Shown piece by piece: positions 1-64,000 of a stretch of DNA of 64,000 nucleotides. Where the stretch lies: assembly GCA_964653435.1 (NCBI GenBank), contig CAZZFA010000013.1, forward strand, positions 7,407 to 71,406, written 5' to 3'. Under the pieces are notes generated by a model. That model worked only from the letters and a program-made list of their open reading frames with translations, searched no databases and was not told the DNA's origin. This DNA is from an uncultured Planctomycetales bacterium. GTDB taxonomy: Bacteria > Planctomycetota > Phycisphaerae > UBA1845 > PWPN01. Numbering within the stretch: position 1 is the first letter of the stretch; each line of letters begins with the position of its first letter. The position numbers and the translations under genes were made by a program.

Positions 1-1218
1 GTTTTCGCCCAGCTCAAGCTTCTGGCGGAGGTGGAGAGCCGCTTCGGCCTGGCGCCGGCCGTGCCGCTGGCGTATCACTTCGGTCCCGTTCCGGGTGGGC
101 CGGCTTGCGGCGCGTGGCCCGCGGCAGGCGATTCGCACGCGGGCCGATGGGGCGTAATCGTGCTCGCGGCCACGGGGGGCATGCCGTACACGGCTCAGCC
201 GGGCGTGATACCGTTTGAGTGCGTCTTGTGCGGGCCGCGTGCCGCGGAGATGTTCGCGTTTGTCGTGCAGGCGATCGATGCGGAGGGGGCTCGACTCCGC
301 AACGAATGCGGCACGGGGGCGGCTCCGGCGGGGAAATGGCTCGCGGCAACACAGACGAACCACGGGATGCTCGGATGCTACGGGGTGGATCCGGCCGTGG
401 CCTGCGACCATCTTGCCGTCCGGGTGCGGATCCGGGCGAATGCCAATCCCGATCGGATCGCGATGCGGATGACGGAGGTGCTCGACGCTACGCTTTTCGA
501 GTACCTGCGGCACCGATCGGACCTGACGAAGGAAGTGGATCCGGTGCTCGGGGAGCCGAAGCTCAAGCGGCATTACGCGATGACCTTCGAGCCGGCCGTC
601 GATGCGCTGGTATACCGCATCGACGTGTTCGGGCGGTCTGCGCCGGTGGGGGCGTCGCAGGACGCAGACAGCGCGATTTCCAAAGCGGCCTTCATGTTCG
701 GCGCGCTGCAGCAGATCCATCGCAACTTCCCCAACGTGCGGGCGGATGCTGCCCTGGCCGATCCGCCCGCCGGCGGTCCGGGCGGCGACCTGATCCTTCG
801 CGGGGTTCAGACCTTCGGCGCATGCCACGAGGCGGAGGCGGTGCGAGACCGTCTTCGCGCGGCGGCGCAGAGCGGGGCGGATACGTGGCGCCGGCTTCGC
901 GGGGAGGGGGCCGCTGATACGTCCGTGACGGTGCGTTTTCCGGAACCGGAGCGGAGGCCCGTCGAGGCCGGCGGCCCAAACGCCGTCTCCGAGGCGTTTG
1001 CCTCGGCCCTGGCGCTGGCATCGCTGCCGTCGCCGAGCGGGGCGGCCTGGCCCGGGCTTTCCTGTGCCGACCGGGTCGCGGCGGCCGGCTGCCCGGTGGC
1101 GATCTTCGGCCCGGGCCGGCTTGAGCGGCACGGCGCGGCGTGCGAATACATCGAGATTCCCGAGATTCAGCAGAGCCTCATCGTCGCGACGCTCGCCGCG
1201 CTGGCGTATACGCCGTGA
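1..1218 (+). CDS. M20/M25/M40 (ArgE/DapE-like) peptidase-fold protein, 5'-truncated by the window edge; metal ligands appear degenerate
   Basis: Frame 1 is open from base 1 (VFAQLKLLAEVESRF...). C-terminal FGPGRLERHGAACEYIEIPEI resembles the M20 GPG...AH..DE motif. VIVLAATGGMPYTAQPG aligns with the M20 xxxEPT...G segment. Confidence 0.55.
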   Translation, partial: VFAQLKLLAEVESRFGLAPAVPLAYHFGPVPGGPACGAWPAAGDSHAGRWGVIVLAATGGMPYTAQPGVIPFECVLCGPRAAEMFAFVVQAIDAEGARLRNECGTGAAPAGKWLAATQTNHGMLGCYGVDPAVACDHLAVRVRIRANANPDRIAMRMTEVLDATLFEYLRHRSDLTKEVDPVLGEPKLKRHYAMTFEPAVDALVYRIDVFGRSAPVGASQDADSAISKAAFMFGALQQIHRNFPNVRADAALADPPAGGPGGDLILRGVQTFGACHEAEAVRDRLRAAAQSGADTWRRLRGEGAADTSVTVRFPEPERRPVEAGGPNAVSEAFASALALASLPSPSGAAWPGLSCADRVAAAGCPVAIFGPGRLERHGAACEYIEIPEIQQSLIVATLAALAYTP

Positions 1219-1382
1219 CTCGGCAGACGGACGCTTCATCCTGGCGGGTGGCCGCGAGGGGGCCGTTCCGCGAAGTGGTCGTGTCCGTTGTCTTGCTTGC
1301 GGCCGACGGATGCGGGGGGCAACACGGCCCGCGTGTCGCAGCCGCTTGGCCATGCCTGTGCGGCGCGATATAGTGGCGGGCC

Positions 1383-1895
1383 GTGTCAGTGGATCGTGTC
1401 GGCATCGGTTACGATGTGCATCGGCTCGCGCCGAACCGGCGGCTCGTGCTGGCCCATGTGCCGATCGAGTTCGAACGGGGTTCGCTCGGCCACAGCGACG
1501 GCGATGTGGTGCTTCACGCGGTGATCGACGCCCTGCTCGGTGCGGCCGGGCTGCCGGACATCGGCGAGATGTTCCCGGACACGGACGCGCGATTCAAGGA
1601 TGCCGACAGCGGCCGACTGCTGGCGGAGGCGCGGGCGGCGGTGCGCCGGGCGGGCTACGCCCCGGTGAACGTGGACGTGATCGTACACGCGGAGCGGCCG
1701 AAGCTTCGGCCGTACAAGCCGCGGATGCGGGCGGAGCTGGCGCGGCTGCTGGACATCGAGGCGGTGTGTGTAAGTGTGAAGGCCAAGACGGGCGAGGGCG
1801 TCGGGCCGATCGGGACCGGCGAGGCCATCGCCTGTACCGCCGTGGCGGGGTTGCGGCGCGTGACGGACGTGCGGGATGAGGAACGAACCGGGTAA
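1383..1895 (+). CDS. ispF: 2-C-methyl-D-erythritol 2,4-cyclodiphosphate synthase
   Basis: RVGIGYDVHRL, GHSDGDVVLHAVIDALLGAAGLPDIGEMFPDTD and VSVKAKTGE are IspF signature motifs. Confidence 0.97.
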   Translation: MSVDRVGIGYDVHRLAPNRRLVLAHVPIEFERGSLGHSDGDVVLHAVIDALLGAAGLPDIGEMFPDTDARFKDADSGRLLAEARAAVRRAGYAPVNVDVIVHAERPKLRPYKPRMRAELARLLDIEAVCVSVKAKTGEGVGPIGTGEAIACTAVAGLRRVTDVRDEERTG

Positions 1896-1915
1896 GGGCA
1901 GGATACGCTGACATC

Positions 1916-3412
1916 ATGCCTCTGCGAGTGTACAACACGTTGACGCGACAGGAAGAGGAGTTTCAACCGCTCGATCCGCCGCACGTCGGCATGTACGTCT
2001 GCGGACCGACGGTGTACGGGCATCCGCATCTCGGCCATGCCAAGAGCTACGTCAGCTTCGACGTGATCCTGCGCTACCTGCGTTACCGGGGCTATGACGT
2101 CCTGTATGTGCAGAACATCACCGACGTCGGCCATCTGACGGAAGATACGCACGGCATGGCGGACGAGGGCGAGGACAAGATCGTCCGCGAGGCCCGGCGT
2201 CAGAAGCGGCACCCGATGGCGATCGTCGAGTTCTACACCCGGAGCTACTTCGAGGACATGGACGCGCTGCACGTCACCCGGCCGGATATCTCTCCGCGGG
2301 CGACGGGGCACATCCCGGAGCAGATCGAGCTTGTTCAGCGGTTGCTGGAGCGCGGCTACGCGTACGAATCGAACGGCAGCGTCTACTTCGACGTGACGAA
2401 GTGGAAGGACTACGGCAAGCTGAGCCGGCGCAACGTGGAGGAGATGGAGGCGGGCGCCCGCGTCGATGTCAGCGCCGACAAGCGGCACCCGGCCGACTTC
2501 GCCCTGTGGAAGAAGGCCGAGCCCGCCCACATCATGCAGTGGAACAGCCCCTGGGGTCGCGGGTTTCCCGGCTGGCACCTCGAGTGCTCCGTGATGAGCA
2601 TGAAGTATCTGGGGACCTCGTTCGACATTCACGGCGGCGGCCTGGAGAACTCGTTTCCGCACCACGAGTGCGAGATCGCCCAGGCGGAGGCGGCGACCGG
2701 TCGCCCGTTTGTGAAGTACTGGCTTCACAACAACATGGTCACGGTCGAAGGCCAGAAGATGGGCAAGAGTCTCGGCAACTTCATTACGCTCAAGGAGCTT
2801 TTCGCCCCCGACTACCCGTTGCACAGGCGGCTGCAGAAGAAGTTCGACCCGCTTGTGGTGCGGCAGTTCGTGCTGACCAGCCACTACCGCAGCCCGCAGG
2901 ATTTCTCGAACGAGGCGCTCCTTGCCGCCGAGAGCGGATTCGAGAAACTGCGCACGGCCGTCACAACGGCGCGCGAGGCGGCCCGCGGCGCCGACGAGCC
3001 GAAGGCCGAGGGGGCGGTGGCGTCGCGGCTTGCGGACATCCGCGCGCGGTTCGAGAAGGCGATGGACGAGGACTTCAACACGGCGGCGGCGATCAGCGTT
3101 GTGTTCGAGCTGGCGCGCGACGTGAGCGCGTGGCAGACGGCCGGGCTGTCGCCGGCCGCGTGGCGGGCGGTGGCCGGGACGTTCGACCGGCTGGGCGGCG
3201 ATGTGCTGGGAATCGTGCCGAAGCGGTATCCGCAGGACGCGGGCCCCTCGAAGGATCTGCTCGAGCCGGTCGTGCGGTTGTGTATCGAGATGCGGGCGGA
3301 GGCGAAGAAGGCGAGGAATTACGCGCTGGCCGACCAGATCCGCGCGAAGCTGCTGGCGGCCGGGATCCAACTGGAAGACCGTCCCGACGGAACGAACTGG
3401 CGGCGCGTGTGA
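1916..3412 (+). CDS. cysS: Cysteine--tRNA ligase
   Basis: MYVCGPTVY, HLGH (HIGH motif), GFPGWHLECS, DIHGGG, FPHHECE and KMGKSLGN (KMSKS motif). Confidence 0.98.
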   Translation: MPLRVYNTLTRQEEEFQPLDPPHVGMYVCGPTVYGHPHLGHAKSYVSFDVILRYLRYRGYDVLYVQNITDVGHLTEDTHGMADEGEDKIVREARRQKRHPMAIVEFYTRSYFEDMDALHVTRPDISPRATGHIPEQIELVQRLLERGYAYESNGSVYFDVTKWKDYGKLSRRNVEEMEAGARVDVSADKRHPADFALWKKAEPAHIMQWNSPWGRGFPGWHLECSVMSMKYLGTSFDIHGGGLENSFPHHECEIAQAEAATGRPFVKYWLHNNMVTVEGQKMGKSLGNFITLKELFAPDYPLHRRLQKKFDPLVVRQFVLTSHYRSPQDFSNEALLAAESGFEKLRTAVTTAREAARGADEPKAEGAVASRLADIRARFEKAMDEDFNTAAAISVVFELARDVSAWQTAGLSPAAWRAVAGTFDRLGGDVLGIVPKRYPQDAGPSKDLLEPVVRLCIEMRAEAKKARNYALADQIRAKLLAAGIQLEDRPDGTNWRRV

Positions 3413-3487
3413 TGCGGAGCGCGGCCTCCGCGAGGCCGCACGCGCGGTCTCGGAGAGACTGCACTCCAGAGAAGGCACGGATGCGAT

Positions 3488-4012
3488 ATGGGAAAGCAGC
3501 GCCTCGTACCGCGGTTTACCCGCATCTGCGGCATCGACCCCGGCCTCGGGCGGACCGGCTACGGCATCGTGGAGCTCACGCACGCCGAGCCGCGCGTGAT
3601 CGAGGCGGGCGTACTCCGGCCGGGCGCCGCGGACCGGACCCTTGCCGCCCGGTTGGCGGCCCTGGCCGCGGGCCTCGACGAATTACTCGAAGAGCATCGG
3701 CCCGAGGCGCTGGCCGTCGAGCAGCTCTATGCGCACTACAAACACCCTCGGACGGCGATCTTGATGGGCCACGCCCGGGGCGTCATCCTGTTGACGGCGG
3801 CCCGGCGAGGACTGCCGGTGCTCGATCTGCCGGCCACGACGGTCAAGCGGTATCTGACGGGTTCCGGCCACGCGAGCAAGCCGCAGATGCAGAAGATGAT
3901 TGCTCATGTGTTGAAGCTCGGCGCTGTTCCCCGGCCGCCGGACGTGGCCGACGCCCTGTCCATCGCGATTTGCGCGCTCCACCGGCAGCGTACGGAGGGC
4001 GGTCGAGCATGA
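3488..4012 (+). CDS. ruvC: Holliday junction resolvase RuvC
   Basis: GIDPGLGRTGYG, LAVEQ, GHARGV, KRYLTGSGHASKPQM and DVADALSIA motifs; lies upstream of ruvA and ruvB. Confidence 0.96.
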   Translation: MGKQRLVPRFTRICGIDPGLGRTGYGIVELTHAEPRVIEAGVLRPGAADRTLAARLAALAAGLDELLEEHRPEALAVEQLYAHYKHPRTAILMGHARGVILLTAARRGLPVLDLPATTVKRYLTGSGHASKPQMQKMIAHVLKLGAVPRPPDVADALSIAICALHRQRTEGGRA

Positions 4013-4641
4013 TCGCGCGAATGACCGGTATCGTGGCGGACGTCGGCGTGGGAACGATGATTCTCGAGCGCGACGGGATCGGCTACGAGATCCTCGTGCC
4101 GGGCTACGCGGTCGGCGAGTTGATCGCGTGCAAGGGCCAGGCGGTCACGCTGCACACGATGGAGTACTACGAGGGCTCCGCCGCCGGCGGCAACCTTATC
4201 CCGCGAATCGTCGGCTTTCTGCACCCGGAGGACCGGGCGTTCTTCGAGCGCTTCATCACGGTCAAGGGCATCGGCGTGCGGAAGGCGATCAAGGCGCTCG
4301 CCGAGCCGGTGGCGAAGGTGGCCGCGGACATCGAGCAGGGCAATGCGCCCTCGCTGGCACGCCTGCCGGGGATCGGGAAGCGCGCCGCCGATCAGATCAT
4401 CGCCGAGCTTCGCGGCAAGCTGGCGGAGTTCGCGATCGGCGCGGCGAGCCGGGAGGGCGTGCCGGAGCACCGTTGGACGGCGGAACAGCGTGATGCGCTG
4501 GAGGTTCTCGTGGCGCTCGGCGAGCGACGGGTCGAGGCGGAGCGGTGGCTCGCGCGGGCGGCGCAACTGCACCCGGAGACCAGGCCCGCGGATGAATGGA
4601 TCGCCGCGGCGTACCGGGTGAAGACCGGGGCGGAGGGATAG
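4009..4641 (+). CDS. ruvA: Holliday junction branch migration protein RuvA
   Basis: ATG at 4009 overlaps the ruvC stop (ATGA). MIARMTG...GIGYEI, ITVKGIGVRKA and LPGIGKRAADQIIAELRGK (HhH motifs). Confidence 0.95.
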   Translation: MIARMTGIVADVGVGTMILERDGIGYEILVPGYAVGELIACKGQAVTLHTMEYYEGSAAGGNLIPRIVGFLHPEDRAFFERFITVKGIGVRKAIKALAEPVAKVAADIEQGNAPSLARLPGIGKRAADQIIAELRGKLAEFAIGAASREGVPEHRWTAEQRDALEVLVALGERRVEAERWLARAAQLHPETRPADEWIAAAYRVKTGAEG

Positions 4642-4705
4642 AGCTTGCGTCGCGGCTTTTGCGCGCCCTGCGCGCATGTATCGCGATTTGGCAGTAGCGC
4701 TACCC

Positions 4706-4780
4706 GTCATTCTGAGGAGCGCAGCGACGAAGAATCTGGCTGAGTGGCGCAGAGAAGCCGGATGCTTCGCTCCGCATGAC
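4706..4780. repeat. REP/MITE-like palindromic element (GTCATTCTGAG...GAATCT / GGATGCTTCGCTCC..CATGAC type), degenerate right arm
   Basis: GTCATTCTGAGGAGCGCAGCGACGAAGAATCT at 4706-4737 and GGATGCTTCGCTCCGCATGAC at 4760-4780. The ends GTCAT/ATGAC and the internal CGAAG/CTTCG are complementary. Confidence 0.65.
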
Positions 4781-4920
4781 GGGGGCCGGCTCGCCGGTGT
4801 TCGGTTGCGGCCGAAGGCCGCCCTGGCGCCTCGGGTCCGCGGCGCGTCGCCCGGGCCGTCCGGATCGCGACGGACGGGCGAGAGCGGCAGGCGAAGCGGA
4901 GGCGACGGCGGAAACGAAAT

Positions 4921-5979
4921 ATGGCACGAGACCGGATCATCTCGCAGGAATCCCGCGGCACGGAGGAAGAGCAGCTCATTCAGTCGCTGCGTCCGACGCG
5001 GCTGGGCGAATGCGTCGGTCAGCGACAGGTTATCGAACAGCTCAGGATCGCGATGGAGGCCGCGAGGCGTCGCGGGGAGCCGCTCGAGCACGTGTTGCTC
5101 GACGGTCCGCCGGGGCTGGGCAAGACGACGCTCGCCCATGTCATCGCCAACGAGATGGGCGCATCGATCAAGATCACCAGCGGCCCGGCCCTCACCAAAC
5201 CCGGCGACCTGATGCCCTGGCTGACGAACATGGAGCGCGGCGACATCCTCTTCATCGACGAGGTGCACCGCCTCTCGCGCACGATCGAGGAGTTTCTCTA
5301 CCCGGCGATGGAGGATTTCCGCGTCGATTTCGCCATCGAGAGCGGCATGGCCGGACGGACGGTGAATCTGCCGCTCAAGCAGTTCACGCTGATCGGGGCC
5401 ACGACCCGCGCGGGGCTGCTCACGGCGGCGCTGCGCGACCGCTTCGGCATCCAGTACCATTTCGACTTCTATTCCGTCGAGGACCTGACGGAAATCCTGC
5501 GGCGCTCGGCACGGAAGCTCGATGTGAAAACCGACGACGGCGCGCTCGTCACGCTGGCGCGTCGATCCCGGGGCACGCCGCGGGTGGCCAACCGGCTGCT
5601 CCGTCGGACACGCGATTATGCCCAGGTTCGCGCGCGCGGCGAGTTATCCTCCGCCGTGGTCGAGAAGGCCCTGGAGATTCTGCAGGTGGACGCCCTCGGC
5701 CTCGACGAGCTGGACCGTGCGTATCTGCGGACGCTGATCGGTACCTACCGGGGCGGTCCGGCGGGTGTCGAGGCGCTGGCCGCGACGCTCGGCCAGGAGC
5801 GCGACACGCTTGAAGATGTCGTCGAGCCCTACCTGCTGCAGATCGGCTTTGTGATCCGCACCCGTCAGGGCCGCATGACGACCCGTGCGGCCTGCGAGCA
5901 CCTGGGCCTCCCGTGTCCGGAGACGCCCGATCGGAGCGTCGCGGCAGACCAGCCGGGCCTCTTCGATGCCGGGTCCTGA
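4921..5979 (+). CDS. ruvB: Holliday junction branch migration DNA helicase RuvB
   Basis: SLRPTRLGECVGQ, GPPGLGKTTLA (Walker A), ILFIDEVH (Walker B), GATTRAG, RSRGTPRVANRLL and EPYLLQ. Confidence 0.98.
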   Translation: MARDRIISQESRGTEEEQLIQSLRPTRLGECVGQRQVIEQLRIAMEAARRRGEPLEHVLLDGPPGLGKTTLAHVIANEMGASIKITSGPALTKPGDLMPWLTNMERGDILFIDEVHRLSRTIEEFLYPAMEDFRVDFAIESGMAGRTVNLPLKQFTLIGATTRAGLLTAALRDRFGIQYHFDFYSVEDLTEILRRSARKLDVKTDDGALVTLARRSRGTPRVANRLLRRTRDYAQVRARGELSSAVVEKALEILQVDALGLDELDRAYLRTLIGTYRGGPAGVEALAATLGQERDTLEDVVEPYLLQIGFVIRTRQGRMTTRAACEHLGLPCPETPDRSVAADQPGLFDAGS

Positions 5980-6116
5980 CGCCGGCGGGCACGCGTGCTC
6001 CCGCTGTGTCGGCAGTGCCGTTTGCCCGTGCCGCCTCCGCCGCGCAGATGACGGGTTGTCGGGCCGCGTCGTCCGCCTTACGATGCCGTTCGGCTTTTCG
6101 CAACGGAGGAGTTGCC

Positions 6117-7010
6117 ATGTCTGACCGATCTCGGGATTCGAGGCCGACGCGCCGTGAATGTCTGATCGGGGCGGCATCTGCCGCCGCCGGTCTGGCGCTG
6201 GGCGTGAACGTCCGGCGGGCGGCGGCCGCTGCCGCTTCGGCCGGCATCAAGGTCGGTATGTGCGACTGGTCCTTGCAGCACCGCGACGTGAGCGCCTTTG
6301 AATGGGCCAGGCGGATCGGATTGGACGGCGTGGAGGTGAGCGTCGGCTACCCGGCCGACAAGCTGCGGCTGCGGCAGCCGGCCGTGCAGAAGGAATACCT
6401 CGCGGCGGCCCGCCGGTACGGCGTGGCGATTCCATCGGTGGCGATGGGCGTGTTGAACGAGGTGCCGCTGATGTCCGAGCCGCGCGCGGCGGTCTGGCTG
6501 GCTGATACGATCGAGGTGGCGAGGAACCTGGGCGCCCGCTGCATCCTGGTCGCGTTCTTCGGTAAGGGCGAGCTGAAAGAGGAGAACGGCACGGACATGC
6601 AGCGGGTGATCGACGTTCTCGCCGAACTTGCGCCGCGGGCCGAAAAAGCGGGCGTGATCCTCGGCCTGGAAAGCTATCTGACAGCCGAGGCGAACCGGAA
6701 GATCATCGACGCGGTGAACTCCCGCGCGGTCCAGGTCTACTACGATGTCTACAATGCCAACCACGTTGGCCACGACTACTTGAAGGAGATCAGACAGCTC
6801 GGCGGCGACCGCATCTGCCAGGTGCACTTCAAGAACGGCCCACACCTGCTCGAGCATCCCGGCATCGACTGGCCCGCCGTCGTCGCCGCGCTCAAGGAGG
6901 TCAAATACCCAGGCTGGATCGTCCTGGAGACATCAAGCCCGAAGGATCTGATCGCGGATACGCAGGCGAACCTGGAGTATGTGCGAAAGCTCTTCGGCGC
7001 GGGGTCTTAA
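6117..7010 (+). CDS. Tat-exported sugar phosphate isomerase/epimerase (xylose-isomerase-like TIM barrel)
   Basis: GGAGGAG RBS before ATG 6117; TRRECL twin-arginine signal; GVILGLES, VYYDVYN, QVHFKN and WIVLET metal-ligand pattern. Confidence 0.85.
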   Translation: MSDRSRDSRPTRRECLIGAASAAAGLALGVNVRRAAAAAASAGIKVGMCDWSLQHRDVSAFEWARRIGLDGVEVSVGYPADKLRLRQPAVQKEYLAAARRYGVAIPSVAMGVLNEVPLMSEPRAAVWLADTIEVARNLGARCILVAFFGKGELKEENGTDMQRVIDVLAELAPRAEKAGVILGLESYLTAEANRKIIDAVNSRAVQVYYDVYNANHVGHDYLKEIRQLGGDRICQVHFKNGPHLLEHPGIDWPAVVAALKEVKYPGWIVLETSSPKDLIADTQANLEYVRKLFGAGS

Positions 7011-7205
7011 GGGAAAGGCCGCTTCCCCGGCCGTCACGGCGGCGTCGTCGCCGGCACAGTCGAAAGCGGTTGCCGCGGCCGGGTGAGGACGCGGTTGTAG
7101 ATCGTACGCTCTACTGCGCCAAAGCCCCTTTGCTCTCCCGGCTCGCGACGGGGCCGCACGTCCGCCTCGGGGCAGCCGCCGACATGGGGTCGGTCGTAAT
7201 TCTCT

Positions 7206-8497
7206 CAGGGCCGGCGCACATTAAGCTCCTTGTTTGGTAAGGACTTCCAGAAGGAACTCGTTGTTCCATCCGGCGACCTGGCTCTTTCCCTTGATGCTGT
7301 CGGTGGAGGGGTGGCGATTGAGAAGGCTGATGGCGAAGCGACGAAGCCAGGAGAGATTGTTGGCCATGTGACGATTGCGGGTGCGGCTCTGGTCCTCGTC
7401 GAAGGTCACATCGAGGACCCAGTGCAGGCAATTCTCGATGCCCCAATGCCCCCGCACGGCCTGCGCAAACCGCGGCCCGCTGAGATACCGGCTGGTGAGG
7501 AAATAGCGGGTGTCTCCGCTCAGGGTGCCGTCGCGGTTCTCCACGAGGCGAACCGCCATCCCGATCGCCCGGGCCCCCGGCCACGCGTTCGTCCCAGGGA
7601 AATCGCGGGGGATCCTGGCCAACCCATAGTAGCGCTCGTCGCGGCGGCCGTGTCCCGTCTCGCGCGTCTGATGTTCCCAATGCGGACGCTTCCGAAGCTC
7701 GTCCTGACGCTCATCGCGGAACACCTCTTCGATCGCCGCGTAGAGCGTCGGCTGATTGTCCTTGACCGCCAGGACATAATCCCCGCCCCCGTCCACGATC
7801 TTCTGGGCGATGTCCTTCTGGCACCCCATCGCGTCGATGGTCACCACAGCCCCCTGCACGTCGATCCGGTCGAGGAGGGCCGGAATGGCCGTGATCTCGT
7901 TCGATTTTTCCTCCGTCGCCACCTGCCCCAACGCCAGGCCGTGGTCGCCGGCCCAGGCGCTGACCAGATGCAAGGGGCCCAGCCCCTCGCGCTGATCATG
8001 CGAACGACGCAAGGTCTTGCCGTCGATGGCGATCATCCGGGCTCCTTCTTCTTCGTGGATCAGGCTCGCAATCCACGACTGAAAACAGGTCTGAAAGGCT
8101 TCCGGCCGCAGGGTGGAAAGAACCCGGCGAACACAGTCCCGCGACGGAAGACCATGCGGAAGGGTCAGCACGCTCTGGAGCCATTCCTTCTTGGCCCGTG
8201 CCCACCGGGCGATCGCCGTCGGCCCCGAGCAACCCACCATGACCCCACAGACCGCAATGGGAATCACCTCCACCAGCAAATGCCGACGATTGCGGTGATG
8301 CCGAGGGTCCGGCAACGACTCAAAGTGCTTGACGATCGAACGCAAACCGACCGTAACCGCCGCGCGCCTTCGTCATCGATCCGCTCCTTCTGCAAGAACG
8401 CCTCGCCACTCCATGCGGCGAGCTTGCAGGAGCTATAACCGATCAACACCCATCGCGCCAGCCTGCCTATCTTGTCCAGTTATGCGCGCTGGCCCTG
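7206..8497 (-). mobile_element. ISAs1-family insertion sequence (1292 bp)
   Basis: IRs CAGGGCCGGCGCACATT (7206-7222) and reverse complement of 8481-8497 (CAGGGCCAGCGCGCATA), 14/17 identical. Flanks GTAATTCTCT (7196-7205) and GTAATCCTCT (8498-8507) form a 10-bp TSD with one mismatch. Confidence 0.93.
7221..8345 (-). CDS. ISAs1-family DDE transposase
   Basis: HFESLPDPR N-terminus; IAIDGKTLRRS, KSNEITAIP, VTIDAMGCQKDIA, DYVLAVKDNQP and RGHWGIENCLHWVLDVTFDED motifs; D-D-E residues intact. Confidence 0.96.
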   Translation of the reverse strand: MRSIVKHFESLPDPRHHRNRRHLLVEVIPIAVCGVMVGCSGPTAIARWARAKKEWLQSVLTLPHGLPSRDCVRRVLSTLRPEAFQTCFQSWIASLIHEEEGARMIAIDGKTLRRSHDQREGLGPLHLVSAWAGDHGLALGQVATEEKSNEITAIPALLDRIDVQGAVVTIDAMGCQKDIAQKIVDGGGDYVLAVKDNQPTLYAAIEEVFRDERQDELRKRPHWEHQTRETGHGRRDERYYGLARIPRDFPGTNAWPGARAIGMAVRLVENRDGTLSGDTRYFLTSRYLSGPRFAQAVRGHWGIENCLHWVLDVTFDEDQSRTRNRHMANNLSWLRRFAISLLNRHPSTDSIKGKSQVAGWNNEFLLEVLTKQGA

Positions 8498-8560
8498 GTA
8501 ATCCTCTCGACCGAAACGGATTACGAAATAGCTCGCAACGGCAAGAAAAGGGAATTCTGC

Positions 8561-8589
8561 TTGCTTTTCTGAAAGAACGGCTGTAAACT
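8561..8589 (+). promoter_or_regulatory. Putative sigma70 promoter of the RCC1-repeat gene
   Basis: TTGCTT (8561-8566), 17-nt spacer, TAAACT (8584-8589) in an AT-rich patch. Confidence 0.55.
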
Positions 8590-8660
8590 GTCGGCATATG
8601 GAACTGCTCTGGTGCGGGCAGTCGCGCGTTGATTAATCCAGCCATGTGAGGAACGACCGT

Positions 8661-11051
8661 ATGGTAATGCCGCTGCGACGATCCGGTGCGTGGCCTTGGG
8701 CGATGGTGGCGGTGTTGGCTGCCGGCTCGGCAGCAGAAGGGGCGCAGGGGCTTGTCAGCGCGACCGGGGATAACGAGTGCGGTCAGCTCGGTACCGGAGA
8801 CGCACCGTGGTTTCCGCGGCAGACATTGATCGCCGGGCAGGTGACCGCGATCGCGAGGGGCGGGGCGCATGGCGTCGCGCTCACGTCGGACCGGAGGTTG
8901 TGGGCGTGGGGAAACAACATGTACGGCCAGTTGGGCGACGGGACGACGACGAATCGCGCGACGCCCGTTGCGGTCTCGGTCCTGTCGAGTGTGATCGCGG
9001 TCGCGGGGGGCTACTATCACAATCTCGCGATCCAGTCGAATGGGATGGTGTGGGCGTGGGGTCGCAACGAATACGGCCAGTTGGGCGACGGGACGCGGTC
9101 GAATCGCGCGACGCCCGTTGCGGTTTCGACTCCGGCGGGCGTGATCGCGGTTGCGGCCGGTGGCCAGCACAGCCTCGCGCTGAAGTCGGACGGGACGGTG
9201 TGGGCGTGGGGAAACAACTACTATGGCCAGTTGGGCGATGGGACAACGACGATAGATCGCCCGACGCCCGCGGCGGTCTCCGGCCTGACGGGCGGAATCG
9301 CGATCGCGGGCGGGTTGTATCACAGCCTCGCGCTGAAGTCGGACGGGACGGTATGGGCGTGGGGATGGAATCACGGCGGCCTGTTGGGTGATGGGACGAC
9401 GACGGAGCGCTGGACGCCCGTTGCGGTCTCGGGCCTGACGGGAGTGATCGCCATTGCGGCGGGCGGCTTCCACAGCCTCGCGCTGAAGTCGGACGGGACG
9501 GTGTGGGCGTGGGGAAGCAACTACTACGGTCAGTTGGGCGATGGGACGACGACGGAGCGCTGGACGCCCGTTGCGGTCTCGGGCCTGACGGGTGTGGTCG
9601 CAGTGGCTGCGGGCGAGTATCACAGCCTCGCCGTGAAGTCGGACGGGACGGTGTGGGCGTGGGGTTACAATAACCATGCCCAGTTGGGCGATGGGACGAT
9701 CACGACTCGCATGGGGCCCGTGGCCGTTTCCGGTCTGACCGACGTGATCGCGGTAGCGGCAGGCGTTTGGCACAGCTTCGCGCTCAAGTCGGACGGGACG
9801 GTGTGGGCGTGGGGATGGAACCGCGACGGCCGGTTGGGTGACGGGACCACAGAGACGATTCGTTCAGTGGCCGTACTTGTGCCAGGCCTCAGCGGCCTGA
9901 TCGCGGTGGCCGCGGGCGCGACTGACAGCCTCGCGATCAGATCGGACCAGACAGTGTGGGCGTGGGGAGACAACGGCTACGGCCAGTTGGGCGACGGCAC
10001 CACGACTTCGCGCTCGGCGCCGGTCGCTGTCTCCGGCCTGACGGGCGTGACCGCGGTGGCGGCGAGCGGGTATCACAGGCTCGCGCTCAGATCGGACCAG
10101 ACGGTGTGGGCGTGGGGAGGCAACGGCTACGGCCAGTTGGGCGACGGCACCACGACTTCGCGCTCGGCGCCAGTCGCGGTCTCGGGCCTGACGGGTGTGA
10201 TCGCGGTGGCGGTGGGCGAGTATCACAGCCTCGCCGTGATGTCGGACGGCACGGTGTGGGCGTGGGGATGGAACTCCTACGGCCAGTTGGGCGATGGGAC
10301 GACAACGGATCGCGCGACGCCTGTTGCGGTTACGGGTCTGACCGACGTGATCGCGGTCGCGGCCGGCGTGGGTCACAGTCTCGCGCTCAAGTCGGATGGG
10401 ACGGTGTGGGCGTGGGGGTGGAACTACTACGGCCAGTTGGGCAACGGGAGGACGAATCGTTTGACGCCGGCTGCGGTCTCCAACCTCGCAGGTGCGATCG
10501 CGGTGGCGGCGGGTTGGTATCACAGCCTGGCCGTGAAGTCGGACGGGACGGTACGGGCCTGGGGACGCAACGACTTCGGCCAGTTGGGCGACGGGACGGG
10601 GGCGAATAGCCTGGTGCCCGTTGCGGTTTCGGGCTTGACGGGCGTGACCGCAGTGGCGGCGGGCCCGTATCACAGCCTCGCGTGCAAGTCAGACGGGACG
10701 GCATGGGCGTGGGGGCAGAACTCCTCGGGCCAGTTGGGCGACGGGACGACGACGGGTCGCTTCACGCCCGTTGCGGTCTCGGGTCTGACCGGCGTGACTG
10801 GGGTTGCGGCGGGCCAAGGCCACAGTCTCTTCCTGCGGGCGTCGTCCTTTGGAGATTTCGACATGGACGGCGACGTGGACCTGGAGGATTTCGACGTGTT
10901 CCGGGGCTGTTGGAACGGGCCGAACCGTCCGCCGCTCGGCTCGGGCTGCGAGGACGCCGACGCCGACGGCGATGCGGACGTGGACGTGGCGGACTTCCTG
11001 AAGTTTCAGGGTTGTTTCAACGGCCCGGACCGGCCGGCCAAGTGCCCGTAG
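8661..11051 (+). CDS. Secreted RCC1-repeat protein (14 repeats) with C-terminal dockerin-like double Ca-binding module
   Basis: Signal-peptide-like N-terminus; 14 copies of the (V)WAWGxNxxGQLGDG core; C-terminus GDFDMDGDVDLEDF..CWNGPNRPP...DADADGDADVDVADF..FQGCFNGP. Confidence 0.92.
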   Translation: MVMPLRRSGAWPWAMVAVLAAGSAAEGAQGLVSATGDNECGQLGTGDAPWFPRQTLIAGQVTAIARGGAHGVALTSDRRLWAWGNNMYGQLGDGTTTNRATPVAVSVLSSVIAVAGGYYHNLAIQSNGMVWAWGRNEYGQLGDGTRSNRATPVAVSTPAGVIAVAAGGQHSLALKSDGTVWAWGNNYYGQLGDGTTTIDRPTPAAVSGLTGGIAIAGGLYHSLALKSDGTVWAWGWNHGGLLGDGTTTERWTPVAVSGLTGVIAIAAGGFHSLALKSDGTVWAWGSNYYGQLGDGTTTERWTPVAVSGLTGVVAVAAGEYHSLAVKSDGTVWAWGYNNHAQLGDGTITTRMGPVAVSGLTDVIAVAAGVWHSFALKSDGTVWAWGWNRDGRLGDGTTETIRSVAVLVPGLSGLIAVAAGATDSLAIRSDQTVWAWGDNGYGQLGDGTTTSRSAPVAVSGLTGVTAVAASGYHRLALRSDQTVWAWGGNGYGQLGDGTTTSRSAPVAVSGLTGVIAVAVGEYHSLAVMSDGTVWAWGWNSYGQLGDGTTTDRATPVAVTGLTDVIAVAAGVGHSLALKSDGTVWAWGWNYYGQLGNGRTNRLTPAAVSNLAGAIAVAAGWYHSLAVKSDGTVRAWGRNDFGQLGDGTGANSLVPVAVSGLTGVTAVAAGPYHSLACKSDGTAWAWGQNSSGQLGDGTTTGRFTPVAVSGLTGVTGVAAGQGHSLFLRASSFGDFDMDGDVDLEDFDVFRGCWNGPNRPPLGSGCEDADADGDADVDVADFLKFQGCFNGPDRPAKCP

Positions 11052-11198
11052 CGCGGGCGGCGCCTGTGCCCCAAGCCGAGGAATGGACCTCGCCCGTCGC
11101 CGAAATCTTCGCCGGCAAGTACGACTTTCGGGATAAGGAGTCCAGGGAAGACCGTTCCCCGCATCGTTATGGTCCGACCCGTACGATGGGCCGGCCGA

Positions 11199-11744
11199 TC
11201 ACGGCGGCGGGGGCGTCGTTACTGTCCACTGCCCGGTCGGGCTTCGCGCCAGGCGGATCTTGCCGCGGTGTCGGGGAGAGATGTCGATGCCCTGTCTGTC
11301 GATCCGCAGGATGATGCGATGCTTCGGCCGGATCGGGAGCATCGACAGGTCCAGCGTGAGCGCCGAGACGTTGTCGGTGTCCACATCGATTTTGTTCGCC
11401 TCCGGGAACAGGCCCGAGACGCGAGCCGCGCGGCCCTTGTCAGCAAACGATTCGATGTGAAGCCAGCCGGCCTGCGGGTCGTCGGGCGAGTCGATCGTGA
11501 AGGCGACCCGGTACGGCGGCACGTCGTGGTAGGGGGGCTTCGGACGTTCCCGGCCGGCGGCCGATGCCTCGGCGGGCATTGACGCCGGCGGCGCGGTCTG
11601 CTTTGCGGCGGGTTGCGTCGGGGCGGCCGACGTAGCGGGCGCCGTCCGGGGCGTTGCGGCGGGCGTCTCGCCCGCGGGCCGGGGTGTCTCCCGACAGCCG
11701 ACCAGACTCAGCCAGCCGGTACACAGTACGATGACGGCGATCAT
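11199..11744 (-). CDS. Hypothetical lipoprotein with Pro/Ala/Thr linker and C-terminal beta-rich domain
   Basis: MIAVIVLCTGWLSLVG-C lipobox-like signal followed by a PAT-rich linker. An alternative GTG start at 11795 is coupled to the upstream stop. Confidence 0.65.
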   Translation of the reverse strand: MIAVIVLCTGWLSLVGCRETPRPAGETPAATPRTAPATSAAPTQPAAKQTAPPASMPAEASAAGRERPKPPYHDVPPYRVAFTIDSPDDPQAGWLHIESFADKGRAARVSGLFPEANKIDVDTDNVSALTLDLSMLPIRPKHRIILRIDRQGIDISPRHRGKIRLARSPTGQWTVTTPPPP

Positions 11745-11791
11745 GGCCGAAGGTTCTCGCGACACGCGCGTCTCCTTATCCGAGATGACGA

Positions 11792-12277
11792 TCACCGGTC
11801 CTGCCCGCCGGTTTTTTCCACTTCGCCGATCCGCCGGACCCGCACCGCGTCGCCCGACGCGCCGCAGCGGCCTGCGAGGCTTCGCTCGGGCCGGACGTTG
11901 ATCACGGCATTCGCGCCGACGCGGGCGGCGGCGGCCTTGAGCCCGTCGATCGCCTCGGCCGGCGAGCGGAAGCCCTCGACGAACACGGCTTCGACCTGTT
12001 GCACGATCTCGTAGCCGGCCAGCCGTTCGCCGCTGGATGTGGCGACGATCCTGCCCGCCAGTTCGCGGCGTTCGCGTGCGGCCTCCTCTGGATCTATACC
12101 GTACTTCTGGAGTTTGGGATGCAGCACGGCGGGGCGGCGGGACCGCTGAAAGCGCCGGATTCGCCCCCACAGACTCCGACCGAGAAACAGCGCGGCCAGA
12201 GCGACAGCCCCAAGCTTCGCATAGAGCTGATACTCATCCGGTACGAACGGCATGCTCCAGAGGGTGATCATGGCCAT
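11792..12277 (-). CDS. Membrane-anchored YbjQ/UPF0145-like (heavy-metal-binding fold) protein
   Basis: N-terminal TM helix, then IVATSSGERLAGYEIVQQV...AIDGLKAAAARVGANAVINVR, typical of YbjQ-like domains. Confidence 0.65.
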   Translation of the reverse strand: MAMITLWSMPFVPDEYQLYAKLGAVALAALFLGRSLWGRIRRFQRSRRPAVLHPKLQKYGIDPEEAARERRELAGRIVATSSGERLAGYEIVQQVEAVFVEGFRSPAEAIDGLKAAAARVGANAVINVRPERSLAGRCGASGDAVRVRRIGEVEKTGGQDR

Positions 12278-12323
12278 GAGTGACGGTTCCGGGTGGCGTC
12301 TCCCGCGTTGTGCGTCCTGCGTG

Positions 12324-13640
12324 TCATACGGTATCGGTCGCCGGTCGCGTGGCCGGGGCCTTTCGCGGAGGCTCCTGGTTCGCCGCGACGGCGGAATCGG
12401 CCGGCGAGTTCGCCGCGGGCGGCGGCGTTTCGACTGCGTTGCCGCGGTATGCGGTTCCGCGCCAGACGGTGGTCGTGCGCCCGCCGAGCTTGAACATGGC
12501 GTTGACCAGCATGCCGATGCAGATCACGGCGCCCACGATGAACGTCGGCGCCAGCCACACGTTCACCCGGCTGAGCCGATAGAACCGGGCGATCGTGACG
12601 ATATGCATCGCCACGGCGGTCGTTGCGGCGAGCGCCACCAGCCGCCACGGGCCGGCGTCGGTCCAGCCCCGCGCGGCAATGACGGCCCAGGCCGCCACCG
12701 CGCTGCCGTACGGCAGGACGTTTGTTACAAGCAGGAACGCCGTCGAGATCAGCAGGCGCCGGAAGGAGCCGAAGCACCCGTAGAAGATCCGGCTCCAGCC
12801 GCGCCAGATCTGGCGCAGCCCCGAGTACATCCGCACGGAATAGAGGTTGTCGTTCTGAACGACGGCGAGGCGCTGCCCGCGCTCCTTCGCGAGGCGGGCC
12901 ATGTGCATGTCCTCGTTCACCTGGGTTCTCACCGCCTCGTGGCCGCCGATGGCGTCGTAGGTGCTTCGTTTCATGAGCATGAACGCGCCGTTGGCATAGG
13001 CCGCCGGATGCTTCGGGTCGTTGACGCGCTTGGGGTGGAACCAGAAGACCATCACCGCGCCGCAGACGGGCTGGATGATCCGCTCCCAGAAGCTGCGCGT
13101 TTCGAGGATCGGAAGGACCGACAGGAAGTCGATGCCGTTCTCGACCGCATGCCGCATGGCGAGCGACAGGGTGCGCGTGGAGATCTGCCGGCAATCCGCA
13201 TCGGAGAAGCAGAGCCACTCGCCGACGGCGCGTTCCATGCCTTCGCGCATGGCGTTGTTCTTGCCGAACCAGCCGTCGCGGAGGTGCCCCACATGAATGA
13301 CCTTGAGCCGGTCCGGGTTGCCCGCGTTCTTCGCTTCGGCGGCCAGGCGGTCCAGGATGGCCGGCGTCCGGTCGGTGCTGCGATCGTCGATGACGATCAG
13401 TTCGAAGCGCGGATAATCCTGCGCGAGCATCGTGCGGACGGCGCGTTCGATGTTCTCCTCTTCATCCTTGGCGGCGATGAGCACGGAGACCATGGGCGGA
13501 TTCGGCGGCGGGCCGTCGTAGGACCGCTCGTCAAGCGGGCGCTGCTCGCGCCGAGCGCGGGAAATCTCCAGGTTCCGGCTGGCCCAGACCAGCGCAATGA
13601 GAAACAGAACGACGACCCAGACACACCAGGCGGCGCCCAT
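12324..13640 (-). CDS. Membrane GT2 glycosyltransferase (CrtQ/HpnB-like lipid glycosyltransferase)
   Basis: VSVLIAAKDEE, VIDDRSTDRT, GWFGKNNAM, FSDAD (DxD), EDMHMAR and RMYSGLRQIWRGW; N- and C-terminal TM helices. Confidence 0.88.
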   Translation of the reverse strand: MGAAWCVWVVVLFLIALVWASRNLEISRARREQRPLDERSYDGPPPNPPMVSVLIAAKDEEENIERAVRTMLAQDYPRFELIVIDDRSTDRTPAILDRLAAEAKNAGNPDRLKVIHVGHLRDGWFGKNNAMREGMERAVGEWLCFSDADCRQISTRTLSLAMRHAVENGIDFLSVLPILETRSFWERIIQPVCGAVMVFWFHPKRVNDPKHPAAYANGAFMLMKRSTYDAIGGHEAVRTQVNEDMHMARLAKERGQRLAVVQNDNLYSVRMYSGLRQIWRGWSRIFYGCFGSFRRLLISTAFLLVTNVLPYGSAVAAWAVIAARGWTDAGPWRLVALAATTAVAMHIVTIARFYRLSRVNVWLAPTFIVGAVICIGMLVNAMFKLGGRTTTVWRGTAYRGNAVETPPPAANSPADSAVAANQEPPRKAPATRPATDTV

Positions 13641-13851
13641 AGCACCAGGCCTTTCTTGCCCCAGCGATTCGTTACGGCAGCGGTGCATTATCGCGGGCAG
13701 GCCGCGCGACGGCAACCGCCGGCGAAACGCGAGGAGGAGCTTTGGCGCCCCGGCCGCATAACCGGATGCGGGCGGATGTCGTGTCCCGGGGGGGCACTCC
13801 CGCCGTTCGCACCACTGCGTGGCGGCTGGAGGGCGAGTTGCCGATCAGACG

Positions 13852-14619
13852 TTACAGTCCCAGGTCCTCGACGAGGCCCAGGCCCGCGCCGAGCAGCACG
13901 ACGCCTGCCACGAAGAGAAGGGCGGCGATCGATCCCCAGATGCGCATTCCCCATGCGGCGCGTGCACGGAGGTTCTCCTCGGTGCGGAAACTGATGATGA
14001 ATGGGCGATCGACGACCTCGGGTTTGCGAATGGTGTTGTCCTCTCCCACCTGCCCCAGGACGTATACCGGCTGGCCTACGGGCAGGACGGCCTCCGCGTA
14101 GCTCAGATGGCCGCCCATGTGGCGCGGCCGGATGTGGTAGGCCGGGCTGTCCGGCAGGGGGCCGTCGAGACCGGCCATGCCGTCGAGAAGGTCCTCTTCG
14201 GCGCCGTTCGGTCGAACCGTCGCTTCGCCGGTGCCGTCGTAGACCTGGAAATCGATCCGGCCGTCGTTGGCGTACCGGGTTTCGGTGTGATGCTCGGTGA
14301 CCACGCGGGTTTGCCCTTTCGCATCCCGTGTGACGCGGGTGGTCGTCCAGTGCTCGGTGACGCTGGATCGGAAAATCACGCAGGGAATCCGGGCCAGGTC
14401 GGAGATGAGCGGTTCGGCGGCCCCTGTCACACCCTTGACTTCCACCATGTCTGCGCCGAGGCCGGGGATGTCGTTCGTGGCAACGGTCGGTACCTCGACG
14501 ATCGCGTTGTAACGGCGGGCGGATCGCCGGTAGCCCAGGGCATAGGCGATGGCGCTGAGCAGCAGAGCCGCCACACCGATGGTGAAGGCGGTGGGATTGT
14601 GCGGGTTCCATGTCGCCAT
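13852..14619 (-). CDS. GIDE (E3 ubiquitin ligase/MUL1-like) domain membrane protein without RING
   Basis: TM helix, then MVEVKG...EPLISDLARIPCV..RSSV.E, FQVYDGTGEATVRP, YAEAVLPVGQPVYVLG, PFIISFRTEE and a C-terminal TM: the GIDE-type layout. Confidence 0.65.
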   Translation of the reverse strand: MATWNPHNPTAFTIGVAALLLSAIAYALGYRRSARRYNAIVEVPTVATNDIPGLGADMVEVKGVTGAAEPLISDLARIPCVIFRSSVTEHWTTTRVTRDAKGQTRVVTEHHTETRYANDGRIDFQVYDGTGEATVRPNGAEEDLLDGMAGLDGPLPDSPAYHIRPRHMGGHLSYAEAVLPVGQPVYVLGQVGEDNTIRKPEVVDRPFIISFRTEENLRARAAWGMRIWGSIAALLFVAGVVLLGAGLGLVEDLGL

Positions 14620-14742
14620 TACGCCGATAGGCTATAGCTCGTCGGCGGCTTCGGCAAGGACGATTCACAAGCCGTGCGATGCGTGCTACTATCATGTTGC
14701 GACGGAACAGGTTCGGGCTTCCGTCGGTCGGAGTACATCACG

Positions 14743-14958
14743 ATGCCTTTGAGCGATGACAAGGGACGCGATCGGTTCGACCGCAAGCGGATCAGGGAAG
14801 AGCGGCACAGGAAGCAGTTGCCCACGGAGGACGAACCGGCGCTTCCGCCGCCGGTAGAGCCGGTCCACGTGGACAAGACGCCGGGACGCAACGACCCGTG
14901 CCCCTGCGGCTCGGGGAAGAAGTACAAGAAGTGCTGCGGCAAGGACAAAGAGAAGTAG
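14743..14958 (+). CDS. Small SEC-C (SecA C-terminal Zn-binding) motif protein
   Basis: [20 protein letters not shown] at the C-terminus of a 71-aa ORF. Confidence 0.9.
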
Positions 14959-14979
14959 GGCGTCTCGGATCGGTCCGGC

Positions 14980-16065
14980 ATGATCCCGCAGAGTCCTCCA
15001 TGCGATCGTGCGATCAACGCCACGGACGGGCCGGCGCCCGGCCGGCGGAGGCGGGCGGCACTGGCCCGGAGGTTGCGCGAGAGCCCGCTGTCTGCAGCGG
15101 GGATCTCCGTGGCGATTCACCTGCTTGTGTTCGCCGTGCTGCTGAAGGTCGTCTGGCAGGATCGGCCGCCGCCTCCGCGACAGATCATCGCCGAGGCGTG
15201 GCTCGGCCCGCCGGGCGGCGGCGCCCCGGGCGGGCCCGGCGGCCCGCGGCCTGCGCGCGGGAAACCAGACGCCCCCAGCCCCGTACCGACGCCCGCCGTC
15301 AGCGTTTCCGCGGGCGCGGCAGGCGTGAAGGATGACGACCTCAAGCGCCTGATCGGCACGTTTGACGCGGGCGCGCAAGAGATACTCCCCGCCGCCTCCT
15401 CCGGCAGGGGCGAGACCGGCGGGCTCGGGCTGGGGCTGGGCGGGACCGGCGACGGGTTGCCCGGGACCGGCGGCGGGTCGGGCTCGTTCGGGGCCGTCAC
15501 AGGCGACGGTCCGGCATCGGGCTTCTTCGGGCAGCGAGGCAACGCCTACAAGGTCGTGTACGTCATTGACACCTCCGGCTCGCTCGGCTGGATCTTCGAG
15601 CCGGTGCAGCGGGCGCTCATCGAGTCGATCGATCAGCTTCGTCCCACGCAGAGCTTTCACGTCATCTTTGCCGGAAGCAGGCCCATCGAGCTGCCGCCGC
15701 GCAAGCTCGTTCCGGCGATCGAGGCGTACAAGGAGCCCGCCCGCCGGTTCATTCGCGAACTGGTGCCCGAGCTTCAGTGCGATCCGGTTGCGGCGATGCA
15801 GCGTGCGTTCGCCGTCGGTCCGGAACTGATCTACTTCCTCACCGACGGCGACTTCGGCCTGGCGGGCAAGGAACTGCTCGCCCGGCTGCGCGAATGGAAT
15901 GCCGACCGGCGCGTTCATATCACCACGATCGGCTTCGGTGTGAAGCTCACAAGTGCGCAACTCGGAGGCCAGCCCGTCGGCGAGCCGATCCTGCGTCAGA
16001 TTGCGCAGGAGCACGGCGGGAACTTCCGCTGGGTCTCGCCGGACGAGGCCGAGGGGCGGAAATGA
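14980..16065 (+). CDS. Membrane-anchored vWA-domain protein with Gly/Pro-rich linker
   Basis: TM segment SVAIHLLVFAVLL; Gly-rich linker; MIDAS motif VYVIDTSGS and YFLTDG. Confidence 0.85.
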   Translation: MIPQSPPCDRAINATDGPAPGRRRRAALARRLRESPLSAAGISVAIHLLVFAVLLKVVWQDRPPPPRQIIAEAWLGPPGGGAPGGPGGPRPARGKPDAPSPVPTPAVSVSAGAAGVKDDDLKRLIGTFDAGAQEILPAASSGRGETGGLGLGLGGTGDGLPGTGGGSGSFGAVTGDGPASGFFGQRGNAYKVVYVIDTSGSLGWIFEPVQRALIESIDQLRPTQSFHVIFAGSRPIELPPRKLVPAIEAYKEPARRFIRELVPELQCDPVAAMQRAFAVGPELIYFLTDGDFGLAGKELLARLREWNADRRVHITTIGFGVKLTSAQLGGQPVGEPILRQIAQEHGGNFRWVSPDEAEGRK

Positions 16066-17180
16066 TACGGCCGGCGGCGGAGCCACGAAGGGCTGAGGCG
16101 ACGAAGGAGAACGCGACGCGCCGTTTCCGCGCGGGGGTACGGATCGCGCTGGTCACGGCCCTGCTTACCGCGACGGATGCGGCGGCGGACGAGATTCAGA
16201 CCGTCACGAACGCCCGGTACGTCTCCGTGCGACTGGAGGATGTGAGGGACGGAAAGCTCATCTTTCGCGACGTACAGGGCCGTACGGCGGAGCGTGCGGT
16301 AGTGGATGTACGGACGCTGATGATCACCGGCTGGGAGGCATTCAACCGGGCGGAGGCGTCTCTGGCGGCGAGGCAATACCGGCAGGCGGCACGGGAGTTT
16401 GAGGCGATCCTTCGCGATGTGGAGCAGGCCGGGCCGGACGTGGGCCGGCCGCGCCATCGCCGGGAACTCGTACTGGCGCGGTTCGCCACCGCGTGTGACG
16501 GCGAGGGGCGCTTTGACCGTGCAGTGGAGGCATATATCGCGCTGTGCAAGGCGTGGGGCGCGGGCGCCGAGGGCCTTGAGCCGAAAAACGTACCGCCGCG
16601 GGAATCGGCGTTTTATGCGGCGGCGACGGAGGCGCTGGCTGCGGCGATTTCCGAGGCCGCGGGAACGGCGGCCGGCGACCTGCTCCGCCGGTACCGGGAG
16701 CGGCTGGCCGGGACACCGGCCACACAACCGGCGAGCCGGCCGGCCGTGGTCAAGCCGACCGTGAAGCCCGATCCGCACCCACGCGAGGGCCGCCGGGAGA
16801 CGGATCCGCGACTGACGCAGGTCAGCCGATGGATCGACGCAGGCCAGACCGACCGGGCGGCGAGACTCATCGACGCCGTGCTGCGAGCCGGGCCCGTGGA
16901 GACGCTGGCACCGTGGTATTACCGGCAGGGCCGGTGTCTGGAGGCAGCCGCAAAGAGTGACGAGGACCGCCTGCGGGCGGCGCTGGCGTACATGCGCGTC
17001 CCTGTGCATTACCCGGGCGATCCCCTGTGTGCCGAGTGCCTGTACCGGGCGGCGATGATTCACATCCGGCTCGGCCACGCGGACCGGGCGACGGGACTCT
17101 TGCGCGAGGCGATGCGGTATTCGCCACCGGCCGATCTCAAGGCTCGCTGCGAACAGGCGATGCAAGAGGCCTGTCGGTAG
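16062..17180 (+). CDS. Secreted TPR-like alpha-helical repeat protein
   Basis: ATGA overlap with the vWA gene; hydrophobic signal; TPR-like helices such as AALAYMRVPVHYPGDPLCAECLYRAAMIH. Confidence 0.75.
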   Translation: MIRPAAEPRRAEATKENATRRFRAGVRIALVTALLTATDAAADEIQTVTNARYVSVRLEDVRDGKLIFRDVQGRTAERAVVDVRTLMITGWEAFNRAEASLAARQYRQAAREFEAILRDVEQAGPDVGRPRHRRELVLARFATACDGEGRFDRAVEAYIALCKAWGAGAEGLEPKNVPPRESAFYAAATEALAAAISEAAGTAAGDLLRRYRERLAGTPATQPASRPAVVKPTVKPDPHPREGRRETDPRLTQVSRWIDAGQTDRAARLIDAVLRAGPVETLAPWYYRQGRCLEAAAKSDEDRLRAALAYMRVPVHYPGDPLCAECLYRAAMIHIRLGHADRATGLLREAMRYSPPADLKARCEQAMQEACR

Positions 17181-17253
17181 TGCCGTTTCCGGTGAGACAG
17201 TTTCGCATGCGGCGAGCCGCGCGAAATCGTCCTGCCGAAGACGGTGGCAGCGC

Positions 17254-17577
17254 TCAATGCTCGTGCTCGTGTTTGGCGCAGTGCGGGCAGAGGAACCGTG
17301 TCTTGCGGGATCGCCCCGACGTCGGCGCCAATTCCGCGGGGAATTCATAGCCGCAGCAGCGGCACTTGCGCGGGTTGGTCTCCGCGACGCGGCGAGTCCA
17401 CCATCCCGCGACGAGGCTGGGAAGTACGCCGCGGCCCTGACAGAGCGGACAGACATCGTAGAATCGCTTCAGGACGGCTTCGCGGATGAAGGACGATTTG
17501 TCCGGCAGCCGACTGAGCATCTCGGCGAGGTGGGCATCCACGCGAAACGATACGACGACCTGTTTGTCTGTTGCCAT
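17254..17577 (-). CDS. Small ribbon-helix-helix (CopG-like) protein fused to Cys-rich Zn-finger-like C-terminus
   Basis: VVVSFRVDAHLAEML...KSSFIREAV (RHH pattern), then CPLC, CRCC, CPHC and HEHEH. Confidence 0.7.
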   Translation of the reverse strand: MATDKQVVVSFRVDAHLAEMLSRLPDKSSFIREAVLKRFYDVCPLCQGRGVLPSLVAGWWTRRVAETNPRKCRCCGYEFPAELAPTSGRSRKTRFLCPHCAKHEHEH

Positions 17578-17671
17578 GAAGAGTCTCCCTCGGGCGGCCG
17601 TCGCTGCGGCTGCCGCGATCCGGTATTATGGAAGGCGACGGCGGGTCGGACAAGCGGGACGCGAGCCGATC

Positions 17672-17950
17672 ATGTGGAAAGACCTGGACCTCTTTGCCTG
17701 TTACCGGTGGTTGCTGGCGATCGTATGCACGATCTACACGATCGTGCGCCTCGCGCAGACGGCCTACGGGTGGTTTGTGTATTTCTGGTCCCCGGCGCCC
17801 CGGATGGGGGTCCTCCGTCGCTACGCTGTCGTGCAGATATTGCGGATTCGCATACGGCGGTTTACGTTGGATCTGGTGCAGATTGCGGGCCTGACGGCGG
17901 CCCTGTTCGCCCTGCTGTGGCTGCATCGCCGTCTGGGCTACGTGAGTTAG
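17672..17950 (+). CDS. Small two-TM membrane protein, unknown function
   Basis: 92-aa ORF with two hydrophobic helices; ends 4 nt before the next gene. Confidence 0.7.
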   Translation: MWKDLDLFACYRWLLAIVCTIYTIVRLAQTAYGWFVYFWSPAPRMGVLRRYAVVQILRIRIRRFTLDLVQIAGLTAALFALLWLHRRLGYVS

Positions 17951-17954
17951 CGGC

Positions 17955-18809
17955 ATGAGCCATCCGGAGAAGACGTCATCCCCCGCCTTGTCGGATCTTC
18001 CGAACGACGAGCTGCGCGAGTACGGCGGAAAGCTCGGGCTGAATCTGCGCCCCGACATGGCGGCCGGCGAGATGCTTCGCCTGATCCGCGCGCGTCAGGA
18101 ACTGCTTATCGAGCTGGACCGGCAGGCGCTGCTGGATATCTGCGTCTGGGCGCGCCGTCCGGTGCGGCAGTCGGCCAGCAAGGAGGAGCTCGCGCGGGAG
18201 ATCGCGGGGATCACGCGGATGCATTTCGACGGGTTATCGCACCGGGGTCTCGTCGCGCTGGCCAGGCTCCGCGGCGTACCGGCGCGCGACGAGGACGACG
18301 ACGCGACGGTAATTCGCCGGATGAAGGATGCAGAGTCGCTCCTGCAGAAGCTGCGGCGAAAACGCCGGGCCCTGGTCGGTTCGCTGCTGGAGAAGATGAT
18401 CGGCGGCGGGGGGGGCGCGGCGGAGGGCGAGTACCGTTTCCTGCCGGAGGAGGCGGGCGGGGCCGCCTTCCGGGAGCAGATCGAGGAAGCGGGGGTGGTC
18501 GGCGGGATCGCCCGGCGCATCCGCGGCGTCGCGGACGACTACGTGCGCGAGAAGCTCGATGAGATCGAGGCGCGGATCGACCGCAAGCTCGACGAGATCG
18601 ATCACCGGCTCGCGGACTGGCGGGACCAGGAGATTGCAAACCGTCTCAAGATCATCAAGATCACTCTGATCGCGTCGATTCTTGTCGCGGCCCTGAGTTT
18701 GGGTTATAGTGCGTTGCGATCGAGGATCGTGAAGCCGGCCGCGCCGACGCCGGCCGCCCAGCCGCTCCACGGGGAGCGCGGCGCGGCGTCCCCGGGGGCT
18801 TCGCAGTAG
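17955..18809 (+). CDS. Protein with three HeH/Rho-N-like helical repeats, a coiled coil and a C-terminal TM anchor
   Basis: Three similar ~35-aa units (DLPNDELREYGGKLGL; ELDRQALLDICVWARRPV..SKEELAREI; GLSHRGLVALARLRGV), coiled coil EKLDEIEARIDRKLDEID, TM IIKITLIASILVAALSLGY. Confidence 0.65.
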   Translation: MSHPEKTSSPALSDLPNDELREYGGKLGLNLRPDMAAGEMLRLIRARQELLIELDRQALLDICVWARRPVRQSASKEELAREIAGITRMHFDGLSHRGLVALARLRGVPARDEDDDATVIRRMKDAESLLQKLRRKRRALVGSLLEKMIGGGGGAAEGEYRFLPEEAGGAAFREQIEEAGVVGGIARRIRGVADDYVREKLDEIEARIDRKLDEIDHRLADWRDQEIANRLKIIKITLIASILVAALSLGYSALRSRIVKPAAPTPAAQPLHGERGAASPGASQ

Positions 18810-18841
18810 GTTGTGTCGAGTTCAGGGGGAGTCTTCCCGTC

Positions 18842-19285
18842 ATGTACGAACATCTCAGCCCCCGCGTGGAGAAGGTGATCAAGCTGGCCAATCGCATTGC
18901 GCACGAGTACGGCCAGGAATACGTGGGCACCGAGCACGTCCTCCTCGCGATCGTCGAGGAGGGCACGGGCAAAGGCGTCGAAGTGCTGGCGCGGCACGCG
19001 ATCGACGCGCCGAAGGTCAAGGCGGAGGTCGATCGGCTGATCGAGAAGAGCATGGAGGATACGTGGGTGTTCGGCCGGCTGCCGGGCACGCCGCACTTCC
19101 GCAACGTCGTCGCCCGGGCGATTGAGGAGGCGCGTGACCTCGGCTCGAAGGAGGTCTGCACGGAGCATCTTCTTCTCGGCCTCCTGCGGGAAAAGGGGAG
19201 CGTTGCCTATAACGCCCTGATCAACCTGGGGCTGAATCTCGCCGACGCACGCCGGGAGATCGCCGACCTCGATTCGTCCGACTAA
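18842..19285 (+). CDS. Stand-alone Clp ATPase N-terminal (double Clp_N repeat) domain protein
   Basis: MYEHLSPRVEKVIKLA...YVGTEHVLLAI and EVCTEHLLLGLL; no AAA+ domain follows. Confidence 0.88.
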   Translation: MYEHLSPRVEKVIKLANRIAHEYGQEYVGTEHVLLAIVEEGTGKGVEVLARHAIDAPKVKAEVDRLIEKSMEDTWVFGRLPGTPHFRNVVARAIEEARDLGSKEVCTEHLLLGLLREKGSVAYNALINLGLNLADARREIADLDSSD

Positions 19286-21525
19286 TACGACAGCGCGTAC
19301 AGGACGATGTTCGCGGCGATTTTGCGCGCATCGTCGGGCTCCAGGCCCCGGCAGCCGTAGCAGAAGTGTCCGTCCAGCGGGCAGCCGATGCTGTAGGGGC
19401 TGTACACGAGGACCGTGCGGCCCCCGATCGTGACGCCCTCCAGCACCGGCGTGCAGAGGTTCGGCTGCTCGGCCAGGACGGCCGGGCGATACTGCACGCG
19501 ATCGAGCCGGAATCCGAGTTCTCCGGAGAGGATGGAATGCGCGGGCGGCAGCGGTTCGAGCCTGCCGTCGGGGAACAGTTCGGCGACCATTCGGCGGAAG
19601 GATGCGTCGAAGGCCTTGCGCCCGCAGCAGGCATCGGCGAAGAGGAATCCGCCGCGCTCGAGGTGGCGCCGGAGGGCCTGGATCTCATCCGCCGTGAGCC
19701 GGAAGGGGAAGTGGCCCGTCATGAAGATAATCGGATGCTGTCGAAGGGCCTCGTCCGTGGCGCGGAGCGGTATCGCCTGCGGCACGATATCCACGTCCGC
19801 CTGGTCGTGCAGGAACCGCGCGAGGTTGGGCAGGGCCTTCGGATCGGGGCGCCAGTCGCCGTCGTGCATGAGCTGGCCGATGTAGAGTGCCGAAGGCGGC
19901 AGCGGCGTGTTGTCGGCTTCCGTGCGGACGACATGGACGACATCGAGCTTGTCGCGGAGCTTTTGCCGCCCGACGAAGTAGGCGGCGATGTTCGTCCCGA
20001 GTGCGAAGGCGCGTGCGCTGAGCGTCGGGACATCCGCCTGCTCCCAGAGGCAGGACACGTCGCGGGGCAGGAAGATCACGCTCGTGCGGCAGGCGGCATC
20101 GATGCCGAGCACCTCGACATCCCCGGCGATCTCGGAGTACGCATGAAAGATCGGATGGTCCCGGCCGAGCCGCCGCAGCGGGGTGTCGGGGAAGGCCTGC
20201 GCGGCGAACTTCTCGAAGCCCGCGCGGAACTCCGGGCGGCTGCAGCAGGCTTCCGCCAGGATGGCGCCGCCCTGGCGGACGAACTCGGCGAACTTCTCCG
20301 TCTGCTCCGGGGAAAACGTCGGGAACGTGTGCCCGTTGAAATACAGGATCGGTGCGGTGAGCCATTCTTCGAGCGGCGCATCGAGATCGACTACCTGCCA
20401 GCTCACCGGCTCGCCGAGTTTGTCTCCGATGGCGGCAATGAGATTGCTGATGTCGTTGCGGTCCTGATTCCAGCGATCGTCCGCGGACCAGCGAAGCTTG
20501 TTGACAAGCAGGGCCCGGTGACCCTTGCCCAGAAACAGAATCGCGAAGGACGTGTCCACCACGTCGTTCATCTCGCGCCAACTGCCGTTCTCATGCTGAC
20601 GCCGGACGAGCTCCGCCGCGCCCTCGCGGTACCAGTCATGCCGGCCCAGGAACCGCAGGCCCGAGATCATCCCGACGCGTTCGAGGCCGTACAGGTAGTA
20701 ATAGTAGTAGTTTCCGCGGGGCGGGTTCTCCGTCGCGTCGAAGTGAGCAGCCAGCCACGCGACGCCCCGCAGCACGGCCCGGTTGTCCGAGTACCTGCCG
20801 CAGTCCGGCGCCCGGCCGCCGGTGGTGTAACCGTGTTCGTGGCCGACGCGGAGTCTGTTGCCGACGATGTACAGGCTCGCGACGCCGGCCGCCGTCATGC
20901 TGCCGGTCGTCAGCGGGCCGCGCCCTTCGTACGCCCACCCGCCATCGTTCCGCTGTGTCTGGACCCAATCGCTCTCGGCCCGGCGCCAGACGGTCTCCGG
21001 CACCCGCACGCCCGCGCGGGCGGCCTCGTGCAGGCCCAGGAGGGCGAATTGCGAGTTGGAGTGATCCGTCCGCGTGAGGTTGATTTCGTAGCCCCACCCG
21101 CCATCCTGACGCTGGGCGTCGATGAGCCAGTTCGCTGCCGCCTGGATGTCGGCGCGGTATCGCACCGGGTCCACGGCGGCGAGGGCCTGGGCCTTCAGAG
21201 CGACGACGTATGTCCACTGGTTGGGGACGCGGCGGAGGAAATCGGCGGCGCGCGTGATGGCGGGATCGTTGGCCGGTACGCCCGCGTTGCGCATCGCCAG
21301 GATCGCCATCGCGGTCGTTCCCCCGGGCAGGTGCATCTCGCGCCAGCTTCCGTCTGCCCGCTGGGTCGAACGCAGGAAATCGAGACCCGCACGAATGGCC
21401 AGTCTGACCTGCTCGCCGCTGACATCCGGCTCAGCCGCGTACGCCGCCGGTCCACAGCAGATGGCCGCGACGGCAGGCAGGCAGAGGCAGATGCGGAAAG
21501 TGCCGTCGCAACGATTACGCGTCAT
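19282..21525 (-). CDS. Secreted DUF4159-domain protein with N-terminal prenyltransferase/squalene-cyclase-like alpha/alpha toroid
   Basis: QW-like repeats (QRADGSW, QRQDGGWGY, QRNDGGWAY, QHENGSW), then two DUF4159-like units (PILYFNGH; PIIFMTGH..L.RHLERGGFLFADACCG). Confidence 0.8.
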   Translation of the reverse strand: MTRNRCDGTFRICLCLPAVAAICCGPAAYAAEPDVSGEQVRLAIRAGLDFLRSTQRADGSWREMHLPGGTTAMAILAMRNAGVPANDPAITRAADFLRRVPNQWTYVVALKAQALAAVDPVRYRADIQAAANWLIDAQRQDGGWGYEINLTRTDHSNSQFALLGLHEAARAGVRVPETVWRRAESDWVQTQRNDGGWAYEGRGPLTTGSMTAAGVASLYIVGNRLRVGHEHGYTTGGRAPDCGRYSDNRAVLRGVAWLAAHFDATENPPRGNYYYYYLYGLERVGMISGLRFLGRHDWYREGAAELVRRQHENGSWREMNDVVDTSFAILFLGKGHRALLVNKLRWSADDRWNQDRNDISNLIAAIGDKLGEPVSWQVVDLDAPLEEWLTAPILYFNGHTFPTFSPEQTEKFAEFVRQGGAILAEACCSRPEFRAGFEKFAAQAFPDTPLRRLGRDHPIFHAYSEIAGDVEVLGIDAACRTSVIFLPRDVSCLWEQADVPTLSARAFALGTNIAAYFVGRQKLRDKLDVVHVVRTEADNTPLPPSALYIGQLMHDGDWRPDPKALPNLARFLHDQADVDIVPQAIPLRATDEALRQHPIIFMTGHFPFRLTADEIQALRRHLERGGFLFADACCGRKAFDASFRRMVAELFPDGRLEPLPPAHSILSGELGFRLDRVQYRPAVLAEQPNLCTPVLEGVTIGGRTVLVYSPYSIGCPLDGHFCYGCRGLEPDDARKIAANIVLYALSY

Positions 21526-22783
21526 CGACGCTCTCCGTGAGACCCCGGCTCGCGCGGGTGAGCATTATACCGGTCGGGGGTTGGGGCATGGGCTTTGGGG
21601 GTAAGGCGCCGGCTTGCGCCTGTGTAATCATGCTGGCGGAAATGGTCCCCCCAACGGCCGTGCGCCCGCCCGGCGCCGCGGAATGTGGCCGAGGCGGCTG
21701 CGCTCCCACGATGGCCGCGAGCCGCCGAAGCGACTGATCCTTGTCGTTCGGCGAGATCTTTGCCCGTCGCACGGCCGCCTCGAGAATCGCGATATTCCGA
21801 TCGTACGTCTCGCGATCGACAGGGAACGGGTGGCCGTCCTTCCCGCCATGGGCGTAGCTGAACGTGGCCGGGTCGCGCCGGCATTGCCGGGCGTCGTAGA
21901 TCAGTTCGGCGATCAGCGCAAGGCTTCGGATCGTTCGCGGACCGACGCCTTGCAGGCCGAGCAACCGCTCGAAGTCGGCGGGGCTGTGCTCGTGGAGCAC
22001 ACGAAGGATGCGGGAGAGGCGTTTCGGATCGATATCGACGGTTCTGACCGGATGATGAGCCGGCAGGAAGAGCGACGGGCCGGCCTGGACTTCACGCAGG
22101 ATGCGCTCGGGGTCAAGGGCCGCCACCTGTACGCTCGCCCGTCGCGAGGCCTCCGCTTCGCGCGCCACCATGTTCAGGAAGCAGAGTTGCTCGCCCGGCG
22201 CGGCCTCGGAGTCGATGCCGTGATGCGGTTCGCACACGAAGTCCAGATCGCCGCGGCTGAGCCAGTGGTAGCGACGGGCGTAACCCGTCGCGCCGTTCAT
22301 CCCCTGCTGGACCACGCACCAGCTTGAATCGTCGGCGAAGAAGAAGGTGTGGGCGTAGATGTCGTAGCCATCCTGGACGGCGGCGCTGTCCACCTTGGCC
22401 GCCATCCTGGAGGCGTAGATGAGCCGATCGCCGGGCAGCGACCGTCGCTCGCTTATCGCCGCGATTTCGTCGGGGGTCTTGCGTGAGACCGCGCCCTTGC
22501 CGCCGGCTACATGGATGCCCAGGTCGCCCCCGCGCGTCCGGTATGCTTCCTTCATGGCACCGCAGGTGACGGTAGTGAGGCCGCTGGAGTGCCAGTCGAA
22601 ACCGAGCACGCACCCGAAAGCCTGAAACCACGCCGGGTCGGCCAGCCGTGCGAGCATCTCGGCGGGGCCGTACTCGCCGACGATCGTCTGCGTGATCGCC
22701 CCGGCGAGCCGGTGCATGCGCCGGAAGAGCCATGCGGGGGCCTGTCCGGTGTGGAGAGGCAGATGAGCAACGCTTCGCTTCAT
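21515..22783 (-). CDS. DUF763 family protein
   Basis: LPLHTGQAPAWLFRRM, DPAWFQAFGCVLGFDWHSSGLTT, KVDSAAVQDGY and FSYAHGGKDGHPFPVDR are characteristic DUF763 motifs. Confidence 0.88.
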   Translation of the reverse strand: MKRSVAHLPLHTGQAPAWLFRRMHRLAGAITQTIVGEYGPAEMLARLADPAWFQAFGCVLGFDWHSSGLTTVTCGAMKEAYRTRGGDLGIHVAGGKGAVSRKTPDEIAAISERRSLPGDRLIYASRMAAKVDSAAVQDGYDIYAHTFFFADDSSWCVVQQGMNGATGYARRYHWLSRGDLDFVCEPHHGIDSEAAPGEQLCFLNMVAREAEASRRASVQVAALDPERILREVQAGPSLFLPAHHPVRTVDIDPKRLSRILRVLHEHSPADFERLLGLQGVGPRTIRSLALIAELIYDARQCRRDPATFSYAHGGKDGHPFPVDRETYDRNIAILEAAVRRAKISPNDKDQSLRRLAAIVGAQPPRPHSAAPGGRTAVGGTISASMITQAQAGALPPKPMPQPPTGIMLTRASRGLTESVDDA

Positions 22784-22859
22784 GCGTGCCTTCGGTTTTC
22801 CCCGGTCGGCGCAGCGGCCGACGGTGCGCCCTACCATACCCGATCGTGTTGCGTCTTCA

Positions 22860-24467
22860 ATGAGGGCATCCGACGCCCTTGCTCGTACGTCGCAGGCGGA
22901 TTACGTTGACGCAGTGTTCGCCCGGTTGCTCGGCACGGTGTTGTTCCTGCTGCACGCGGCGGCCGTCGTCGCCTCGCTGGCCGGTCCCGTGCTCGTCCTG
23001 TTGAGCACCTTTCATGAGGGCCCGCGCATTACGGTCGCCCCCTGGCGGCATGTCTTCGGCGATCTGTCCCGGTGGGGTACGCTGCTCGGCAACACCGGTG
23101 CTGTCGTGGGAATTGCCGTGCCCGTCTGCATGGCGGCCGGTATCGTTCTGGGCGTGACCCTGTTTCGGACGGACATCGCCTGTCGTCGGGTCTGGATCGC
23201 CGTCATGCTCTTTACGGCGACGATTCCTTTGTATGTCGTCAGCGCCTCGATCATCGCGATGGCCGGGCTGGAACGCTGGCTGGGTTCCCGGCTGATGGTT
23301 GCCTTGATTCACGCGGCGGCCTATGTGCCGATCGTCAGCCTCATCATCGGCATGGCGGTGCGGTCGGTACGCGCGGACCTGGAGGAGGCGGCGCTTGCAG
23401 AGGGGGCCGCCCCGGTGCGGACGCTGTGCCATGTTACGCTGCCGATGGCCGCCGGCGGACTGGTGGCGTCGCTGGTGCTGGTGGTCCTCTGGATCACGAC
23501 GGACTACTCGGTTTCCGATGTCCTGCTCGTTCGCACCTTCGCCGAGGAAGTCTATACGCAATACCAGCTTCGCGGGCGGTTTCAGGAGCCGGCCCTTGTC
23601 TGCGTGCCGCAGGTCCTGCTCTTTGCCGCGCTGCTCTGGTCGCTTCGCAGGAGGTTTCTCTCCGGCGAGCCCGTCGAGGGCGACCCTCCGGCCGGCGGCG
23701 CGCCGCATCGGTTCAGGACGGGCCGGTGGCGATGGCCGGCGACGGTTGCGGCCGGTGCCGTTGTTCTGGCGCTGGCACTCGGCCCCGCCGTGTTTCTGGG
23801 CTGCCGGCTGTCCCGGACGCATGACGGGATGACGCTCCTGTTGTCGTTCGCCCCGGAGATTCGCACGTCGATTGCGACAGGTCTCGCGGCGGCGGTCCTG
23901 ACGGCGGCCCTGGCGGTCGGGCTGGCGTGGTTTCTCGTCTGTCGGCGACGGTGGCGGAGCGTTCTGGCGGCGTACGTCGTGCTCATGCTGGCCTTCCCCG
24001 CGCCGATTCTGGGGATGGGGCTGATCCGGATCTTCAACCGGCCCGGTGTGCCGGGCTGGGTGTACGACTCGCCGCTGATCCTGGTGCTGGCGTACACGAT
24101 CCGGTTTCTGCCCGTCGCGGTCGTGCTGCTGATACCGGCGATTCGGGCGGTGCCCGGAGAATGCGAGCTGGCGGCGAAGGTGGACGGCTGCGGCACCGTT
24201 GGGACCTGGTGGTACCTGATCTGGCCGCTGTGCCTGCCTGCCGCGCTGGTGGCGATGTTCGCGGTGTTCGTTCTGGCGATCGGGGAGCTGCCTTGCTCTC
24301 TGCTTGTCACTCCACCAGGATATGTCACGGTGGGTGCCCGCTTCTTCAGTCTGATTCATTACGGCCTGTACCCTGATGCAGCGGCGTTGTGCATGATCTC
24401 GATGGCGGCCGTGCTCGTACCGTCGGGCGGGCTTGTCTGGCTTCTCCGCAAGAGATTGCTGAGCTGA
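22860..24467 (+). CDS. ABC transporter permease, Fe(III)/thiamine (FbpB/ThiP-like) class, two BPD_transp units
   Basis: Multiple TM helices; EAA loops LEEAALAEGA and CELAAKVDGC; start codon uncertain. Confidence 0.85.
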   Translation: MRASDALARTSQADYVDAVFARLLGTVLFLLHAAAVVASLAGPVLVLLSTFHEGPRITVAPWRHVFGDLSRWGTLLGNTGAVVGIAVPVCMAAGIVLGVTLFRTDIACRRVWIAVMLFTATIPLYVVSASIIAMAGLERWLGSRLMVALIHAAAYVPIVSLIIGMAVRSVRADLEEAALAEGAAPVRTLCHVTLPMAAGGLVASLVLVVLWITTDYSVSDVLLVRTFAEEVYTQYQLRGRFQEPALVCVPQVLLFAALLWSLRRRFLSGEPVEGDPPAGGAPHRFRTGRWRWPATVAAGAVVLALALGPAVFLGCRLSRTHDGMTLLLSFAPEIRTSIATGLAAAVLTAALAVGLAWFLVCRRRWRSVLAAYVVLMLAFPAPILGMGLIRIFNRPGVPGWVYDSPLILVLAYTIRFLPVAVVLLIPAIRAVPGECELAAKVDGCGTVGTWWYLIWPLCLPAALVAMFAVFVLAIGELPCSLLVTPPGYVTVGARFFSLIHYGLYPDAAALCMISMAAVLVPSGGLVWLLRKRLLS

Positions 24468-24490
24468 GAGGCTTGGCGGGAGATTCTTCC

Positions 24491-25531
24491 ATGAACGCGG
24501 GTTGCCGAAGGCTGATGATTGCGTCGTTCCTGGCTGTCGCGATGACGGCGTGCGATCGTCGCGAGGCCGGTATGGCCCCGCCGAGCCGCGAGGTGGTGGT
24601 GTACACGGCGCTCGATCGGGAGTTTTCGGAGCCGATCCTGAAGGACTTCGAGAAAACGACGGGTATCAGGGTTCTTGCGCAGTACGACGTCGAATCCACC
24701 AAGACGGTGGGGCTTGCCAACCGCATCCGGGCCGAGGCGTTGCGGCCGCGGTGCGACGTCTTCTGGAACAACGAGATCCTCAATACGCTCATGCTCAAGA
24801 AGGAAGGGCTGCTCGCTCCGTGCCACCCGTCCGAGGCGCGGAATTACGCAGCCCCGTGGAAGGACCCGGAGGGATACTGGTACGGTTTCGCGGCCCGCGC
24901 CCGTGTCATCCTCGCGAATACCCGGCTGGTGCCGGACCAGGCCTTTCCCCGGTCCATCCATGACCTTGCCGATCCCCGGTGGAAGGGCAGGACCGGCATC
25001 GCCAAGCCGCTCTTCGGTACGACGGCCTCGCATGTGGCGTGTCTCTTCGCCGCGCTGGGTCCGCAGGCGGTCGGAAAGTACCTCGACTCGCTCAAGGCCA
25101 ACGACGTACAGGTCCACGGCGGGAACAAGGGCTGTGCCACCGCCGTGGCCGATGGGGCCGCCGCCTTTGCCCTCACCGACACGGACGACGCGATCGGCGA
25201 GCTGGAGGCCGGCAAGCCGGTCCGGATCGTCTACCCCGACAGCGATTCCGACGGGATCGGCACGCTGTTTCTGCCGAACACGTTATCGGTCATCAGGGGC
25301 GCACCACACCCGGCCGAGGCTGCGGAGCTGGTGAACTATCTCCTCTCCGCCGCCGTAGAAAGGCGATTGGCGGACGGCCCGTCGGCACAGATTCCGCTCA
25401 ACCAGACCGCCGCGCCGAATCCCCGCGTGAAAGGGCCCGGGCAGGTCAAGGCGATGGCGGTGGACTTTGCGGCCGCCGCCGCGGCATTCGAGCAGGCGAG
25501 GCAGGCGGTCGAGTCGCGTTTCCTTCGGTGA
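24491..25531 (+). CDS. ABC transporter substrate-binding lipoprotein (FbpA/FutA/AfuA-like)
   Basis: Lipobox AMTA-C; VVVYTALD, CDVFWNNE, WYGFAARARVI, DLADPRWKG and FLPNTLSVI. Confidence 0.85.
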   Translation: MNAGCRRLMIASFLAVAMTACDRREAGMAPPSREVVVYTALDREFSEPILKDFEKTTGIRVLAQYDVESTKTVGLANRIRAEALRPRCDVFWNNEILNTLMLKKEGLLAPCHPSEARNYAAPWKDPEGYWYGFAARARVILANTRLVPDQAFPRSIHDLADPRWKGRTGIAKPLFGTTASHVACLFAALGPQAVGKYLDSLKANDVQVHGGNKGCATAVADGAAAFALTDTDDAIGELEAGKPVRIVYPDSDSDGIGTLFLPNTLSVIRGAPHPAEAAELVNYLLSAAVERRLADGPSAQIPLNQTAAPNPRVKGPGQVKAMAVDFAAAAAAFEQARQAVESRFLR

Positions 25532-25628
25532 TTTTCCGGTCGTCTGTTGGCGGTGAGACGGCCGCGCCGGGGCCGATGAGAGCCGTCCGTTCCGGAATAG
25601 GCGCGCGACAGACGGCGACGCGGCTCCT

Positions 25629-25667
25629 GACGTGGTGCGGGACGTGGTGCGGAGAAGCTGATACAGT
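25629..25667 (+). promoter_or_regulatory. 12-bp tandem direct repeat plus -10 box upstream of the flippase
   Basis: GACGTGGTGCGG x2 (25629-25652), then TACAGT (25662-25667), 8 nt before ATG 25676. Confidence 0.45.
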
Positions 25668-25675
25668 TCACGGCA

Positions 25676-27175
25676 ATGAGTACGGCGGGCGCATCAATTC
25701 GGAACGAGGTTCGGGGGATTGCCCGGCACGGCACGGTTTACATGCTGGCCGCGCTGGCCTCGAAGGCTGTCGGCTTTCTGATGATCCCGCTGTACACGCA
25801 CTACCTCAGCACGGCGGACTACGGGCGTCTTGAGTTGCTGGATCTGACCGCCACGCTGATTTCGATGCTGGCCGGGATGGGCATTGGCACGGCGGCGATG
25901 CGGTACTACTACGATTCGGACGACCCGGTGCGCAGCCGGACGGCCATCTCGACGGCGTTTATCGGAGGGATGCTGTTCATGGGGTCGGGGGCGCTTCTTT
26001 TATGTCTGTGCTCGCGCCCGATCGCCTCGATCCTGCTGGAGGACAGCCGCCTCTACCGGCTGGTGCTCATCCAGGCTGCGGGTCTGTTTCTGGACGGCTC
26101 GTGCAGCATCGCGCAGTCCTACATGCGGATCGGCGGGCGGTCCGGTCTGCTGGTGACGGTCTCCATGCTGCGGCTGGTGGTGGGGCTCGCATTGAACATT
26201 CTGTTCGTGGCTGGTCTGCGTCTCGGCGTCGCAGGGGTCCTCCTCGGCGGATTTGCCGGGGCGCTGGTGGCATTCACGATCCAGTCGGCATGGTTGGTGC
26301 GCCAGGTTCGCATGTGCTTCGATCGCGAGTTGTTCTGGAAACTCTGGCGATACGGAGCGCCGCTGGTGCCTTCTGCCTTCGCGACGTTCGTGGTGGCATA
26401 TGCGGATCGTTTTCTGCTGCGGGCCTTCGGCGAGCTCGGTGACGTGGGAGTCTACTCCCTCGCGTACAAGTTCGGCTTCCTTGTGCAGTTTCTCTTTGTC
26501 GCGAACTTCCACATGGTCTGGGACCCGCGGGTTTTCGATGTCGCGAAACGGCCGAACGCGCAAGAGGTTTTCGCCCGCATTCTCACGTACTGGTTTGCGG
26601 GGCTGTGCTGGGGGGCCTTGGCGTTGTCGGTCGGCGCGCACGCGGTCATTCCGCATATCTCGCCGCAGCCGTACTGGTCCGCAAGGACGTACGTCTGGCT
26701 GATTGCGGCGGCCTACGTCCTCAACGGCGTACGCACATACTGTACGCTGGGCCTGTTGGTGACGGACCGTACGTCCGTCGTGGGGAAGGCTATGGGCCTG
26801 CTCAGCGTCGTATGGATTGGTGCCTACGCGTTGCTCATCTGGAAGATGAAGGCGCTGGGTGGTGCGATCGGCACTCTGCTTTCCTACGGGGGCACTTGCG
26901 TGATTCTGGTCGGGCTCGCGTTGCGTGCCTATCCCATGCCGATCGAATGGCGACGTCTCCTTGCTGTGGCATGTTCCGCGGGCCTTGTCTATGTCGTTGC
27001 AGTGCGTGTCGACGTCGATCATGCGGTGTTTGGGGTGGCATTGAAGGCGCTGTTCGTACTCGCCTACCCTCTGCTGCTTGTCGCCTCCGGCTTTCTGCGG
27101 CAGGAGGAGCGTGCGATGCTGCGAGCGTGGTTGGGGCGGTTCCGGCGAGGTGTCTCACCGCCCTCGAGCGTCTGA
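25676..27175 (+). CDS. wzx: Wzx-type oligosaccharide flippase (MOP superfamily)
   Basis: HGTVYMLAALASKAVGFLMIPLYTHYLSTADYG, RYGAPLVPSA and ADRFLL..FGELGDVGVYSLAYKF; many TM helices. Confidence 0.88.
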   Translation: MSTAGASIRNEVRGIARHGTVYMLAALASKAVGFLMIPLYTHYLSTADYGRLELLDLTATLISMLAGMGIGTAAMRYYYDSDDPVRSRTAISTAFIGGMLFMGSGALLLCLCSRPIASILLEDSRLYRLVLIQAAGLFLDGSCSIAQSYMRIGGRSGLLVTVSMLRLVVGLALNILFVAGLRLGVAGVLLGGFAGALVAFTIQSAWLVRQVRMCFDRELFWKLWRYGAPLVPSAFATFVVAYADRFLLRAFGELGDVGVYSLAYKFGFLVQFLFVANFHMVWDPRVFDVAKRPNAQEVFARILTYWFAGLCWGALALSVGAHAVIPHISPQPYWSARTYVWLIAAAYVLNGVRTYCTLGLLVTDRTSVVGKAMGLLSVVWIGAYALLIWKMKALGGAIGTLLSYGGTCVILVGLALRAYPMPIEWRRLLAVACSAGLVYVVAVRVDVDHAVFGVALKALFVLAYPLLLVASGFLRQEERAMLRAWLGRFRRGVSPPSSV

Positions 27176-27554
27176 TTCCCGTTGCGGGTTCGTATTGGTC
27201 TTCCTCCGGTCCGAGTGACGCGGCCGGGGAGAGCTCCTGCCCGGGGGGACGGCTCCCGACCTTGTTGCCGATGCGCCGCAGAGGAGCGTTCAGGCATTCG
27301 TCGTCGATCCGCCGGATCGCCCGCAGGACCGGAAGGCGCTCTGTGCGAGGCGCCTTCGGCACCGCGCGCTTTGGGCGCGGTCAACGGGAAAGTCCGTCAG
27401 AGCGCGCGGGATAGGCGAGGTATTGGCGTCCTCGGCCAGTCCCCGGGGTGATGCGGAGCCGAGCAACGTTCGTGGAACGCCGGCGTTGGGGGACCGTCGG
27501 CTTCGTTGGCAGGCGGCCCGCGATGGAAACCGCCCCGGGTTTCACGGACTCACG

Positions 27555-27582
27555 TTGCGTGCCGGTTCGGGCCGATTACAAT
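27555..27582 (+). promoter_or_regulatory. Putative sigma70 promoter of the pyruvyltransferase-GT2 gene
   Basis: TTGCGT, 16-nt spacer, TACAAT. Confidence 0.45.
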
Positions 27583-27674
27583 CCAGGTAGACGCGATCCG
27601 GAACGGCGTAACGGATGTGAGGGGCCACCCGCGAACGCAATTGGTCCGATACCCGGCGTCACAGGGAAGACTCC

Positions 27675-29927
27675 GTGAACAGGCCCTCGACGAATGACAC
27701 CGCACAGCCCCATATCGTCGTGTCCGGATGGTATGGTCACAATAACCTGGGCGATGACGCGATCCTGGATGTACTGGTCGCGGAATTGGGCCGGCGGCTG
27801 GGGTCGTGTCTGTTTACCGTGATCACCGAGGCCGTGTCGTCGCCGCAAACCCGCCTGCTGCACGGGTACCCTGTGCGATGGTTGCCGCATCATTCCCCGT
27901 ACCGGCTGCCCAATGCGCTGACTCCCCGTCTCTGGGCGGGCTTCGTTCGCTGTTGGGCGGCTGTGGCAACATGCGATCTGTTCATTCTTGGCGGCGGGGG
28001 TCTGCTTCGCGACAACTTCCGGCGTAGCAACCTTCTCCGTTTGCTTGACGACGTGTTCTGGGCGCGCCTCACCGGTACGCCGGCGGCATTGTTCGCCATC
28101 GGGGCCGGTCCGTTCGTCACCGGATTGGGCAAACGGCTGATCCGTTCGCTCGTGCAGATGGCTCAGTCGGTGAGCGTCCGAGATGAGATCAGCGCCGCCG
28201 CCCTCCGTTCGATTGGTGTTGCGGAGGGCCGCATCCGGATCGTCGGGGACCCGGCCTTGCTTCTGATGGCCGGTTCGCAGATCGAGCTGCCGGAGAGGAA
28301 CGATCGGGTTCGGGTTGCGATCTGTCCATGTCATGGGATGCTCACCGGATTTCGCGGCGGTGCGGCGGGTAACCCGCGGCTGCCGGAGGTCCTGGCGCGT
28401 GCGGCGGACGGGATGGTTGAACGTCTGGGGGCCGAGGTCTGGCTGGTACCCTTCTGTCGTGCCTCCGCGAACGACAACGATGAGGTGCTTTGCCGGGAGA
28501 TACAGGAGCGAATGGCACGCCGGGACCGCGCGGTGCTTGTGACGGATGTGCTTGACGCTCCGCGCACGAAGGCGATGTTGGGACGGATGCACGTTATTGT
28601 GGGTGCCCGGCTTCATTCACTCATTTTTGCGGCGAGCGGCGGCGTGCCGTGTGTCGGAATCAACTACGAGCCCAAAGTCCGCGGATTCATGCGCGCTGTG
28701 GGCCTGGAGGACTACTGCATCGATCCCCTGCAGGCCACACCGGACGGGATCGTTCGGCTTGTGCGCGGCTGCGTCGAACACGGATCGCGCCTGGCCGAGG
28801 TGATCGCATCGCATGTTGCGGCGTCGCAGGGGCGGACGAATGCCGTGCTCGACCAGTTGGCCGGTTTGGCGTCGTCCCACGCCGGCCGTCGCGCGAAAAG
28901 GACCGCGTGCGGTTCGAAAGCCGCTCATGCGACCTCGACGCGTCGCCTGGCGAATACGGGGGCAGGCCCGGCGGCCCCGGGCACAGTCAGCGTCGTCATC
29001 CCGGCGTACAATGCCGCGTCGTACGTTTCCGATGCCATCGACAGCGTGCTGGCGCAGACGTATCCGGCGCACGAGATTATCGTGGTCGACGACGGATCGA
29101 CCGACGATACGGTCGGGGTCGTACGGCGCTACGGAGACCGGGTCATCCTGCTTCAGCAGCCCAACCGCGGACCGGCGGCAGCCCGCAATGCCGGGATCCG
29201 CAGGGCAACCGGCGAGTTCATCGCCTTTCTGGACGCGGACGATATCTGGACCGATCGCAACCTCGAGTTGCAGGTTCGGATCCTGAGCGAGCATCCCCGG
29301 CACGTCCTCTCGTACGGATACGTTCGGCGATTTGTCGGAGCGGTCTCCCCGGAACTCCGCCGTGCGACGCCGCACGACAGATTCTGGCCGCAGGGCGACG
29401 TCTCTGCGGCGCTGGTTCACGATACGATATGGGCGACCTGCGCCGCACTGATCCGCCGGAGCGTCCTTGTGCGCACGGGCGGATTTGACGAGGAGCTTCG
29501 CGTTGGTGAGGACTACGACCTTTGGCTTCGCATCGCCGGGCAGGGACCGGTTTGCTGCGTGTCCCACTACGTTGGGGCGATCCGGTTGCGCCGCGAGAGC
29601 GTGACGAGGTCACAGCGGTTCCGCACCACTCCCCCGGAATTGTGCGTGATCCGGCGCCACCTGGATCGCACGCCCGGGCTGCGCGAGCGCGTTGGGCGAA
29701 GGGCGCTACGGCGGCGGTTGGCGAAGTGTTATCTCGACTTGTCGCTGCATGATCTGCAGAGGAACCTGCTTGCGGCATCCCTGCTGCACTACGGCGTCGG
29801 AATGGCGATTGCCCCGACGCAGGCGCGGACGGTCGGTTGTTATGTGGGTGCGATGGTGCGGTGTATCCTGAGATTCACCGTCGGGCTCCTTTCGCCGAGG
29901 GACCAGCCGAGCGGGGAGGGCGGATAG
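27675..29927 (+). CDS. Fusion: polysaccharide pyruvyltransferase (CsaB/WcaK-like) + GT2 glycosyltransferase
   Basis: N-half VSGWYGHNNLGDDAI, ILGGGGLLRD, VSVRDEIS, VGDPALL, GARLHSLIFA, INYEPKV. C-half VSVVIPAYNA, VVDDGSTD, NRGPAAARNAG, FLDADD, EDYDLWLR. Confidence 0.88.
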   Translation: MNRPSTNDTAQPHIVVSGWYGHNNLGDDAILDVLVAELGRRLGSCLFTVITEAVSSPQTRLLHGYPVRWLPHHSPYRLPNALTPRLWAGFVRCWAAVATCDLFILGGGGLLRDNFRRSNLLRLLDDVFWARLTGTPAALFAIGAGPFVTGLGKRLIRSLVQMAQSVSVRDEISAAALRSIGVAEGRIRIVGDPALLLMAGSQIELPERNDRVRVAICPCHGMLTGFRGGAAGNPRLPEVLARAADGMVERLGAEVWLVPFCRASANDNDEVLCREIQERMARRDRAVLVTDVLDAPRTKAMLGRMHVIVGARLHSLIFAASGGVPCVGINYEPKVRGFMRAVGLEDYCIDPLQATPDGIVRLVRGCVEHGSRLAEVIASHVAASQGRTNAVLDQLAGLASSHAGRRAKRTACGSKAAHATSTRRLANTGAGPAAPGTVSVVIPAYNAASYVSDAIDSVLAQTYPAHEIIVVDDGSTDDTVGVVRRYGDRVILLQQPNRGPAAARNAGIRRATGEFIAFLDADDIWTDRNLELQVRILSEHPRHVLSYGYVRRFVGAVSPELRRATPHDRFWPQGDVSAALVHDTIWATCAALIRRSVLVRTGGFDEELRVGEDYDLWLRIAGQGPVCCVSHYVGAIRLRRESVTRSQRFRTTPPELCVIRRHLDRTPGLRERVGRRALRRRLAKCYLDLSLHDLQRNLLAASLLHYGVGMAIAPTQARTVGCYVGAMVRCILRFTVGLLSPRDQPSGEGG

Positions 29928-29928
29928 G

Positions 29929-31101
29929 ATGCTGACGGTACGCATTGTCGAACGGCCCGATGAATGGGCCGCACTGGCCGGCGGATGGGAGGCCTTGCTC
30001 GCGGCCAGTCCCACGGATTCCGTGTTCCTTACCCACGAATGGCTCGGACTCTGGTGGCAAAGCTTCGGTTCGCCGGAAGATCGCCTGTATGTGGCGGCTG
30101 CCTTCCGGGACGGTCAGCTCTGCGCCGTCGCTCCGCTGCGGTGGCGCTGCGAGAGGATTGCGGGCCTGCGTTTGCGTCTGCTCCGGTCGCTTACCAACGA
30201 GCACACGCCGAAGTACGACTGGCTCTGGCGACCGGGAGACACCGAGGCGATCACCGTGCTGCTCGATGCGATTTGCCGGCGGTCGGATTGGGACGTGCTT
30301 CGGCTTGACTATGTGCCGGCCGACTCTGCCACGGTGCCCGCCCTCGTGGCGTTTGGTCTTGCCAGGCGTCTGCGCACGTCGGATGAATGGTGTATCAGCA
30401 GCCCGTACGTCACGATCCGTGGGACCTGGGACGAGTACGAGGCGTCGCTGTCCGACAACTTCGGTTCCAAGACGCGTAAGGCCGAACGCAGACTTCGAAA
30501 AGCCGGACGGCTCGATGTTGTGGAAGTCCGCGGTGGTCCCGGCCTCAACGAGGCGCTACGCAGGGCATACGTCGTCGAGCAATCGAGCTGGAAAGGCGCG
30601 GCGGGCAGCGCTATCGCCGACCGTCCGAACGAAGAGCGCTTCTACACGCAGTTGGCGGCGGCGGCATCCGCGAGGGGCTGGTTTCGCCTGTTCTTCCTTG
30701 AGCTGGACGGACGGCCCATCGCATTTCACTACTGTTTCGACTACAAACGAACGATGTTCTCGGTAAAGATCGGCTATGATCCGGCCTTCGCCAAGTACTC
30801 GCCCGGCACAGTCCTGAAGTGGCTGATTCTGAAACCGCTGTTCGAGCAGCGCGCGCACGACAAGTTCGACATGCTCGGCGCGGCCAGCGGCTCCAAGCTG
30901 CGATGGACCAAGGAGGTCCAGGATCTCCGCAGCGTCTGTCTGTTCGCCCGCGGTCTGCGGGGGCGGCTGGCATACGAACTCCAGGTCGGCATCAAGCGCC
31001 GCCTGGAGCATTACCCGCGCTTTCGAGAAGCGGCGAAACGCATCAAGAGGCGGATGTCTGTTCAGCGCGACGCCAGACGGGATGTCAGCGAAAACGCATA
31101 A
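29929..31101 (+). CDS. CelD/BcsL-type GNAT (Acetyltransf_6) family protein
   Basis: WEALLAAS..VFLTHEWL, PYVTIRGTWDEY, LELDGRPIAFHY, KIGYDPAFAKYSPG, FDMLG..KLRW. Confidence 0.88.
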   Translation: MLTVRIVERPDEWAALAGGWEALLAASPTDSVFLTHEWLGLWWQSFGSPEDRLYVAAAFRDGQLCAVAPLRWRCERIAGLRLRLLRSLTNEHTPKYDWLWRPGDTEAITVLLDAICRRSDWDVLRLDYVPADSATVPALVAFGLARRLRTSDEWCISSPYVTIRGTWDEYEASLSDNFGSKTRKAERRLRKAGRLDVVEVRGGPGLNEALRRAYVVEQSSWKGAAGSAIADRPNEERFYTQLAAAASARGWFRLFFLELDGRPIAFHYCFDYKRTMFSVKIGYDPAFAKYSPGTVLKWLILKPLFEQRAHDKFDMLGAASGSKLRWTKEVQDLRSVCLFARGLRGRLAYELQVGIKRRLEHYPRFREAAKRIKRRMSVQRDARRDVSENA

Positions 31102-31125
31102 TTAGGATTCCGCGGACGGAACCGC

Positions 31126-31154
31126 TTGCAAAAAACGCCAAGTGTGGGTAGGAT
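31126..31154 (+). promoter_or_regulatory. Putative sigma70 promoter of the LVIVD gene
   Basis: TTGCAA (31126-31131), 17-nt spacer, TAGGAT (31149-31154). Confidence 0.6.
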
Positions 31155-31250
31155 TCATTCAGTGTGGCCACAGGCGGCGATCGGGCGGTTGCTTCGCGGC
31201 CAGTGAGGTAACCGGCGGAGCCCGGACAGCCGGCTGGACGGAGGTGCTGA

Positions 31251-33437
31251 ATGGGGCGATTCGGAGGCGCGCGTGGGTTGCGGGAGCCGCTCGACGTGGG
31301 CAAGGCTCACGTCACAAAGCGGCAAATTCGTGAGCGGCGCCCGTCGGTCGCGGGCGGCGTGAGGGGCGTCACGCAAGGCAAGCTGAAGGGCCGCCGGCCC
31401 GCGCGGGATGCGCTTGTCGCAACGCTGACGGCGCTGGCGGTGGTGGCGAGCCCGGCTCGCAGTCTCGCCGTCGATGCTATCAGTGTCGAACTGGTGGGCC
31501 AGTACGGCGGGATCAGCTACGCCGTGGCGGTCGAAGATGACCGCGCTTATCTGGGCGCGGGGCCGCGGTTAGTCATCCTGGACGTCGCGAGTCCGGCGGT
31601 TCCGCGCGTGCTCGCATGGAGCGAGACGCTTCCGGCGATCGTTCGTGGCGTGGCGGTTGCTGGCGGCTATGCGTATGTCGCGGACGACGCTGCCGGCCTT
31701 CAGGTCGTCCAGGTTTCGAATCCGGTCTCTCCTGTCCGCGTGGGGAGCTGCGCAACGGGCGGACTGGCTCTCGGCGTTGCAGTATGCGGCAATTATGCGT
31801 ACGTCTGTGATTACTACCTTGGTCTACTCGTTATCGACGTCTCGAATCCGAGCTTGCCCGTCCGCGTCGGTGGGTACAATACGCCGGGGCGCCCGCGGGG
31901 CGTGGCGGTTGCCGGCCGGTACGCCTATGTTGCCGCCTATACCGGTGGCTTCCAAGTGATCGACATCTCGAATCCTGCGGCGCCGACCCTCGCGGGCGGT
32001 TGCGGGACGACGGGGTATACCTATGACGTGGCCGTCGCCGGGGCCTATGCATACGTAGCCTGTTCTGACGCAGGCATCGATGTGATCGACATATCTGACC
32101 CAGCCTCGCCCGTCCGCGTGGGTGGCTACAGCACGGGGCGGCAAGCGCTGGGTGTCACCGTGTCCGGCACAACCCTGTATGTGGCGGCCAATGACGGGGG
32201 CCTGCAAGTGATCGATATATCCAATCCCGCCTCGCCGGTTTGGCTCGGCGGCTGTGCCACAGGAAGCTACGCTCATGATGTCGCCGTGGTTGGTCTTTAT
32301 GCGTACGTAGCCAGTCACGACCTCGGCGTGCAGGTGATCGACGTCTCGAACCCCGTTTCACCGGCGCGCGTGGGCGAGTACGACGCAACCGGCTATTCTT
32401 TCGACGTCGCCGTCCGCGGCACTTATGCATATCTGGCCGATTGTCATTTCGGCCTGCAGGTCATCGATATGTCGAGCCCCGCCTCGCCCGTTCGTGCGGG
32501 CGGCTACGACACGAGCGGTTGCGCGCGGGGCCTGACCCTTTCGGGCACCTACGCGTATGTGGCCGATGTGGAAGCCGGCCTGCAAGTGATCGACATTTCA
32601 AATCCGGTTGCACCGTTCCGGGCGGGCGTCTGCGACACCTCGGGCTCCGCGTACGGCGTGGCCGTCGTCGGGGGCTATGCATATGTGGCGGACGGCGAAG
32701 CCGGCCTCCAGGTCATCGACGTCTCAAACCCTGCTTCGCCATTTCGCGTGGGCGGCTGCGATACACCCGGGTTTGCGCACGGCGTAGCCGTATCCGGAGG
32801 CTATGCCTTTGTGGCTGACCGGCAAGCCGGTCTGCACGTCATTGACATCTCTGATCCCCGCTCACCGGTTCGCGTGGCCGGCTACCCGAACGACGCCGGC
32901 GGATCCGCCTATGACGTGGCAACCCAGGGGCACTACGTATACGTTGCCGACGGACCGGCCGGCGTGCAGATTCTTGACGTTTCCGATCCGCCCTCGCTGA
33001 TGTGGGTGGCAACCTGCGACACCAGCGGGATCGCTCAACAAGTGGCGTTGTCGGGCAACACGGCGTGTGTGGCCGATGACGACGACTTCCGGGTCCTCGA
33101 TATCTCAGACCCGGCCTCGCCGCGCGTCGTGGGCGGCTACGACAAAAACAAGTGGGCTATGGGCGTGGCAATGGCCGGCAACTATGCTTATGTAGCGTAC
33201 AGCCAGGGCGGCCTGGTGATCCTGCACCTGGGATACGCCGATCTGGACAAAGACGGAGACGCCGACGTGAAGGACTTTGCCCTCTTCCAGGACTGCTTCA
33301 ATGGTCCGAATGCTCGCCCACGTGCGAGTCATTGCACAGGCGCCGACTTCGATGCGGACGGCGACGTGGACCTTCAGGACTTCTCGGTGTTCGAGGCCTG
33401 TTTCAACGGTCCGAATCGTCCACCGGCGTGTCGATAA
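31251..33437 (+). CDS. Secreted LVIVD-repeat protein (about 14 repeats) with C-terminal dockerin-like module
   Basis: Repeats of GxYAYVADxxxGLQVIDISNPxSPxxVG; C-terminus ADLDKDGDADVKDF..FQDCFNGP...ADFDADGDVDLQDF..FEACFNGPNRPPAC. Confidence 0.92.
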   Translation: MGRFGGARGLREPLDVGKAHVTKRQIRERRPSVAGGVRGVTQGKLKGRRPARDALVATLTALAVVASPARSLAVDAISVELVGQYGGISYAVAVEDDRAYLGAGPRLVILDVASPAVPRVLAWSETLPAIVRGVAVAGGYAYVADDAAGLQVVQVSNPVSPVRVGSCATGGLALGVAVCGNYAYVCDYYLGLLVIDVSNPSLPVRVGGYNTPGRPRGVAVAGRYAYVAAYTGGFQVIDISNPAAPTLAGGCGTTGYTYDVAVAGAYAYVACSDAGIDVIDISDPASPVRVGGYSTGRQALGVTVSGTTLYVAANDGGLQVIDISNPASPVWLGGCATGSYAHDVAVVGLYAYVASHDLGVQVIDVSNPVSPARVGEYDATGYSFDVAVRGTYAYLADCHFGLQVIDMSSPASPVRAGGYDTSGCARGLTLSGTYAYVADVEAGLQVIDISNPVAPFRAGVCDTSGSAYGVAVVGGYAYVADGEAGLQVIDVSNPASPFRVGGCDTPGFAHGVAVSGGYAFVADRQAGLHVIDISDPRSPVRVAGYPNDAGGSAYDVATQGHYVYVADGPAGVQILDVSDPPSLMWVATCDTSGIAQQVALSGNTACVADDDDFRVLDISDPASPRVVGGYDKNKWAMGVAMAGNYAYVAYSQGGLVILHLGYADLDKDGDADVKDFALFQDCFNGPNARPRASHCTGADFDADGDVDLQDFSVFEACFNGPNRPPACR

Positions 33438-33472
33438 CCCGGTTACGTCATTGTGGATGCACTGCCAGACCG

Positions 33473-34582
33473 GTGAAACTGCAACTCGTCGAAGAGTGGG
33501 CCGAGATCCGCAAGCGCGCCAACGACTGGAACGCGCTCCTTGACGGTGCGCGCCCGGAGGACCCATTCCTCACGTTCGAATGGTACGAATCCCTTCGGGA
33601 AGCGTTCGGGCGGGGCTGCCCCACGCCGACCCTCTTCGCTTACGACTCTGCCGGGCTCCTGGCCGTATGGCCGCTTCACCCGGATCGAACGCGACTCGGC
33701 AAGGTGATCCCCTGTCGACAACTACTCGATTCCGGCGGCTGGTTTGTGCCGCACAACGGCCTGGTCTGCCGAGGTGATCCCGCTGCCTGTGCGCGCGAAA
33801 TGCTCCGATACGTCCGCGCCCGTCTTCGCGGGTGGGATGCGCTTGTAGTTGCAAACCTGATCGAGGGCGGTGCGACTCACGCGGCGTTGCGGGAGGCCTG
33901 TGGGGAGCTGCGGCTGTCGACCGACACCGTTGCAGGCAAACGCTCGCCGTACCTGAGTCTCCAGGGGAGCTGGGAAACCTGCTTGAAGGAGCGGAGCGGC
34001 AACTTCCGCAGCGCTCTCAGGCGAAACGAGAAAGCACTCAAGGCGATGGGTACCGTGAGCATCGAGTTCTTGCGCTCGCCGGAAGAGGTCAGGCGCGGTC
34101 TTGCCGATGTCCTGGCTATTGAGCAACGGAGTTGGAAGCACCGGGCGGGTTCGGCGATTACGTCGCGTCCCTGGGAGCAGGCATTCTACGAGGCATACCT
34201 GCCGCGCGCCGCGAAACGGAACATCGCCGAACTGGCCGTCATGCGATTGGATGGACGCCCCATTGCCTACTACATGGGCCTCATTTATGGCAATCGTTAC
34301 TCGCTGCTCAAGGTGAGCTATGTGGACGACCTCAAGGCCGGCGCCCCGGGGAAAGTCATCTGCCGGCACGTGGTGCAGAGTCATTTTGAGCGGGGCCTGA
34401 TCGAGCATGACTTCCTCGGAGAGGATGAGCGATGGAAGCTCGACTGGACTCCTGCGTTTCGCCCGCACGTGAATCTGACGATCTATCGGTCGGATCTGTA
34501 CGGCAGGATGGTCCGCACGATTCGGTGGCTCAGGACCCGCCGGAACGAAGTGGCGCAGACCTCTGCGCCGGAGACGCCTTAG
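33473..34582 (+). CDS. Second CelD/BcsL-type GNAT family protein
   Basis: GTG 33473 start inferred; WNALLDG...PFLTFEWY, SPYLSLQGSWE, LDGRPIAY, KVSYV..LKAGAPG, HDFLGEDERWKLDW. Confidence 0.85.
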   Translation: MKLQLVEEWAEIRKRANDWNALLDGARPEDPFLTFEWYESLREAFGRGCPTPTLFAYDSAGLLAVWPLHPDRTRLGKVIPCRQLLDSGGWFVPHNGLVCRGDPAACAREMLRYVRARLRGWDALVVANLIEGGATHAALREACGELRLSTDTVAGKRSPYLSLQGSWETCLKERSGNFRSALRRNEKALKAMGTVSIEFLRSPEEVRRGLADVLAIEQRSWKHRAGSAITSRPWEQAFYEAYLPRAAKRNIAELAVMRLDGRPIAYYMGLIYGNRYSLLKVSYVDDLKAGAPGKVICRHVVQSHFERGLIEHDFLGEDERWKLDWTPAFRPHVNLTIYRSDLYGRMVRTIRWLRTRRNEVAQTSAPETP

Positions 34583-34592
34583 GGCCTGCGGT

Positions 34593-35909
34593 CTACGCAG
34601 ACAGATCGGCTTCCCGCGTTCGGCGCGCCAAGCCGAAGGCTGCGCCACAGAGAAACATCGGCAGCGCAAGGCCGATCCCCGGGCAGACCCAGATAACGGC
34701 CTGCCCCCCCGTGCCCTCGGTGGCGGGCGAACCGTCGCCGCCACCCGGCTGGTTGGACGTTCCACCGTTGCCGTTATCGCCCGCAGGCACGTAAACGGCC
34801 GCCGGATCCACAGGCTCGCTGCCCACGGGGACGCTCACGCCGTCGATCGCAGCCAGCGAGGTGAGCGAATGATCCGTGCAATCGCTGATCAAGACGCGAA
34901 CCCTGCCGTCATCCAACGGAGAGACGTCGAAGCCCCACGTGTATCCCACGCATCGCCCGCTCCGTTCGGGGTCGAACATCCGGCTTACGTCGGCCACGGC
35001 GAGCACCTGCTTGGTTGACAGATCGAGTTGCATCAGTGATGTCGTCGGGCTGGACGCGTCAACGTCCGGAACGAACAAGACGAACGCGATGTCGCCGACC
35101 ACGTCGAGTCCAACGATGCGAGTCCTGCCCGGAATCACAGGGTTCGTAATGTTTGCCACCCCGGTTTCGCCCGCAAGGCCGATGTACGGGTTCGCGGAGA
35201 GATCTCCGTTCGGGGCGGCGGGGTCGGCATCGATCAGATTACCCGTCCGGATGTCGAGGAGGAAGATCCCCGCCGTGGTGGTGTCCATCTTGACCAGCGC
35301 TACGGTGTCGTAGGTCTGGCCGGCGACGTCCCGTGTGCCGGCAAACGCACCGCGCATCCGTTCGCCGGGGCCCATCCGAAAAACGCTGTATGGGTTGGTC
35401 ATCTCGAAAGAGACGATACCTTCGCCCCGGCGAACGAAGCGCCCGATACCGGATCCGGGCGAGCGGCCGCTGCCGGCATAGTCAGCCCGCGAGTGAACCA
35501 GCACCCGGTCATCGGATTCATAGTCCATGTCGTAACACCAGCCGAAGTCCAGGACTTGGCTCAGGGCTGCCGCGTCATTGGCTCCGACCGGATTCGGCGG
35601 GGAGCCGAAGTTGATCCGGAGTTCGAGGAGATCGCCGCGCTGGCTGGGCGGGGCCTCCCAGATCATCATGAGCACCCCGTCCGGGTTTCCGGAAACGGGG
35701 CGCCAAGCCAGACCGCCAAAGCCGTAACCGTGATACCACGGATTGTTCGTCGGCGGGTCCACGCGGTAGATCCGCGGATTCGTGAGCTGATAGAAACTCT
35801 GTGCGCCCGCCGGGGCACTTGCCAGAAGCAGCAACAGGCCGGAGAGCGCGAAGGCCGTCATGCCGCGGAAACTCGACGTGTCTGCGGAGGACGTGATACA
35901 GCCGGGCAT
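34593..35909 (-). CDS. Secreted hypothetical protein with C-terminal Cys/Gly-TM-Arg putative sorting tail
   Basis: GGAGA RBS before ATG 35909; signal peptide ending AGA-Q; Gly/Asn/Thr linker, then VCPGIGLALPMFLCGAAFGLARR. Confidence 0.75.
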   Translation of the reverse strand: MPGCITSSADTSSFRGMTAFALSGLLLLLASAPAGAQSFYQLTNPRIYRVDPPTNNPWYHGYGFGGLAWRPVSGNPDGVLMMIWEAPPSQRGDLLELRINFGSPPNPVGANDAAALSQVLDFGWCYDMDYESDDRVLVHSRADYAGSGRSPGSGIGRFVRRGEGIVSFEMTNPYSVFRMGPGERMRGAFAGTRDVAGQTYDTVALVKMDTTTAGIFLLDIRTGNLIDADPAAPNGDLSANPYIGLAGETGVANITNPVIPGRTRIVGLDVVGDIAFVLFVPDVDASSPTTSLMQLDLSTKQVLAVADVSRMFDPERSGRCVGYTWGFDVSPLDDGRVRVLISDCTDHSLTSLAAIDGVSVPVGSEPVDPAAVYVPAGDNGNGGTSNQPGGGDGSPATEGTGGQAVIWVCPGIGLALPMFLCGAAFGLARRTREADLSA

Positions 35910-36096
35910 TTGTCTTTCTCCTGTTGGTTCCGGCGTCGTTCCGGAGCCGCGCCGGCCCGGTACGGTCGTGGGACGCCGGCGGGCACGAAGGCATTCTAGC
36001 ATAGTTCGGGTGTCCGGGGCCATATGTACGCCGGGCCGGGCACGCGGCCATCCGTCACCCGGGCACGCAATCCGCGGTGAGCCGTCCGTCATCTTG

Positions 36097-36140
36097 AAAA
36101 GAAAACGGGCCCCCGCCGCCGTGCGGCAGCAGGAGCCCGT
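36097..36140 (-). terminator. Rho-independent terminator after the Gfo/Idh/MocA gene
   Basis: On the minus strand ACGGGCTCCTGCTGCC pairs with GGCGGCGGGGGCCCGT (three G-U wobbles), followed by TTTCTTTTC. Confidence 0.8.
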
Positions 36141-36196
36141 GGTTTACGCCTTTGCTGATTTCCGCGTGCGCGGCGTTTTCGCGGGCCGCGCGTCCT

Positions 36197-37480
36197 TCAT
36201 GGTTTTCCCGGTACGTGAATGTGCGCCCGGATCACGCCCGCCTTGATGTTCTCCTCGGTCAGTTCGTAGTCGGGCGGACTCAACACGAGATCGGAGCTCA
36301 TCGCCTCGTCCCAGGTGACGGCCTTGCCCGTGTAGGCCGACATCCGGCCCATGATCCCGCACAGCGTCGACTCGGCCACCTGCTGCGCCTCGTTGATCGG
36401 CTTTTCGCTGCGAATCGCCGCGATCAGGTCCGCGTGCTCCTGCACGTACGGGTTGCCCTCGCCTTTGATCAGTTCCGGAAGAGTACTGATCCAGCCGTTG
36501 CAGTTCGACACACCCTTTTCGCCGATCACACGCTCGGACACGTCGTTCACGCAGCCGTTGATCTGGCGGCACTGGCTCAGCACATGGATGTCCTGGTCGG
36601 CCTTATCGGGGGCGTTCGGGTTCGGGTAGAAGAAATCGCATGCGAAGAAGTCGTACTGGTCGCCCGTCACGCGCCGGGCCCGGCCGCCCATGCCCACCAC
36701 CTTCCGCGGGTGTGTGCCCAGAACCCAGTTCATCACATCGAGGTTATGCACGTGCTGTTCGACGATGTGGTCGCCCGAGAGCCACGCCCAGTTGACCCAG
36801 TCGCGGATCATCCAGTCCATGTCCGACCAGCCCGGCTCGCGCAGCCGGTACCAGAGCTGGCCGCCGTTCCAGTATGCCTGCCCCGAGAGGATCGTCCCGA
36901 TCGCCCCGTCGTGAAGCCGCTTGATCGTCTCGATGTATCCCTTCTGATGCCGCCGCTGCGTGCCGGCCACGACGGACAGACCCTTTTCCTTGGCTTTCCG
37001 GCCGGCCGCGATGATTCGGCGCACGCCCGGCCCGTCGACGGCCACCGGCTTCTCCATGAACACGTGCTTGCCGGCATCAACGCACGCCTCAAAGTGCGCG
37101 GGGCGATAGTACGGCGGTGTCGCGAGGATTACGTAATCGACGTCCGTTTCCAGGACCTTCTTGTAGGCGTCAAAGCCCTCGAAGCACATCTTCTCGTCGA
37201 TGTCCTGGTGGCTTTTCTCCTTGAGGCTCTTGCGGCAACCGTCGAGCCGGTCCTTGAAGACGTCGGCTAGGGCCACGATCTTGACGCCCGGATCCGCCTC
37301 CACCGCGTTCTGCGCCGCTCCCGTACCGCGTCCGCCGCAGCCGATCAGCCCGACCTTCAGCGGCGTGCCGGACTGCTGACCCCGCACGAGGTGCGGCACG
37401 ACGCCCGTGGCGGCCATGGCGGCAGCCGTGGCCTTCACGAAATCCCTTCTGGACATGTGGCTTGTTTTGTCGCGATGCAT
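36197..37480 (-). CDS. Tat-exported Gfo/Idh/MocA family oxidoreductase
   Basis: SRRDF twin-arginine signal; VGLIGCGGRGTGA Rossmann motif; VFMEKPVA, VAGTQRRH and VEQHVHNLD. Confidence 0.92.
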   Translation of the reverse strand: MHRDKTSHMSRRDFVKATAAAMAATGVVPHLVRGQQSGTPLKVGLIGCGGRGTGAAQNAVEADPGVKIVALADVFKDRLDGCRKSLKEKSHQDIDEKMCFEGFDAYKKVLETDVDYVILATPPYYRPAHFEACVDAGKHVFMEKPVAVDGPGVRRIIAAGRKAKEKGLSVVAGTQRRHQKGYIETIKRLHDGAIGTILSGQAYWNGGQLWYRLREPGWSDMDWMIRDWVNWAWLSGDHIVEQHVHNLDVMNWVLGTHPRKVVGMGGRARRVTGDQYDFFACDFFYPNPNAPDKADQDIHVLSQCRQINGCVNDVSERVIGEKGVSNCNGWISTLPELIKGEGNPYVQEHADLIAAIRSEKPINEAQQVAESTLCGIMGRMSAYTGKAVTWDEAMSSDLVLSPPDYELTEENIKAGVIRAHIHVPGKP

Positions 37481-37859
37481 TCGGTAGTCCTCCAGAGCCG
37501 ACCCGTGGTTCGCGGCCGCTTCACGTCGCCCCGACGCGATCCCGACTCTCGGGAAGCCGGCGCCCGGAGAGAACCCCTCCGGCGCCAGGTCGGCGGAACC
37601 CTCATTATGGCCCTGTGCCGACGGTCGTCAACCGCGTACGCCGCGGGCGCGGACGCCATACCGCACCAGGCAGGGGGTCTCGTTCGCGTTGCGCACACCG
37701 GGCGGCCCCTGCGCCTCCTTCGCGCTACTGTCGTTTTCGGTTCGAGAGTCTCGTTCCTTTCCAGCCCCGCGGTCTTGCCTCCGGCCGCAGCCGAAGATGG
37801 CGGTGGGCGTTTCGCTCGCTTTCAAAGGCGAATCGGCGCGCACTGGCGTGCCGGCCCGA

Positions 37860-38351
37860 CTACCGTGGCAGTTCGTGGAAGTGCAAGTCATCCGTCGCCA
37901 GGTCCAGCGTGGCGACGGTGTGCACGGTCGCGCGGTGCAATGCGCCGGGGTTGATGTAGCGGGTGTGGCCCCGGCGAAAATCGCTGCGCCCGTGCGTGTG
38001 ACCGCTGAAAACGTAGTCCAGCGACGGATCGTGTTGCAGAAGCAGAAACTTCGCCTCATGGCCGTGGGCCAGGGCGATTCGCCTGCCGGCCAGCTCCACC
38101 ACGATGGGGCCGTCGGGCCAGGTCAGGCCGAGCTGCGCCACCTCGCCCGCCAGGCCGTTATCGGGTACGTCCGTATTGCCCCAGACGAACCAGAATCGCT
38201 TCGTGAACGCGGCCAGCTCCTGCAGGATGGCCACCCCGCCGATGTCGCCGCAATGGAAAACCGCGCTTACCCCGTTGCTGCGGAACACTTCGATGGCCTG
38301 ACGAACACGTTTGAGCCGCCCGTGGCTGTCGGAGAGGATGCCGACGATCAT
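37860..38351 (-). CDS. YfcE/MJ0936-type metallophosphoesterase (calcineurin-like)
   Basis: GILSDSHG, FHCGDIG, VWGNTD, LAHGH, FSGHTH and INPGAL. Confidence 0.92.
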   Translation of the reverse strand: MIVGILSDSHGRLKRVRQAIEVFRSNGVSAVFHCGDIGGVAILQELAAFTKRFWFVWGNTDVPDNGLAGEVAQLGLTWPDGPIVVELAGRRIALAHGHEAKFLLLQHDPSLDYVFSGHTHGRSDFRRGHTRYINPGALHRATVHTVATLDLATDDLHFHELPR

Positions 38352-38389
38352 GCCCGGATTCTAGTCGCACACGCACCGCTCGGCGAGCG

Positions 38390-39853
38390 TCAGCCGGCGA
38401 GCCGCTGGTCGATGCAGGAGAGCAGTTGGCTCGCCGCCGTGTCGTTCGGAAACCGCCGGCACAAGGCGGCCAGGCTGCTTCTGGCGGCGTCCATCTCCGG
38501 TGCGGATGCCGAGGCGGCCCAGGCGGCGACGCGGGAGACGACGCTGCCGGCCACGCGGCGGAGTTCGTCCGGCGAGTGTGCGAACCACCCGCGGTCGGCG
38601 GCCTCGATCGTCATGCGAATCGCTTCCAGGGGCGCCAGACCGCTCATTCGAGCTATGGCCAGCCTCGCGACCTCGCTGGCGAAGCAGATGATCTGCGGCG
38701 AGGGACCCGCCGGCGGTGCGAGGTCGCGCCAGATGGCGGCCAGCTCCGCCGCGCCGGCCTGACTCAGCAGGGCGTTGAGACGGCCTCTGGCCCGCTCGAT
38801 TATGCGGCGGGAGAGCGTTTCTCCGAGCGGGCACCGCACGGGCCGCTCGAGGTAGGCGGCGGCCGTGTCGATGACCTCCGCGGGCTGCGCCGTGTCGAGG
38901 TTGTCCAGATCGAGACAGGCGTTGCCGATTCGCTCGAGCTCGGCCGCGTCGGCTTCGTTGAAGGCGTCGGCGGTCAGCGAGAGGAGGCGGTCGGTTCGCT
39001 CGCTCGTCAGGAATCGCTCAACGGCAAGCGCCCACGGATGTCCCGGGGGATGCGGCGGGGTTCGCGTGGTGTCCGCAAAGGCGAGCGACCGGCCGCGAAC
39101 CGCCTGTAGTGTGCGAGCGGGCTCGCCCGTGAGGACGGTGAGACGTCCGAGCCTCCCGATCGAGAAGCGGACGCCCGCGGAGAGCGGGATGGCCGGCCGG
39201 AGTATGCCGGGCACCGACAGGAGCACCGCCTCGGCAACGGCCGGCAGATCTCCCGTAGTGTGGACGATCACCGTTTCGTCGGACACGAGCTTCTCGACGC
39301 AGTGGGTGATCCAGGCGTGGCCGACCCGGCTCAATGCAGTGGCGAAACAGGCGCGGGTTGTGCGGGTTCCGGTGACGAGCCTCGCGGGCTGCAGGGTCCG
39401 GGCGGGCGTGAGGTCCGCCTGGAGAAGGCCCGCCGCCTCGGCGGCGCGGAGCACGTCGAACGGATTGTTGTGAAAGCGGCGCAGCGCGTCGGCATCCAGG
39501 ACGAATGCCCGCGTATATGCGCGAAGGCCTCCGCGCCCGGTGGGTTCCTTGCCGGCGTACGTGCTGTGGAGCACGGCATACCGGCCGGTGCTCAGCGGGG
39601 CAAAGGCGATCCCGAATGCCGCGGGGGTATCGTCGCACAGCCCGTCTCCGGAGGGCGAACGCGAAGCGATTTCGGCGGATTCGGTATGGTGAAGGCCGTT
39701 GGTAGCGGCGACGATGCGGTAGCCCTGGCCCAGGGCGGAGCGAATACACGTGAAGATCGCCTGGTCGCAGGTCACCGTGGCGGAGTCCGGCTGCGTTCGG
39801 ATGGGTTCACAGGGGGCGGTCGCTAGCTGGTCCGAATCCGATCGATAATCCAT
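38390..39853 (-). CDS. GAP1-N2-like (GTPase-associated protein 1) domain protein with helical C-terminus
   Basis: CDQAIFTCIRSALGQGYRIVAATNG...RSPSGD, FAPLSTGRYAV, GRGGLRAYTRAFVL..L.RFHNNPF match the recalled GAP1-N2 pattern. Directly downstream of and overlapping a TRAFAC GTPase gene. Alternative start GTG 39775. Confidence 0.65.
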   Translation of the reverse strand: MDYRSDSDQLATAPCEPIRTQPDSATVTCDQAIFTCIRSALGQGYRIVAATNGLHHTESAEIASRSPSGDGLCDDTPAAFGIAFAPLSTGRYAVLHSTYAGKEPTGRGGLRAYTRAFVLDADALRRFHNNPFDVLRAAEAAGLLQADLTPARTLQPARLVTGTRTTRACFATALSRVGHAWITHCVEKLVSDETVIVHTTGDLPAVAEAVLLSVPGILRPAIPLSAGVRFSIGRLGRLTVLTGEPARTLQAVRGRSLAFADTTRTPPHPPGHPWALAVERFLTSERTDRLLSLTADAFNEADAAELERIGNACLDLDNLDTAQPAEVIDTAAAYLERPVRCPLGETLSRRIIERARGRLNALLSQAGAAELAAIWRDLAPPAGPSPQIICFASEVARLAIARMSGLAPLEAIRMTIEAADRGWFAHSPDELRRVAGSVVSRVAAWAASASAPEMDAARSSLAALCRRFPNDTAASQLLSCIDQRLAG

Positions 39854-40713
39854 TCGAACGGCTCCAGAATGCCGCGGGGCGCGACATGAAGCGGAATGGG
39901 CACCACGGTGTCGTCCTCGTCCCGCGCGAAGGCGAGCGAGCCGACGGTACTCGCGGCGAAGAACTCGACGTTCTCAAAGCGGCTCTGGCAGATGTTCCAG
40001 AGCCGGTTCAGGTTCGTTTCCGCAAAGGCCCGCGGATTATCGAAGCATTCCGGGCAGTAGTCCGCCTTGCAGAGGACCACTGCGATGGGGTTGCCGGCCC
40101 GTCCGCCGCGCCGCGTGGCGAAGCTGCGGTCGACGTAACTCATGAGTTTCAAGGCGAAGTAGTCCGGGTGCGGCGAACCGGACGCGGCGACGGCCGCATC
40201 GATCAGGAGCAGAGCGCCCGCGCTCTTGGCGAGCAGTCCGGTGATGGCGCGGTAGGTCTTGGGTGTTTCCACTTCCTGGGCGAGCGCTTCGCCGGCCATG
40301 TCGGGCAGGAGAAGGTCGAACCACTCCTCGCTTCGCCCGTCCCGATGGCGGACCTGGTAGTAGGCCCATTTCCAGTTGTCGACCTCGAGCGGCGTCTTCG
40401 GCGGAAACCGCCGCGCGCTCATGTGTCCGATCACCGACTGCTGGAGGTTGACGGAGTATGCGCCCTTCGGGATGGCCTCAAAGCCGCCGGCGCGCTTGGA
40501 GAGCATGTCGAGCAGGAAGCCGAGGTAGACGGTCTTGCCGACGTTCGACTCTCCAAGAATCGTGATGATCTTCGGCTCGCGCTGCTGGATCGCGGCCTCC
40601 TCGATCAGCGACATGGGAGCCCCGCAGCCCGAGCACAGCATCGCGTCGGGCGGGTTCTGCCGCTCGCAGATAAGGCATTGGCTGGCCGTGAAAGCTGTCG
40701 TTCCTGACGCCAC
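39823..40713 (-). CDS. TRAFAC-clade (DO-GTPase2-like) GTPase with N-terminal zinc ribbon
   Basis: CLIC-x10-CSGC; G1 GESNVGKT; G3 DMAG; G4 CKAD; G5-like AAST. Confidence 0.82.
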   Translation of the reverse strand: MASGTTAFTASQCLICERQNPPDAMLCSGCGAPMSLIEEAAIQQREPKIITILGESNVGKTVYLGFLLDMLSKRAGGFEAIPKGAYSVNLQQSVIGHMSARRFPPKTPLEVDNWKWAYYQVRHRDGRSEEWFDLLLPDMAGEALAQEVETPKTYRAITGLLAKSAGALLLIDAAVAASGSPHPDYFALKLMSYVDRSFATRRGGRAGNPIAVVLCKADYCPECFDNPRAFAETNLNRLWNICQSRFENVEFFAASTVGSLAFARDEDDTVVPIPLHVAPRGILEPFEWIIDRIRTS

Positions 40714-40812
40714 CGGAAGCCTCCGTCGACTCAGGCGGACACGCGGCCGTCGGCGAGTGGCCGCGCGCCGCGCGGCTGCTCGTTCGGCCCTGTTCTCGCC
40801 CGGCCTTTCCCG

Positions 40813-41823
40813 CTATTCATCCTTCAGCCACGTGGCTTCCTCGAGGCTCATGGCGCAGCGGAAGCCCACGTTGTGCGTCCGCGCCAGCGCGATGTGCCCC
40901 GTACGGAACAGCCCCGAGGCCTGCGACTCGAAATAGGTGTCGTACGCCCCGCCGCGCGTGACCTTGAGGTCCATCTCCGCGATGATCGGCGCGCCCGTCT
41001 CCGTGGTGAGCATCAGATCGGCGTCCGTCCATTCCCACACGTTGCCGACGAGTTGCAGCACACCGTTCGGCGCCGCGCCCGCCGGATACGCATCCACGGG
41101 TACCGTGCCGCCCACCCCCGACGACCAGATGTTGCAGCGGTCCCGATCCATCGCGTCGCCCCAGGGGAACCGCCGGAGCAGGTCCGTATCGCTCCGGATC
41201 CGCCAGGTCGCCGCCATCTGCCACTCCGCTTCCGTGGGCAGCCGCTGCCCGATCCAGCGGGCGTACGCCGCCGCCTCGTACCAACTGATTCCCACGACGG
41301 GGTGGCGGCTGAGCGCGCGATCGTGCCGCCCGTTCCGCCAGAACCGCGGCCCCGGCTGGCCGGTCTGGTCGCGCATCTGGATGAGGTGCGGCCAGAGCGA
41401 CTTGGGCCAGAGCTCGAAGTTCTCGTACGCTCCCGCGTCCACGAATCGCTGAAACCGCGCGTTCGTCACGGCGTGAATGTCGAGCAGAAACGGCGCGACC
41501 TCCACTTCCGTCTCGGGCATGCCGGGGGCGTCGACCAGCCCCTGGGGGAGGCTCGCACGTCCCGCCGGCACGAGCGCCATCTGCTGCTCGAGACGCATCG
41601 CCGCTTCACGGCAGATCGTCTTCCCCTCCGGATGGTTCGCCCACTCTTCCCGTCGGGCCAGGATTACGCTGTAGCGCTCCTGTTGCCAGAGCGCCTTGAG
41701 CGGGTCCGTTTCCGCCTTCTCGGTCGGCGCCGGAACGAAGGCCTCGGCCGTCCGAACCGCCGGGGCCGACGCGGTTCGCTCGCTCCTCGTCGCGCCTCGT
41801 CTGGAGAAGATTCTCAATGCCAT
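40813..41823 (-). CDS. FGE-sulfatase (SUMF1/EgtB/PvdO-fold) domain protein lacking the catalytic Cys pair
   Basis: FLLDIHAVTNARF, HPVVGISWYEAAAYARW, RLPTEAEW, RFPWGD, GNVWEWT, RGGAY and NVGFRC; no CxxxxC motif in the C-terminal loop. Confidence 0.88.
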   Translation of the reverse strand: MALRIFSRRGATRSERTASAPAVRTAEAFVPAPTEKAETDPLKALWQQERYSVILARREEWANHPEGKTICREAAMRLEQQMALVPAGRASLPQGLVDAPGMPETEVEVAPFLLDIHAVTNARFQRFVDAGAYENFELWPKSLWPHLIQMRDQTGQPGPRFWRNGRHDRALSRHPVVGISWYEAAAYARWIGQRLPTEAEWQMAATWRIRSDTDLLRRFPWGDAMDRDRCNIWSSGVGGTVPVDAYPAGAAPNGVLQLVGNVWEWTDADLMLTTETGAPIIAEMDLKVTRGGAYDTYFESQASGLFRTGHIALARTHNVGFRCAMSLEEATWLKDE

Positions 41824-41879
41824 CCGTGATTCCGCCTTGACGCCTCGCGCGTCTGCGCCGCCTCGGGGAGCATTCGTCC

Positions 41880-42500
41880 TCACACGCCCATCGCACGCCG
41901 CTTGACATCGCGCCGCAGCTTCAGCAGGGCGGGATCGGTTTCGGCCTCCGCATCATCCCCGCGCGGCTTACCGCCGTTCGCCGGGTCCGCACCCGCCGGC
42001 GAAGCCATAACGGCTTGTTCAAGCTGCCGGCCCAGAGAGGCGATTTCGTTGCGCAGCGTGACGATCTGCTGGCGGGACGAGGCGATAAGCTGCTCATGCG
42101 CGGCGAGCTGCTGCTCCCGGACGGCGAGCTCGGACCGATGCCTTGCGATCTCCGCCTGTTGCCTTTCGAGTTCCTCCCGGATCGCCTTGAGCCGTTGTTC
42201 CTCCGCATTCAGACTGTTCTGCCGTTCCGCGGCGGCGGCGGATGCCCTTTCTGCCTCGGCCTTCGCCGCGGCAACAGCTTCTTCCTGCTGCGTGACGGCG
42301 GCGGATCGTTCGGCCAGATTGCGGTCTATTGCTTCGAGACTTTCCTGGATCTCGCGCAGCGCCTTGTCCCGCTGGTCGAGTTCGGCCGCGCGAGCCGCCA
42401 ATCGCTCCTTCTGCTCCCGCAGCGCCCCGAAGACGGCCTCCAACTCCGCCGCCAAGTCGACCGGCCCCGGCGCGATATCTTGCGCGTTTTCTTCGCTCAC
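41880..42500 (-). CDS. Long coiled-coil protein
   Basis: GGAGG RBS before GTG 42500; E/Q/R/A-rich heptads over about 150 aa. Confidence 0.78.
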   Translation of the reverse strand: MSEENAQDIAPGPVDLAAELEAVFGALREQKERLAARAAELDQRDKALREIQESLEAIDRNLAERSAAVTQQEEAVAAAKAEAERASAAAAERQNSLNAEEQRLKAIREELERQQAEIARHRSELAVREQQLAAHEQLIASSRQQIVTLRNEIASLGRQLEQAVMASPAGADPANGGKPRGDDAEAETDPALLKLRRDVKRRAMGV

Positions 42501-42848
42501 GATGGACCTCCGCACATGAGGGTGTGGATACGCCAACGCGATCCGCCCGGGCCTTTCTTCGGTCAGTCACAAGGGCTACTTTCGGCCGCAAAGTCCTCGC
42601 TGGCAAAACGCCGGCGCGATTGTGCATGCCCCGTCGCCCGACCGATAATCGCGCCGCTGTCGCCGCGCCGGGGTAGTCGCGGAAATAACCGATAGACGAA
42701 CGCCGGATATCGCAGGGCCGTCTCCTGCGAATCGGGATCCGGGTCTCGCGACCAGCCGAACGGCCACTTGGCGGAGCTGCCTACAAGCTGGTAGGATGTG
42801 GCAAGTCGGCCTACCGATCGGTATGACGGCCGACGAGGCGAGGCGCTT

Positions 42849-44411
42849 ATGTCGGATCGCAACGCACCCTCGGCGGTGAAGCGCGAGGTTCGAGAGCTTT
42901 CCCTGCTGTTCGAGATCAGCCAGATCCTCGATGCCAGTCTGGACCTGCGGGACGTCCTGGGGCCGGTTCTGAATGCGCTGGCGGCGCGCATGGGCGTGGC
43001 GCGGAGTACGCTGACGCTGGTGAACAAGGAGACGGGCGAGTTGTCGATCGCGGCCGCACACGGCCTTTCCGCCAGCCAGCAGGAGCGAGGTCGCTATCGT
43101 CCGGGCGAGGGTGTCACGGGGCGCGTCGTCCAGACGGGCCGACCGGCCGTCGTCCCGCGGATCTCGGAGGAGCCGCTCTTCCTCAACCGCACGGGCGCCC
43201 GAAAACGCCTCCGCAAGAAGGACATTTCGTTCATCTGCGTGCCGATCAAGCTCGGCAACGAAGTCATCGGGGCTCTCAGCGCCGACCGCCTTTTCGCGGA
43301 AGACGTTTCGCTGGAGGAGGATGTGCGTCTTCTGTCGATCATCGCGTCGATGATCGCGCAGGCGGTCCGACTGCGGCAGACGGCGCTGGAGGAGCGGCAG
43401 CATCTGCTTGAGGATAACGTCCGGCTGCGGGACGAGCTGAAGGAGCGGTTCCGCCCGGCGAACATCGTGGGAAACTCCAGGGGCATGCAGGCCGTCTACG
43501 ACCTGATCGCTCAGGTCTGCAAGAGCGACACGACGGTACTGATCCGCGGCGAGAGCGGTACGGGCAAGGAACTGGTTGCCAACGCCATCCACTATAACAG
43601 CCCGCGCGCCTCGAAACCGCTGGTGAAGGTTAACTGCGCGGCGCTGCCGGAGAGCGTCCTCGAGAGCGAGCTGTTCGGCCACGAAAAAGGGGCGTTTACG
43701 GGCGCCCTGGCCATGCGGAAGGGGCGGTTCGAGCTGGCGGAGGGCGGTACGTTGTTTCTCGATGAGATCGGCGACTTCTCGGCCGCGACGCAGATCAAGC
43801 TGCTTCGCGTGCTTCAGGAGCGGGAGTTCGAGCGGGTCGGCGGCGTCACGACCATCAAGGCCGACGTGCGCGTCATCGCCGCGACCAACCGCAACCTGGA
43901 GGCGCTGATCGAGAGCGGAAAGTTCCGCCAGGACCTCTACTATCGTCTGAACGTCTTCCCTATCCACATCCCGCCGCTGCGCGAGCGCAAGGCGGACATC
44001 CTCCTGCTGGCGGACTACTTCGTCGAGAAGTACGCCAAGGCGAATCACAAGGCCGTCCGCCGCATCTCCACGCCGGCCATCGACATGCTCATGGCGTATC
44101 ACTGGCCGGGCAATGTCCGTGAGCTGGAGAACTGCATCGAGCGGGCTGTGGTCCTGAGCAACGACGACGTGATCCACGGGCATCACCTGCCGCCGACCTT
44201 GCAGACGGCCGAGGCCAGCGGCACCGTGTTCAGCGGGACGCTGCAGGCGACCCTCGATAACGTCGAGCGCGAGCTGCTGCTCGACGCCCTCAAGAGTGCC
44301 CGGGGCAACCGGGCCAAGGCCGCCCGGGCGCTGGGGATCAGCGAGCGCCTGATGGGCCTGCGGGTGAAGAAGCACGGCATCGATGCGAGGCGGTTCCGCG
44401 TCCCGGGATAG
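42849..44411 (+). CDS. NifA-like sigma54-dependent activator (GAF-AAA+-Fis HTH)
   Basis: GAF domain ([14 protein letters not shown]); GESGTGKE; [15 protein letters not shown]; LFLDEIG; [11 protein letters not shown]; C-terminal [16 protein letters not shown]. Confidence 0.93.
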
Positions 44412-44623
44412 TCGGAATCGCTCCTCGCTTGCCGCCGACGCATTGTGAAGCACCGGGGAGCACGAAGACGCGCCTCGCTTCTCCTGCGGCTTTCCTTCGC
44501 GCCCGGCAGCGTGTTTGATCGTCCTTCCCCGTCGGTGTACAAGACCGCTGCGGGCGGCCCGCCCGGCGGGGGCGGGAAACGGGCGTTTGCCCGGAGTTGC
44601 GAGTGCACTGGCAGGAGTACGCC

Positions 44624-47176
44624 ATGAAAGCCGGTTTCGTCGTGCGGTTGATCGTTCTGGGGTTGGTGCCGACCACGGCTCTTGCCGCGGATGCCGAAAA
44701 AGCCCCCGTCACCTTCGCCGTCGTCCGCGTTCCGACGACCGCAGGCGCAAACGCGTTCTACGTCGGCAATCGCCCGCCGCTGCTGCCGAACCCGCTGATC
44801 AAGCTTCCGATCGGGGCCATCACGCCGAAGGGCTGGTTGCGACAGCAGCTCCTGCTCGAAGCCGATGGCATGTCCGGGCACCTGTCCGAGATCAGCAAGT
44901 GGTGCAAGGCGGAAGGCAGCGCGTGGATGAATCCGCGGGGCGAGGGGCGCTTCGGCTGGGAGGAGTTGCCGTACTGGCTCAAGGGCTTCGGCGACCTCGG
45001 GTATGTGCTTCGGGACGATCGGATCATCCGCGAGGCCCGATCCTGGATCGACGCCATCCTGGCGAGCCAGGAGCCCAGCGGCTACTTCGGTCCGCGCGTC
45101 GGCAAGACCGCGATCCAGGGCAAACCCGACCTCTGGCCGAATATGCCGATCCTGAACGCGCTGCAATCGTTTTACGAGGTTACGGGCGATCCGCGAGTGA
45201 TCCCGTTCATGCTACGGTACTTCCGCTACGAGTTCGACCTGCCGCGGGCGGATCTCTTCCCCGAGAGTTGGCAGAAGATCCGCGCGGGCGACAATCTCGA
45301 AAGCGTCTACTGGGTCTATAACCGCACCGGCGAGGCGTGGCTGCTCGACCTGGCCCGGGTGATTCACGAGCGGACGACCCGGTGGGACCTCGGGCCCGAT
45401 ATGGACCGCTTCTGTCTGCACGGCGTGAACTTCGCCCAGGGCTTCCGCGAGCCGGCCGAGTACTACATGCTGAGCCGGAACCGCGCGGACCTTGATGCGA
45501 CCGAACGTAACTACATGGAGATGCGGGTGAAGTGGGGTCAGGTTCCGGGCGGCATGTACGGCGCCGACGAGAATTGCCGTAACGGCTACCACGGCCCGCG
45601 CCAGGGGGCCGAGACCTGCGCGATCGTCGAGATGATGCACAGCGACGAGATGCTGCTGAAGCTCACCGGCGACCCGATGTGGGCCGACCGCTGCGAGGAC
45701 GTCGCGCTCAACACGTTCCCGCCGTCGATGACGCCCGACCTCAAGGCCCTGCACTACATCACCTCGCCCAACGTCGTTCAACTGGATGCGGGCAACAAGG
45801 CCCCCGGACTCGAGAACAGCGGATGCATGCTCGCCTACAGCCCCGACGAACGCTACCGCTGCTGTCAGCACAATGTCGCGATGGGCTGGCCGTACTACGC
45901 GGAACACCTCTGGACGGCCACACGCGACAATGGTCTGGCGGCGGTGCTCTACGCCGCCGCCGAGGTGAAGGCGAAGGTGGGCGACGGGACCGAGGTGGCC
46001 ATCGCGGAGGCGACGGATTACCCGTTCGAGGAGACGGTCGTGTTCGTTCTGTCGACGCCGAAGCCCGTTCGTTTCCCGCTCTATCTCCGGGTGCCGCGCT
46101 GGTGCGAGGCGGCGAGGGTGTCGGTCAACGGCGAGCCCGCCGTGGAGGGCGGTCTCTCCGAGCCCCCGACGGCGTCGCAGACCGCGGCTCCCGTGACCGG
46201 GGCGGCCCTGCAGCGGCCGCGCCCCATACCGCCGCTTACGTACGTGCGGATCGACCGCACGTGGTCCGACGGCGATAAGGTCCGTTTCGATCTGCCGATG
46301 CGGATCGAGGTGAAGACGTGGCGGTCGAACGGGGATTCGGTTTCGGTGTATCGCGGGCCGCTGGCGTATTCGCTCAAGATCGGCGAGAAGTGGGTCAAGT
46401 GCGGCCGCTCGGAGAAGTGGCCGGACTGGGAGGTCTTCCCCGCCACGCCGTGGAACTACGGTCTGCGGATCGAGGCGGCGAACCCGGCATCGTCGTTCCG
46501 GGTCGTGCGGAAGCCCGGGCCGGTTGCGGCGCAGCCGTTCACGCCGGATGCGGCGCCGATCGAGCTGATCGCACAGGGCCGGCGTATCCCTGCATGGCAG
46601 ATGGATGAATTCGGGCTTGTGGGCCCGCTCCAGGCGAGCCCGGCGAAGTCCGACCAGCCCGTGGAGCAGGTCACGCTTATCCCGATGGGTTGTGCGCGAT
46701 TGCGGATTTCGGCCTTCCCGACGATCGGAGAAGGCCCCGATGCGCACGAGTGGACGGTTCCGCCGCCGTCGAAGCATCACGCCTCGCACGTGTGCAACGA
46801 CATCAATGCCCTCAGCGACGGGCGGATTCCGAAGGCCTCGAACGACGCCACGATTCCCCGGTTCACATGGTGGGATCACAAAGGCACATCGGAATGGGTG
46901 AGCTGGACGTTCGAGAAGCCGCGCCGGGTTTCGGCGTGCGAGGTGTACTGGTTCGCCGACACCGGCCGGGGCCAGTGCCGCGTACCGGCGTCCTGGAAGG
47001 TCGTTTATCGGGCAGGGGGGCAATGGCGGGAAGTGCCCGGCGCCTCGGCGTACGAATGCCGCCCCGATCAGTTCAATCGCGTCACCTTCGAGCCGGTCGA
47101 GGCGGATGCGCTGCGGATCGAGGTGCAGCTCCAGAAGGGCTACTCCGGCGGGATTCTGGAGTGGATCATCGAGTAG
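44624..47176 (+). CDS. Secreted GH127/GH146-like glycoside hydrolase (beta-L-arabinofuranosidase family) with C-terminal beta-sandwich domain
   Basis: WEELPYWLKG, LHGVNFAQG, GAETCAIVE, YRCCQHN, LYLRVPRWC and YRGPLAYSLKI; signal peptide. Confidence 0.85.
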   Translation: MKAGFVVRLIVLGLVPTTALAADAEKAPVTFAVVRVPTTAGANAFYVGNRPPLLPNPLIKLPIGAITPKGWLRQQLLLEADGMSGHLSEISKWCKAEGSAWMNPRGEGRFGWEELPYWLKGFGDLGYVLRDDRIIREARSWIDAILASQEPSGYFGPRVGKTAIQGKPDLWPNMPILNALQSFYEVTGDPRVIPFMLRYFRYEFDLPRADLFPESWQKIRAGDNLESVYWVYNRTGEAWLLDLARVIHERTTRWDLGPDMDRFCLHGVNFAQGFREPAEYYMLSRNRADLDATERNYMEMRVKWGQVPGGMYGADENCRNGYHGPRQGAETCAIVEMMHSDEMLLKLTGDPMWADRCEDVALNTFPPSMTPDLKALHYITSPNVVQLDAGNKAPGLENSGCMLAYSPDERYRCCQHNVAMGWPYYAEHLWTATRDNGLAAVLYAAAEVKAKVGDGTEVAIAEATDYPFEETVVFVLSTPKPVRFPLYLRVPRWCEAARVSVNGEPAVEGGLSEPPTASQTAAPVTGAALQRPRPIPPLTYVRIDRTWSDGDKVRFDLPMRIEVKTWRSNGDSVSVYRGPLAYSLKIGEKWVKCGRSEKWPDWEVFPATPWNYGLRIEAANPASSFRVVRKPGPVAAQPFTPDAAPIELIAQGRRIPAWQMDEFGLVGPLQASPAKSDQPVEQVTLIPMGCARLRISAFPTIGEGPDAHEWTVPPPSKHHASHVCNDINALSDGRIPKASNDATIPRFTWWDHKGTSEWVSWTFEKPRRVSACEVYWFADTGRGQCRVPASWKVVYRAGGQWREVPGASAYECRPDQFNRVTFEPVEADALRIEVQLQKGYSGGILEWIIE

Positions 47177-47191
47177 CCGGCTTCGGCCCGG

Positions 47192-49111
47192 TTACCAGAA
47201 GATCGCATACAGTGCCAGCGTCATCAGGACGACGAGGGCGCCCCAGATCTTCACGTCGCCTCGGGTCTGGAGGTTCATCTTCGGATTGACGGGCAGATCG
47301 ACGGGCCGCGCCATCGGCATGGCCAGTCGCATCACGGTCAGCACGATCAGGACCGCGACGAAGCAGATGGCCATGCGGTTGAGGAAGGCGATCTGCGGCG
47401 CAAAGAGCTTCAGGCCCCCGTACAGGACCGGATTGAGCAGCAGGCCGACCGTGCCGCACGTCCGGGGTGCCCTGTGCACGAGCACACCGAAGAGGAAGAT
47501 CGCGAGGATGCCGGGCGAGATGAACCCCTGGAACTCCTGGATGAACGTGAAGATGCCCCCGAACTTCGGGTCGTCCAGCATCGGCGCGATGATCACCGCG
47601 ATCAGCACGAACAGCACGACGCAGATGCGTCCGACGGTGACGAGCTGGAACTGCGACGCGTCCTTCTTGAGCTTGCGGAAGATATCCATCGCAAAGATGG
47701 TCGATGACGAGTTGAGCATCGACGCGAGCGAGCTGACCACCGCGCCGAAAATCGACGCCAGGACGAATCCCTTGAGGCCGTTTCCGGGCCGCAGCAACTG
47801 GCGGATCAGCGTCGGAAAGGCCGCGTCGTAGTCGTAGCCGACAAGCCGGGTGGACCGGGCGATTCCCTTTTCCGTCGCCTGCGCGAGCAGTGCGTCATTG
47901 GCCGCCGTCAACTGGGCCGCATTCATCCCCGCGGCGTTGGCGTCGCGGGCACCCACAAGCGAGGCATTGTGTGCGTAGATCTCGGCCGCCAGTTCCGGCC
48001 TGAGTTCGGCGAACTTCGCCGTGAACGGAAAGGCCATCTGCTTGCCGGCGCGGAAGGCATTCACCACGGCCTCGTTCTTGCGCACGGCCTCCCCGGCCAG
48101 TTGCGTGCTGAAGAGGTTGAACGCGAGAATGCCCGGTATCACGACCACGAACGGAATGAGCAGCTTGAGGAACGCCGCGAACACCACGCCGCGCTGGCCC
48201 TCGGCGAGCGACTTCGATCCCAGGGTTCGCTGGGTGATGTACTGGTTCAGGCCCCAGTAGAAGAAATTGGGGATCCACAGGCCGACGACCAGCGCGGTCC
48301 ACGGGACCGCGGGGTCCGAGGCGGGCTTGACCATGTGCAGCTTCCCGACGCTCCAGTCGCCTGCGTTGAGCATGCGCAGGCGATCGAGCACCCCGGCGTT
48401 CGCCAGATCCTCAGGCTTCACCGGCACGGTTGCCGTTGCTGCCAGTATCGTGGGATCGGCGCTGCCCAGCGTGCGCAGGGCAAGCCACGCGATTACCGCG
48501 CCGCCGACAATCAGCGCGGAGCCCTGAATCAGGTCGGCCCAGGCGCAGGCCTTGAGTCCGCCCGCAAAAACGTAAATCGCCGCCAGCGAGCCGATGATCC
48601 AACACCCCACCGTGATGCTGCCGAGGTCCTGGCCGAAAAGCTTCTGGCCCTGGAAGTTGACGGTGATCACCTTGGCGCCGGAATAGATCACCGACGCCGT
48701 CGGCACGCCGACCAGGATGATCAGCGTCGAGACGGCCATGACGGTGCGTGCAAACGTGTTGTATCGATACTCAAGGAACTCGGGAATCGTGTAGATGCCG
48801 CTCTTGAGAAACGTGGGCAGGAAGAGGAACGCGACGACTACAAGGGTGATGGCGGCCATCCATTCGTAACTGGCGATGGCCATGCCGAGCCAGTTGGCGG
48901 CCTGGCCGCTCATGCCGACGAATTGCTCCGTCGAGATGTTTGCCGCGATCAGGGAAAAGCCGACCAGCCACCACGTCAACCCGCGGCCGGCGAGAAAGTA
49001 GTCCTGCGCCCCGTGTTCGCTGCGGGTCTGTTCGCCTCGGCTCTTCCACAGACCGATCCCGATGACGGCCACGACGAAGGCGACGAATACGAGAATGTCG
49101 GCAACGCCCAT
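47192..49111 (-). CDS. Sodium:solute symporter (SSS/SGLT-like sugar transporter)
   Basis: DYFLAGRGLTWWLVGFSLIAANISTEQFVGMSG, YTIPEFLEYRY, FYWGLNQYITQRTLG and SSLASMLNSSSTIFAMD. Confidence 0.92.
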   Translation of the reverse strand: MGVADILVFVAFVVAVIGIGLWKSRGEQTRSEHGAQDYFLAGRGLTWWLVGFSLIAANISTEQFVGMSGQAANWLGMAIASYEWMAAITLVVVAFLFLPTFLKSGIYTIPEFLEYRYNTFARTVMAVSTLIILVGVPTASVIYSGAKVITVNFQGQKLFGQDLGSITVGCWIIGSLAAIYVFAGGLKACAWADLIQGSALIVGGAVIAWLALRTLGSADPTILAATATVPVKPEDLANAGVLDRLRMLNAGDWSVGKLHMVKPASDPAVPWTALVVGLWIPNFFYWGLNQYITQRTLGSKSLAEGQRGVVFAAFLKLLIPFVVVIPGILAFNLFSTQLAGEAVRKNEAVVNAFRAGKQMAFPFTAKFAELRPELAAEIYAHNASLVGARDANAAGMNAAQLTAANDALLAQATEKGIARSTRLVGYDYDAAFPTLIRQLLRPGNGLKGFVLASIFGAVVSSLASMLNSSSTIFAMDIFRKLKKDASQFQLVTVGRICVVLFVLIAVIIAPMLDDPKFGGIFTFIQEFQGFISPGILAIFLFGVLVHRAPRTCGTVGLLLNPVLYGGLKLFAPQIAFLNRMAICFVAVLIVLTVMRLAMPMARPVDLPVNPKMNLQTRGDVKIWGALVVLMTLALYAIFW

Positions 49112-49243
49112 GCTCCGCTCCTCTGTGCTGAAGCACCTCGGCGATACGCCGCGGCATCCGGCTGACGCAACCCGCGCCCCGCGCGATGCCCGTCCCGGCA
49201 AGACCCGTGGTGGGGCGTACCGTATACGGGAGAGTCAGGGTCG

Positions 49244-50056
49244 TCAATCGTGCGAACCGGCACGTGGGTCAACCCCGGTGCGCCCGCTCTTCGGCATCGT
49301 TTTCGTCCCGGCTTCGTGCCGGCGGTGTTCCAGCAGCCACTCGTACAACTCCGGATTGTCGTACGTCGCGGTCCACGAATCGTGGCCCGCCTCCGGATAG
49401 ACCGTGAGCCTCGCCTCGCCGCCGTTTCGTCTCACGGCCTCGACCATCTTCTCGCTGCCCTCCGGCGGGACGACGGTGTCCTTCGCGCCGTGGAACGCCC
49501 AGACGGGCACGTGCCTCAGGTTGCCGGCCTGCCACGTCTCACCCTTTCCGCAGATCGGCACGATCGCGGCGAACCGGTCCGGGTAGGCACAGGCCAGGCT
49601 CCAGGTGCCGTAGCCGCCCATGCTCAGACCCGTGACATAGACACGATCCGGATCGACCGCGTATCGCGTGATGACGTCGTCAAGAAGCGCGATCAGCACG
49701 TCGTTGGCGAAACCGAACCGGTCTGCGGGGCACTGTGGCGCGACCACGATGAACGGGAAGTGCGGATCCTTCTCGACGATCTTCGGCGGGCCGTGCCGCT
49801 TCAGCAGATTCAGGTCGTCGCCGCGCTCGCCCGCTCCGTGCAGGAAGAGCAGCAGCGGCCATCGTCTGGCCTTGTCCCGGCCATATTCCGCAGGCAGAAA
49901 GAGCAGATACCGGCACTCGACGGTCCTGACGATCGTTTTGTGGAGCGTCTTTGCCTGCTGGACGCCGACCGTCGGCCTGCCTGCGCTCGATGCGCAGCCC
50001 CCGACCGCGGCCATCGCCGTCATCAACACCGCACACCCGCAACGGGCCGATCTCAT
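49244..50056 (-). CDS. Lipoprotein alpha/beta-hydrolase (phospholipase/carboxylesterase, prolyl-oligopeptidase-like)
   Basis: Lipobox VGG-C; PLLLFLHGAGERG, VTGLSMGGYG (nucleophile elbow), WAFHGAKD and YPEAGHDSW. Confidence 0.88.
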   Translation of the reverse strand: MRSARCGCAVLMTAMAAVGGCASSAGRPTVGVQQAKTLHKTIVRTVECRYLLFLPAEYGRDKARRWPLLLFLHGAGERGDDLNLLKRHGPPKIVEKDPHFPFIVVAPQCPADRFGFANDVLIALLDDVITRYAVDPDRVYVTGLSMGGYGTWSLACAYPDRFAAIVPICGKGETWQAGNLRHVPVWAFHGAKDTVVPPEGSEKMVEAVRRNGGEARLTVYPEAGHDSWTATYDNPELYEWLLEHRRHEAGTKTMPKSGRTGVDPRAGSHD

Positions 50057-50148
50057 GTATTCACCTCGCTTTGTCCGCCTTGCCGGGACCGGCAACCGGG
50101 GGAAACCCGGGCAACCGCACGCCGGCCTTCCGCAGATGCCTTTGCCGA

Positions 50149-51606
50149 CTACACATCGAGATCCACTCGTCGGCCAAGGACGCGTTTGTATCGCCGTATG
50201 ACCGGATCCACGCAGTCTCGCAGGAATGCGTCGGTCTGCTCGGCGCTCAGGCCCGTGTAGCGCGAGGGGTCGAGTGCCCTGGACCAGTCGATTCGCGCGA
50301 ACGCCGGATCGGCCTGAAGTCGCTGAATCAGGTCGTTCGGCCTGCCCAGCAGCTTGACCTGCCGGGCGGCGGCCTGCGAATGACGGCGGATGCGTTCGTG
50401 CAGCGCCTGCCGATCTGCGGCCTTCCGGTCGCCCTCCTTCAGGGCCGTTGAAACCGCGGCCATCAGGATCTCCTCGGTCGCCATGAACGGCAGCTCGGCC
50501 CGAACATGGGCGGCGATCGTCCGTGGGTACACCACCATGCCCCGCGCGACATGGGTGACGATCCGCAGGATTCCGTCCGTCGCGAGAAACGCCTCCGGGA
50601 TGCTCAGCCGCTTGTTGGCCGAGTCGTCGAGTGTGCGCTCGAGCCACTGCTCGGCGGCGTTCTGCAGGGGCGACGTCGCGATCGAAAGCACGTACCGGGC
50701 CAGGCCTGTGGCCCGCTCGCAGAGCATGGGGTTGCGCTTGTACGCCATCGCGCTGGACCCGACCTGGCCCTTCTCGAAAGGCTCCTCCATTTCCTTCATG
50801 TTCGCCAGCAGGCGCAGGTCGTTGGCGAACTTGTGCGCGCTGGCGGCGATGCCGGCCAGGGTGTGGGCCACCTGCCCGTCCACCTTGCGGGAGTAGGTCT
50901 GGCCCGTCACCGGTTCGATCCGGTCGAAGCCCAGTTTCTTCGCCACGAGCCGCTCCAGTCGGCGCACGCGGGCCGCGCTGCCCAGCAGCGCCAGAAAACT
51001 GGCCTGCGTGCCCGTCGCGCCGCGGATCCCGCGAAACCGCAGCCCGGCGAGCCGCTGCTCAACCTCGTCGAGATCACGGACGAAATCGCTGCACCACAGG
51101 CAGGCCCGCTTGCCGACGGTCGTGAGCTGTGCGGGCTGGTAATGCGTGAAGCCCAGCGTCGGGAGGTCGCGATAGCGCCGGGCGAAACGGCCGAGGGCCT
51201 CGATCACGTTCGCAAGCCACTCGGCGATTCGCCGGAGGGCCTCGCGCATGACGATCAGGTCGGCGTTGTCCACGATGTCCATGCTCGTGGCGCCCAGGTG
51301 CAGAATCCCGCGGGCGCCCGGGGCCGCGTCGCCGAACGTGTACAGGTGGGCCATCACGTCATGGCGGGTCTGCCGCTCGTACCGGGCGGCCCGGTCGAAG
51401 TCGACGTCATGGCACGCCCGGCGGAGCGCGGCAATCTGCGCCGCCGTGATCGGCAGACCGAGCTGCCGCTGGGCCTCGGCCAGCGCGACCCAGATCCGCC
51501 GCCAGGTGACCACGCGCCGCTGCGGCGAGAAAATCTCGCACATCTCGGCAGACGCATTGCGCGTGACCAGGGGGTTCTCGTAGACGTTGCGGATTCGCTT
51601 GGCCAT
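50149..51606 (-). CDS. purB: Adenylosuccinate lyase
   Basis: YENPLVTR, RHDVMAH, LHLGATS, TLGFTHYQPAQ, GATGTQASF and GSSAMAYKRNPM (fumarase-family signature). Confidence 0.96.
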   Translation of the reverse strand: MAKRIRNVYENPLVTRNASAEMCEIFSPQRRVVTWRRIWVALAEAQRQLGLPITAAQIAALRRACHDVDFDRAARYERQTRHDVMAHLYTFGDAAPGARGILHLGATSMDIVDNADLIVMREALRRIAEWLANVIEALGRFARRYRDLPTLGFTHYQPAQLTTVGKRACLWCSDFVRDLDEVEQRLAGLRFRGIRGATGTQASFLALLGSAARVRRLERLVAKKLGFDRIEPVTGQTYSRKVDGQVAHTLAGIAASAHKFANDLRLLANMKEMEEPFEKGQVGSSAMAYKRNPMLCERATGLARYVLSIATSPLQNAAEQWLERTLDDSANKRLSIPEAFLATDGILRIVTHVARGMVVYPRTIAAHVRAELPFMATEEILMAAVSTALKEGDRKAADRQALHERIRRHSQAAARQVKLLGRPNDLIQRLQADPAFARIDWSRALDPSRYTGLSAEQTDAFLRDCVDPVIRRYKRVLGRRVDLDV

Positions 51607-51615
51607 GATGGCGGG

Positions 51616-51644
51616 AGTGTATGAACTGCCGGGCTGCGGGTCAA
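51616..51644 (-). promoter_or_regulatory. sigma70-type promoter of purB (near-leaderless)
   Basis: Minus strand TTGACC, 17-nt spacer, TACACT, then 9 nt to the ATG at 51606. Confidence 0.65.
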
Positions 51645-51751
51645 AGACGGACCTCGCGACCGCAGGGTCCTGGCCTTCGGGGCTGGACCGGCGGCGGCCC
51701 GGTTCGCGATGCGTTTCCCGCAACCGCCATATGTCCGCACCGTAAAAGATA

Positions 51752-51780
51752 TTGACCCCGATATCGCGGGGTGGCATGAT
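51752..51780 (+). promoter_or_regulatory. Putative sigma70 promoter of the ECF sigma gene
   Basis: TTGACC, 17-nt spacer, CATGAT. Confidence 0.5.
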
Positions 51781-51862
51781 GACTTCTCGGACTTGACGGA
51801 CGGCCCGCATTCGCGGCGAGCCGGGGAACCGGAGCGGCCCGCCTGCGTCCAATCATAAGGAT

Positions 51863-52504
51863 TTGCCGGTGTCGTCAGCCGCGGCAATTGCGATTGAGGA
51901 TCTTGCCCTGGTCGAGCAGACGCGGCAGGGGGACATGGCCGCGTTCGGGCGGCTGGTGAGCAAGTACCAGGATCGCGTCTACAACACCTGCTGGCGGCTG
52001 TGCGGGAATGTCGAGGATGCCCGCGACCTGACGCAGGACGCGTTCCTGCATGCGTTACAGGCCATTGACCGGTTTCAGGGCAAGGCGGGCTTCTATACAT
52101 GGCTGTTTCGCATCGCGGTGAACCTGGCGATTTCGCACCGTCGCAAGGATCGGCATGCCGTCCGGCTTTCGCTGCACGATTCGGACGGCACCCGGCTGAT
52201 CGATTCGCAGGCGTCGGAATTGGTGCGGCGTACCGGCGGGCCGCGGGGGGCGGACCCCTCCGTGGCGTTAGACACGCGCGAGGCGCATCGCATCCTCCTG
52301 CGTGTGCTGGACGAGTTGGAGGATGAGTTTCGGGCCGTCCTGGTCCTGCGGGATGTGGAGTCCTTCGATTACCAGGAGATCGGGGACATCCTCGGTATCC
52401 CGCCGGGGACCGTGAAGAGCCGGCTGCACCGGGCCCGGATGGCGCTGCGGGAGAAGCTGGCCGCCCGGATGAGCGGCGGCGAGGCCGGCCGGTTGCCTCA
52501 GTGA
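51863..52504 (+). CDS. ECF (sigma-70 family, RpoE-like) RNA polymerase sigma factor
   Basis: AFGRLVSKYQDRVYN, DLTQDAF, FYTWLFRIAVN, LVLRDVESFDYQEI and GTVKSRLHRAR. Confidence 0.94.
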   Translation: MPVSSAAAIAIEDLALVEQTRQGDMAAFGRLVSKYQDRVYNTCWRLCGNVEDARDLTQDAFLHALQAIDRFQGKAGFYTWLFRIAVNLAISHRRKDRHAVRLSLHDSDGTRLIDSQASELVRRTGGPRGADPSVALDTREAHRILLRVLDELEDEFRAVLVLRDVESFDYQEIGDILGIPPGTVKSRLHRARMALREKLAARMSGGEAGRLPQ

Positions 52505-52662
52505 GGCGGCAAGCGGTCGGGGTAATCCCGGGCGTGAAACGCGGCGGTGTGACGCAGTTCCGGGAGCGACGCAATGTCGGAAGGTACCACCGCGGCGGCA
52601 GCACAGCGTATTGGTGGCTTCGTAGGGAGTGTTGGCTGCCTGTTCGGCAGTGGCGATGCTCG

Positions 52663-54549
52663 ATGGCGATGAAACCGGACCGTTCGGATTATCTGGAACA
52701 GCAGCTATCGGCCTACCTTGATGGCGAGGTTACCGACGCGGAGCGCGCGGAGGTGGAGGCATACCTCGCCGCGAGCGAGGATGCGCGGCGCGTCTTCGAG
52801 GACCTGAGGCGCAACGCGGAATTGCTGCGTTCTCTGCCGCGGGCGAAGGCACCGGACGGCCTGCCGGAACTGGTCACTGCCGAGCTGGAGCGCAGGGAGC
52901 TGCTCGGCGAAGAGCCGCTGGGGGAGCCAGGCTCGCGGCCGGCCGCCCGCGGTGCGGGCCGATGGCTCGCCTCGGCAGCGGTCATCGTGCTCGCGGCGTC
53001 GGCGGGCCTGCTGACGTTTACGCACCTGCGACAGGGTTCTCCGCGACGGGCGCCGGCCCCCCTGGGGCCGATTGCCGACGTGCGCGACGGCTCATCAGGG
53101 GCAGCGCGAGACGAGATGAGGGATGCGAGGCCGGCCGAGCCGGCGGCGGAGCAGAACGGGGCGGGTGGCGGGCATGAAGGTGGCGGCGCTGGTTCGATGT
53201 TGAGGATGACAACTCCGACGGTCAGCGGCACAGGAGGCAGCGTCCATTCTGTTGGCGATTTCGCCGTGACCAACGGGGTGGCCCAAGAGGGTGCCGGGGA
53301 ACGGACCTATCCCGAGCGCGGCCGGCAGGAGTTCGCGGAGCGAGGTGGGCGGCAGGATGGCGGGATTGCAGCGAAGGGAATTGCCGGAGTTCCTCGCAAG
53401 CGGGGGCCGACGCTTGCGGAGGCTCCTCCGGCAGCAGACCACACACGGAGTACGGGCGGGGGCGTGACCGCAGATGCGGCTCTCGCGAGAGAAGAAAGCC
53501 GACACATCGCCGATGCGCTCGACAGGTGCCTCGGCGTCGTTGTAGATCAGATCAGCACCGCTTCGTCCGCGCCGGTGGCGCGCGATCACACTCTGGCGAA
53601 GGCGGGCACTTTCGAGATCAGCCTCGTCTATGCGGACCAGGAGGCGAAAGATGCGGCCGTCGGCCTCATCAAGGATACGCTGAGCCGTTCGCCGGCGATA
53701 CGGAGTGCGGAGGCGTCGGCCGCTGCCTCCGCGCCGACATCACGACCCGGCGAGCCTGCGCATCCTGAGGTCTGCTTCTCGTACGTCGTCATGCCATCCG
53801 CCCCCGATTCTCGGGACAGTGCGATCATGGTCGATGCGACGCCGGAAACCGCGTCGATCGTCCTGTCGGCGATCGAAGATGTTGGCTGCCGTATCGCGCC
53901 GGTCAGCGTCTCCGTTGAGCAGGGTGCTGCTTCCGGTTGGTCGGCCGTGCAGTCGCTCGGGCAAGCGTACGTAGCGAGGTGCGCCGGGTCGCCGGGCGAT
54001 TCGGCCGGGGCGAGCGTCGCCTCGTTGACGAATTCGACAGGCGAGGTGACGTGGATCGCCTCGTCCGGGTCCGCTCCGGCGTCTCTGCATGACTCTGTGG
54101 TCAGCCTCGGCGTCCAGCCTGCTGCAGCGGTGCCGGCCTCATCAAGGTCGTCGGAAGCGTTGGGCTATAGGGCCGAGACGCAGCCGACGTTGTCTGCATC
54201 GTACGCGCGCGCGATGACGCCCGCCCCTGGGACGGTTCCCACGCCTGCGGCTGTTCCCGCGCCCGCAAGCGATCGGGATTTCCAGGCGAGTGCCCCGCAG
54301 ACCGTCGCCGCGGCGAAGGCGAATGCGCCTGTGCAGAGTAGGCGGACCGGGCATACGGTGGCGTTGCCGACGCCCCGGCAGTCGCAAGAGCGTTTCGAGC
54401 CTCCGTCCGTCCAGCCGGCCGCAGGCAAGGAGCGATTGCAGCTTCTGCTTCGCCTCCTGGTCGCGCCGGAGGCAGCCCCTGGCAGCGACGGTGCCACGCC
54501 CACGACGCACCCGGCGACTTCGAGCACCACTCGTAGCGCTGGCCCGTGA
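52663..54549 (+). CDS. Membrane anti-sigma factor (zf-HC2-like N-domain without Zn ligands) with long low-complexity periplasmic part
   Basis: QLSAYLDGEVTDAERAEVEAYLAASEDARR, TM WLASAAVIVLAASAGLL; directly downstream of the ECF sigma. Confidence 0.8.
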   Translation: MAMKPDRSDYLEQQLSAYLDGEVTDAERAEVEAYLAASEDARRVFEDLRRNAELLRSLPRAKAPDGLPELVTAELERRELLGEEPLGEPGSRPAARGAGRWLASAAVIVLAASAGLLTFTHLRQGSPRRAPAPLGPIADVRDGSSGAARDEMRDARPAEPAAEQNGAGGGHEGGGAGSMLRMTTPTVSGTGGSVHSVGDFAVTNGVAQEGAGERTYPERGRQEFAERGGRQDGGIAAKGIAGVPRKRGPTLAEAPPAADHTRSTGGGVTADAALAREESRHIADALDRCLGVVVDQISTASSAPVARDHTLAKAGTFEISLVYADQEAKDAAVGLIKDTLSRSPAIRSAEASAAASAPTSRPGEPAHPEVCFSYVVMPSAPDSRDSAIMVDATPETASIVLSAIEDVGCRIAPVSVSVEQGAASGWSAVQSLGQAYVARCAGSPGDSAGASVASLTNSTGEVTWIASSGSAPASLHDSVVSLGVQPAAAVPASSRSSEALGYRAETQPTLSASYARAMTPAPGTVPTPAAVPAPASDRDFQASAPQTVAAAKANAPVQSRRTGHTVALPTPRQSQERFEPPSVQPAAGKERLQLLLRLLVAPEAAPGSDGATPTTHPATSSTTRSAGP

Positions 54550-54958
54550 GTGGTCACCTCGTCGGGTAGCCCCGGCTTGCGATCCTGCATTTCTCGCTTG
54601 GTGGCATGGCTGCCGGGACGCCCCGAGGCGCATGGCCGAGGTCTTTTTCAGCGGCCTCGGCCGTTGGGTACCCCGGGTGGTCGGCGCGGGCATCCGGCGC
54701 ACGGAGGGCCGTCTCTGTGGCTGGAGGGGGATGCGCCGAATATGCCTCCGGGCGGAGGCGACCAGCTTGCCGGTACGCGGAATCTTCACGGACGGCGGGG
54801 CTTCGGCCGTAAACATCTGTCAAATAAGCAGATAGGTGCAGAAACAGCCTCGCCGATACCGGCCCATACAGGGTTCCGTTGGGGTGGCGGCGGGGCGCCG
54901 ACGCTCCGGGCGGGCGGGAACGGCCAGAAGATTTTTTTCGAGTGGGCGTTTTTTCGTA

Positions 54959-54986
54959 TTGACACACGAGGCGGGTCGAATAGAAT
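54959..54986 (+). promoter_or_regulatory. Near-consensus sigma70 promoter of the PEP-CTERM gene with upstream T-tracts
   Basis: TTGACA (54959-54964), 16-nt spacer, TAGAAT (54981-54986). Confidence 0.72.
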
Positions 54987-55268
54987 GGTGGGTAATTACC
55001 CCACCGGGCAGTCCGGCAGCGCCGCTCGCTGGGGGGACGGAGCGAAAACGATTTGAGGGAACCGCGGCAGCGGCGAGTGTGGCGCTGGCAGCACCCACAT
55101 CTCCCAGACGGTTCGTGAAACGTTTATTTGAGGAAGCGCGATCGAGGCAGCCGATCGTCCGTGCCGGGCGTGTCGGCGGCTGACCGGGTTTTTTCGGCTG
55201 GGTGTCATTGTGGGAACTGTGCCGGCGGGCCCGTTGCGGGTGTCCGGCGGAACGAAAGGAGCTTTTCG

Positions 55269-56594
55269 ATGAGAACGTCGGTACGAAACGCGGTGATCGT
55301 GAGTGCGCTCGCGTTCGCGACAGTGCTGTCGAGCGGCGCTTGGGCGCTGCCTTTATCACAGGTCTTCTTCCCTGAGGCAAACCGCCTTATCGGGGACCCG
55401 CGCCGGGGGACGGACGAGATTTATCAGGGTGTTGCCTATAGGAACCCGGACAACATCATCAATGGCACGCCGACAGTGCCCGGTCAGGTTCCCGGCCAGA
55501 TCGAGTCGCTTCGCAATGTCGGTATCGGGTACACGGGGATCAATATCCCGCAACCCTGTGATGTTACGGGAGTGCCGGCGGATCCGCGAAGCGTGTTGGG
55601 GTCGAACCCCGCGGAGGTATTGGCAGGCGCGAATCCACTGGTGAGCAACACGTGGGGTGTCCGTGCCGGTGCGGCCGTCCAGTGGCAGACCGACCAGGAT
55701 GGTTCTGCCGTGTCCCTGACGCCCCTGGGCGTCAACAGCGGGCAGGCCTACAACATTACTCCGGGCACATTGTTCTCCGTGGCGTTCGGCCTGAATCCTG
55801 CCGGCGTGCCGACAATCGTATCGCCCGTCGACGTCGGCGGCGCGCCGGGGTCGGTCGGCGGCGACGGCCTTGCCGATTTCGTCCCGTGGGTGCGTGATCT
55901 CGCGAATCCGAATCAGTTGGTCACCGGGTTCGGGATCAATGGTCTGGACCGGGCGGCCATTGACGGGTACTTTGCCGCGCTGGGTCCGAATGCCTTCGGC
56001 GTGGGCGTCACTCCCGCGCAGGTTTACGCGGCCCTGATTGCCCGCGTCGATGTGTGGGAAGGCGGGGCGCTGTTCGATCAGGTCGCCGGTTCGTTCGACG
56101 CGAGGAACTTCAACCACAACGGTGGGACGAACGGGATGGCGGGTGACGAGCTCAACGACGCGGTCGACGGCACACTCCTGCTCAGCGGTGAGCTTTCCAA
56201 TATCCAGATCCAGAACTACTGGACGGCCCAGATTCTTCTCGACGGCCAGGGTCGGCCGGTCCTCAACAACGGGCAGTTCGTAGCCGTGCCCGGTACCGTC
56301 AAGCGGACGATCAAGATCGTGGCCGATGTCACATACGACGGCGGGACGCTGCTGCATTGGCTCACGAATACTCACGGCGTGATCAGCGCCAACTACAACG
56401 GAATCCCGTTTGCGAACGTCGACACGGTGACGCAGGGAACCCATGCGAATATCGCGGCTTACGACTTTGTTGGCGACCGGACGACGTCGTACGACGCTTC
56501 GCAGACGTTCCAGGCGATTCCCGAGCCGCTGACGATGCTTTCGGGCGTTCTGGCGATCGGGGCGCTGGGTGGCTACATCCGCCGTCGGCGATGA
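55269..56594 (+). CDS. Secreted PEP-CTERM protein with ~400-aa unknown domain
   Basis: AAGGAG RBS; signal peptide; C-terminus IPEPLTMLSGVLAIGALGGYIRRRR (PEP, TM helix, Arg cluster). Confidence 0.9.
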   Translation: MRTSVRNAVIVSALAFATVLSSGAWALPLSQVFFPEANRLIGDPRRGTDEIYQGVAYRNPDNIINGTPTVPGQVPGQIESLRNVGIGYTGINIPQPCDVTGVPADPRSVLGSNPAEVLAGANPLVSNTWGVRAGAAVQWQTDQDGSAVSLTPLGVNSGQAYNITPGTLFSVAFGLNPAGVPTIVSPVDVGGAPGSVGGDGLADFVPWVRDLANPNQLVTGFGINGLDRAAIDGYFAALGPNAFGVGVTPAQVYAALIARVDVWEGGALFDQVAGSFDARNFNHNGGTNGMAGDELNDAVDGTLLLSGELSNIQIQNYWTAQILLDGQGRPVLNNGQFVAVPGTVKRTIKIVADVTYDGGTLLHWLTNTHGVISANYNGIPFANVDTVTQGTHANIAAYDFVGDRTTSYDASQTFQAIPEPLTMLSGVLAIGALGGYIRRRR

Positions 56595-56637
56595 GCGATC
56601 GGCGTATCGGCACGAACGATGTTCTCTGATGAATTGG

Positions 56638-56681
56638 ACCGCCCGACGGACCGATCAAGGGCCGCCGGGCGGTTTCCTTTT
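56638..56681 (+). terminator. Rho-independent terminator after the PEP-CTERM gene
   Basis: ACCGCCCG (56638-56645) pairs with CGGGCGGT (56666-56673), followed by TTCCTTTT. Confidence 0.7.
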
Positions 56682-56695
56682 GCTGGCTGGGCGGG

Positions 56696-57508
56696 TTATG
56701 CATCCCGGAAGGAAGCTGGCGCGTTGTCGGACCCTTGAGGAACGCGCGACTTGACTTCGGCGATCTTCCTGGCGGGAATCCCGCCCCAGATTTCCCCGGC
56801 GTGGATTCTCGTATTCTTCGCCACGACCGCTCCGGTCGCGACAATCGCGTCGTCTCCCACCTGCGTCCCGGGGCTGACGAACGCAAAGGCTCCGATGGTT
56901 GCGCGTCTGCCGATCGTGACCGGCGCTATGGTGATCGCATCTCGCTCAATCAGGTGAGCAGAAAGAAACGCTCCGTCGCCAATGAGGGCGTCGTCGCCGA
57001 TCGTTGTCATGAAGGGGTCGGCGATGGTAGCGTCGACTCCCAGCGAAATGCGCTTGCCCACGGCGGCCTCCATTGCCCGCAGGAAAAACGGTCCGAGGAA
57101 GGAGAACCCTGTTACGGCGTTCCGGAAGAAACTGCGGCGAGGAAGCGAGGCCAGGGCCGCCTTTCGAAGCCATAGCCGCGCCGCCGGCGAGTCCAACGGA
57201 TACGTGCCGGGTTGAATCCTGCCGCGGGCGAACAGGAGGCGCAGCACGAGGAGGGCGAGAACCGCACCGACCGGGAACGTGAAGTAGCAGAGGACCAGGA
57301 CGAGCGCATCGAGCACAAGGTTCGGGGTCCACAGAGCGTGACCGATGCCAAGCGTCGCCAGGGTGGCGGCGGAGAGGGCGAGAGGGTCGGCAAGGAGGAC
57401 GAACACCAGCGTCAGGCAACCCGCGCGGCGCGCCGCCTGTCGCAACGTGCGGCCTTTCGTGGTCGGGTTCTCCTTCGGGGCGGAGCTTGTCGGGGAGATG
57501 TCGCTCAC
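56696..57508 (-). CDS. Membrane-anchored left-handed beta-helix (hexapeptide repeat) acyltransferase-like protein
   Basis: GTGA coupling to the upstream GT stop; two TM helices; TIGDDALIG, VTIGRRATIGAFAFVSPGTQVGDDAIV and IWGGIPARKI. Confidence 0.82.
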   Translation of the reverse strand: MSDISPTSSAPKENPTTKGRTLRQAARRAGCLTLVFVLLADPLALSAATLATLGIGHALWTPNLVLDALVLVLCYFTFPVGAVLALLVLRLLFARGRIQPGTYPLDSPAARLWLRKAALASLPRRSFFRNAVTGFSFLGPFFLRAMEAAVGKRISLGVDATIADPFMTTIGDDALIGDGAFLSAHLIERDAITIAPVTIGRRATIGAFAFVSPGTQVGDDAIVATGAVVAKNTRIHAGEIWGGIPARKIAEVKSRVPQGSDNAPASFRDA

Positions 57509-58689
57509 GACTGCACCACAGTGACTCGCGAGGCGTTGTCCAGGCGATACGTAACACCTCGCCACGTAACCTGAGATCGGAACAGGGAGACGACGACGTT
57601 CAGCATGAACAGCAGCACGGCCGCGGGGGCGACCAGAAGATACCAGGGTGCTCCGCGCCGGACGACGTTCCGAGGCCGACCCTTCAGCATGCGCAGGGCC
57701 GTCGTAAGGATGAACGGCGATGTAAGGAAGCTTGCGTACAGGGGGAAGAAACAGGCGACCGCGAATGCCGATATGCCGAATCGGACGATCGAATGTGCGC
57801 CGATCGCGACGAATGCGATTGTCAGGGCGTATGTGGATGCGGAAAGCGTCCAGAAATCCCTGGTATAGACGCGGGCGATAATAGTCTGACGGTTCGTCCA
57901 CTCGATCGTCTCGAGCGTTCCCGAATCCTCCTCCGATGCGACGAGGCACTGCGGCACAAACCGTATGGGTAGCCCGCGGCGACGCAGGGCATGCGTTAGG
58001 CCCATGTCGTCGCTGATGCTGTGTTGCCACGCGGAAACAATGTCCGAGGATTCGAAGGTTTCCCGGCGGATCGCCATGGCGCCGCCCCAGGCGTAGTTGT
58101 ACTTCGGATGCGTTAGAAACAGGATGCCCCCGGCGTTCCAGGTGCTTCGGAGCCAGCTTCCGAATCCGCCGCGGACCGGGACATACCAGCGGTAACCGGT
58201 CGAGGCGCCGATCTTCGGGTCCACAAGGGGATCCACGAGGTGCCGGAGAAAACCGCGATCGGGGCGGCCGTCGGAATCGACAAACACCAGCACCTCCGTG
58301 CTCTCTCGGACCTCGCGAAGCGCACGAAGCTGATTGTTCACCTTCTGGCCGCGCTCGAGGGACAGGCCCGCGTGCACCAGCTTCGCCGGCACCTTGGCAT
58401 TGCGCTGAATGAGTCTGCGTATCGCCGGGCAGGCCTCGTCCTCTGCGGTGGCCGTGGCGAAGATGATCTCGAAATCAGGGTAGTCCTGGTCGAAGATCGC
58501 CTGAATGTTCTCCTCAAAGCCGGGATCAAGTCCCCTGCACGGAAGAATGACGCTGATCCTGGGCGTGTAACAGGTCGGCGGCCGGGCCAACTCGCGGAGC
58601 ACATACCGGCGGAATCGCATCGCGAGCATTATCGGCAACGCCCCGAGCGCGATGGCTGTCGTAGCGAGAACTACGCCTGACCCGTTCAT
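57505..58689 (-). CDS. GT2 glycosyltransferase, ceramide-glucosyltransferase/HpnI-like
   Basis: ISVILPCRGLD, GQKVNNQ, VFVDSD, WGGAMAIRRE, SDDMGL and EWTNRQ (QxxRW-like). Confidence 0.85.
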   Translation of the reverse strand: MNGSGVVLATTAIALGALPIMLAMRFRRYVLRELARPPTCYTPRISVILPCRGLDPGFEENIQAIFDQDYPDFEIIFATATAEDEACPAIRRLIQRNAKVPAKLVHAGLSLERGQKVNNQLRALREVRESTEVLVFVDSDGRPDRGFLRHLVDPLVDPKIGASTGYRWYVPVRGGFGSWLRSTWNAGGILFLTHPKYNYAWGGAMAIRRETFESSDIVSAWQHSISDDMGLTHALRRRGLPIRFVPQCLVASEEDSGTLETIEWTNRQTIIARVYTRDFWTLSASTYALTIAFVAIGAHSIVRFGISAFAVACFFPLYASFLTSPFILTTALRMLKGRPRNVVRRGAPWYLLVAPAAVLLFMLNVVVSLFRSQVTWRGVTYRLDNASRVTVVQS

Positions 58690-58882
58690 CAAACCCCGCC
58701 TCGGCCCGTTCGTGGCCCTCAATCGCCGCAGAACCAAGGACGGTCAGTCTTCGGCGGTTGGCTCGTGCAATACCCCGGCGACACTCGGTTTGACAGTGCG
58801 ATCCCGCTTCCTGGAATCGGAGCGTCTGCTTCGCACTTTATCTGAATCCAGGGCAGGGGCCAATCTTTTCACTTCGACATCG

Positions 58883-58910
58883 AGGATAGCGCGTCAATAA
58901 CCGGTGTCAA
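58883..58910 (-). promoter_or_regulatory. Putative sigma70 promoter of the GT2-acyltransferase pair
   Basis: Minus strand TTGACA, 16-nt spacer, TATCCT; GTCAAT occurs twice 13 nt apart across the -35 region. Confidence 0.55.
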
Positions 58911-59337
58911 TCCGATAATACCGCGTGCCCTTGACTGCCTTGTCCCTCGCCGGCATGGTACGGGGGATCCGGCACGGTCAAGATTCCTCCCGACCGGGTG
59001 TTCCCCCGAGAATCATTTTATTGAAATTCGCTGTTTTTTTGTTGAACACGAAGAGGTCTCCAGGCTTAGAATATGGCTGAAGCGGGCGTCTCGCATCGCG
59101 TCGTCGAAGGGGCCTATCGGCGTGGTACGGCGCGTGAGTCGCCGCGCAAGCGAGCGTGGTCGGGCAGCAACCACAACGGGTCTTTTTCGGGGTCGGATTG
59201 TCGGTGGCAGGCAACAGGGCTTGCGGCTGACGGAGTGACCGTGAGCGCGTCGGCGGTTCCGCGCGGCGCGCTCGATGCCGGTCCAGGTGTCGGGGCCGTC
59301 ACCCAGAGTGCGGCCCACGGAACAAAGGAGCTGCTTC

Positions 59338-61713
59338 ATGCCATCCGTGACTCGGAGTGTGGTTCTGAGCGTTGCGGCGGTTGCGATGCTTGCTGCTGCA
59401 GCCGCAGCCGAGACGTGTCCCTTCTACTGGTTCGCGGGGGACAGTAACCGGCTGATCGGCGATCCTCGTCGGGGGACGGACGAGATCTACATCAACTCGG
59501 CCGGTACGTACCTGACCCCGGCGAACATCAAGAACGGCGTGCCGGTCGGCATCGGTCAGGTGCCCGGTCAGATCGAATCGCTGCGTGCCGGCGGCGGGGG
59601 GTACGTGGGTGTCAACGTCCCGCAGCCGTGCGACGTGTCCGGCGTGCCGGCGGATGGGCGGGCGGGCCTGGTTAATCCGATTCCGCCTCTTCCGGCAACC
59701 TACGGTGTGCCCGGCCGGATGTGGGGTGTGCGGGCCGGTGTCGCGGTTCAGTGGCAGACGGTCCAGGACGGCGCATCGCGGCTGCTGAATCCGCTCGGAA
59801 TGGTCAGCGGGCAAGCCTACCGGATAACGCCTGCCACGTTGTTCTCTGTAGCGTTCGGCATGGATCCCGGTGGGGCCGTGACGATCGTTACGCCCGCCGA
59901 CGCAGGCGGCGCGCCCGGATCGGCAGTCGGCGACGGCATCGCGGACTTCCTTGGCTGGGTGCGGAATCTGAACAACCCCGGCCAGTTGATCACGGGCTAC
60001 GGGATCAAGGCGTGGGATCGGGCCATGATCGACGGCTACTTTGCGGCCGACCCGGATGCCTTCGGGGTCGGCGTTACGCCGGCGCAGGTTCATTCGGCGC
60101 TCACTGCCCGCGTCGACGTGTGGTGCGGCGGCGAACTCTTCGATCCGGTCACGGGGGTGTTCGACGCGCGGAACTTCAATCACAACGGTGGAACGTATGC
60201 ACAGCCGGGCGACGAACTCAACGATGCGGTGGACGGCGCGCTACTTCTGACGGGCGAACTCTCGAACATCCAGATCCAGAACGTCTGGACCGCGCAGATC
60301 CTGCTCGATGCGAGGGGGAACCCCGTTTTGGCGAATGGCCAGTTTGTAGCCGTGCCCGGCACGGTCCGGCGGACGATCAAGGCGCAGGGCGATATCCGTT
60401 GGGACGGCGGCTCGCTTTTTGGTTCCCTTGCCAATGCGAACGGCGTCTTCAGCGTCAACTGGAACGACATCCCATTTACGAATGTAGACACGGCTACCAA
60501 CGGCACCCACGCTGTAGTGACGGCCTATGACTTCGTGGGCGATGCGATCACGTCCTACGATGCGTCGGTGACGTTTGAGCTGGCCCGGTGCAAGCTGGAG
60601 GTCAGCAAGACCTGCGAGCCGTCGTACAAGCGGACGTGGGATTGGGACATTACCAAGGAGTGCACGCCTTCGTCGTTGCGTCTGTCGCCGGGAGAGAGCT
60701 ATCCGATCGACGTCGCGATCAAGGTCTGCGAGAAGGGCTACACCGACAGCGACTTCGCCGTGAGCGGCAAGATCACGGTCAAGAACCCCTGCTCCGATGA
60801 CGCGGTGATCGAGGGCATCTCCGACATCGTGTCGCCCGACATCGCAGCCACCGTCACCGAGTGCGACGGCAGCCCGGCCGTGTTCCCGTTCACCCTCCCG
60901 GCGGGGCAGACGCACGAGTGGTGCTATCACGCCGCCTTGCCGGATAAGTCCACCCGCACGAACACGGCCACCGTCACCACCACCGCCGACAGCGCCGTTG
61001 ACGGCAACGTGAGCGATCCGTGCACGATCGATTTCACCAACGTCCCGCCAGCGGACGAGATCGATGAGTGCGTCACCGTTTCGGACGAGCATTGTGTCAC
61101 TACTCCGGTAGAGATATGCGTCGGTGATACTGACCTGGTCAACGGGTGCAAGTCGTTCACGTGTCAGATCCCGGTTACCTGCGAAAACGCTCCGGAGTTC
61201 ACCGACACGGCCACGCTTGTTACGAACGACAGGAGGATTACCAGCACGGCGACGTGCGGCGTCTCCATCGAGTGCGGCGGCGGCTGCACGCTCACCTGGG
61301 GCTACTGGAAGACCCACTCCATCTACGGGCCGGCGGCGCATCCGGATGCGACGTGGTACAAACTCGGCCCGCTCGGGCCGGACACGCCCTTTTTCATCAG
61401 CGGCCAGACGTATTACCAGGTGCTCCAGACCTCCCCGGCGGGCGGCAACGCGTACTATATCCTGGCCCACCAGTACATCGCGGCCCAGCTCAACCAGTTG
61501 GCCGGGGCCCCGATACCCGCGGATGTGCTCGATGCGTTCAACAAGGCCACCAAGCTGTTCCAGACGTACACGCCCGCGGACCTGAACAAGAAGGGCGGCT
61601 CGGCGTCGAAGATGCGCGCCGTGTTTATCGGCTACGCCGGGCTACTGGGCAGCTATAACGAGGGGCTTGTCGGTCCGGGCCATTGTGACAAGCCGGCAGT
61701 TCCCGAGACGTAG
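59338..61713 (+). CDS. Secreted multidomain protein: same unknown domain as 55269-56594, Cys/Thr-rich beta-sandwich region and GCTLTWGYWKTH domain
   Basis: AAGGAG RBS; signal peptide; long identical runs with the PEP-CTERM paralogue (NRLIGDPRRGTDEIY, FDARNFNHNGGT, GELSNIQIQN); ends in TAG. Confidence 0.88.
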   Translation: MPSVTRSVVLSVAAVAMLAAAAAAETCPFYWFAGDSNRLIGDPRRGTDEIYINSAGTYLTPANIKNGVPVGIGQVPGQIESLRAGGGGYVGVNVPQPCDVSGVPADGRAGLVNPIPPLPATYGVPGRMWGVRAGVAVQWQTVQDGASRLLNPLGMVSGQAYRITPATLFSVAFGMDPGGAVTIVTPADAGGAPGSAVGDGIADFLGWVRNLNNPGQLITGYGIKAWDRAMIDGYFAADPDAFGVGVTPAQVHSALTARVDVWCGGELFDPVTGVFDARNFNHNGGTYAQPGDELNDAVDGALLLTGELSNIQIQNVWTAQILLDARGNPVLANGQFVAVPGTVRRTIKAQGDIRWDGGSLFGSLANANGVFSVNWNDIPFTNVDTATNGTHAVVTAYDFVGDAITSYDASVTFELARCKLEVSKTCEPSYKRTWDWDITKECTPSSLRLSPGESYPIDVAIKVCEKGYTDSDFAVSGKITVKNPCSDDAVIEGISDIVSPDIAATVTECDGSPAVFPFTLPAGQTHEWCYHAALPDKSTRTNTATVTTTADSAVDGNVSDPCTIDFTNVPPADEIDECVTVSDEHCVTTPVEICVGDTDLVNGCKSFTCQIPVTCENAPEFTDTATLVTNDRRITSTATCGVSIECGGGCTLTWGYWKTHSIYGPAAHPDATWYKLGPLGPDTPFFISGQTYYQVLQTSPAGGNAYYILAHQYIAAQLNQLAGAPIPADVLDAFNKATKLFQTYTPADLNKKGGSASKMRAVFIGYAGLLGSYNEGLVGPGHCDKPAVPET

Positions 61714-61980
61714 GCGGCTTCGGCTGTGGCGCTGGCCGCGGACCCCGCCGCGGAGGACCTGCCGGCGGATGTGGGCGGCCCGGACTTCGATCTCAGCGGC
61801 AGCGTCGACATCCGCGACTTCATGCACTTCCAGGACTGCTTTGCCGGGCCAAATCGCGTTCCAGCCTCGGGGTGCCGCGATTCGGACGTGGACGGCGACG
61901 GCGACGTGGACATGATGGACTTCGCCGTGTTCCAGGCGTGTTTCAACGGGCCGAACCGCCTGCCGCAGTGCCGGGCCTGA
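61714..61980 (+). other. Orphan dockerin-like module reading in frame immediately after the TAG of the preceding gene (readthrough extension or truncated tail)
   Basis: ...CCC GAG ACG TAG GCG GCT TCG... stays in frame for 88 codons to TGA 61978-61980 and encodes DFDLSGSVDIRDF..FQDCFAGPNR...DSDVDGDGDVDMMDF..FQACFNGPNRLPQC. No RBS or signal peptide of its own. Confidence 0.8.
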
Positions 61981-62061
61981 GCCAGCCCGGTCTCTGACGG
62001 CTTCCGCAGAGCACCGCGAGCGGATTGCCGGGAGCCTGTTACAGGCGACCTGAATAACGAA

Positions 62062-62110
62062 AGGGCGAGCCTCGCATCCGGTTGCGAATCGGCGGATGCG
62101 GGCTCGCCCT
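62062..62110. terminator. Long hairpin between convergent genes (likely bidirectional terminator)
   Basis: AGGGCGAGCC-T-CGCATCCG pairs with CGGATGCG-GGCTCGCCCT (18 bp, one bulge); U-rich tail on the minus strand. Confidence 0.72.
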
Positions 62111-62285
62111 GACGTTGTCGGGGCAGGCCCTGCGGCGAACGCCTCAGCCCCCGTTGCACCCGGCCGTGCAAACTCGCGTTACGAACTTCCTTGCACGCCG
62201 GTGACGACCAGGTGCCAATCCGCGTTTGTTCCACGCGCCGTCGGCAGTTGGGCCGCCGGATCGCCGGTCCCGGTGGGGCGCTGCG

Positions 62286-63941
62286 TCACCGCTCGGCCTG
62301 CAGGATCTGGCCGTCTGCCCGAAGACGCTCCTGGAGCGTTTCGAGGCTGACGCGGTGCACCGGCACCGAGGCGCTGGCCGCCAGGGCCGCCGCCACGCCC
62401 GCGCTGTGGCCGACGATCATGTAGTTCGGCTCCATGCGGAATGATGCGTACGCCACCGTGGACGCGGAGAGGCACACGGGCACGAGCAGGTTCGAACACT
62501 CGGAGTATCGGGGCAGGATCGCACGATACGGAATGTCCCACGGCTCGACCGGCTGACTCACGTAGCCTTCCATGAACGTCTCATCCTGTGCGTTCGGGAA
62601 GCGGAACGTACGCACTGAAACCCACTGTACTTCGCGGATGTCGATGTTGTACCCGGCCATCCCGATCACGTCGTGCTTACGTCGCCGTTGCTGCAGGTCG
62701 TGTTGCGTGAGGACGTATTCGCCGAGCATGCGCCGCGCCTCGCGCACGTAGAGCTGATGCGGCCAGCCGCCGGTATCCTGGAATTCGTCCTTGCACAGGC
62801 CCCACGGTGCGCAGGCGGCGCGGATCTCCTCCGGCACGGCCGGGTCGTTCTGAAGGAAGAACATCAGCCCGTGCGCCCAGCTCCGATGTTCCTCCCGGAT
62901 CTGCGCCCGCCGTTCGGGCGTCGCCTCGGGGTACTCCTGATTCGCACCGGGGAGATTCAGCGAGACCGCGCCGCTGCTGTTGGCGTCGCACTTTCCGTTC
63001 GGGATTCGCGCAAATCCCACCGGGCCACGGATTGGCTCGCCCGTGCGGTGTCGCACCGCAAGAAGATAACGCCGCAGCAGCTCATATCGGGCCGGGTCGT
63101 AGTCCTTCGGCCGTGTGATCGGCACGCGGTTCTCGGCTCGATCGGTCAGGCACAGCCGAAAACAATATGCCTGCAACCGCCCATCGCCGGTGCCCACCGG
63201 CACGAGCTTTTCCTGCGGGGTGACATATGGCAGCAATGCGCCGTCGCGCCACGGCGAGACCCCCACGACAAACTGATGGTGGCCCGGCAACAGCTCGCGG
63301 CGACCGGCGAGGGACTCATCGTATCGATCGCGTCCCTCCCGCCCGATGGTGTACGAGACGCCGGCGGCTTTCAGAAGGTCGCCTTCGTATGTGGCGTCGA
63401 TGAACACCCGCGCGCTGTATGTTGCCCCATCCCGCATCCGCAGTATACGCAGACACGTCCCGTCCACCTCGGCCGCCGCGAGCGATTGGCCGAAACGCAG
63501 TTCCACGCCCGCCTCCTGGAGCATTGTCCGGAAGACGTCTTCGGCCACGTGGGGTTCGCACGCCCAGGATATGGCCTGTCCATAGTGCCGCCCGATCCGC
63601 GTGAAGAACTCGAGTGTCAGCCCGCCGATGAGATCCTTCTGGCGGTCCACGTCGAAGCGGCCAAGCCCGCCGGACACCATCCCGCCGATGTGTCGTCCCG
63701 GTTCCAACAGGATCACCGAAGCCCCATGCCGCGCCGCCGCGATTCCGGCCATCGCGCCCGCCGCAGTACCTCCGTACACGACGACGTCCCGATCGATCGC
63801 CGCAGCGTGGAGGGGTGCCGGCGAGCTGCAGAGTGTGACGAACAGCACCACGGCGGCGAGCGTCCGCCGACCGCTGGAAACAAGACGGCCGCCGCGAAGC
63901 CAACGATGCTTGGGACGCGTGGCGGCGTGGGCACTGGACAT
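62286..63941 (-). CDS. Secreted FAD-dependent oxidoreductase (FAD_oxidored / xanthan-lyase-associated type)
   Basis: DVVVYGGTAAGAMAGIAAAR, HIGGMVSGGLG, FIDATYEGDL, LYVREARRM, NLLVPVCLSASTVAYASFRMEP. Confidence 0.88.
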   Translation of the reverse strand: MSSAHAATRPKHRWLRGGRLVSSGRRTLAAVVLFVTLCSSPAPLHAAAIDRDVVVYGGTAAGAMAGIAAARHGASVILLEPGRHIGGMVSGGLGRFDVDRQKDLIGGLTLEFFTRIGRHYGQAISWACEPHVAEDVFRTMLQEAGVELRFGQSLAAAEVDGTCLRILRMRDGATYSARVFIDATYEGDLLKAAGVSYTIGREGRDRYDESLAGRRELLPGHHQFVVGVSPWRDGALLPYVTPQEKLVPVGTGDGRLQAYCFRLCLTDRAENRVPITRPKDYDPARYELLRRYLLAVRHRTGEPIRGPVGFARIPNGKCDANSSGAVSLNLPGANQEYPEATPERRAQIREEHRSWAHGLMFFLQNDPAVPEEIRAACAPWGLCKDEFQDTGGWPHQLYVREARRMLGEYVLTQHDLQQRRRKHDVIGMAGYNIDIREVQWVSVRTFRFPNAQDETFMEGYVSQPVEPWDIPYRAILPRYSECSNLLVPVCLSASTVAYASFRMEPNYMIVGHSAGVAAALAASASVPVHRVSLETLQERLRADGQILQAER

Positions 63942-64000
63942 AACATGCCTCCCTCTATCTATGGCGAACCCGGAGTTTCGGCGCCGCCTCCGCAGGCGGC

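Follow-up and report, generated by a model that had tools for sequence, protein, structure and literature searches.

Type I dockerins, whose hosts are cellulolytic Firmicutes, consist of two tandem units of ~22 residues, about 35 residues apart, each a 12-residue Ca2+ loop followed by a helix; they are placed at the C-terminus of secreted modular proteins, cellulosomal and non-cellulosomal, and bind cohesin domains, with a dual binding mode. Asp-rich calcium loops of similar pattern (DxDxDGxxDxxD) occur in EF-hands and in TSP3 repeats, the latter also disulfide-linked and forming a helix-free calcium 'wire'. C-terminal anchoring and sorting tags, which are a functional class and not a homology family, include PEP-CTERM, a short motif with a membrane-spanning helix and a basic tail behind it; it is processed by an exosortase, and a single genome can have it on many secreted proteins that are unrelated to one another. 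PEP-CTERM systems are generally tied to exopolysaccharide production. In Planctomycetota, little is understood of how a very large secreted repertoire is attached to the cell surface. For the Phycisphaerae, a non-cellulosomal cohesin-dockerin assembly of secreted proteins, the 'planctosome', has been proposed (Andrei et al. 2019, PMC6461901) from the cohesin and dockerin domains of freshwater members (Nemodlikiaceae), as a hypothetical peptide-degrading complex. This hypothesis was drawn from genomes and concerns a single freshwater family, with cohesin-bearing proteins identified and peptidases as cargo, and the paper is silent on any Cys-bearing module.

Here, we analyzed a stretch of 64,000 nucleotides (hereafter the window) from a Phycisphaerae-type planctomycete, in which three unrelated secreted proteins end in the same module of 66 residues and four Cys. 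The module is a sequence-distinct variant of the dockerin kind, whose dockerin-like nature is in itself already known. As far as sequence comparison can tell, it is most likely a surface-attachment tag, because relatives carry known sorting signals where the carriers have the module. The features concerned are the following:

8646..11051, + strand: carrier gene 1, an ORF for a secreted protein with 13 RCC1 repeats and the module at its C-terminus (801 aa from the first GTG)
10851..11048, + strand: module copy 1 (GDFDMDGDVDLEDFDVFRGCWNGPNRPPLGSGCEDADADGDADVDVADFLKFQGCFNGPDRPAKCP), from translation and HMM, with the stop codon directly 3'
31251..33437, + strand: carrier gene 2, an ORF whose product, 728 aa when read from the first ATG, is a secreted protein of the LVIVD-repeat / choice-of-anchor B type
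33231..33434, + strand: module copy 2, from translation and HMM
55128..56594, + strand: gene paralogous to carrier 3 over the N-terminal ~430 aa of the latter, ending in PEP-CTERM (IPEPLTMLSGVLAIGALGGYIRRRR) and not in the module (BLASTP, PF07589)
59275..61713, + strand: passenger part of carrier gene 3, a Cys-rich secreted protein, as an ORF ending at TAG
61711..61713, + strand: in-frame TAG in the linker, splitting module copy 3 from its passenger (sequence; alignment to an ortholog)
61783..61977, + strand: module copy 3, from translation and HMM, inside an 84-codon GTG ORF (61726-61980)

Translation of the + strand bears out the duplicated module (DxDxDGDVDxxDF..FQxCFNGPNRPP..C) that the initial annotation had placed at 10851-11048, 33231-33434 and about 61783-61977, and the window holds exactly these three copies. 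An HMM built from them matches nothing else in the six-frame translation of the window (E 1e-37 to 1e-40; next-best match 0.06). This search is circular for its own three copies; the independent test, pairwise BLASTP of the full-length proteins, gives the C-terminal module as the sole significant similarity among the three carriers (E 1.8e-22, 3e-14 and 1.7e-15; 49-59% identity). DNA identity among the copies is only 63-65%, which rules out recent duplication or gene conversion and indicates that the copies are old. The consensus first proposed stands as to the duplicated loops, the four Cys and the G-P-N-R/P motif, all present in every copy, except that in the second loop of copy 1 (DADGDADVD) the Gly is displaced.

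With high confidence, the module is predicted to adopt a dockerin fold. The AF2 model of 10839-11048 (pLDDT 95.1, pTM 0.82) has helices at 15-24 and 50-59, one after each loop; with the loops at module positions 6-17 and 41-52, this gives the two loop-plus-helix units of a type I dockerin. Its best Foldseek matches in the PDB are dockerins, with cellulosomal ones in the lead: 2y3n_B (TMq 0.67, TMt 0.78, probability 1.0), 3kcp_A, 2vn5/2vn6_B and 2ozn_B; solved dockerins superpose on the predicted fold at TM 0.5-0.78. The best PDB matches by sequence are dockerins as well (8x39, 5lxv_B, 5nrk_B, 4uyq_B), so that the term 'dockerin-like', used from the start, is borne out by both fold and sequence. 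EF-hand proteins in the Foldseek list superpose poorly (TM 0.2-0.34, rmsd >10 Å), and their sequence matches span one loop only, which sets the module apart from EF-hands. The predicted helix after each loop also contrasts with the TSP3 wire; PF02412 (TSP_3) gave no Pfam match at E<=0.1 on the three modules or their proteins, while TSP_3 domains are passenger parts in 6 of 75 carriers.

Conservation was assessed over 337 distinct family members. Asp is conserved at 92-99% at loop positions 1, 3, 5, 7, 9 and 12 of both halves, with Asp at positions 7 and 9 an addition relative to type I dockerins, and the module would be expected to bind Ca2+. The full set of four Cys occurs in 276 of the 337 modules (frequencies of 0.97 for C24, 0.93 for C37 and 0.87 for C59), and losses tend to be paired: C3 and C4 are missing together in 30 cases, compared with 14 in which just one of the two is lost. 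The putative disulfides would join C1 to C2 and C3 to C4. The four conserved Cys, two per half, and the FQxCFNGPNRPP that follows each helix are absent from the solved dockerins aligned from the PDB, and the initial view of Cys and GPNRP as additions to the dockerin plan holds. Paralogs keep the surface residues Q, N and G-P-N-R-P-P in both halves, as would be expected if all copies bind one receptor.

Current curated models miss the module or detect it marginally. Against PF00404 (Dockerin_1, cut-off 22.9 bits), copy 3 scores 26.2 bits, copy 2 19.3 (15.4 in the full protein) and copy 1 18.4, and 18/75 carriers match at E<=1e-4. The NCBIfam model NF041540, 'GC-type dockerin domain-anchored protein', likewise describes a C-terminal dockerin-like domain that its NCBI name treats as an anchor, and the window modules align over positions 2-64 of its 67. 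Membership is ruled out by score, at 17-20 bits against a cut-off of 29 (copy 3, 20.3; copy 2, 19.9/17.1; copy 1, no match), and just 18 of 69 family members match the model at all, weakly (best E 1.2e-4); the family thus lies outside NF041540 and would not receive its name. The name 'dockerin type I domain-containing protein' has already been assigned automatically to some of the relatives in databases. A literature search returned no experiment or paper on the module, none on 'GC-type dockerin' and none joining dockerin with PEP-CTERM.

Beyond the window, the family counts 1,685 cluster representatives at E<=1e-10, and four single MAGs hold at least 48, 25, 21 and 10 carriers, respectively, with passengers that are mostly unrelated. 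Among 87 carriers, all 3741 of the 3741 module pairs are similar (median 64% identity), as against 113/3741 passenger pairs; the proposal of a modular tag on unrelated secreted proteins is supported. The module ends no more than 5 aa from the C-terminus in 206/236 proteins (~87%) and in 86/105 genomic segments. Signal-peptide-like N-termini were found in 51/78 complete carriers, compared to 1/78 for an internal control, and in all three carriers of the window. The passengers comprise binding propellers, Ig/PKD/lectin proteins, glycosidases, nucleases and proteases. The initial restriction to non-enzymatic binding propellers therefore has to be abandoned, since GH25, GH43, FGE-sulfatase and endonuclease I domains occur among the carriers, as does one protein named M6 metalloprotease-like in its source.

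Carriers 1 and 2 are propeller-type examples. Carrier 1 has a hydrophobic, signal-peptide-like N-terminus and matches Pfam RCC1 in 13 stretches (E 2e-171) and WD40_RLD (E 3e-218). Carrier 2 matches LVIVD, also in 13 stretches (E 2e-148), and passes the cut-off of TIGR04312 choice_anch_B (105.5 bits versus 100); its true start probably lies further downstream, ahead of a signal-peptide-like stretch near residue 54, and an ortholog in locus L042 is 75% identical.

The third carrier was broken up by a stop codon. Copy 3, initially described as an orphan, is in frame with ORF 59275-61713, a single TAG standing between the two; passenger and module form one ORF in the orthologs P0255 and P0256, and the TAG corresponds to TCG (Ser) in the syntenic ortholog (DNA alignment to L081). 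Judged by frame and orthologs, copy 3 is thus the tail of the upstream 812-aa protein, detached by the TAG. These same facts rule out an orphan mini-protein; the GTG ORF 61726-61980 is devoid of a signal peptide of its own, and no contigs encoding a separate 84-aa ORF are on record. An assembly or sequencing error is ruled out by the identical TAG sequence in contigs of three independent metagenome runs from different studies (X1, X2, X4). In a second lineage, an independent TGA and a linker deletion are found, and the first calcium loop of the module remnant is degraded, so that a programmed read-through by which the module would stay in service is unlikely. A search for expression of the carrier locus returned no RNA runs that cover it and no proteome data. 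Stop codons have thus removed the module from this family at least twice while the passenger stayed intact, which argues that the module is dispensable for the carrier-3 protein. Truncated alleles of 791/792 aa with an intact passenger persist in several populations, the natural fused allele being of 895 aa. The passenger itself, of 812 aa from ATG 59275 or 791 aa from ATG 59338 (the public call, P0254), matches no Pfam or NCBIfam family, and the AF2 model of its N-terminal domain, derived from 7 sequences, is unusable (pLDDT 32.5).

Relatives of the passengers carry other C-terminal signals at the place of the module. Located 2.7 kb upstream of carrier 3, the gene at 55128-56594 encodes a protein 63% identical to it over 431 aa (E 3e-168, BLASTP), and its tail scores 21.0 bits against PF07589 (PEP-CTERM, cut-off 20.7); P0257 likewise has PEP-CTERM where the module would be. 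Among RCC1 homologs from elsewhere, some have the T9SS sorting domain PF18962 at their C-terminus (in Bacteroidia) and others Cys-free dockerins. The module therefore shows the traits of the tag class, being C-terminal, borne by many unrelated Sec-exported carriers of a genome and exchanged for other sorting signals among passengers that are homologous. It resembles PEP-CTERM in this distribution; as a predicted folded, soluble domain without a membrane segment, it differs from it in build. As for the surface display put forward at first, an attachment role is plausible and relatives of all three passengers have PEP-CTERM, choice-of-anchor B or T9SS CTD; by this argument the carriers would be located at the surface.

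The scaffold had been imagined as cohesin-like. No cohesin (PF00963) was found by Pfam among the ~40 ORFs of the window, and an HMM made from three PDB cohesins of clostridial type detected nothing in the six-frame window and 79 related loci, a shallow search whose outcome is a weak negative given the ~0.5 Mb covered and the narrow model. Conserved neighbours were also considered as candidate partners: apart from other carriers, only pseudopilin-like genes (N_methyl+DUF1559, in 6/79 loci) recur, and as DUF1559 genes are very numerous in Planctomycetota, their recurrence is probably near chance. The idea of a non-cellulosomal docking system had already been proposed in general form for Phycisphaerae as the planctosome (PMC6461901); compared with the latter, the cargo is far broader here and no cohesin was found in the loci searched.

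We favor a model to which, taken whole, we would give somewhat better than even chances. Carriers would be exported by the Sec pathway through an N-terminal signal peptide. The module, made of two tandem units that each comprise a 12-residue Asp-rich loop (DxDxDGDVDxxD), a helix, FQxCFNGPNRPP and a second Cys, would then fold in the oxidising periplasm or exterior, taking up two Ca2+, with one disulfide stapling each half (C1-C2, C3-C4). Once folded, it would tether many unrelated passengers to a single receptor that they have in common on the cell envelope, and so do the work that PEP-CTERM or another C-terminal sorting signal does in other proteins. A receptor of this kind would be expected, by analogy, to be a cohesin-like protein. 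Classical cohesin-dockerin pairing, in which the module docks on scaffold cohesins encoded elsewhere to form an extracellular multi-protein complex, is a doubtful but serious rival to this model. The predicted dockerin fold speaks for it, as do the twofold internal symmetry, with the same motif in both halves as in type I dockerins (2vn5/2vn6 being among the fold matches), and the cohesin and dockerin domains reported in Nemodlikiaceae (PMC6461901). It has to contend, however, with the lack of a cohesin in the window and the 79 carrier loci, with a CFNGPNRPP surface motif and putative disulfides that are not matched in any cohesin-binding dockerin of solved structure, and with the 48 or more carriers of one genome, which would need a many-site scaffold, none being seen adjoining the carriers. 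The module may instead display proteins independently of cohesins, as a genome-wide alternative to PEP-CTERM/exosortase for dozens of proteins, its CFNGPNRPP face binding some receptor other than a cohesin, for example an outer-membrane protein, a fibre of pseudopilin-like proteins or a polysaccharide of the envelope; we regard this as rather unlikely. Were it true, stop codons in the linker would switch single proteins from cell-bound to released.

The module could also act without any partner, as a self-contained domain that serves folding, stability or solubility in a Ca2+-dependent way, or as a calcium buffer. Very Asp-rich loops, and disulfide staples that suit a small hyper-stable extracellular domain, fit this role; no receptor was found with the cohesin HMM in the window and 79 loci, and some relatives hold 4-7 tandem units (7 stretches in P0124, 6 in P0140), an arrangement that resembles a structural array for calcium binding more than it does a docking module. 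Of a domain that stabilises, however, one would not expect that it should keep a near-constant position at the extreme C-terminus, take the place of the PEP-CTERM or T9SS signals that paralogs and homologs have, or retain polar surface Q, N and R over more than 300 copies on unrelated passengers, and the 792-aa alleles indicate that passengers persist without it; we thus judge this role distinctly unlikely. The context within the window prompts another idea, of a lectin-like, Ca2+-dependent glycan anchor binding surface or capsular polysaccharide: carrier gene 2 sits in a polysaccharide biosynthesis cluster (flippase, CsaB-like pyruvyl transferase fused to GT2, two Acetyltransf_6 genes), a GT2 gene lies between carrier 3 and its PEP-CTERM paralog, PEP-CTERM systems have their exopolysaccharide connection, and cohesin searches of the window and 79 loci yielded no protein receptor. 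This context nevertheless concerns two of three carriers of this window alone, the recurrent neighbours in the 79 other loci are carriers and DUF1559 genes and not polysaccharide genes, and to our knowledge no dockerin of known structure binds carbohydrate, which makes a glycan anchor improbable. Lower still do we rate a C-terminal secretion signal of T9SS-CTD type, recognised by an outer-membrane translocon and possibly cleaved, even though the strict C-terminal position, the dozens of unrelated Sec-exported users per genome and the T9SS CTD at the same place in Bacteroidia RCC1 homologs would suit it: we know of no precedent for a dockerin fold in translocation, no dedicated transport genes recur beside the carriers in the 79 loci, and the persistence of 791/792-aa alleles with intact passengers would be unexpected if export needed the module.

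If the favored model has a specific partner, the module would represent a small, disulfide-stabilised, Ca2+-dependent dockerin variant, possibly useful for protein-assembly engineering. The finding is incremental rather than surprising, as the dockerin-like nature is not new and the function is a prediction from sequence and model. A dedicated profile would nonetheless define the tagged surface proteome or exoproteome and give a handle on the receptor, since genomes throughout a whole group of uncultured Phycisphaerae encode dozens of exported proteins that bear the module. Named hosts so far are Planctomycetota only, mainly Phycisphaerae known from metagenome genomes, and the carrier-bearing uncultured Phycisphaerae come from sludge, wastewater and hot springs.

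Translation of the window yields all three copies of the 66-residue dockerin-like module, as the initial annotation had described it, in the following ORFs:

8646-11051, + strand: carrier 1 ORF (801 aa), ending in module copy 1
31251-33437, + strand: carrier 2 ORF (728 aa), ending in module copy 2
61726-61980, + strand: module copy 3 ORF (84 aa), in frame after the carrier 3 passenger

Aligned, the three modules have a mean column identity of 72% and 30 invariant columns, including the calcium-loop Asp of both loops, the four Cys and G-P-N; a three-copy profile run on all six reading frames of the window detects no fourth copy (next best match, E 0.06). Such a scan is circular for its own copies, and the non-circular test was pairwise BLASTP of the full-length carriers, in which nothing but the module shows significant similarity (E 1.8e-22, 3e-14 and 1.7e-15); this confirms the earlier observation of one module on three window proteins. 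At the DNA level the copies are only 63-65% identical (window GC content, 66%) and are therefore old and independently maintained. Carriers 1 and 2 contain 13 RCC1 and 13 LVIVD repeats, respectively (Pfam), and carrier 2 passes NCBIfam TIGR04312 'choice-of-anchor B' (105.5 bits; cut-off 100). Near the N-terminus, all three carriers show a basic residue and then a hydrophobic stretch, signal-peptide-like by a rough hydropathy test rather than a trained predictor. The RCC1 carrier gene is preceded, 300 bp upstream, by an IS4-type transposase gene (DDE_Tnp_1_assoc + DDE_Tnp_1; 7221-8345, - strand).

Curated models detect the module only marginally: on copies 3, 2 and 1, respectively, Pfam Dockerin_1 scores 26.2, 19.3 and 18.4 bits (cut-off 22.9), and NCBIfam NF041540 'GC-type dockerin domain-anchored protein' 20.3, 19.9 and no match (cut-off 29), the latter matching, weakly, only 18 of 69 relatives. 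From 69 aligned sequences, AlphaFold2 yields a confident model (pLDDT 95.1, pTM 0.82), with the predicted order loop-helix, short helix, loop-helix. Among PDB folds the model matches dockerins best (2y3n_B, TMq 0.67, TMt 0.78; 3kcp_A, 2vn5/2vn6_B, 4fl4 and 2ozn_B), with weak Foldseek E-values (≥0.028), as expected for a domain of only 70 residues; EF-hand proteins superpose poorly (Foldseek). The best PDB sequence matches by profile are also dockerins (8x39, 5lxv_B, 5nrk_B and 4uyq_B), and in these alignments the four module Cys and the GPNRP motif are absent from all of them.

Conservation over 337 distinct modules is 92-99% for the Asp of loop positions 1, 3, 5, 7, 9 and 12 in both halves, 79-91% for the hydrophobic V, L, F, F, F positions and 55-97% for the Q..CFNGPNRPP stretch. 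All four Cys are present in 276 of the 337; C3 and C4 are lost jointly 30 times versus 14 single losses, and C1 and C2 jointly four times. We read these paired losses as pointing to two intra-half disulfides, C1-C2 and C3-C4. Divergent relatives (P0124, P0125, P0130, P0140, P0143 and P0216) contain a related motif, DxDxDGDVDLxDY..W..CLxGP, in three to seven tandem units, each unit often bearing one Cys pair, and look more like calcium-binding arrays than a single terminal module.

Non-cellulosomal dockerin-like modules have long been known. Our literature search found no paper describing a CFNGPNRP-type module that bears Cys. The module is related to the NCBI-curated 'GC-type dockerin' anchor domain NF041540 without being a member of it, and is only a borderline member of PF00404; we class it as an uncharacterised dockerin-fold variant, distinct in sequence. 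Cohesin and dockerin modules have been reported in Phycisphaerae, together with a hypothetical 'planctosome' (PMC6461901).

This is a large, ecologically widespread family of an already known kind, and its mechanism is a proposal only. Searched exhaustively with HMMER, 1.84 billion cluster representatives gave 18 matches at E≤1e-30, 1,685 at E≤1e-10 and 11,911 at E≤1e-3, the last expected to take in ordinary dockerins; named matches are all Phycisphaerae, Phycisphaerales or Planctomycetes/Planctomycetota MAGs, and a 'Phycisphaerae bacterium' holds a near-identical copy of the LVIVD module. Scanning 185,579 species-representative genomes by pattern gave 196 confirmed stretches. Just five MAGs account for the best 79 loci; counted within those loci, they have at least 48, 25, 21, 10 and 1 carriers, respectively. 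Two or more tandem co-oriented carriers, mostly with unrelated passengers, occur in 20 of the 79 (L001, L022, L045, L052, L054 and 15 others), and three carriers in six. The module ends within five residues of the C-terminus in 206/236 proteins and 86/105 genomic segments. In all four metagenome runs examined, 61891-61975 (85 bp, the second half of copy 3, coding DMMDFAVFQACFNGPNRLP) recruits many other contigs at ≥90% DNA identity, with a summed depth of up to 294 versus 7.5 in the flanks, which fits a high copy number, with many paralogous modules in the communities. The window organism itself is present in hot-spring, sludge and wastewater metagenomes.

Among 87 carriers, all 3,741 module pairs are similar (median identity 64%) versus 113 of 3,741 passenger pairs. 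Passenger domains include Ig, TSP3, LVIVD, FG-GAP, fn3, Laminin_G_3, PKD, BACON and lectins; one carrier is named M6 metalloprotease-like by one source. Contrary to the first proposal, the module is not confined to non-enzymatic propellers, since GH25, GH43, FGE-sulfatase and endonuclease I carriers exist. N-termini are signal-peptide-like in 51/78 complete carriers versus 1/78 in an internal control.

Copy 3, initially called an orphan, shares its reading frame with the ORF preceding it, 59275-61713 (without Pfam or NCBIfam match), and a single TAG (61711-61713) is all that separates the two. In the orthologs P0255 (895 aa, 82% identity; MAG CAZMVY01, locus syntenic with the window) and P0256, the linker reads straight into the module, and the TAG position is TCG (Ser) in P0255 DNA (L081, 8270-8688), a single C-to-A change. 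An assembly error is ruled out: contigs from three runs, each of a different study (one hot spring, two bioreactor sludges), all show the TAG unchanged, which makes it a real allele. Fused and truncated alleles, of 895 and 791/792 aa, occur side by side in the 90% identity cluster of P0255, the 792-aa members ending right after ...GPGHCD. In the DNA of one of these (L083, 5377-5690), a TGA stop follows directly, the linker is shortened by deletion, and an in-frame module remnant has a degraded first calcium loop (SDFNLSASVEICDLMRF) and an intact second half. The module has thus been detached at least twice independently (TCG to TAG; TGA plus linker deletion) and decays thereafter. Repeated detachment and remnant decay argue against programmed read-through of the TAG. 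They also show that the carrier 3 passenger can persist without its tag.

A paralog of carrier 3 bears on the role of the module:

55128-56594, + strand: PEP-CTERM paralog of carrier 3, 2.7 kb upstream of it

It is 63% identical to the N-terminal part of carrier 3 over 431 aa (E 3e-168), and its tail, IPEPLTMLSGVLAIGALGGYIRRRR, passes Pfam PEP-CTERM (21.0 bits; cut-off 20.7). The database protein P0257 has the same layout; members of one passenger family thus end in PEP-CTERM or in the module. The shared domain of about 430 aa matches no Pfam or NCBIfam family, and its AF2 model reaches a pLDDT of only 32.5 on a 7-sequence alignment. The NCBI family name of carrier 2 refers to variable C-terminal anchors; RCC1 homologs of Bacteroidia have the T9SS sorting domain PF18962 at their C-terminus, other RCC1 homologs an ordinary Cys-free dockerin. 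Each of the three passengers thus has relatives in which a recognised C-terminal sorting or anchoring signal occupies the place of the module, which is probably a C-terminal attachment tag. The initial interpretation holds for the dockerin-like tag and its probable display role, not for the orphan copy or the exclusively non-enzymatic propellers.

Concerning the cohesin-like scaffold proposed as partner, Pfam identifies no cohesin in about 40 window ORFs, nor does an HMM of three PDB cohesins in the window and 79 loci, a shallow search and weak negative. Apart from other carriers, the neighbours that recur are only a few large repeat proteins and, in 6/79 loci, pseudopilin-like N_methyl+DUF1559 genes adjoining a carrier:

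L009, 13-1089, same strand as carrier
L011, 3238-4137, same strand as carrier
L024, 741-1592, same strand as carrier
L064, 4594-5541, same strand as carrier
L070, 1214-2056, same strand as carrier
L077, 1016-1777, same strand as carrier

DUF1559 genes are very numerous in Planctomycetota, so we judge this adjacency near chance expectation, and it may be chance.

In the window, the LVIVD carrier gene sits within a polysaccharide biosynthesis cluster (25676-34582) with a Polysacc_synt flippase and a CsaB-like pyruvyl transferase-GT2 fusion (27675-29927), directly flanked by two paralogous Acetyltransf_6 genes (29929-31101 and about 33500-34582). GAP1-N2, Double-GTPase and FGE-sulfatase-domain proteins follow in a row at 38390-41883 (- strand); the domains of the former two are known from GTPase-centred conflict systems. 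At 51863-54549 (+ strand), just upstream of the PEP-CTERM paralog/GT2/carrier 3 group, an ORF that by eye is a probable ECF-type sigma factor overlaps a downstream 682-aa protein whose N-terminus is weakly anti-sigma-like (NF052375, 38.6 bits, below cut-off).

Follow-up and report, generated by a model that had tools for sequence, protein, structure and literature searches.

Organization of the locus

The window, a 64,000 nt stretch of DNA from an uncultured Planctomycetales bacterium, contains four co-oriented genes on the minus strand that, according to the ORF list, encode a coiled-coil protein (41880-42536), an FGE-fold protein (40813-41883), a Zn-ribbon GTPase (39823-40713) and a GAP1-N2 protein (38390-39853). 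Probable true starts were set from Shine-Dalgarno sequences and homologue alignment. The coiled-coil gene was assigned to a GTG at 42500 downstream of GGAGG (41880..42500, 206 aa) in place of the TTG at 42536 of the ORF list, and the first-pass annotation had given this same position as the end of the locus. The FGE gene starts at ATG 41823 (40813..41823, 336 aa), the GTPase gene at GTG 40713 with GGAGG ahead of it (39823..40713, 296 aa) and the GAP1 gene at ATG 39853 (38390..39853, 487 aa). Intergenic distances are 56 nt (coiled coil/FGE), 99 nt (FGE/GTPase) and -31 nt (GTPase/GAP1), the last being an overlap of the GAP1 start with the end of the GTPase gene; ORF coordinates and start analysis agree with the small gaps and overlaps described earlier. 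In a hydropathy scan, all segments fell short of the hydrophobicity of a transmembrane helix or a signal peptide, as had been claimed for the latter; the top Kyte-Doolittle 19-residue mean (1.66) comes from the GTPase, where it marks a core beta-strand.

The element GAAAGT-N13-GACCGA (42559..42583, minus strand) lies some 60 nt ahead of the start of the coiled-coil gene. The pattern AAAGTC-N13-ACCGA precedes the cassette in nine distinct loci, which belong to both clades, and its off-target matches are few. The element is conserved and promoter-like.

Conservation of the cassette

Twenty-four distinct related loci were fetched, all from Phycisphaerae/Planctomycetota MAGs. In every one of them, the FGE, GTPase and GAP1 genes stood side by side, co-oriented and in one constant order, and a coiled-coil gene was located directly upstream of the FGE gene in 23/24. 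Lookups begun from the FGE protein recovered the cassette in three of three cases. The order of FGE, GTPase and GAP1 persisted while the flanks differed among the loci, and synteny with a sigma-54 activator and a YfcE phosphoesterase was seen in the closest relatives only and then lost. Adjacency through chance or common descent, without a joint function, is an explanation that applies to this synteny alone; for the four genes, with their overlapping or tightly spaced reading frames, it has practically no probability and is refuted by the conservation of the cassette. The four-gene unit was confirmed as a real operon, its co-occurrence being far above chance, and the neighbourhood conservation that the first-pass annotation had proposed to check was thereby found.

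Neighbouring genes at the related loci were metabolic or housekeeping genes (MurJ, RlmN, GroES/EL, FTCD, menaquinone genes). No mobile element was found at the locus and no relatives were found in viral contigs, phages or plasmids. A genome scan with one restrictive peptide pattern gave 19 matches, each from a separate assembly, corresponding to one copy per genome among the matches. The best 120 GTPase clusters were each at least 60% identical and represented two or more orders within Phycisphaerae.

The GTPase and the FGE-fold protein

The family calls, made by eye in the first-pass annotation with an HMM scan proposed as a check, were correct, since DO-GTPase2, GAP1-N2 and FGE-sulfatase all scored above curated cut-offs. 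The GTPase matched Pfam DO-GTPase2 with 46.8 bits and DO-GTPase1 with 45.4 bits (cut-off 27). Alignment of 59-121 homologues showed that the Cys4 ribbon (C13, C16, C27 and C30; 40624-40677), the G1 motif G54-ESNVGK60-T (P-loop, 40531-40554), the G3 motif D138-MAG-E142 (40288-40302) and the G4 motif K216-A-D218 (40060-40071; all on the minus strand) are invariant or nearly so, which upholds the reading of intact G1, G3 and G4 behind an N-terminal Cys4. No variation was seen in the Walker-B glutamate of D138-x-A-G-E142 or in the zinc ribbon. An AF2 model (pLDDT 81, pTM 0.84) retrieved Rab11, Rab14, Rab9, RABL3, septins and EF-Tu in Foldseek. By its motifs and predicted structure, the protein is a soluble GTPase of the TRAFAC class, with a single zinc ribbon at the N-terminus and all elements of the nucleotide-binding site.

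The FGE-fold protein gave an FGE-sulfatase Pfam match of 141.9 bits (domain ~40852-41586), and its sequence matches in the PDB were EgtB, OvsA and FGE (E-values 1e-17 to 1e-24). These best matches, together with the public database names "iron(II)-dependent oxidoreductase" and "EgtB" for members of the subfamily, favour an enzyme pathway in which the protein would be catalytically active, as an oxidase or a sulfoxide-synthase-like enzyme, and the GTPase would be its metallochaperone or assembly factor. However, the NCBIfam matches remained far below their cut-offs (EgtB 110 against 360, SenA 94 against 420, and likewise OvoA) and covered no more than the FGE-like domain at the C-terminus; EgtB's DinB-type iron-binding domain is missing. 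At the position of the catalytic, copper-binding Cys-x4-Cys of FGE (Cys336/Cys341 in the human protein), the protein carries RGGAYDTYFESQ (40921..40956, minus strand), in which there is no cysteine. The motif RGGA[YF]DTYFExQ aligned in 22 FGE orthologues and is clade-invariant; an invariant DTYFE at a former active-site position is a further point for an enzyme. The fold is that of FGE (SUMF1) and of the FGE-like domains of EgtB, OvoA and SenA, i.e. the FGE-sulfatase/C-type-lectin fold, but with DTYFE in place of the copper site and without the DinB iron domain. Known metallochaperone GTPases (UreG, HypB, CobW) belong to the G3E family, whereas the GTPase of the cassette is a TRAFAC/DO-GTPase, and an enzyme pathway of this kind offers no role for a coiled-coil or a DENN-like protein. 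Taken together, an enzyme pathway is very improbable, the non-catalytic assignment of the first-pass annotation holds, and the enzyme names in public databases are probably mis-annotations.

Predicted fold of the GAP1 protein

Pfam GAP1-N2 matched with 42.9 bits (cut-off 24) and was present in 91/91 relatives; the Pfam GAP1-M and GAP1-C models did not recognise the middle and C-terminal domains. In the AF2 model (pLDDT 87.3, pTM 0.82), residues 26-140 show a b-b-a-b-b-b-a-a topology (longin-topology domain, 39434-39778), residues 157-261 form a five-strand alpha/beta domain (39071-39385) and the C-terminal part is all-helical (38396-39037; all on the minus strand). Among the eight best PDB matches in Foldseek, seven were FLCN, DENND1A/B, TagF or DENND10 (probability 0.69-0.99), followed by the longin domains of GATOR1 (NPRL) and Lst4, with E-values of 1e-3 to 1e-2 and TM-scores of 0.17-0.40 for a single predicted model. 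The same model retrieved nothing comparable from a viral structure library, and no sequence profile tied GAP1 to DENN or longin families. From this model, GAP1 appears to have a DENN/folliculin-like tripartite fold of longin-topology, alpha/beta sandwich and helical-repeat domains, a resemblance that may reflect homology or convergence.

The predicted architecture is the one of DENND1A/B, a GEF for Rab35, and of the GAPs FLCN-FNIP (for RagC), GATOR1 NPRL2/3 and C9orf72-SMCR8. These eukaryotic longin-DENN regulators are the best structural matches of GAP1 in the PDB and are likewise paired with a Rab/Ras-like G domain, but detectable sequence similarity is lacking and the Foldseek E-values are marginal with low TM-scores. 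The helical C-domain of GAP1 (~215 aa) is larger than d-DENN, and the GTPase belongs to a TRAFAC family different from that of the longin-DENN partners and carries a zinc ribbon. G44, Y45 and R107 are invariant in 91 GAP1 representatives that are 20-48% identical. R107 is part of the loop E103-x-T-G-R107-G-G-x-R-x-Y-T114, which connects strands 4 and 5 of the longin-like domain (39512..39547, minus strand). Judged from alignment and model, this residue is a candidate for an arginine finger or for contact with the GTPase. Longin GAPs likewise have an invariant arginine in their longin domain (PMC12290439). In place of the GP motif of longin GAPs, the conserved loop before strand 2 of GAP1 reads G-x-G-Y-R.

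The sole bacterial protein among the top matches was TagF, a type VI secretion-associated regulator (PDB 9t0n; probability 0.99, TM-score 0.40 on target), which has no sequence similarity to GAP1 and a different context; to our knowledge, it is not encoded with a GTPase.

The coiled-coil proteins

In the coiled-coil protein, a variable rod is followed by a Pro/Ala-rich, disordered linker and then by a conserved tail. SMC, Rad50 and crescentin-rod models matched the protein below threshold. When 21 upstream proteins were aligned, the consensus [FL][RK]KLRRD[AV]KR[RK]A[IML]G[V/GM] was found at the extreme C-terminus (here DPALLKLRRDVKRRAMGV-COOH; 41883..41936, minus strand), even though the rods of these proteins are only 27-48% identical; the tail is also present in L024-L026. 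This invariant basic tail (KLRRDxKRRAxGV) is probably a docking peptide. In 16 loci, representing most relatives, a giant coiled-coil protein of ~1,000-1,450 aa is encoded divergently upstream.

Evolutionary rates and the conflict-system interpretation

Against the closest relative (L005, dS ~0.3), dN/dS was 0.029 for the GTPase, 0.123 for the FGE-fold protein, 0.128 for the coiled-coil protein and 0.250 for GAP1, and values near or above 1 were seen in none of the genes. All four are genuine genes subject to purifying selection, and the GTPase is more tightly constrained than the neighbouring sigma-54 activator (0.048). Strong conservation of GTPase and FGE contrasts with rapid evolution of GAP1 and the coiled coil, the fastest parts being the C-terminal half of GAP1 and the coiled-coil rod. 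The FGE-fold protein ranks second in conservation (50-94% identity) and has no variable region; because the fast parts lie in GAP1 and the rod, its proposed role as sensor is not supported. GAP1 shows 28-85% identity and forms at least 673 clusters at 50% identity.

In the text passages of the sole published analysis, the whole DO-GTPase/GAP1 family is interpreted as conflict systems, and FGS (FGE-fold) domains are named as effectors common to vWA-MoxR systems that bind without enzymatic attack (Kaur et al., 2020; eLife 9:e52696; PMC7159879). A biological-conflict (anti-phage or anti-invader) system, in which a variable component would sense the invader, the GTPase would set a threshold, and FGS and coiled coil would sequester invader molecules or trigger dormancy, therefore has its support in family membership and in the named FGS effector. 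The fast evolution of GAP1 and the coiled-coil rod relative to the other two genes is also the pattern expected from a conflict system. On the other hand, PADLOC models matched none of FGE, GTPase and GAP1, Pfam and hydropathy detected neither a toxin, nuclease or peptidase nor a pore or membrane-spanning component among the genes (as the first-pass annotation had noted for nuclease and peptidase effectors), and the FGE domain is not hypervariable. The GTPase is highly constrained across orders, dN/dS of every gene stays well short of 1, and the loci lie amid housekeeping or metabolic genes and not in defence islands. With neither phage, plasmid nor viral relatives and a single copy among the matches, the earlier proposal of a conflict system gained no added support, and we regard it as possible but rather unlikely.

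Some planctomycete GAP1-N2 systems with FGS domains are already contained in the published catalogue, and thus the FGE-GTPase-GAP1 arrangement is not new, this type having been catalogued computationally in 2020. As the text of that study reports two GTPases in only 38% of systems and one as the majority state, the description of the locus as a "compact variant" with a single GTPase is unsupported (PMC7159879). Compared with the GAP1-N2 systems in its text passages, the locus has in common the N-terminal zinc ribbon, the Walker-B glutamate, GAP1-N2 directly downstream, an FGS gene in the operon and the planctomycete lineage. It differs in having one zinc ribbon where two are usual, in the failure of GAP1-M and GAP1-C on the two later GAP1 domains, in the absence of an FNIII-repeat or membrane component, in the tailed coiled coil (23/24), usually joined by a giant one, and in strong conservation with apparently vertical, not mobile, inheritance. 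Tailed and giant coiled coils are not described in these passages. What goes beyond the first-pass annotation is the DENN-like fold of GAP1, the coiled-coil tail with the giant partner, and the conservation pattern.

A possible GTP-switched scaffold

The conservation pattern suggests a cellular switch and not a typical mobile defence system. We think that a conserved cell-biological role, i.e. a polarity, envelope or division-type switch, is likelier than abortive-infection defence because of the strong purifying selection, the vertical single-copy distribution, the housekeeping neighbours and the lack of a toxin. With about even confidence, we propose that the locus is a chromosomally inherited, Phycisphaerae-wide DO-GTPase/GAP1-N2 module for GTP-switched scaffold assembly with such a role, its range having been sampled in at least two orders and by one peptide-pattern genome scan. 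The longin domain of GAP1 would bind the GTPase through the invariant G-x-G-Y-R and E-x-T-G-R-G-G loops, with Arg107 possibly acting as arginine finger, and would thereby set its GTP/GDP state. The nucleotide state would decide whether GTPase and GAP1 engage the FGE-fold subunit and the coiled-coil scaffold, whose invariant tail probably docks on a slow-evolving partner, either a groove of the FGE-fold protein or the GTPase. The output would be assembly or disassembly of a cytoplasmic scaffold and no enzymatic attack.

The MglA/MglB polarity module of Myxococcus has a GTPase of another family, its MglB consists of one roadblock domain only, and no FGE-fold or coiled-coil partner is known from its operon. 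Both systems place a bacterial small-GTPase-like switch beside a longin/roadblock-type regulator. With a Ras-like GTPase and a roadblock-fold GAP encoded together, MglA/MglB offers a cell-biological precedent outside defence (PMC3521125).

A conserved four-gene cassette on the minus strand

Four co-oriented open reading frames (ORFs), already noticed in the first-pass annotation from the sequence alone, follow one another on the minus strand at 38390-42536. Start codons were assigned by Shine-Dalgarno sequences together with the first aligned positions of homologues. The cassette encodes, in this order, a coiled-coil protein (41880-42500, minus strand; GTG after GGAGG, 206 aa), an FGE-fold protein (40813-41823, minus strand; ATG, 336 aa), a zinc-ribbon GTPase (39823-40713, minus strand; GTG after GGAGG, 296 aa) and a GAP1 protein (38390-39853, minus strand; ATG, 487 aa). 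The gene of the latter is located directly downstream of the GTPase gene, with an overlap of 31 nt in the window. The four proteins contain no stretch of sufficient hydrophobicity for a transmembrane helix or a signal peptide, in agreement with the initial observation that signal peptides are missing.

In a comparison with the closest related locus, L005 (dS ~0.3), dN/dS was 0.029 for the GTPase, 0.123 for the FGE-fold protein, 0.128 for the coiled coil and 0.250 for GAP1, indicating that all four genes are functional. The neighboring sigma-54 activator and phosphoesterase had values of 0.048 and 0.181, respectively. Antisense ORFs of 205-625 aa at 40873-41829, 39886-40707 and 41902-42519 (plus strand) and at 42576-44453 (minus strand) were dismissed as typical artefacts of the G+C content of 65-69%. 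Opposite the first three, Pfam domains, homologues and low dN/dS are all found in the minus-strand frames of the cassette, and for the last, too, the conserved frame with the domains is that of the opposite strand.

Related loci (L001-L026) were collected by four routes. A word-indexed search with GAP1 returned 11 proteins, and contig lookups for three of these led to four loci, two of which are near-identical copies of one place. A pattern-based scan of one genome per GTDB species gave 19 loci, one of them on the same contig as L003 and all from Phycisphaerae/Planctomycetota MAGs, each of a different assembly. Three more loci were reached starting from the FGE-fold protein. The genes for the FGE-fold protein, the GTPase and GAP1 are adjacent, in the same order and on one strand in 24 of 24 distinct relatives, all Planctomycetota, so that the conservation of the neighborhood, proposed earlier as a check, could be established. 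The coiled-coil gene is found immediately upstream of the FGE gene in 23 of the 24 and is missing in L007.

Identity to the window proteins in most loci was 61-98% for the GTPase, 50-94% for the FGE-fold protein, 28-85% for GAP1 and 27-88% for the coiled coil, while the outlier L004 was lower (GTPase 38%, FGE-fold protein 43%). Database searches yielded 801 clusters for the GTPase, the best 120 of which are all at least 60% identical, and 2,100 matches at E <= 1e-20 for the FGE-fold protein, the best 120 of which are all at least 56% identical. A GAP1 profile recovered at least 673 clusters (50% identity, E <= 1e-30), mostly of full length. Among the named sources are the orders Phycisphaerales and Sedimentisphaerales, both within the Phycisphaerae. 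The flanks of the cassette vary between clades.

The cassette belongs to the GTPase-centric systems

When scanned with the Pfam DO-GTPase models (PF19993 / PF19975), the GTPase scored 46.8 bits against DO-GTPase2 (cut-off 27), spanning profile positions 2-199 of 226, and 45.4 bits against DO-GTPase1 (cut-off 27). GAP1 reached 42.9 bits against GAP1-N2 (cut-off 24) and the FGE-fold protein 141.9 bits against FGE-sulfatase (cut-off 23.3); DO-GTPase2, GAP1-N2 and FGE-sulfatase, which had been called by eye, are thus all above their curated cut-offs. The GTPase motifs G54-x4-G-K60-T, F-P-P-K-T107, D138-x-A-G-E142 and K216-x-D218 are invariant in 59-121 homologues. Within the Walker B motif D138-M-A-G-E142, residues D138, A140, G141 and E142 are invariant in 59 sequences, and the N-terminal zinc ribbon is a single Cys4 (C13/C16/C27/C30) with all four cysteines invariant, which bears out the motifs and the ribbon as originally read. 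The structural model (pLDDT 81) matched Rab11, Rab14, Rab9, RABL3, septins, EF-Tu and Rho, and a PDB sequence search with the GTPase returned nothing even at E=1. Both the window and all related loci hold one GTPase gene only and no paralogous pair.

GTPase-centric systems were cataloged computationally by Kaur et al. (2020; PMC7159879). Described there is a DO-GTPase with a Walker-B glutamate and a zinc ribbon, followed downstream by GAP1 of an N1 or N2 type. According to the catalog, 60% of DO-GTPases have one or two N-terminal zinc ribbons and GAP1-N2 systems usually two, two paralogous GTPase genes are present in 38% of systems without the pair being a requirement for membership, and a membrane-proximal (transmembrane) component occurs in 67%. 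GAP1-N2-type systems are described there as having a mobile gene neighborhood and possibly several paralogous copies, and section 29 already covers an FGS-domain (FGE-fold) variable component of planctomycete GAP1-N2 systems. Measured against this catalog (PMC7159879), the cassette with its DO-GTPase, directly downstream GAP1-N2 and adjacent FGS gene belongs to the GTPase-centric systems and is a further example of a kind already described computationally. The idea of a novel, compact variant is not supported, because the arrangement had been cataloged before and most systems have one GTPase only.

In contrast to the typical N2 system of the catalog, the cassette has one zinc ribbon instead of two, lacks an FNIII-repeat protein and a membrane component, has unrecognizable GAP1-M and GAP1-C domains, and adds coiled-coil partners. 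An fn3 domain was matched neither in the four proteins nor in the neighbors scanned, and the gene listings of the related loci show none.

The FGE-fold protein is conserved and probably misnamed in public databases

In sequence, the FGE-fold protein most resembles FGE and the FGE-like domains present in EgtB and OvsA. Unlike EgtB, OvoA and SenA, it has neither an N-terminal DinB-type domain nor a full-length equivalog score: with NCBIfam profiles it reached 110.5 bits for EgtB (cut-off 360) and 94.4 bits for SenA (cut-off 420), and the OvoA score was likewise far under the cut-off. All three matches are restricted to the C-terminal domain (profile positions ~195-350 for EgtB and SenA), from which it follows that the DinB-type iron-binding domain is missing. 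In contrast to catalytic FGE, the copper-binding Cys-x4-Cys pair is also absent. All 22 of 22 orthologues have the cysteine-free motif RGGA[YF]DTYFExQ at what we take to be this site. Since the DinB domain is missing and the cysteine pair is replaced, the protein is, judged from its sequence, non-catalytic in the senses of FGE and EgtB, as was supposed at first. Members of the subfamily (P0280, P0291, P0296, P0298, P0305 and others) are called "SUMF1/EgtB/PvdO family nonheme iron enzyme", "iron(II)-dependent oxidoreductase" or "gamma-glutamyl hercynylcysteine S-oxide synthase" by public pipelines. With both the iron domain and the FGE cysteine pair lacking, these enzyme names are probably wrong.

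It had also been proposed that the FGE-fold protein acts as the sensor of the system. However, its C-terminal 50 residues are highly conserved among the 22 orthologues and no hypervariable region was found, which makes it unlike a DGR-type or rapidly diversifying sensor and leaves the proposed sensor role unsupported. No reverse transcriptase was seen among the neighbor genes scanned.

GAP1 probably adopts a DENN/folliculin-type fold

All 11 relatives of one scan and all 91 of another contain the GAP1-N2 domain. GAP1-M was matched in one of the 11 (E 0.016) and one of the 91 (E 0.0019), but not in the window protein, and GAP1-C was matched neither in the window protein nor in any of the 11 and 91 relatives. 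An AlphaFold2 model of GAP1 (pLDDT 87.3, pTM 0.82) comprises three domains: residues 26-140, with the longin order of strands and helices (b-b-a-b-b-b-a-a), residues 157-261, a globular alpha/beta domain with five strands, and residues 273-486, a C-terminal domain of 215 aa that is all helical with predicted helical repeats.

In a Foldseek search of this model against the PDB, folliculin (FLCN), DENND proteins and TagF accounted for seven of the eight best matches. These comprise folliculin (6nzd_H, 8dhb_J), DENND1A and DENND1B bound to Rab35 (6ekk chains A and B, 3tw8), TagF (9t0n) and DENND10 (8p0v_M), and the GATOR1 NPRL subunits and the Lst4 longin domain came next after the top eight. E values were 1.2e-3 for FLCN, 5.2e-3 for DENND1A, 6.2e-3 for DENND1B and 1.3e-2 for DENND10. 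The probability of the top matches was 0.69-0.99, but the TM-score was 0.17-0.40, as is expected if domain orientations differ. With E values of 1e-3 to 1e-2 and TM-scores in this range, a DENN/folliculin-type fold is probable for the modeled protein but not proven. A search of the viral structures in BFVD, included as negative control, gave no meaningful match. In comparison with the DENN module (longin, DENN and d-DENN), the likeness of GAP1 lies in the predicted structure and is not detected by sequence profile: the DENN and longin Pfam families matched neither GAP1 nor its relatives, and a PDB sequence search with GAP1 profiles returned designed helical repeats only, matched on composition.

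Among 91 GAP1 representatives that are 20-48% identical, G44, Y45, P67, G101, R107, P215, R219 and R234 are invariant. Two of the conserved stretches lie in the longin-like domain, where the loop G-x-G44-Y-R46 precedes strand 2 and E103-x-T-G-R107-G-G joins strands 4 and 5. The longin GAPs FLCN, NPRL2 and SMCR8 build their active pocket from a catalytic arginine together with a conserved motif that precedes strand 2 (PMC12290439). By analogy to the catalytic arginine of these eukaryotic proteins, Arg107 is a candidate for an arginine finger or for a key contact with the GTPase. In an earlier paper (PMC3521125), DENN and d-DENN domains are taken as known from the DENN module only, a module described there in eukaryotes. 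The words longin, DENN and roadblock are not applied to GAP1 by Kaur et al. (2020; PMC7159879), and no relevant paper turned up in a literature search on DENN in bacteria or on links of TagF to DENN. If the DENN/folliculin-like fold and the role of the invariant arginine hold, longin-DENN-type GTPase regulation exists in bacteria and the name "GTPase-associated protein" gains a concrete mechanism.

Coiled-coil partners of the cassette

Matches of the coiled-coil protein to SMC, Rad50 and the crescentin rod were sub-threshold and compositional. In the aligned upstream coiled-coil proteins a rod that is variable in length and sequence is followed by a Pro/Ala-rich linker and an almost invariant C-terminus, [FL][RK]KLRRD[AV]KR[RK]A[IML]G[V/GM]-COOH (DPALLKLRRDVKRRAMGV in the window). 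The same tail is carried by the coiled-coil proteins of L024-L026. This architecture, in which a structured rod leads through a disordered linker to a conserved end peptide, suggests a docking motif. With a tail that does not vary, the receptor would be expected among the slowly evolving proteins, that is, the FGE-fold protein or the GTPase.

Sixteen of the related loci have, just upstream of the cassette, a giant, divergently oriented coiled-coil gene of ~850-1,460 codons, for example at 891-4670 in L010, 918-4823 in L013, 4734-7472 in L024, 3358-7740 in L025 and 4584-8009 in L026 (all minus strand). Its product, which had no Pfam match, is rich in Ala, Glu, Leu, Gln and Arg and has an acidic linker followed by a conserved C-terminal …KLKxLRRLxPxxSxxELLxQI…KKWFxRK. 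In L009, L011, L012 and L015, plus-strand ORFs of great length upstream of the cassette were set aside as over-extended, since the real large gene is the giant coiled coil on the other strand. The giant gene is absent from the 64-kb window, where a sigma-54 activator takes its place.

A cellular switch is favored over a conflict system

In favor of a role in biological conflict, as proposed at first, are membership of the GTPase-centric family and the higher rate at which GAP1 and the coiled-coil rod evolve. The "conflict" assignment of DO-GTPase/GAP1 systems is based on genome context alone, and a literature search on DO-GTPases found no experiment on any such system. For the cassette, PADLOC-DB 2.0 gave no match for the FGE-fold protein, the GTPase or GAP1, and only compositional matches of the coiled coil to SMC-like JetC and LmuB. 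No relatives were found in IMG/VR viral contigs, phages or plasmids, and a toxin-like domain is lacking. The pattern-based scan detected one locus per assembly in 19 genomes, and the neighbors are of a housekeeping or metabolic kind, including MurJ, RlmN, GroES/EL, FTCD, menaquinone genes, GH127, a sodium:solute symporter family (SSF) transporter and a Gfo/Idh/MocA oxidoreductase. Moreover, dN/dS is near 1 in no gene, and the GTPase (0.029) is even more constrained than the adjacent transcription factor (0.048). A conflict role is therefore not supported. As databases, flanks, the single locus and the constraint all speak against it, we favor a conserved cytoplasmic GTP switch, which would control assembly on coiled-coil scaffolds.

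FtsZ is lacking in all planctomycetes (PMC12673574). A more far-reaching reading, which we consider rather improbable, is that the cassette represents a bacterial counterpart to the eukaryote-type pair of a small GTPase and a DENN-longin regulator which, together with filament-like coiled coils, would form a core cytoskeletal switch for polarity, envelope growth or division in Phycisphaerae. On this reading, no DENN-like GAP or GEF from a prokaryote would have been paired with a cognate GTPase before GAP1, which would bear on the origin of DENN modules. If the module is housekeeping in Phycisphaerae, it is a candidate part of FtsZ-independent planctomycete cell biology and a caution against taking every GAP1-N2 system as immunity, whereas a defence system of this composition would be unusual in having a binding-only output. 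Comprising four soluble proteins with a single GTPase and lacking both a membrane part and a toxin, the Phycisphaerae subtype is the simplest seen here, and this simplicity together with very strong conservation recommends it as a starting point for biochemical work. Through the structural reading of GAP1, the invariant tail with its putative docking role and the pattern of conservation, this uncharacterized family becomes directly testable.

Flanking genes and promoter region

A GAF-domain sigma-54 activator (Sigma54_activat, AAA_lid_14, HTH_8) is encoded at 42798-44411 on the plus strand, divergent from the operon. It adjoins the cassette only in L001, L002, L003/L006, L005 and L018, where it is 78-97% identical, and was rejected as a part of the system because it is adjacent in the closest relatives only. 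The sigma-54 promoter TGGCAC-N5-TTGC had no match within two mismatches in the intervening region 42537-42797, and window-wide its matches stayed under chance. The YfcE/MJ0936-type metallophosphoesterase gene at 37860-38351 (minus strand), 38 nt downstream of GAP1, may be co-transcribed with the cassette in the window, but was not retained as a core component, being adjacent only in L001, L002 and L005.

At 42559-42583 (minus strand), the cassette is preceded by a conserved element, GAAAGT(C)-N13-(G/C)ACCGA. It also occurs at L003 609, L005 5282, L007 5974, L011 5013, L012 5013, L015 4395, L016 5316 and L018 5254, so that both clades are represented, and in L007, without the coiled-coil gene, it is positioned directly upstream of the FGE gene. 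It fits neither the sigma-54 nor the sigma-70 consensus and may act as a promoter that an alternative sigma factor recognizes.

The only mobile or toxin-antitoxin-like genes in any flank were seen in L026, where a DDE_Tnp_1 transposase (17028-17906, minus strand) and a weak HicB-like antitoxin match (18054-18260, plus strand) lie ~5 kb downstream, past FTCD and GroES/EL. Elsewhere in the window, a protein of 728 aa unrelated to the cassette (31251-33437, plus strand) contains 12 LVIVD repeats (482 bits) and is a predicted beta-propeller. In an ORF of 499 aa without a Pfam match (34593-36092, minus strand), a long N-terminal extension leads into a hydrophobic stretch, and near the C-terminus another such stretch comes after a region rich in Gly and Pro. 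Its product may be secreted or exposed at the cell surface. At the syntenic position in L001 an FG-GAP protein is encoded.

Follow-up and report, generated by a model that had tools for sequence, protein, structure and literature searches.

Truncating mutations in inlA of Listeria monocytogenes remove its LPXTG anchor, and in nature intact alleles are found alongside truncated ones. Premature-stop-codon alleles of inlA are described in PMC5131979. The locus reported here is like inlA in that a presumed C-terminal anchoring tail has been lost from a secreted protein by independent truncations, at different positions, in close relatives. The truncation followed up here takes only the tail and leaves the conserved body whole, and by analogy with inlA it is predicted to release the protein. 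Unlike inlA, the anchor would be a dockerin-like module and not a sortase signal, and the locus belongs to uncultured Phycisphaerae and is known from sequence alone.

A second comparison is with programmed readthrough, as in phage Q-beta, whose A1 coat extension is made through a leaky UGA. Our locus likewise has one in-frame stop ahead of a C-terminal extension in the same frame, and no terminator separates the two. In true programmed readthrough, to our knowledge, relatives share both the conserved stop and the conserved extension. The stop reported here is private: a sense codon takes its place in relatives, and other stop-bearing relatives have lost or degraded the extension.

The locus also resembles the choice-of-anchor families of NCBIfam/TIGRFAMs (e.g., TIGR04312), in which one body carries varied tails. 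Across taxa, the body studied here has no tail, a T9SS domain, a transmembrane (TM)-plus-basic tail, or a dockerin-like module. However, it matches no named choice-of-anchor, Pfam, or NCBIfam model. Its dockerin-like tail shares duplicated Ca-loop/helix segments and an above-threshold Dockerin_1 match with the type I dockerin of cellulosomes, but it differs in having four conserved Cys residues and a GPN motif, and its cohesin binding is putative. Alongside the cellulosomal dockerin, we considered the hypothesized planctomycete "planctosome." For freshwater Planctomycetes, cohesin and dockerin modules without a role in cellulose use are on record (PMC6461901).

We analyzed a 64-kb stretch of DNA, called the window throughout. 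Our main reading, to which we give a probability of about 0.7, is that a TAG codon in this locus arose recently, by a nonsense mutation restricted to this strain, and is an instance of ordinary recurrent tail loss and not of programmed readthrough. The relevant features are as follows.

10854..11045, + strand: paralogous dockerin-like module at the C terminus of the RCC1-repeat protein 8646..11051 (by similarity)
33228..33434, + strand: paralogous dockerin-like module at the C terminus of the LVIVD/choice-of-anchor B protein 31251..33437 (by similarity)
55128..56594, + strand: paralogue matching the body's N-terminal half, with a PEP-CTERM-like tail, a different anchor (by similarity; P0004 ends ...PEPLTMASGILALCGLGGYAQRRRLRGA)
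59275, + strand: in-frame ATG 5' of the CDS start, a mechanical ORF start
59338..61713, + strand: CDS for the secreted protein in its truncated form, 791 aa and then TAG (gene call P0001 and the orthologues all begin MPSVTRS)
59338..59409, + strand: probable Sec signal peptide, MPSVTRSVVLSVAAVAMLAAAAAA|E (by sequence inspection only)
61285..61689, + strand: conserved domain at the C terminus of the body (CTLTWGYWKTH...YYILAHQY...GPGHCD), from homologues; the native end in most family members
61690..61710, + strand: seven linker codons that are still translated (KPAVPET)
61711..61713, + strand: amber stop, C>A at 61712, ancestral codon TCG (Ser), from the aligned codon in L001/L002, L003, and L004
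61714..61782, + strand: remaining Ala/Pro/Asp linker, 23 codons, 3' of the stop
61726..61980, + strand: 84-aa GTG ORF over the remnant (P0021, automatic annotation), no signal peptide
61783..61980, + strand: dockerin-like module, 65 codons plus the original stop TGA 61978-61980, now an untranslated remnant (Dockerin_1 match)
62062..62110, + strand: strong conserved hairpin 3' of the original stop, likely the transcript end, no T-run (-48.5 kcal/mol, z -7.4)

An earlier note had described a single in-frame amber codon separating a secreted protein from an intact module, with a linker of about 23 aa leading to a complete module that ends at TGA 61980. Both statements hold. The TAG at 61711-61713 closes an ORF that starts at 59275 or 59338, and the frame beyond it reads AASAVALAADPAAEDLPADVGGP (23 codons) and then the 65-codon module up to its TGA. 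An open stretch of these 88 codons, linker and module in the same frame, has an estimated chance of occurrence of ~0.12 at 66% GC and is weak evidence by itself. However, the same-frame dockerin match and the fused orthologues described below mark the region past the TAG as a former coding continuation.

The 88-aa tail matched Pfam Dockerin_1 (PF00404) over residues 24 to 72 with an E value of 9.8e-6; its 26.1 bits exceed the gathering score, 22.9. It missed the cutoff for the GC-type dockerin (NCBIfam NF041540), scoring 20.3 bits versus 29. By inspection, it has two tandem Ca loop/helix segments, DFDLSGSVDIRDF and DSDVDGDGDVDMMDF, in which the loop pattern D-x-D-x-(D/S)-G-x-V-D-x-x-D-F is seen twice, and four Cys residues; both loops and all four Cys are thus present, as the note had said. 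The two paralogous copies in the window keep this pattern and are 58 to 59% identical to the module in amino acid sequence. As also claimed, each is a C-terminal fusion, the ORFs 8646..11051 and 31251..33437 both ending in the module. Searching with the tail alone gave only five matches, mostly contig-edge fragments. The dockerin-like tail presumably anchors the secreted protein.

Most homologues of the body (~160 fetched loci, from many phyla) stop at GPGHC[SD]E, and this is also the usual end in the wider family, which includes Thermus, Lysobacter, and Chloroflexota. Others have lineage-specific appended tails: Mariniphaga, for instance, has a T9SS Por_Secre_tail domain that scores above threshold, and L021 has a TM-plus-RRR tail. 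Therefore, the body is complete without a tail. The window TAG lies seven codons past GPGHCD, the native C terminus of most homologues, so the truncated product retains the whole conserved body. Neither the body nor its conserved C-terminal domain matched a Pfam or NCBIfam family, and a search of the PDB returned no relative of the body, only noise at an E value of ~0.05. The paralogue at 55128..56594 matched PEP-CTERM with an E value of 0.039, below threshold. Judging from the sequences compared, the C-terminal anchoring tail is evolutionarily labile, having been gained in one small Phycisphaerae clade and then, always at this linker, disabled at least three times.

The orthologue check that the note had proposed showed that the TAG is not conserved and that relatives have the sense codon TCG. 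In L001/L002 and L003 (~82% identity), TCG (Ser) occupies the aligned codon within one fused 895-aa protein, and the products P0002/P0017/P0019 (895 aa) and P0003 have body, linker, and module in one ORF. The closest relative, L004 (body dS 0.27), also has TCG at this codon. The TAG is therefore private to one strain. L004 has its own stop, a GAG>TAG change two codons 5' of the window's TAG position, and it lacks the equivalent of window positions 61732-62114, which hold the module and the hairpin. In L005-L009, from five samples, a net 72-nt linker deletion places a TGA directly after GPGHCD; the tail beyond it has an altered first Ca loop and a fifth Cys. The alignments show at least three independent tail-disabling events (TCG>TAG in the window, GAG>TAG plus deletion in L004, and the deletion-made TGA in L005-L009), and these three all fall within the first eight linker codons after GPGHCD. 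A common origin of the window and L004 TAGs was considered and rejected because a gapped alignment would require two 6-nt indels, whereas the ungapped alignment fits the outgroups at each codon, with TCG GCG kept. Scans of metagenomes and genomes found no further strains of the lineage to which the window belongs. Only four members make up the 90% cluster, and the single additional contig, HOW18599.1, stops short of the junction.

In the window tail, we counted four synonymous and three nonsynonymous derived changes, compared with 109 and 90 in the body; the changes are few and come from one strain. The tail shows no decay, which suggests that the mutation is young. Assuming that the tail came free of constraint as soon as the stop appeared, the TAG would be no older than ~25% of the window-specific branch and far younger than the split from L004. 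The tail of the TGA clade (L005-L009) has seven nonsynonymous derived changes and one synonymous. These counts fit neutrality, with an omega of 0.18 rejected (p 0.0085) and a Fisher comparison with the bodies giving p ~0.03, but they rest on eight substitutions, and recombination probably brought in the block where these lie. The tail of this clade thus appears to drift in a neutral-like manner.

On the main reading, the young nonsense mutation acted as follows. C>A at 61712 would have turned TCG (Ser) into TAG in the flexible linker between the conserved body and the accessory module. Translation would then end seven residues past the family's native end, and a complete body would be made without its tail, presumably to be released and not docked. 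The rest of the linker and the module would be an untranslated remnant, too recent to have decayed. The truncated form is probably functional and free, and clean loss of the tail at the linker is probably tolerated or favored. A recent nonsense mutation was one of the alternatives listed in the note, and it is the one favored by the TCG codons in relatives, the three independent disabling events, the neutral-like drift or deletion of the tail in the other stop-bearing lineages, and the native C terminus of the wider family.

The same mutation might not be neutral. Tail loss could be repeatedly selected, or anchored and released alleles could form a balanced polymorphism shuffled by recombination, a switch at the level of the population and not of translation. 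We consider this possible but unlikely. It would fit three independent truncations that all lie in the eight codons next to GPGHCD, although the dispensable stretch spans ~100 codons, but the lineages are few and the window event was ascertained because of its linker position. The TGA allele occurs in five samples. Furthermore, the fused L003 nests among the TGA alleles by body sequence (dS 0.013-0.038), whereas its junction and tail block differs from theirs by a dS of 0.225, ~17 times the body divergence, and L009 is a recombinant inside the tail. However, the divergent block may reflect a single introgression. A broader version of this idea, which we find improbable, makes the linker a selected toggle. 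Populations of these Phycisphaerae would keep anchored and released alleles because clean stops recur in the first linker codons, a single base change can reverse them, and the tail block recombines; low-level readthrough of the linker stop might add a small docked fraction. If so, the ratio of free to docked protein would be an evolvable trait.

The TAG might also be an artefact of sequencing or assembly, or the consensus might have fixed a minority variant, the true population having TCG and the fused protein. The codon is one base away from the ancestral one, metagenome-assembled genomes are population consensuses, and the mosaic tracts indicate mixed, recombining populations in a related clade. 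The Logan assembly SRR12976788 (L010) is identical to the window over 2710 nt including the TAG, but the two TAG-bearing assemblies, being 100% identical, may share reads. Even so, two different assemblers (NCBI MAG and Logan contig) agree on the base. Illumina-type consensus substitution errors are rare, and other lineages and samples demonstrably have real truncating alleles of the same linker. We regard an artefact as improbable too.

The main claim of the note was that readthrough, programmed or leaky, yields a free and a docked isoform, with most ribosomes stopping at the TAG and a regulated fraction continuing. The in-frame, intact tail with its 4:3 ratio of changes is compatible with this, and for one strain it is expected equally from a young mutation and from selection through readthrough. 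No terminator or hairpin lies ahead of the module end, the TGA clade also retains an in-frame module past its stop, and the clustering of the three truncations in the first linker codons could be read in the same way. However, the note had named a sense codon in relatives as grounds for refuting readthrough, and TCG does stand at this codon in three lineages of orthologues. The three stops vary in position and type, and the stop-bearing relatives have either deleted the tail (L004) or let it drift in a neutral-like manner. Folding of 61705-61800, past the TAG, gave a z of +0.81, not unusually structured, which is weak evidence given that bacterial readthrough signals are poorly defined. No Rfam family matched in the window, and we rejected an RNA element at the TAG on these two grounds. 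As the note had stated, TAG is a normal stop here, closing seven other long, high-GC3 ORFs in the window. There is no tRNA gene, and so no suppressor tRNA, in the window; on this evidence from the window, global TAG recoding and pyrrolysine were set aside as unlikely. Selected or programmed readthrough is thus very unlikely. The candidacy for recoding fails, and the locus is not a bacterial programmed-readthrough case to pursue.

Two smaller suggestions also found no support. The TAG site has no repeat on which a phase switch of the slippage type could be based. The likeness of VPET*AASAVALAA to a decayed VPEP-TM tail is not supported: with Ser restored, there was no PEP-CTERM match at E<=10. 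We rejected a PEP-CTERM signal (PF07589) at the junction, which has no basic cluster; the orthologous linkers are unrelated in sequence and have no PEP motif.

The terminator-like hairpin that the note had placed at 62062-62110 is real (z -7.4), but a simple terminator scan does not flag it because it has no T-run. It is kept in L001, L003, and L005 and deleted in L004. The module was also said to have neither a ribosome-binding site nor a signal peptide. The second part is correct, but the first holds only loosely: a weak AGGCGG lies 8 nt 5' of GTG 61726. A scan that is weak for Planctomycetota found no sigma-70-like site in 61300-62400 that could serve as the module's own promoter. Separate synthesis of the module, by re-initiation at the in-frame GTG 61726, 13 nt past the TAG, to give a free 84-aa dockerin peptide, has this weak site and an ORF annotated by gene callers in its favor, but it is hardly credible: the product would have no signal peptide, though four Cys and Ca loops are typical of an extracytoplasmic domain, the GTG is not kept as a start in fused orthologues, and in the relatives whose contigs permit a check the module is either fused at the C terminus or left as a remnant past a stop.

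Automatic annotation has made two genes of what was one: the 791-aa protein and an 84-aa "dockerin" ORF that is spurious. Read as a young nonsense mutation, the locus shows cleanly how an anchor module turns over in nature and is a possible way into the role of planctomycete dockerin-like tails. A neighboring gene in the window encodes a choice-of-anchor B protein with the same dockerin-like tail.

The 791-residue protein begins with a signal-peptide-like stretch and is terminated by an amber codon. The frame then stays open for another 88 codons, comprising a 23-codon Ala/Pro/Asp linker and a 65-codon module. The relevant features of the window are as follows.

59275/59338..61713, + strand: truncated protein ORF, 791 aa (start 59338 as in the database and orthologues)
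61285-61689: conserved C-terminal domain, about 135 aa, shared with loci L013-L170 (C-T-L-T-x-G-Y-W-K-T-H ... YYILAHQY ... GPGHC)
61711-61713, + strand: amber stop TAG, ending the 791-aa ORF
61978-61980, + strand: TGA ending the downstream frame, which is that of the 791-aa ORF
62286-63941, - strand: convergent downstream gene, FAD-dependent oxidoreductase (PF12831, E 1.6e-100)
8646..11051: RCC1-repeat protein with a paralogous module fused at its C-terminus
31251..33437: LVIVD/choice-of-anchor B protein with a paralogous module fused at its C-terminus

The 88-residue tail scored above threshold against Pfam Dockerin_1 (26.1 bits; gathering score, 22.9; E 9.8e-6) and below threshold against the NCBIfam GC-type dockerin model (20.3; cut-off, 29). 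The two paralogous modules are 58-59% identical to the tail module and have the same four Cys. ORF translation, the Dockerin_1 score, and these copies bear out the earlier note's description of the stop, linker, and module, and both copies are C-terminal fusions, as it had said. Dockerin and cohesin modules unconnected with cellulose have been reported from Planctomycetes (PMC6461901).

Few relatives turned up in a protein search. An 895-aa orthologue (P0002, 82% identity) and a fragment reaching the same end (P0003) read body, linker, and dockerin as a single protein, and the 90% clusters also included truncated forms with differing end residues. We aligned the junction in the DNA of all relatives found by the protein search and in the 90% clusters.

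Junction codons in the window and in related loci
Window: CCC GAG ACG TAG GCG GCT; TAG in linker, tail intact and in frame
L001/L002: CCC GGG ATG TCG GCG AAT; fused
L003: CCC GAC ATG TCG GCG GAT; fused
L004: CCC TAG GCG TCG GCG GCT; different TAG, module deleted

The window's TAG codon is TCG (Ser) in three other lineages (L001/L002, L003, and L004), a single C>A change at position 61712. In the closest relative, L004 (body dS 0.27), an independent GAG>TAG change lies two codons upstream, and the segment matching window 61732-62114 (the entire module plus a hairpin) is missing. In L005-L009, from five different samples (the TGA clade), a net 72-nt linker deletion puts TGA directly after GPGHCD, the end of the conserved body. 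Their module is still in frame, with its first loop changed to DFNLSASVEICDL and an extra Cys. The tail has thus been disabled independently at least three times, and neither the position nor the type of the stop is conserved. Both amber mutations, window 61712 (C>A) and L004:7101 (G>T), are G:C>T:A transversions. Such transversions are typical of oxidative guanine damage, but two events are too few for a firmer statement.

Metagenome and genome collections were scanned with the last 187 body residues, yielding about 160 loci spread over many phyla (Thermus, Lysobacter, Chloroflexota, Actinomycetes, and Bacteroidota among others). Extended to a stop, the majority of homologues terminate at ...GPGHC[SD]E. 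The others have lineage-specific tails: a T9SS sorting domain in Bacteroidota (above threshold in Mariniphaga sediminis), TM-plus-RRR in L021, and short charged tails in other Phycisphaerae. Therefore, the dockerin-like tail is an accessory, clade-specific putative anchor. The window's predicted product ends seven residues past the family's native end, with its conserved body entire. The domain of about 135 aa is widespread and well conserved across the taxa named, and it had no match in Pfam, NCBIfam, or PDB.

Between the window and L003, omega was 0.17 in the body (dS 0.56) and 0.12 in the tail (dS 0.61). Therefore, the tail was under constraint as coding sequence through most of its past. 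Derived changes, polarised by parsimony, were 4 synonymous and 3 non-synonymous in the window's tail (body, 109 and 90), and this tail shows no decay. If constraint on it ended when the stop appeared, the age of the stop would be at most about one quarter of the window-specific branch (P[<=3 non-synonymous] = 0.05), far less than that of the split from L004, which agrees with TCG in L004. The TGA clade's tail has 1 synonymous and 7 non-synonymous changes, differing from the bodies (Fisher p about 0.03); this is compatible with neutrality and rejects omega 0.18 (p 0.0085). So in the one lineage whose linker stop is old enough to show an effect, the tail acts as untranslated DNA. In a second lineage, L004, it is absent.

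We consider the feature real and its mechanism ordinary, the TAG being a nonsense mutation that is both recent and private (probability about 0.7). The C>A change would have turned a linker Ser codon into a stop, detaching the module from the secreted protein, and truncation would be tolerated with the body complete and the tail accessory. The earlier note had listed this option beneath a headline of readthrough; TCG in three lineages, and a tail that is deleted or neutral-like in the other stop-bearing relatives, favour the option, not the headline. The closest analogue, in its anchor loss, is the premature stop codons of Listeria inlA, a gene whose truncated and intact alleles are found side by side in nature (PMC5131979).

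Compatible with a nonsense mutation, and tentatively entertained, is that tail loss was selected or balanced. All three truncations lie in the first eight codons past GPGHCD, out of about 100 codons that are dispensable, which hints, suggestively only, that losing the tail cleanly at the linker is tolerated or preferred to breaks in the Cys-rich module. However, the lineages are few, and the window case came to notice through its position. By body sequence, fused L003 nests among TGA alleles (dS 0.013-0.038), whereas in the junction and tail block its divergence from them is about 17-fold higher (dS 0.225); L009 shows recombination within the tail, and there are mosaic tracts in the body as well. 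Thus, fused and truncated alleles appear to coexist and recombine in that species-level population. Sharp clustered-substitution tracts mark otherwise near-identical genes (L003, L005, L006, L008, and L009; alignment columns 520-544 and 792-859), and L001 and L003 differ more in the tail (dS 0.81) than in the body (0.30). Both patterns point to recombination or gene conversion centred on the tail. Downstream, the L001 and L005 lineages have a class II aminoacyl-tRNA synthetase gene instead of the oxidoreductase and L004 has the window's flank; therefore, the 3' flank varies by clade.

A read-level artefact or polymorphism at 61712 is improbable, and single-contig lesions in these MAGs call for read support. 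Apparent frameshifts split the body in other assemblies of this gene, P0012/P0014 (JGI contig, 10097 nt) and P0009/P0010 (HOW18599.1/HOW18600.1), where FQTYTPADL appears as FRRTRRPT and the N-terminal fragment is GIGRDLPGALDQGV; indels from assembly or sequencing are the probable cause.

Functional readthrough is very unlikely: it is defined by a stop and a constrained extension that are conserved together, whereas this stop is private to the window, other stops differ in position and type, and the tail is neutral-like or deleted in the other stop-bearing lineages. TAG is a normal stop here, as had been claimed, since seven other long, high-GC3 window ORFs end in it. ARAGORN found no tRNA and Rfam nothing in the window, and folding of the 96 nt that follow the TAG is no more stable than that of shuffled sequences (z +0.81). 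The supposed VPEP-TM-like (PEP-CTERM) flank was rejected for want of profile support. No sigma-70-like promoter was found in 61300-62400, and the 84-aa ORF from GTG 61726 called by gene callers (P0021) has no signal peptide and is best regarded as an artefact of annotating a split gene. The hairpin noted after the module is strong (62062-62110; z -7.4), lies 3' of the original stop, and is kept in fused relatives, as expected for the end of an ancestral fused gene.

A similar Cys-containing dockerin-like tail follows thrombospondin-type and Ig-like repeats in an unrelated protein (L172; GCA_041890195.1, contig JBEEQD010123123.1). Its in-frame TGA (L172:1185-1187) falls exactly at the position of a Trp conserved in the preceding repeat (SHQ*RKGG versus GYRWRKGG); a TGG>TGA nonsense mutation, an error, or the use of UGA for Trp by that organism might explain it.

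The N-terminal ~440 aa (59338-60600) has a paralogue two genes upstream (55128-56594), in which a PEP-CTERM-like tail replaces the Cys-rich middle, GYWKTH domain, and dockerin. One module thus has two different tails, giving two anchors in one locus, and the gene's architecture follows the logic of "choice-of-anchor" secreted protein families. Synteny of this pair, together with the hexapeptide-transferase and GT2/GT21 genes between them, extends to L001, L004, and L005.
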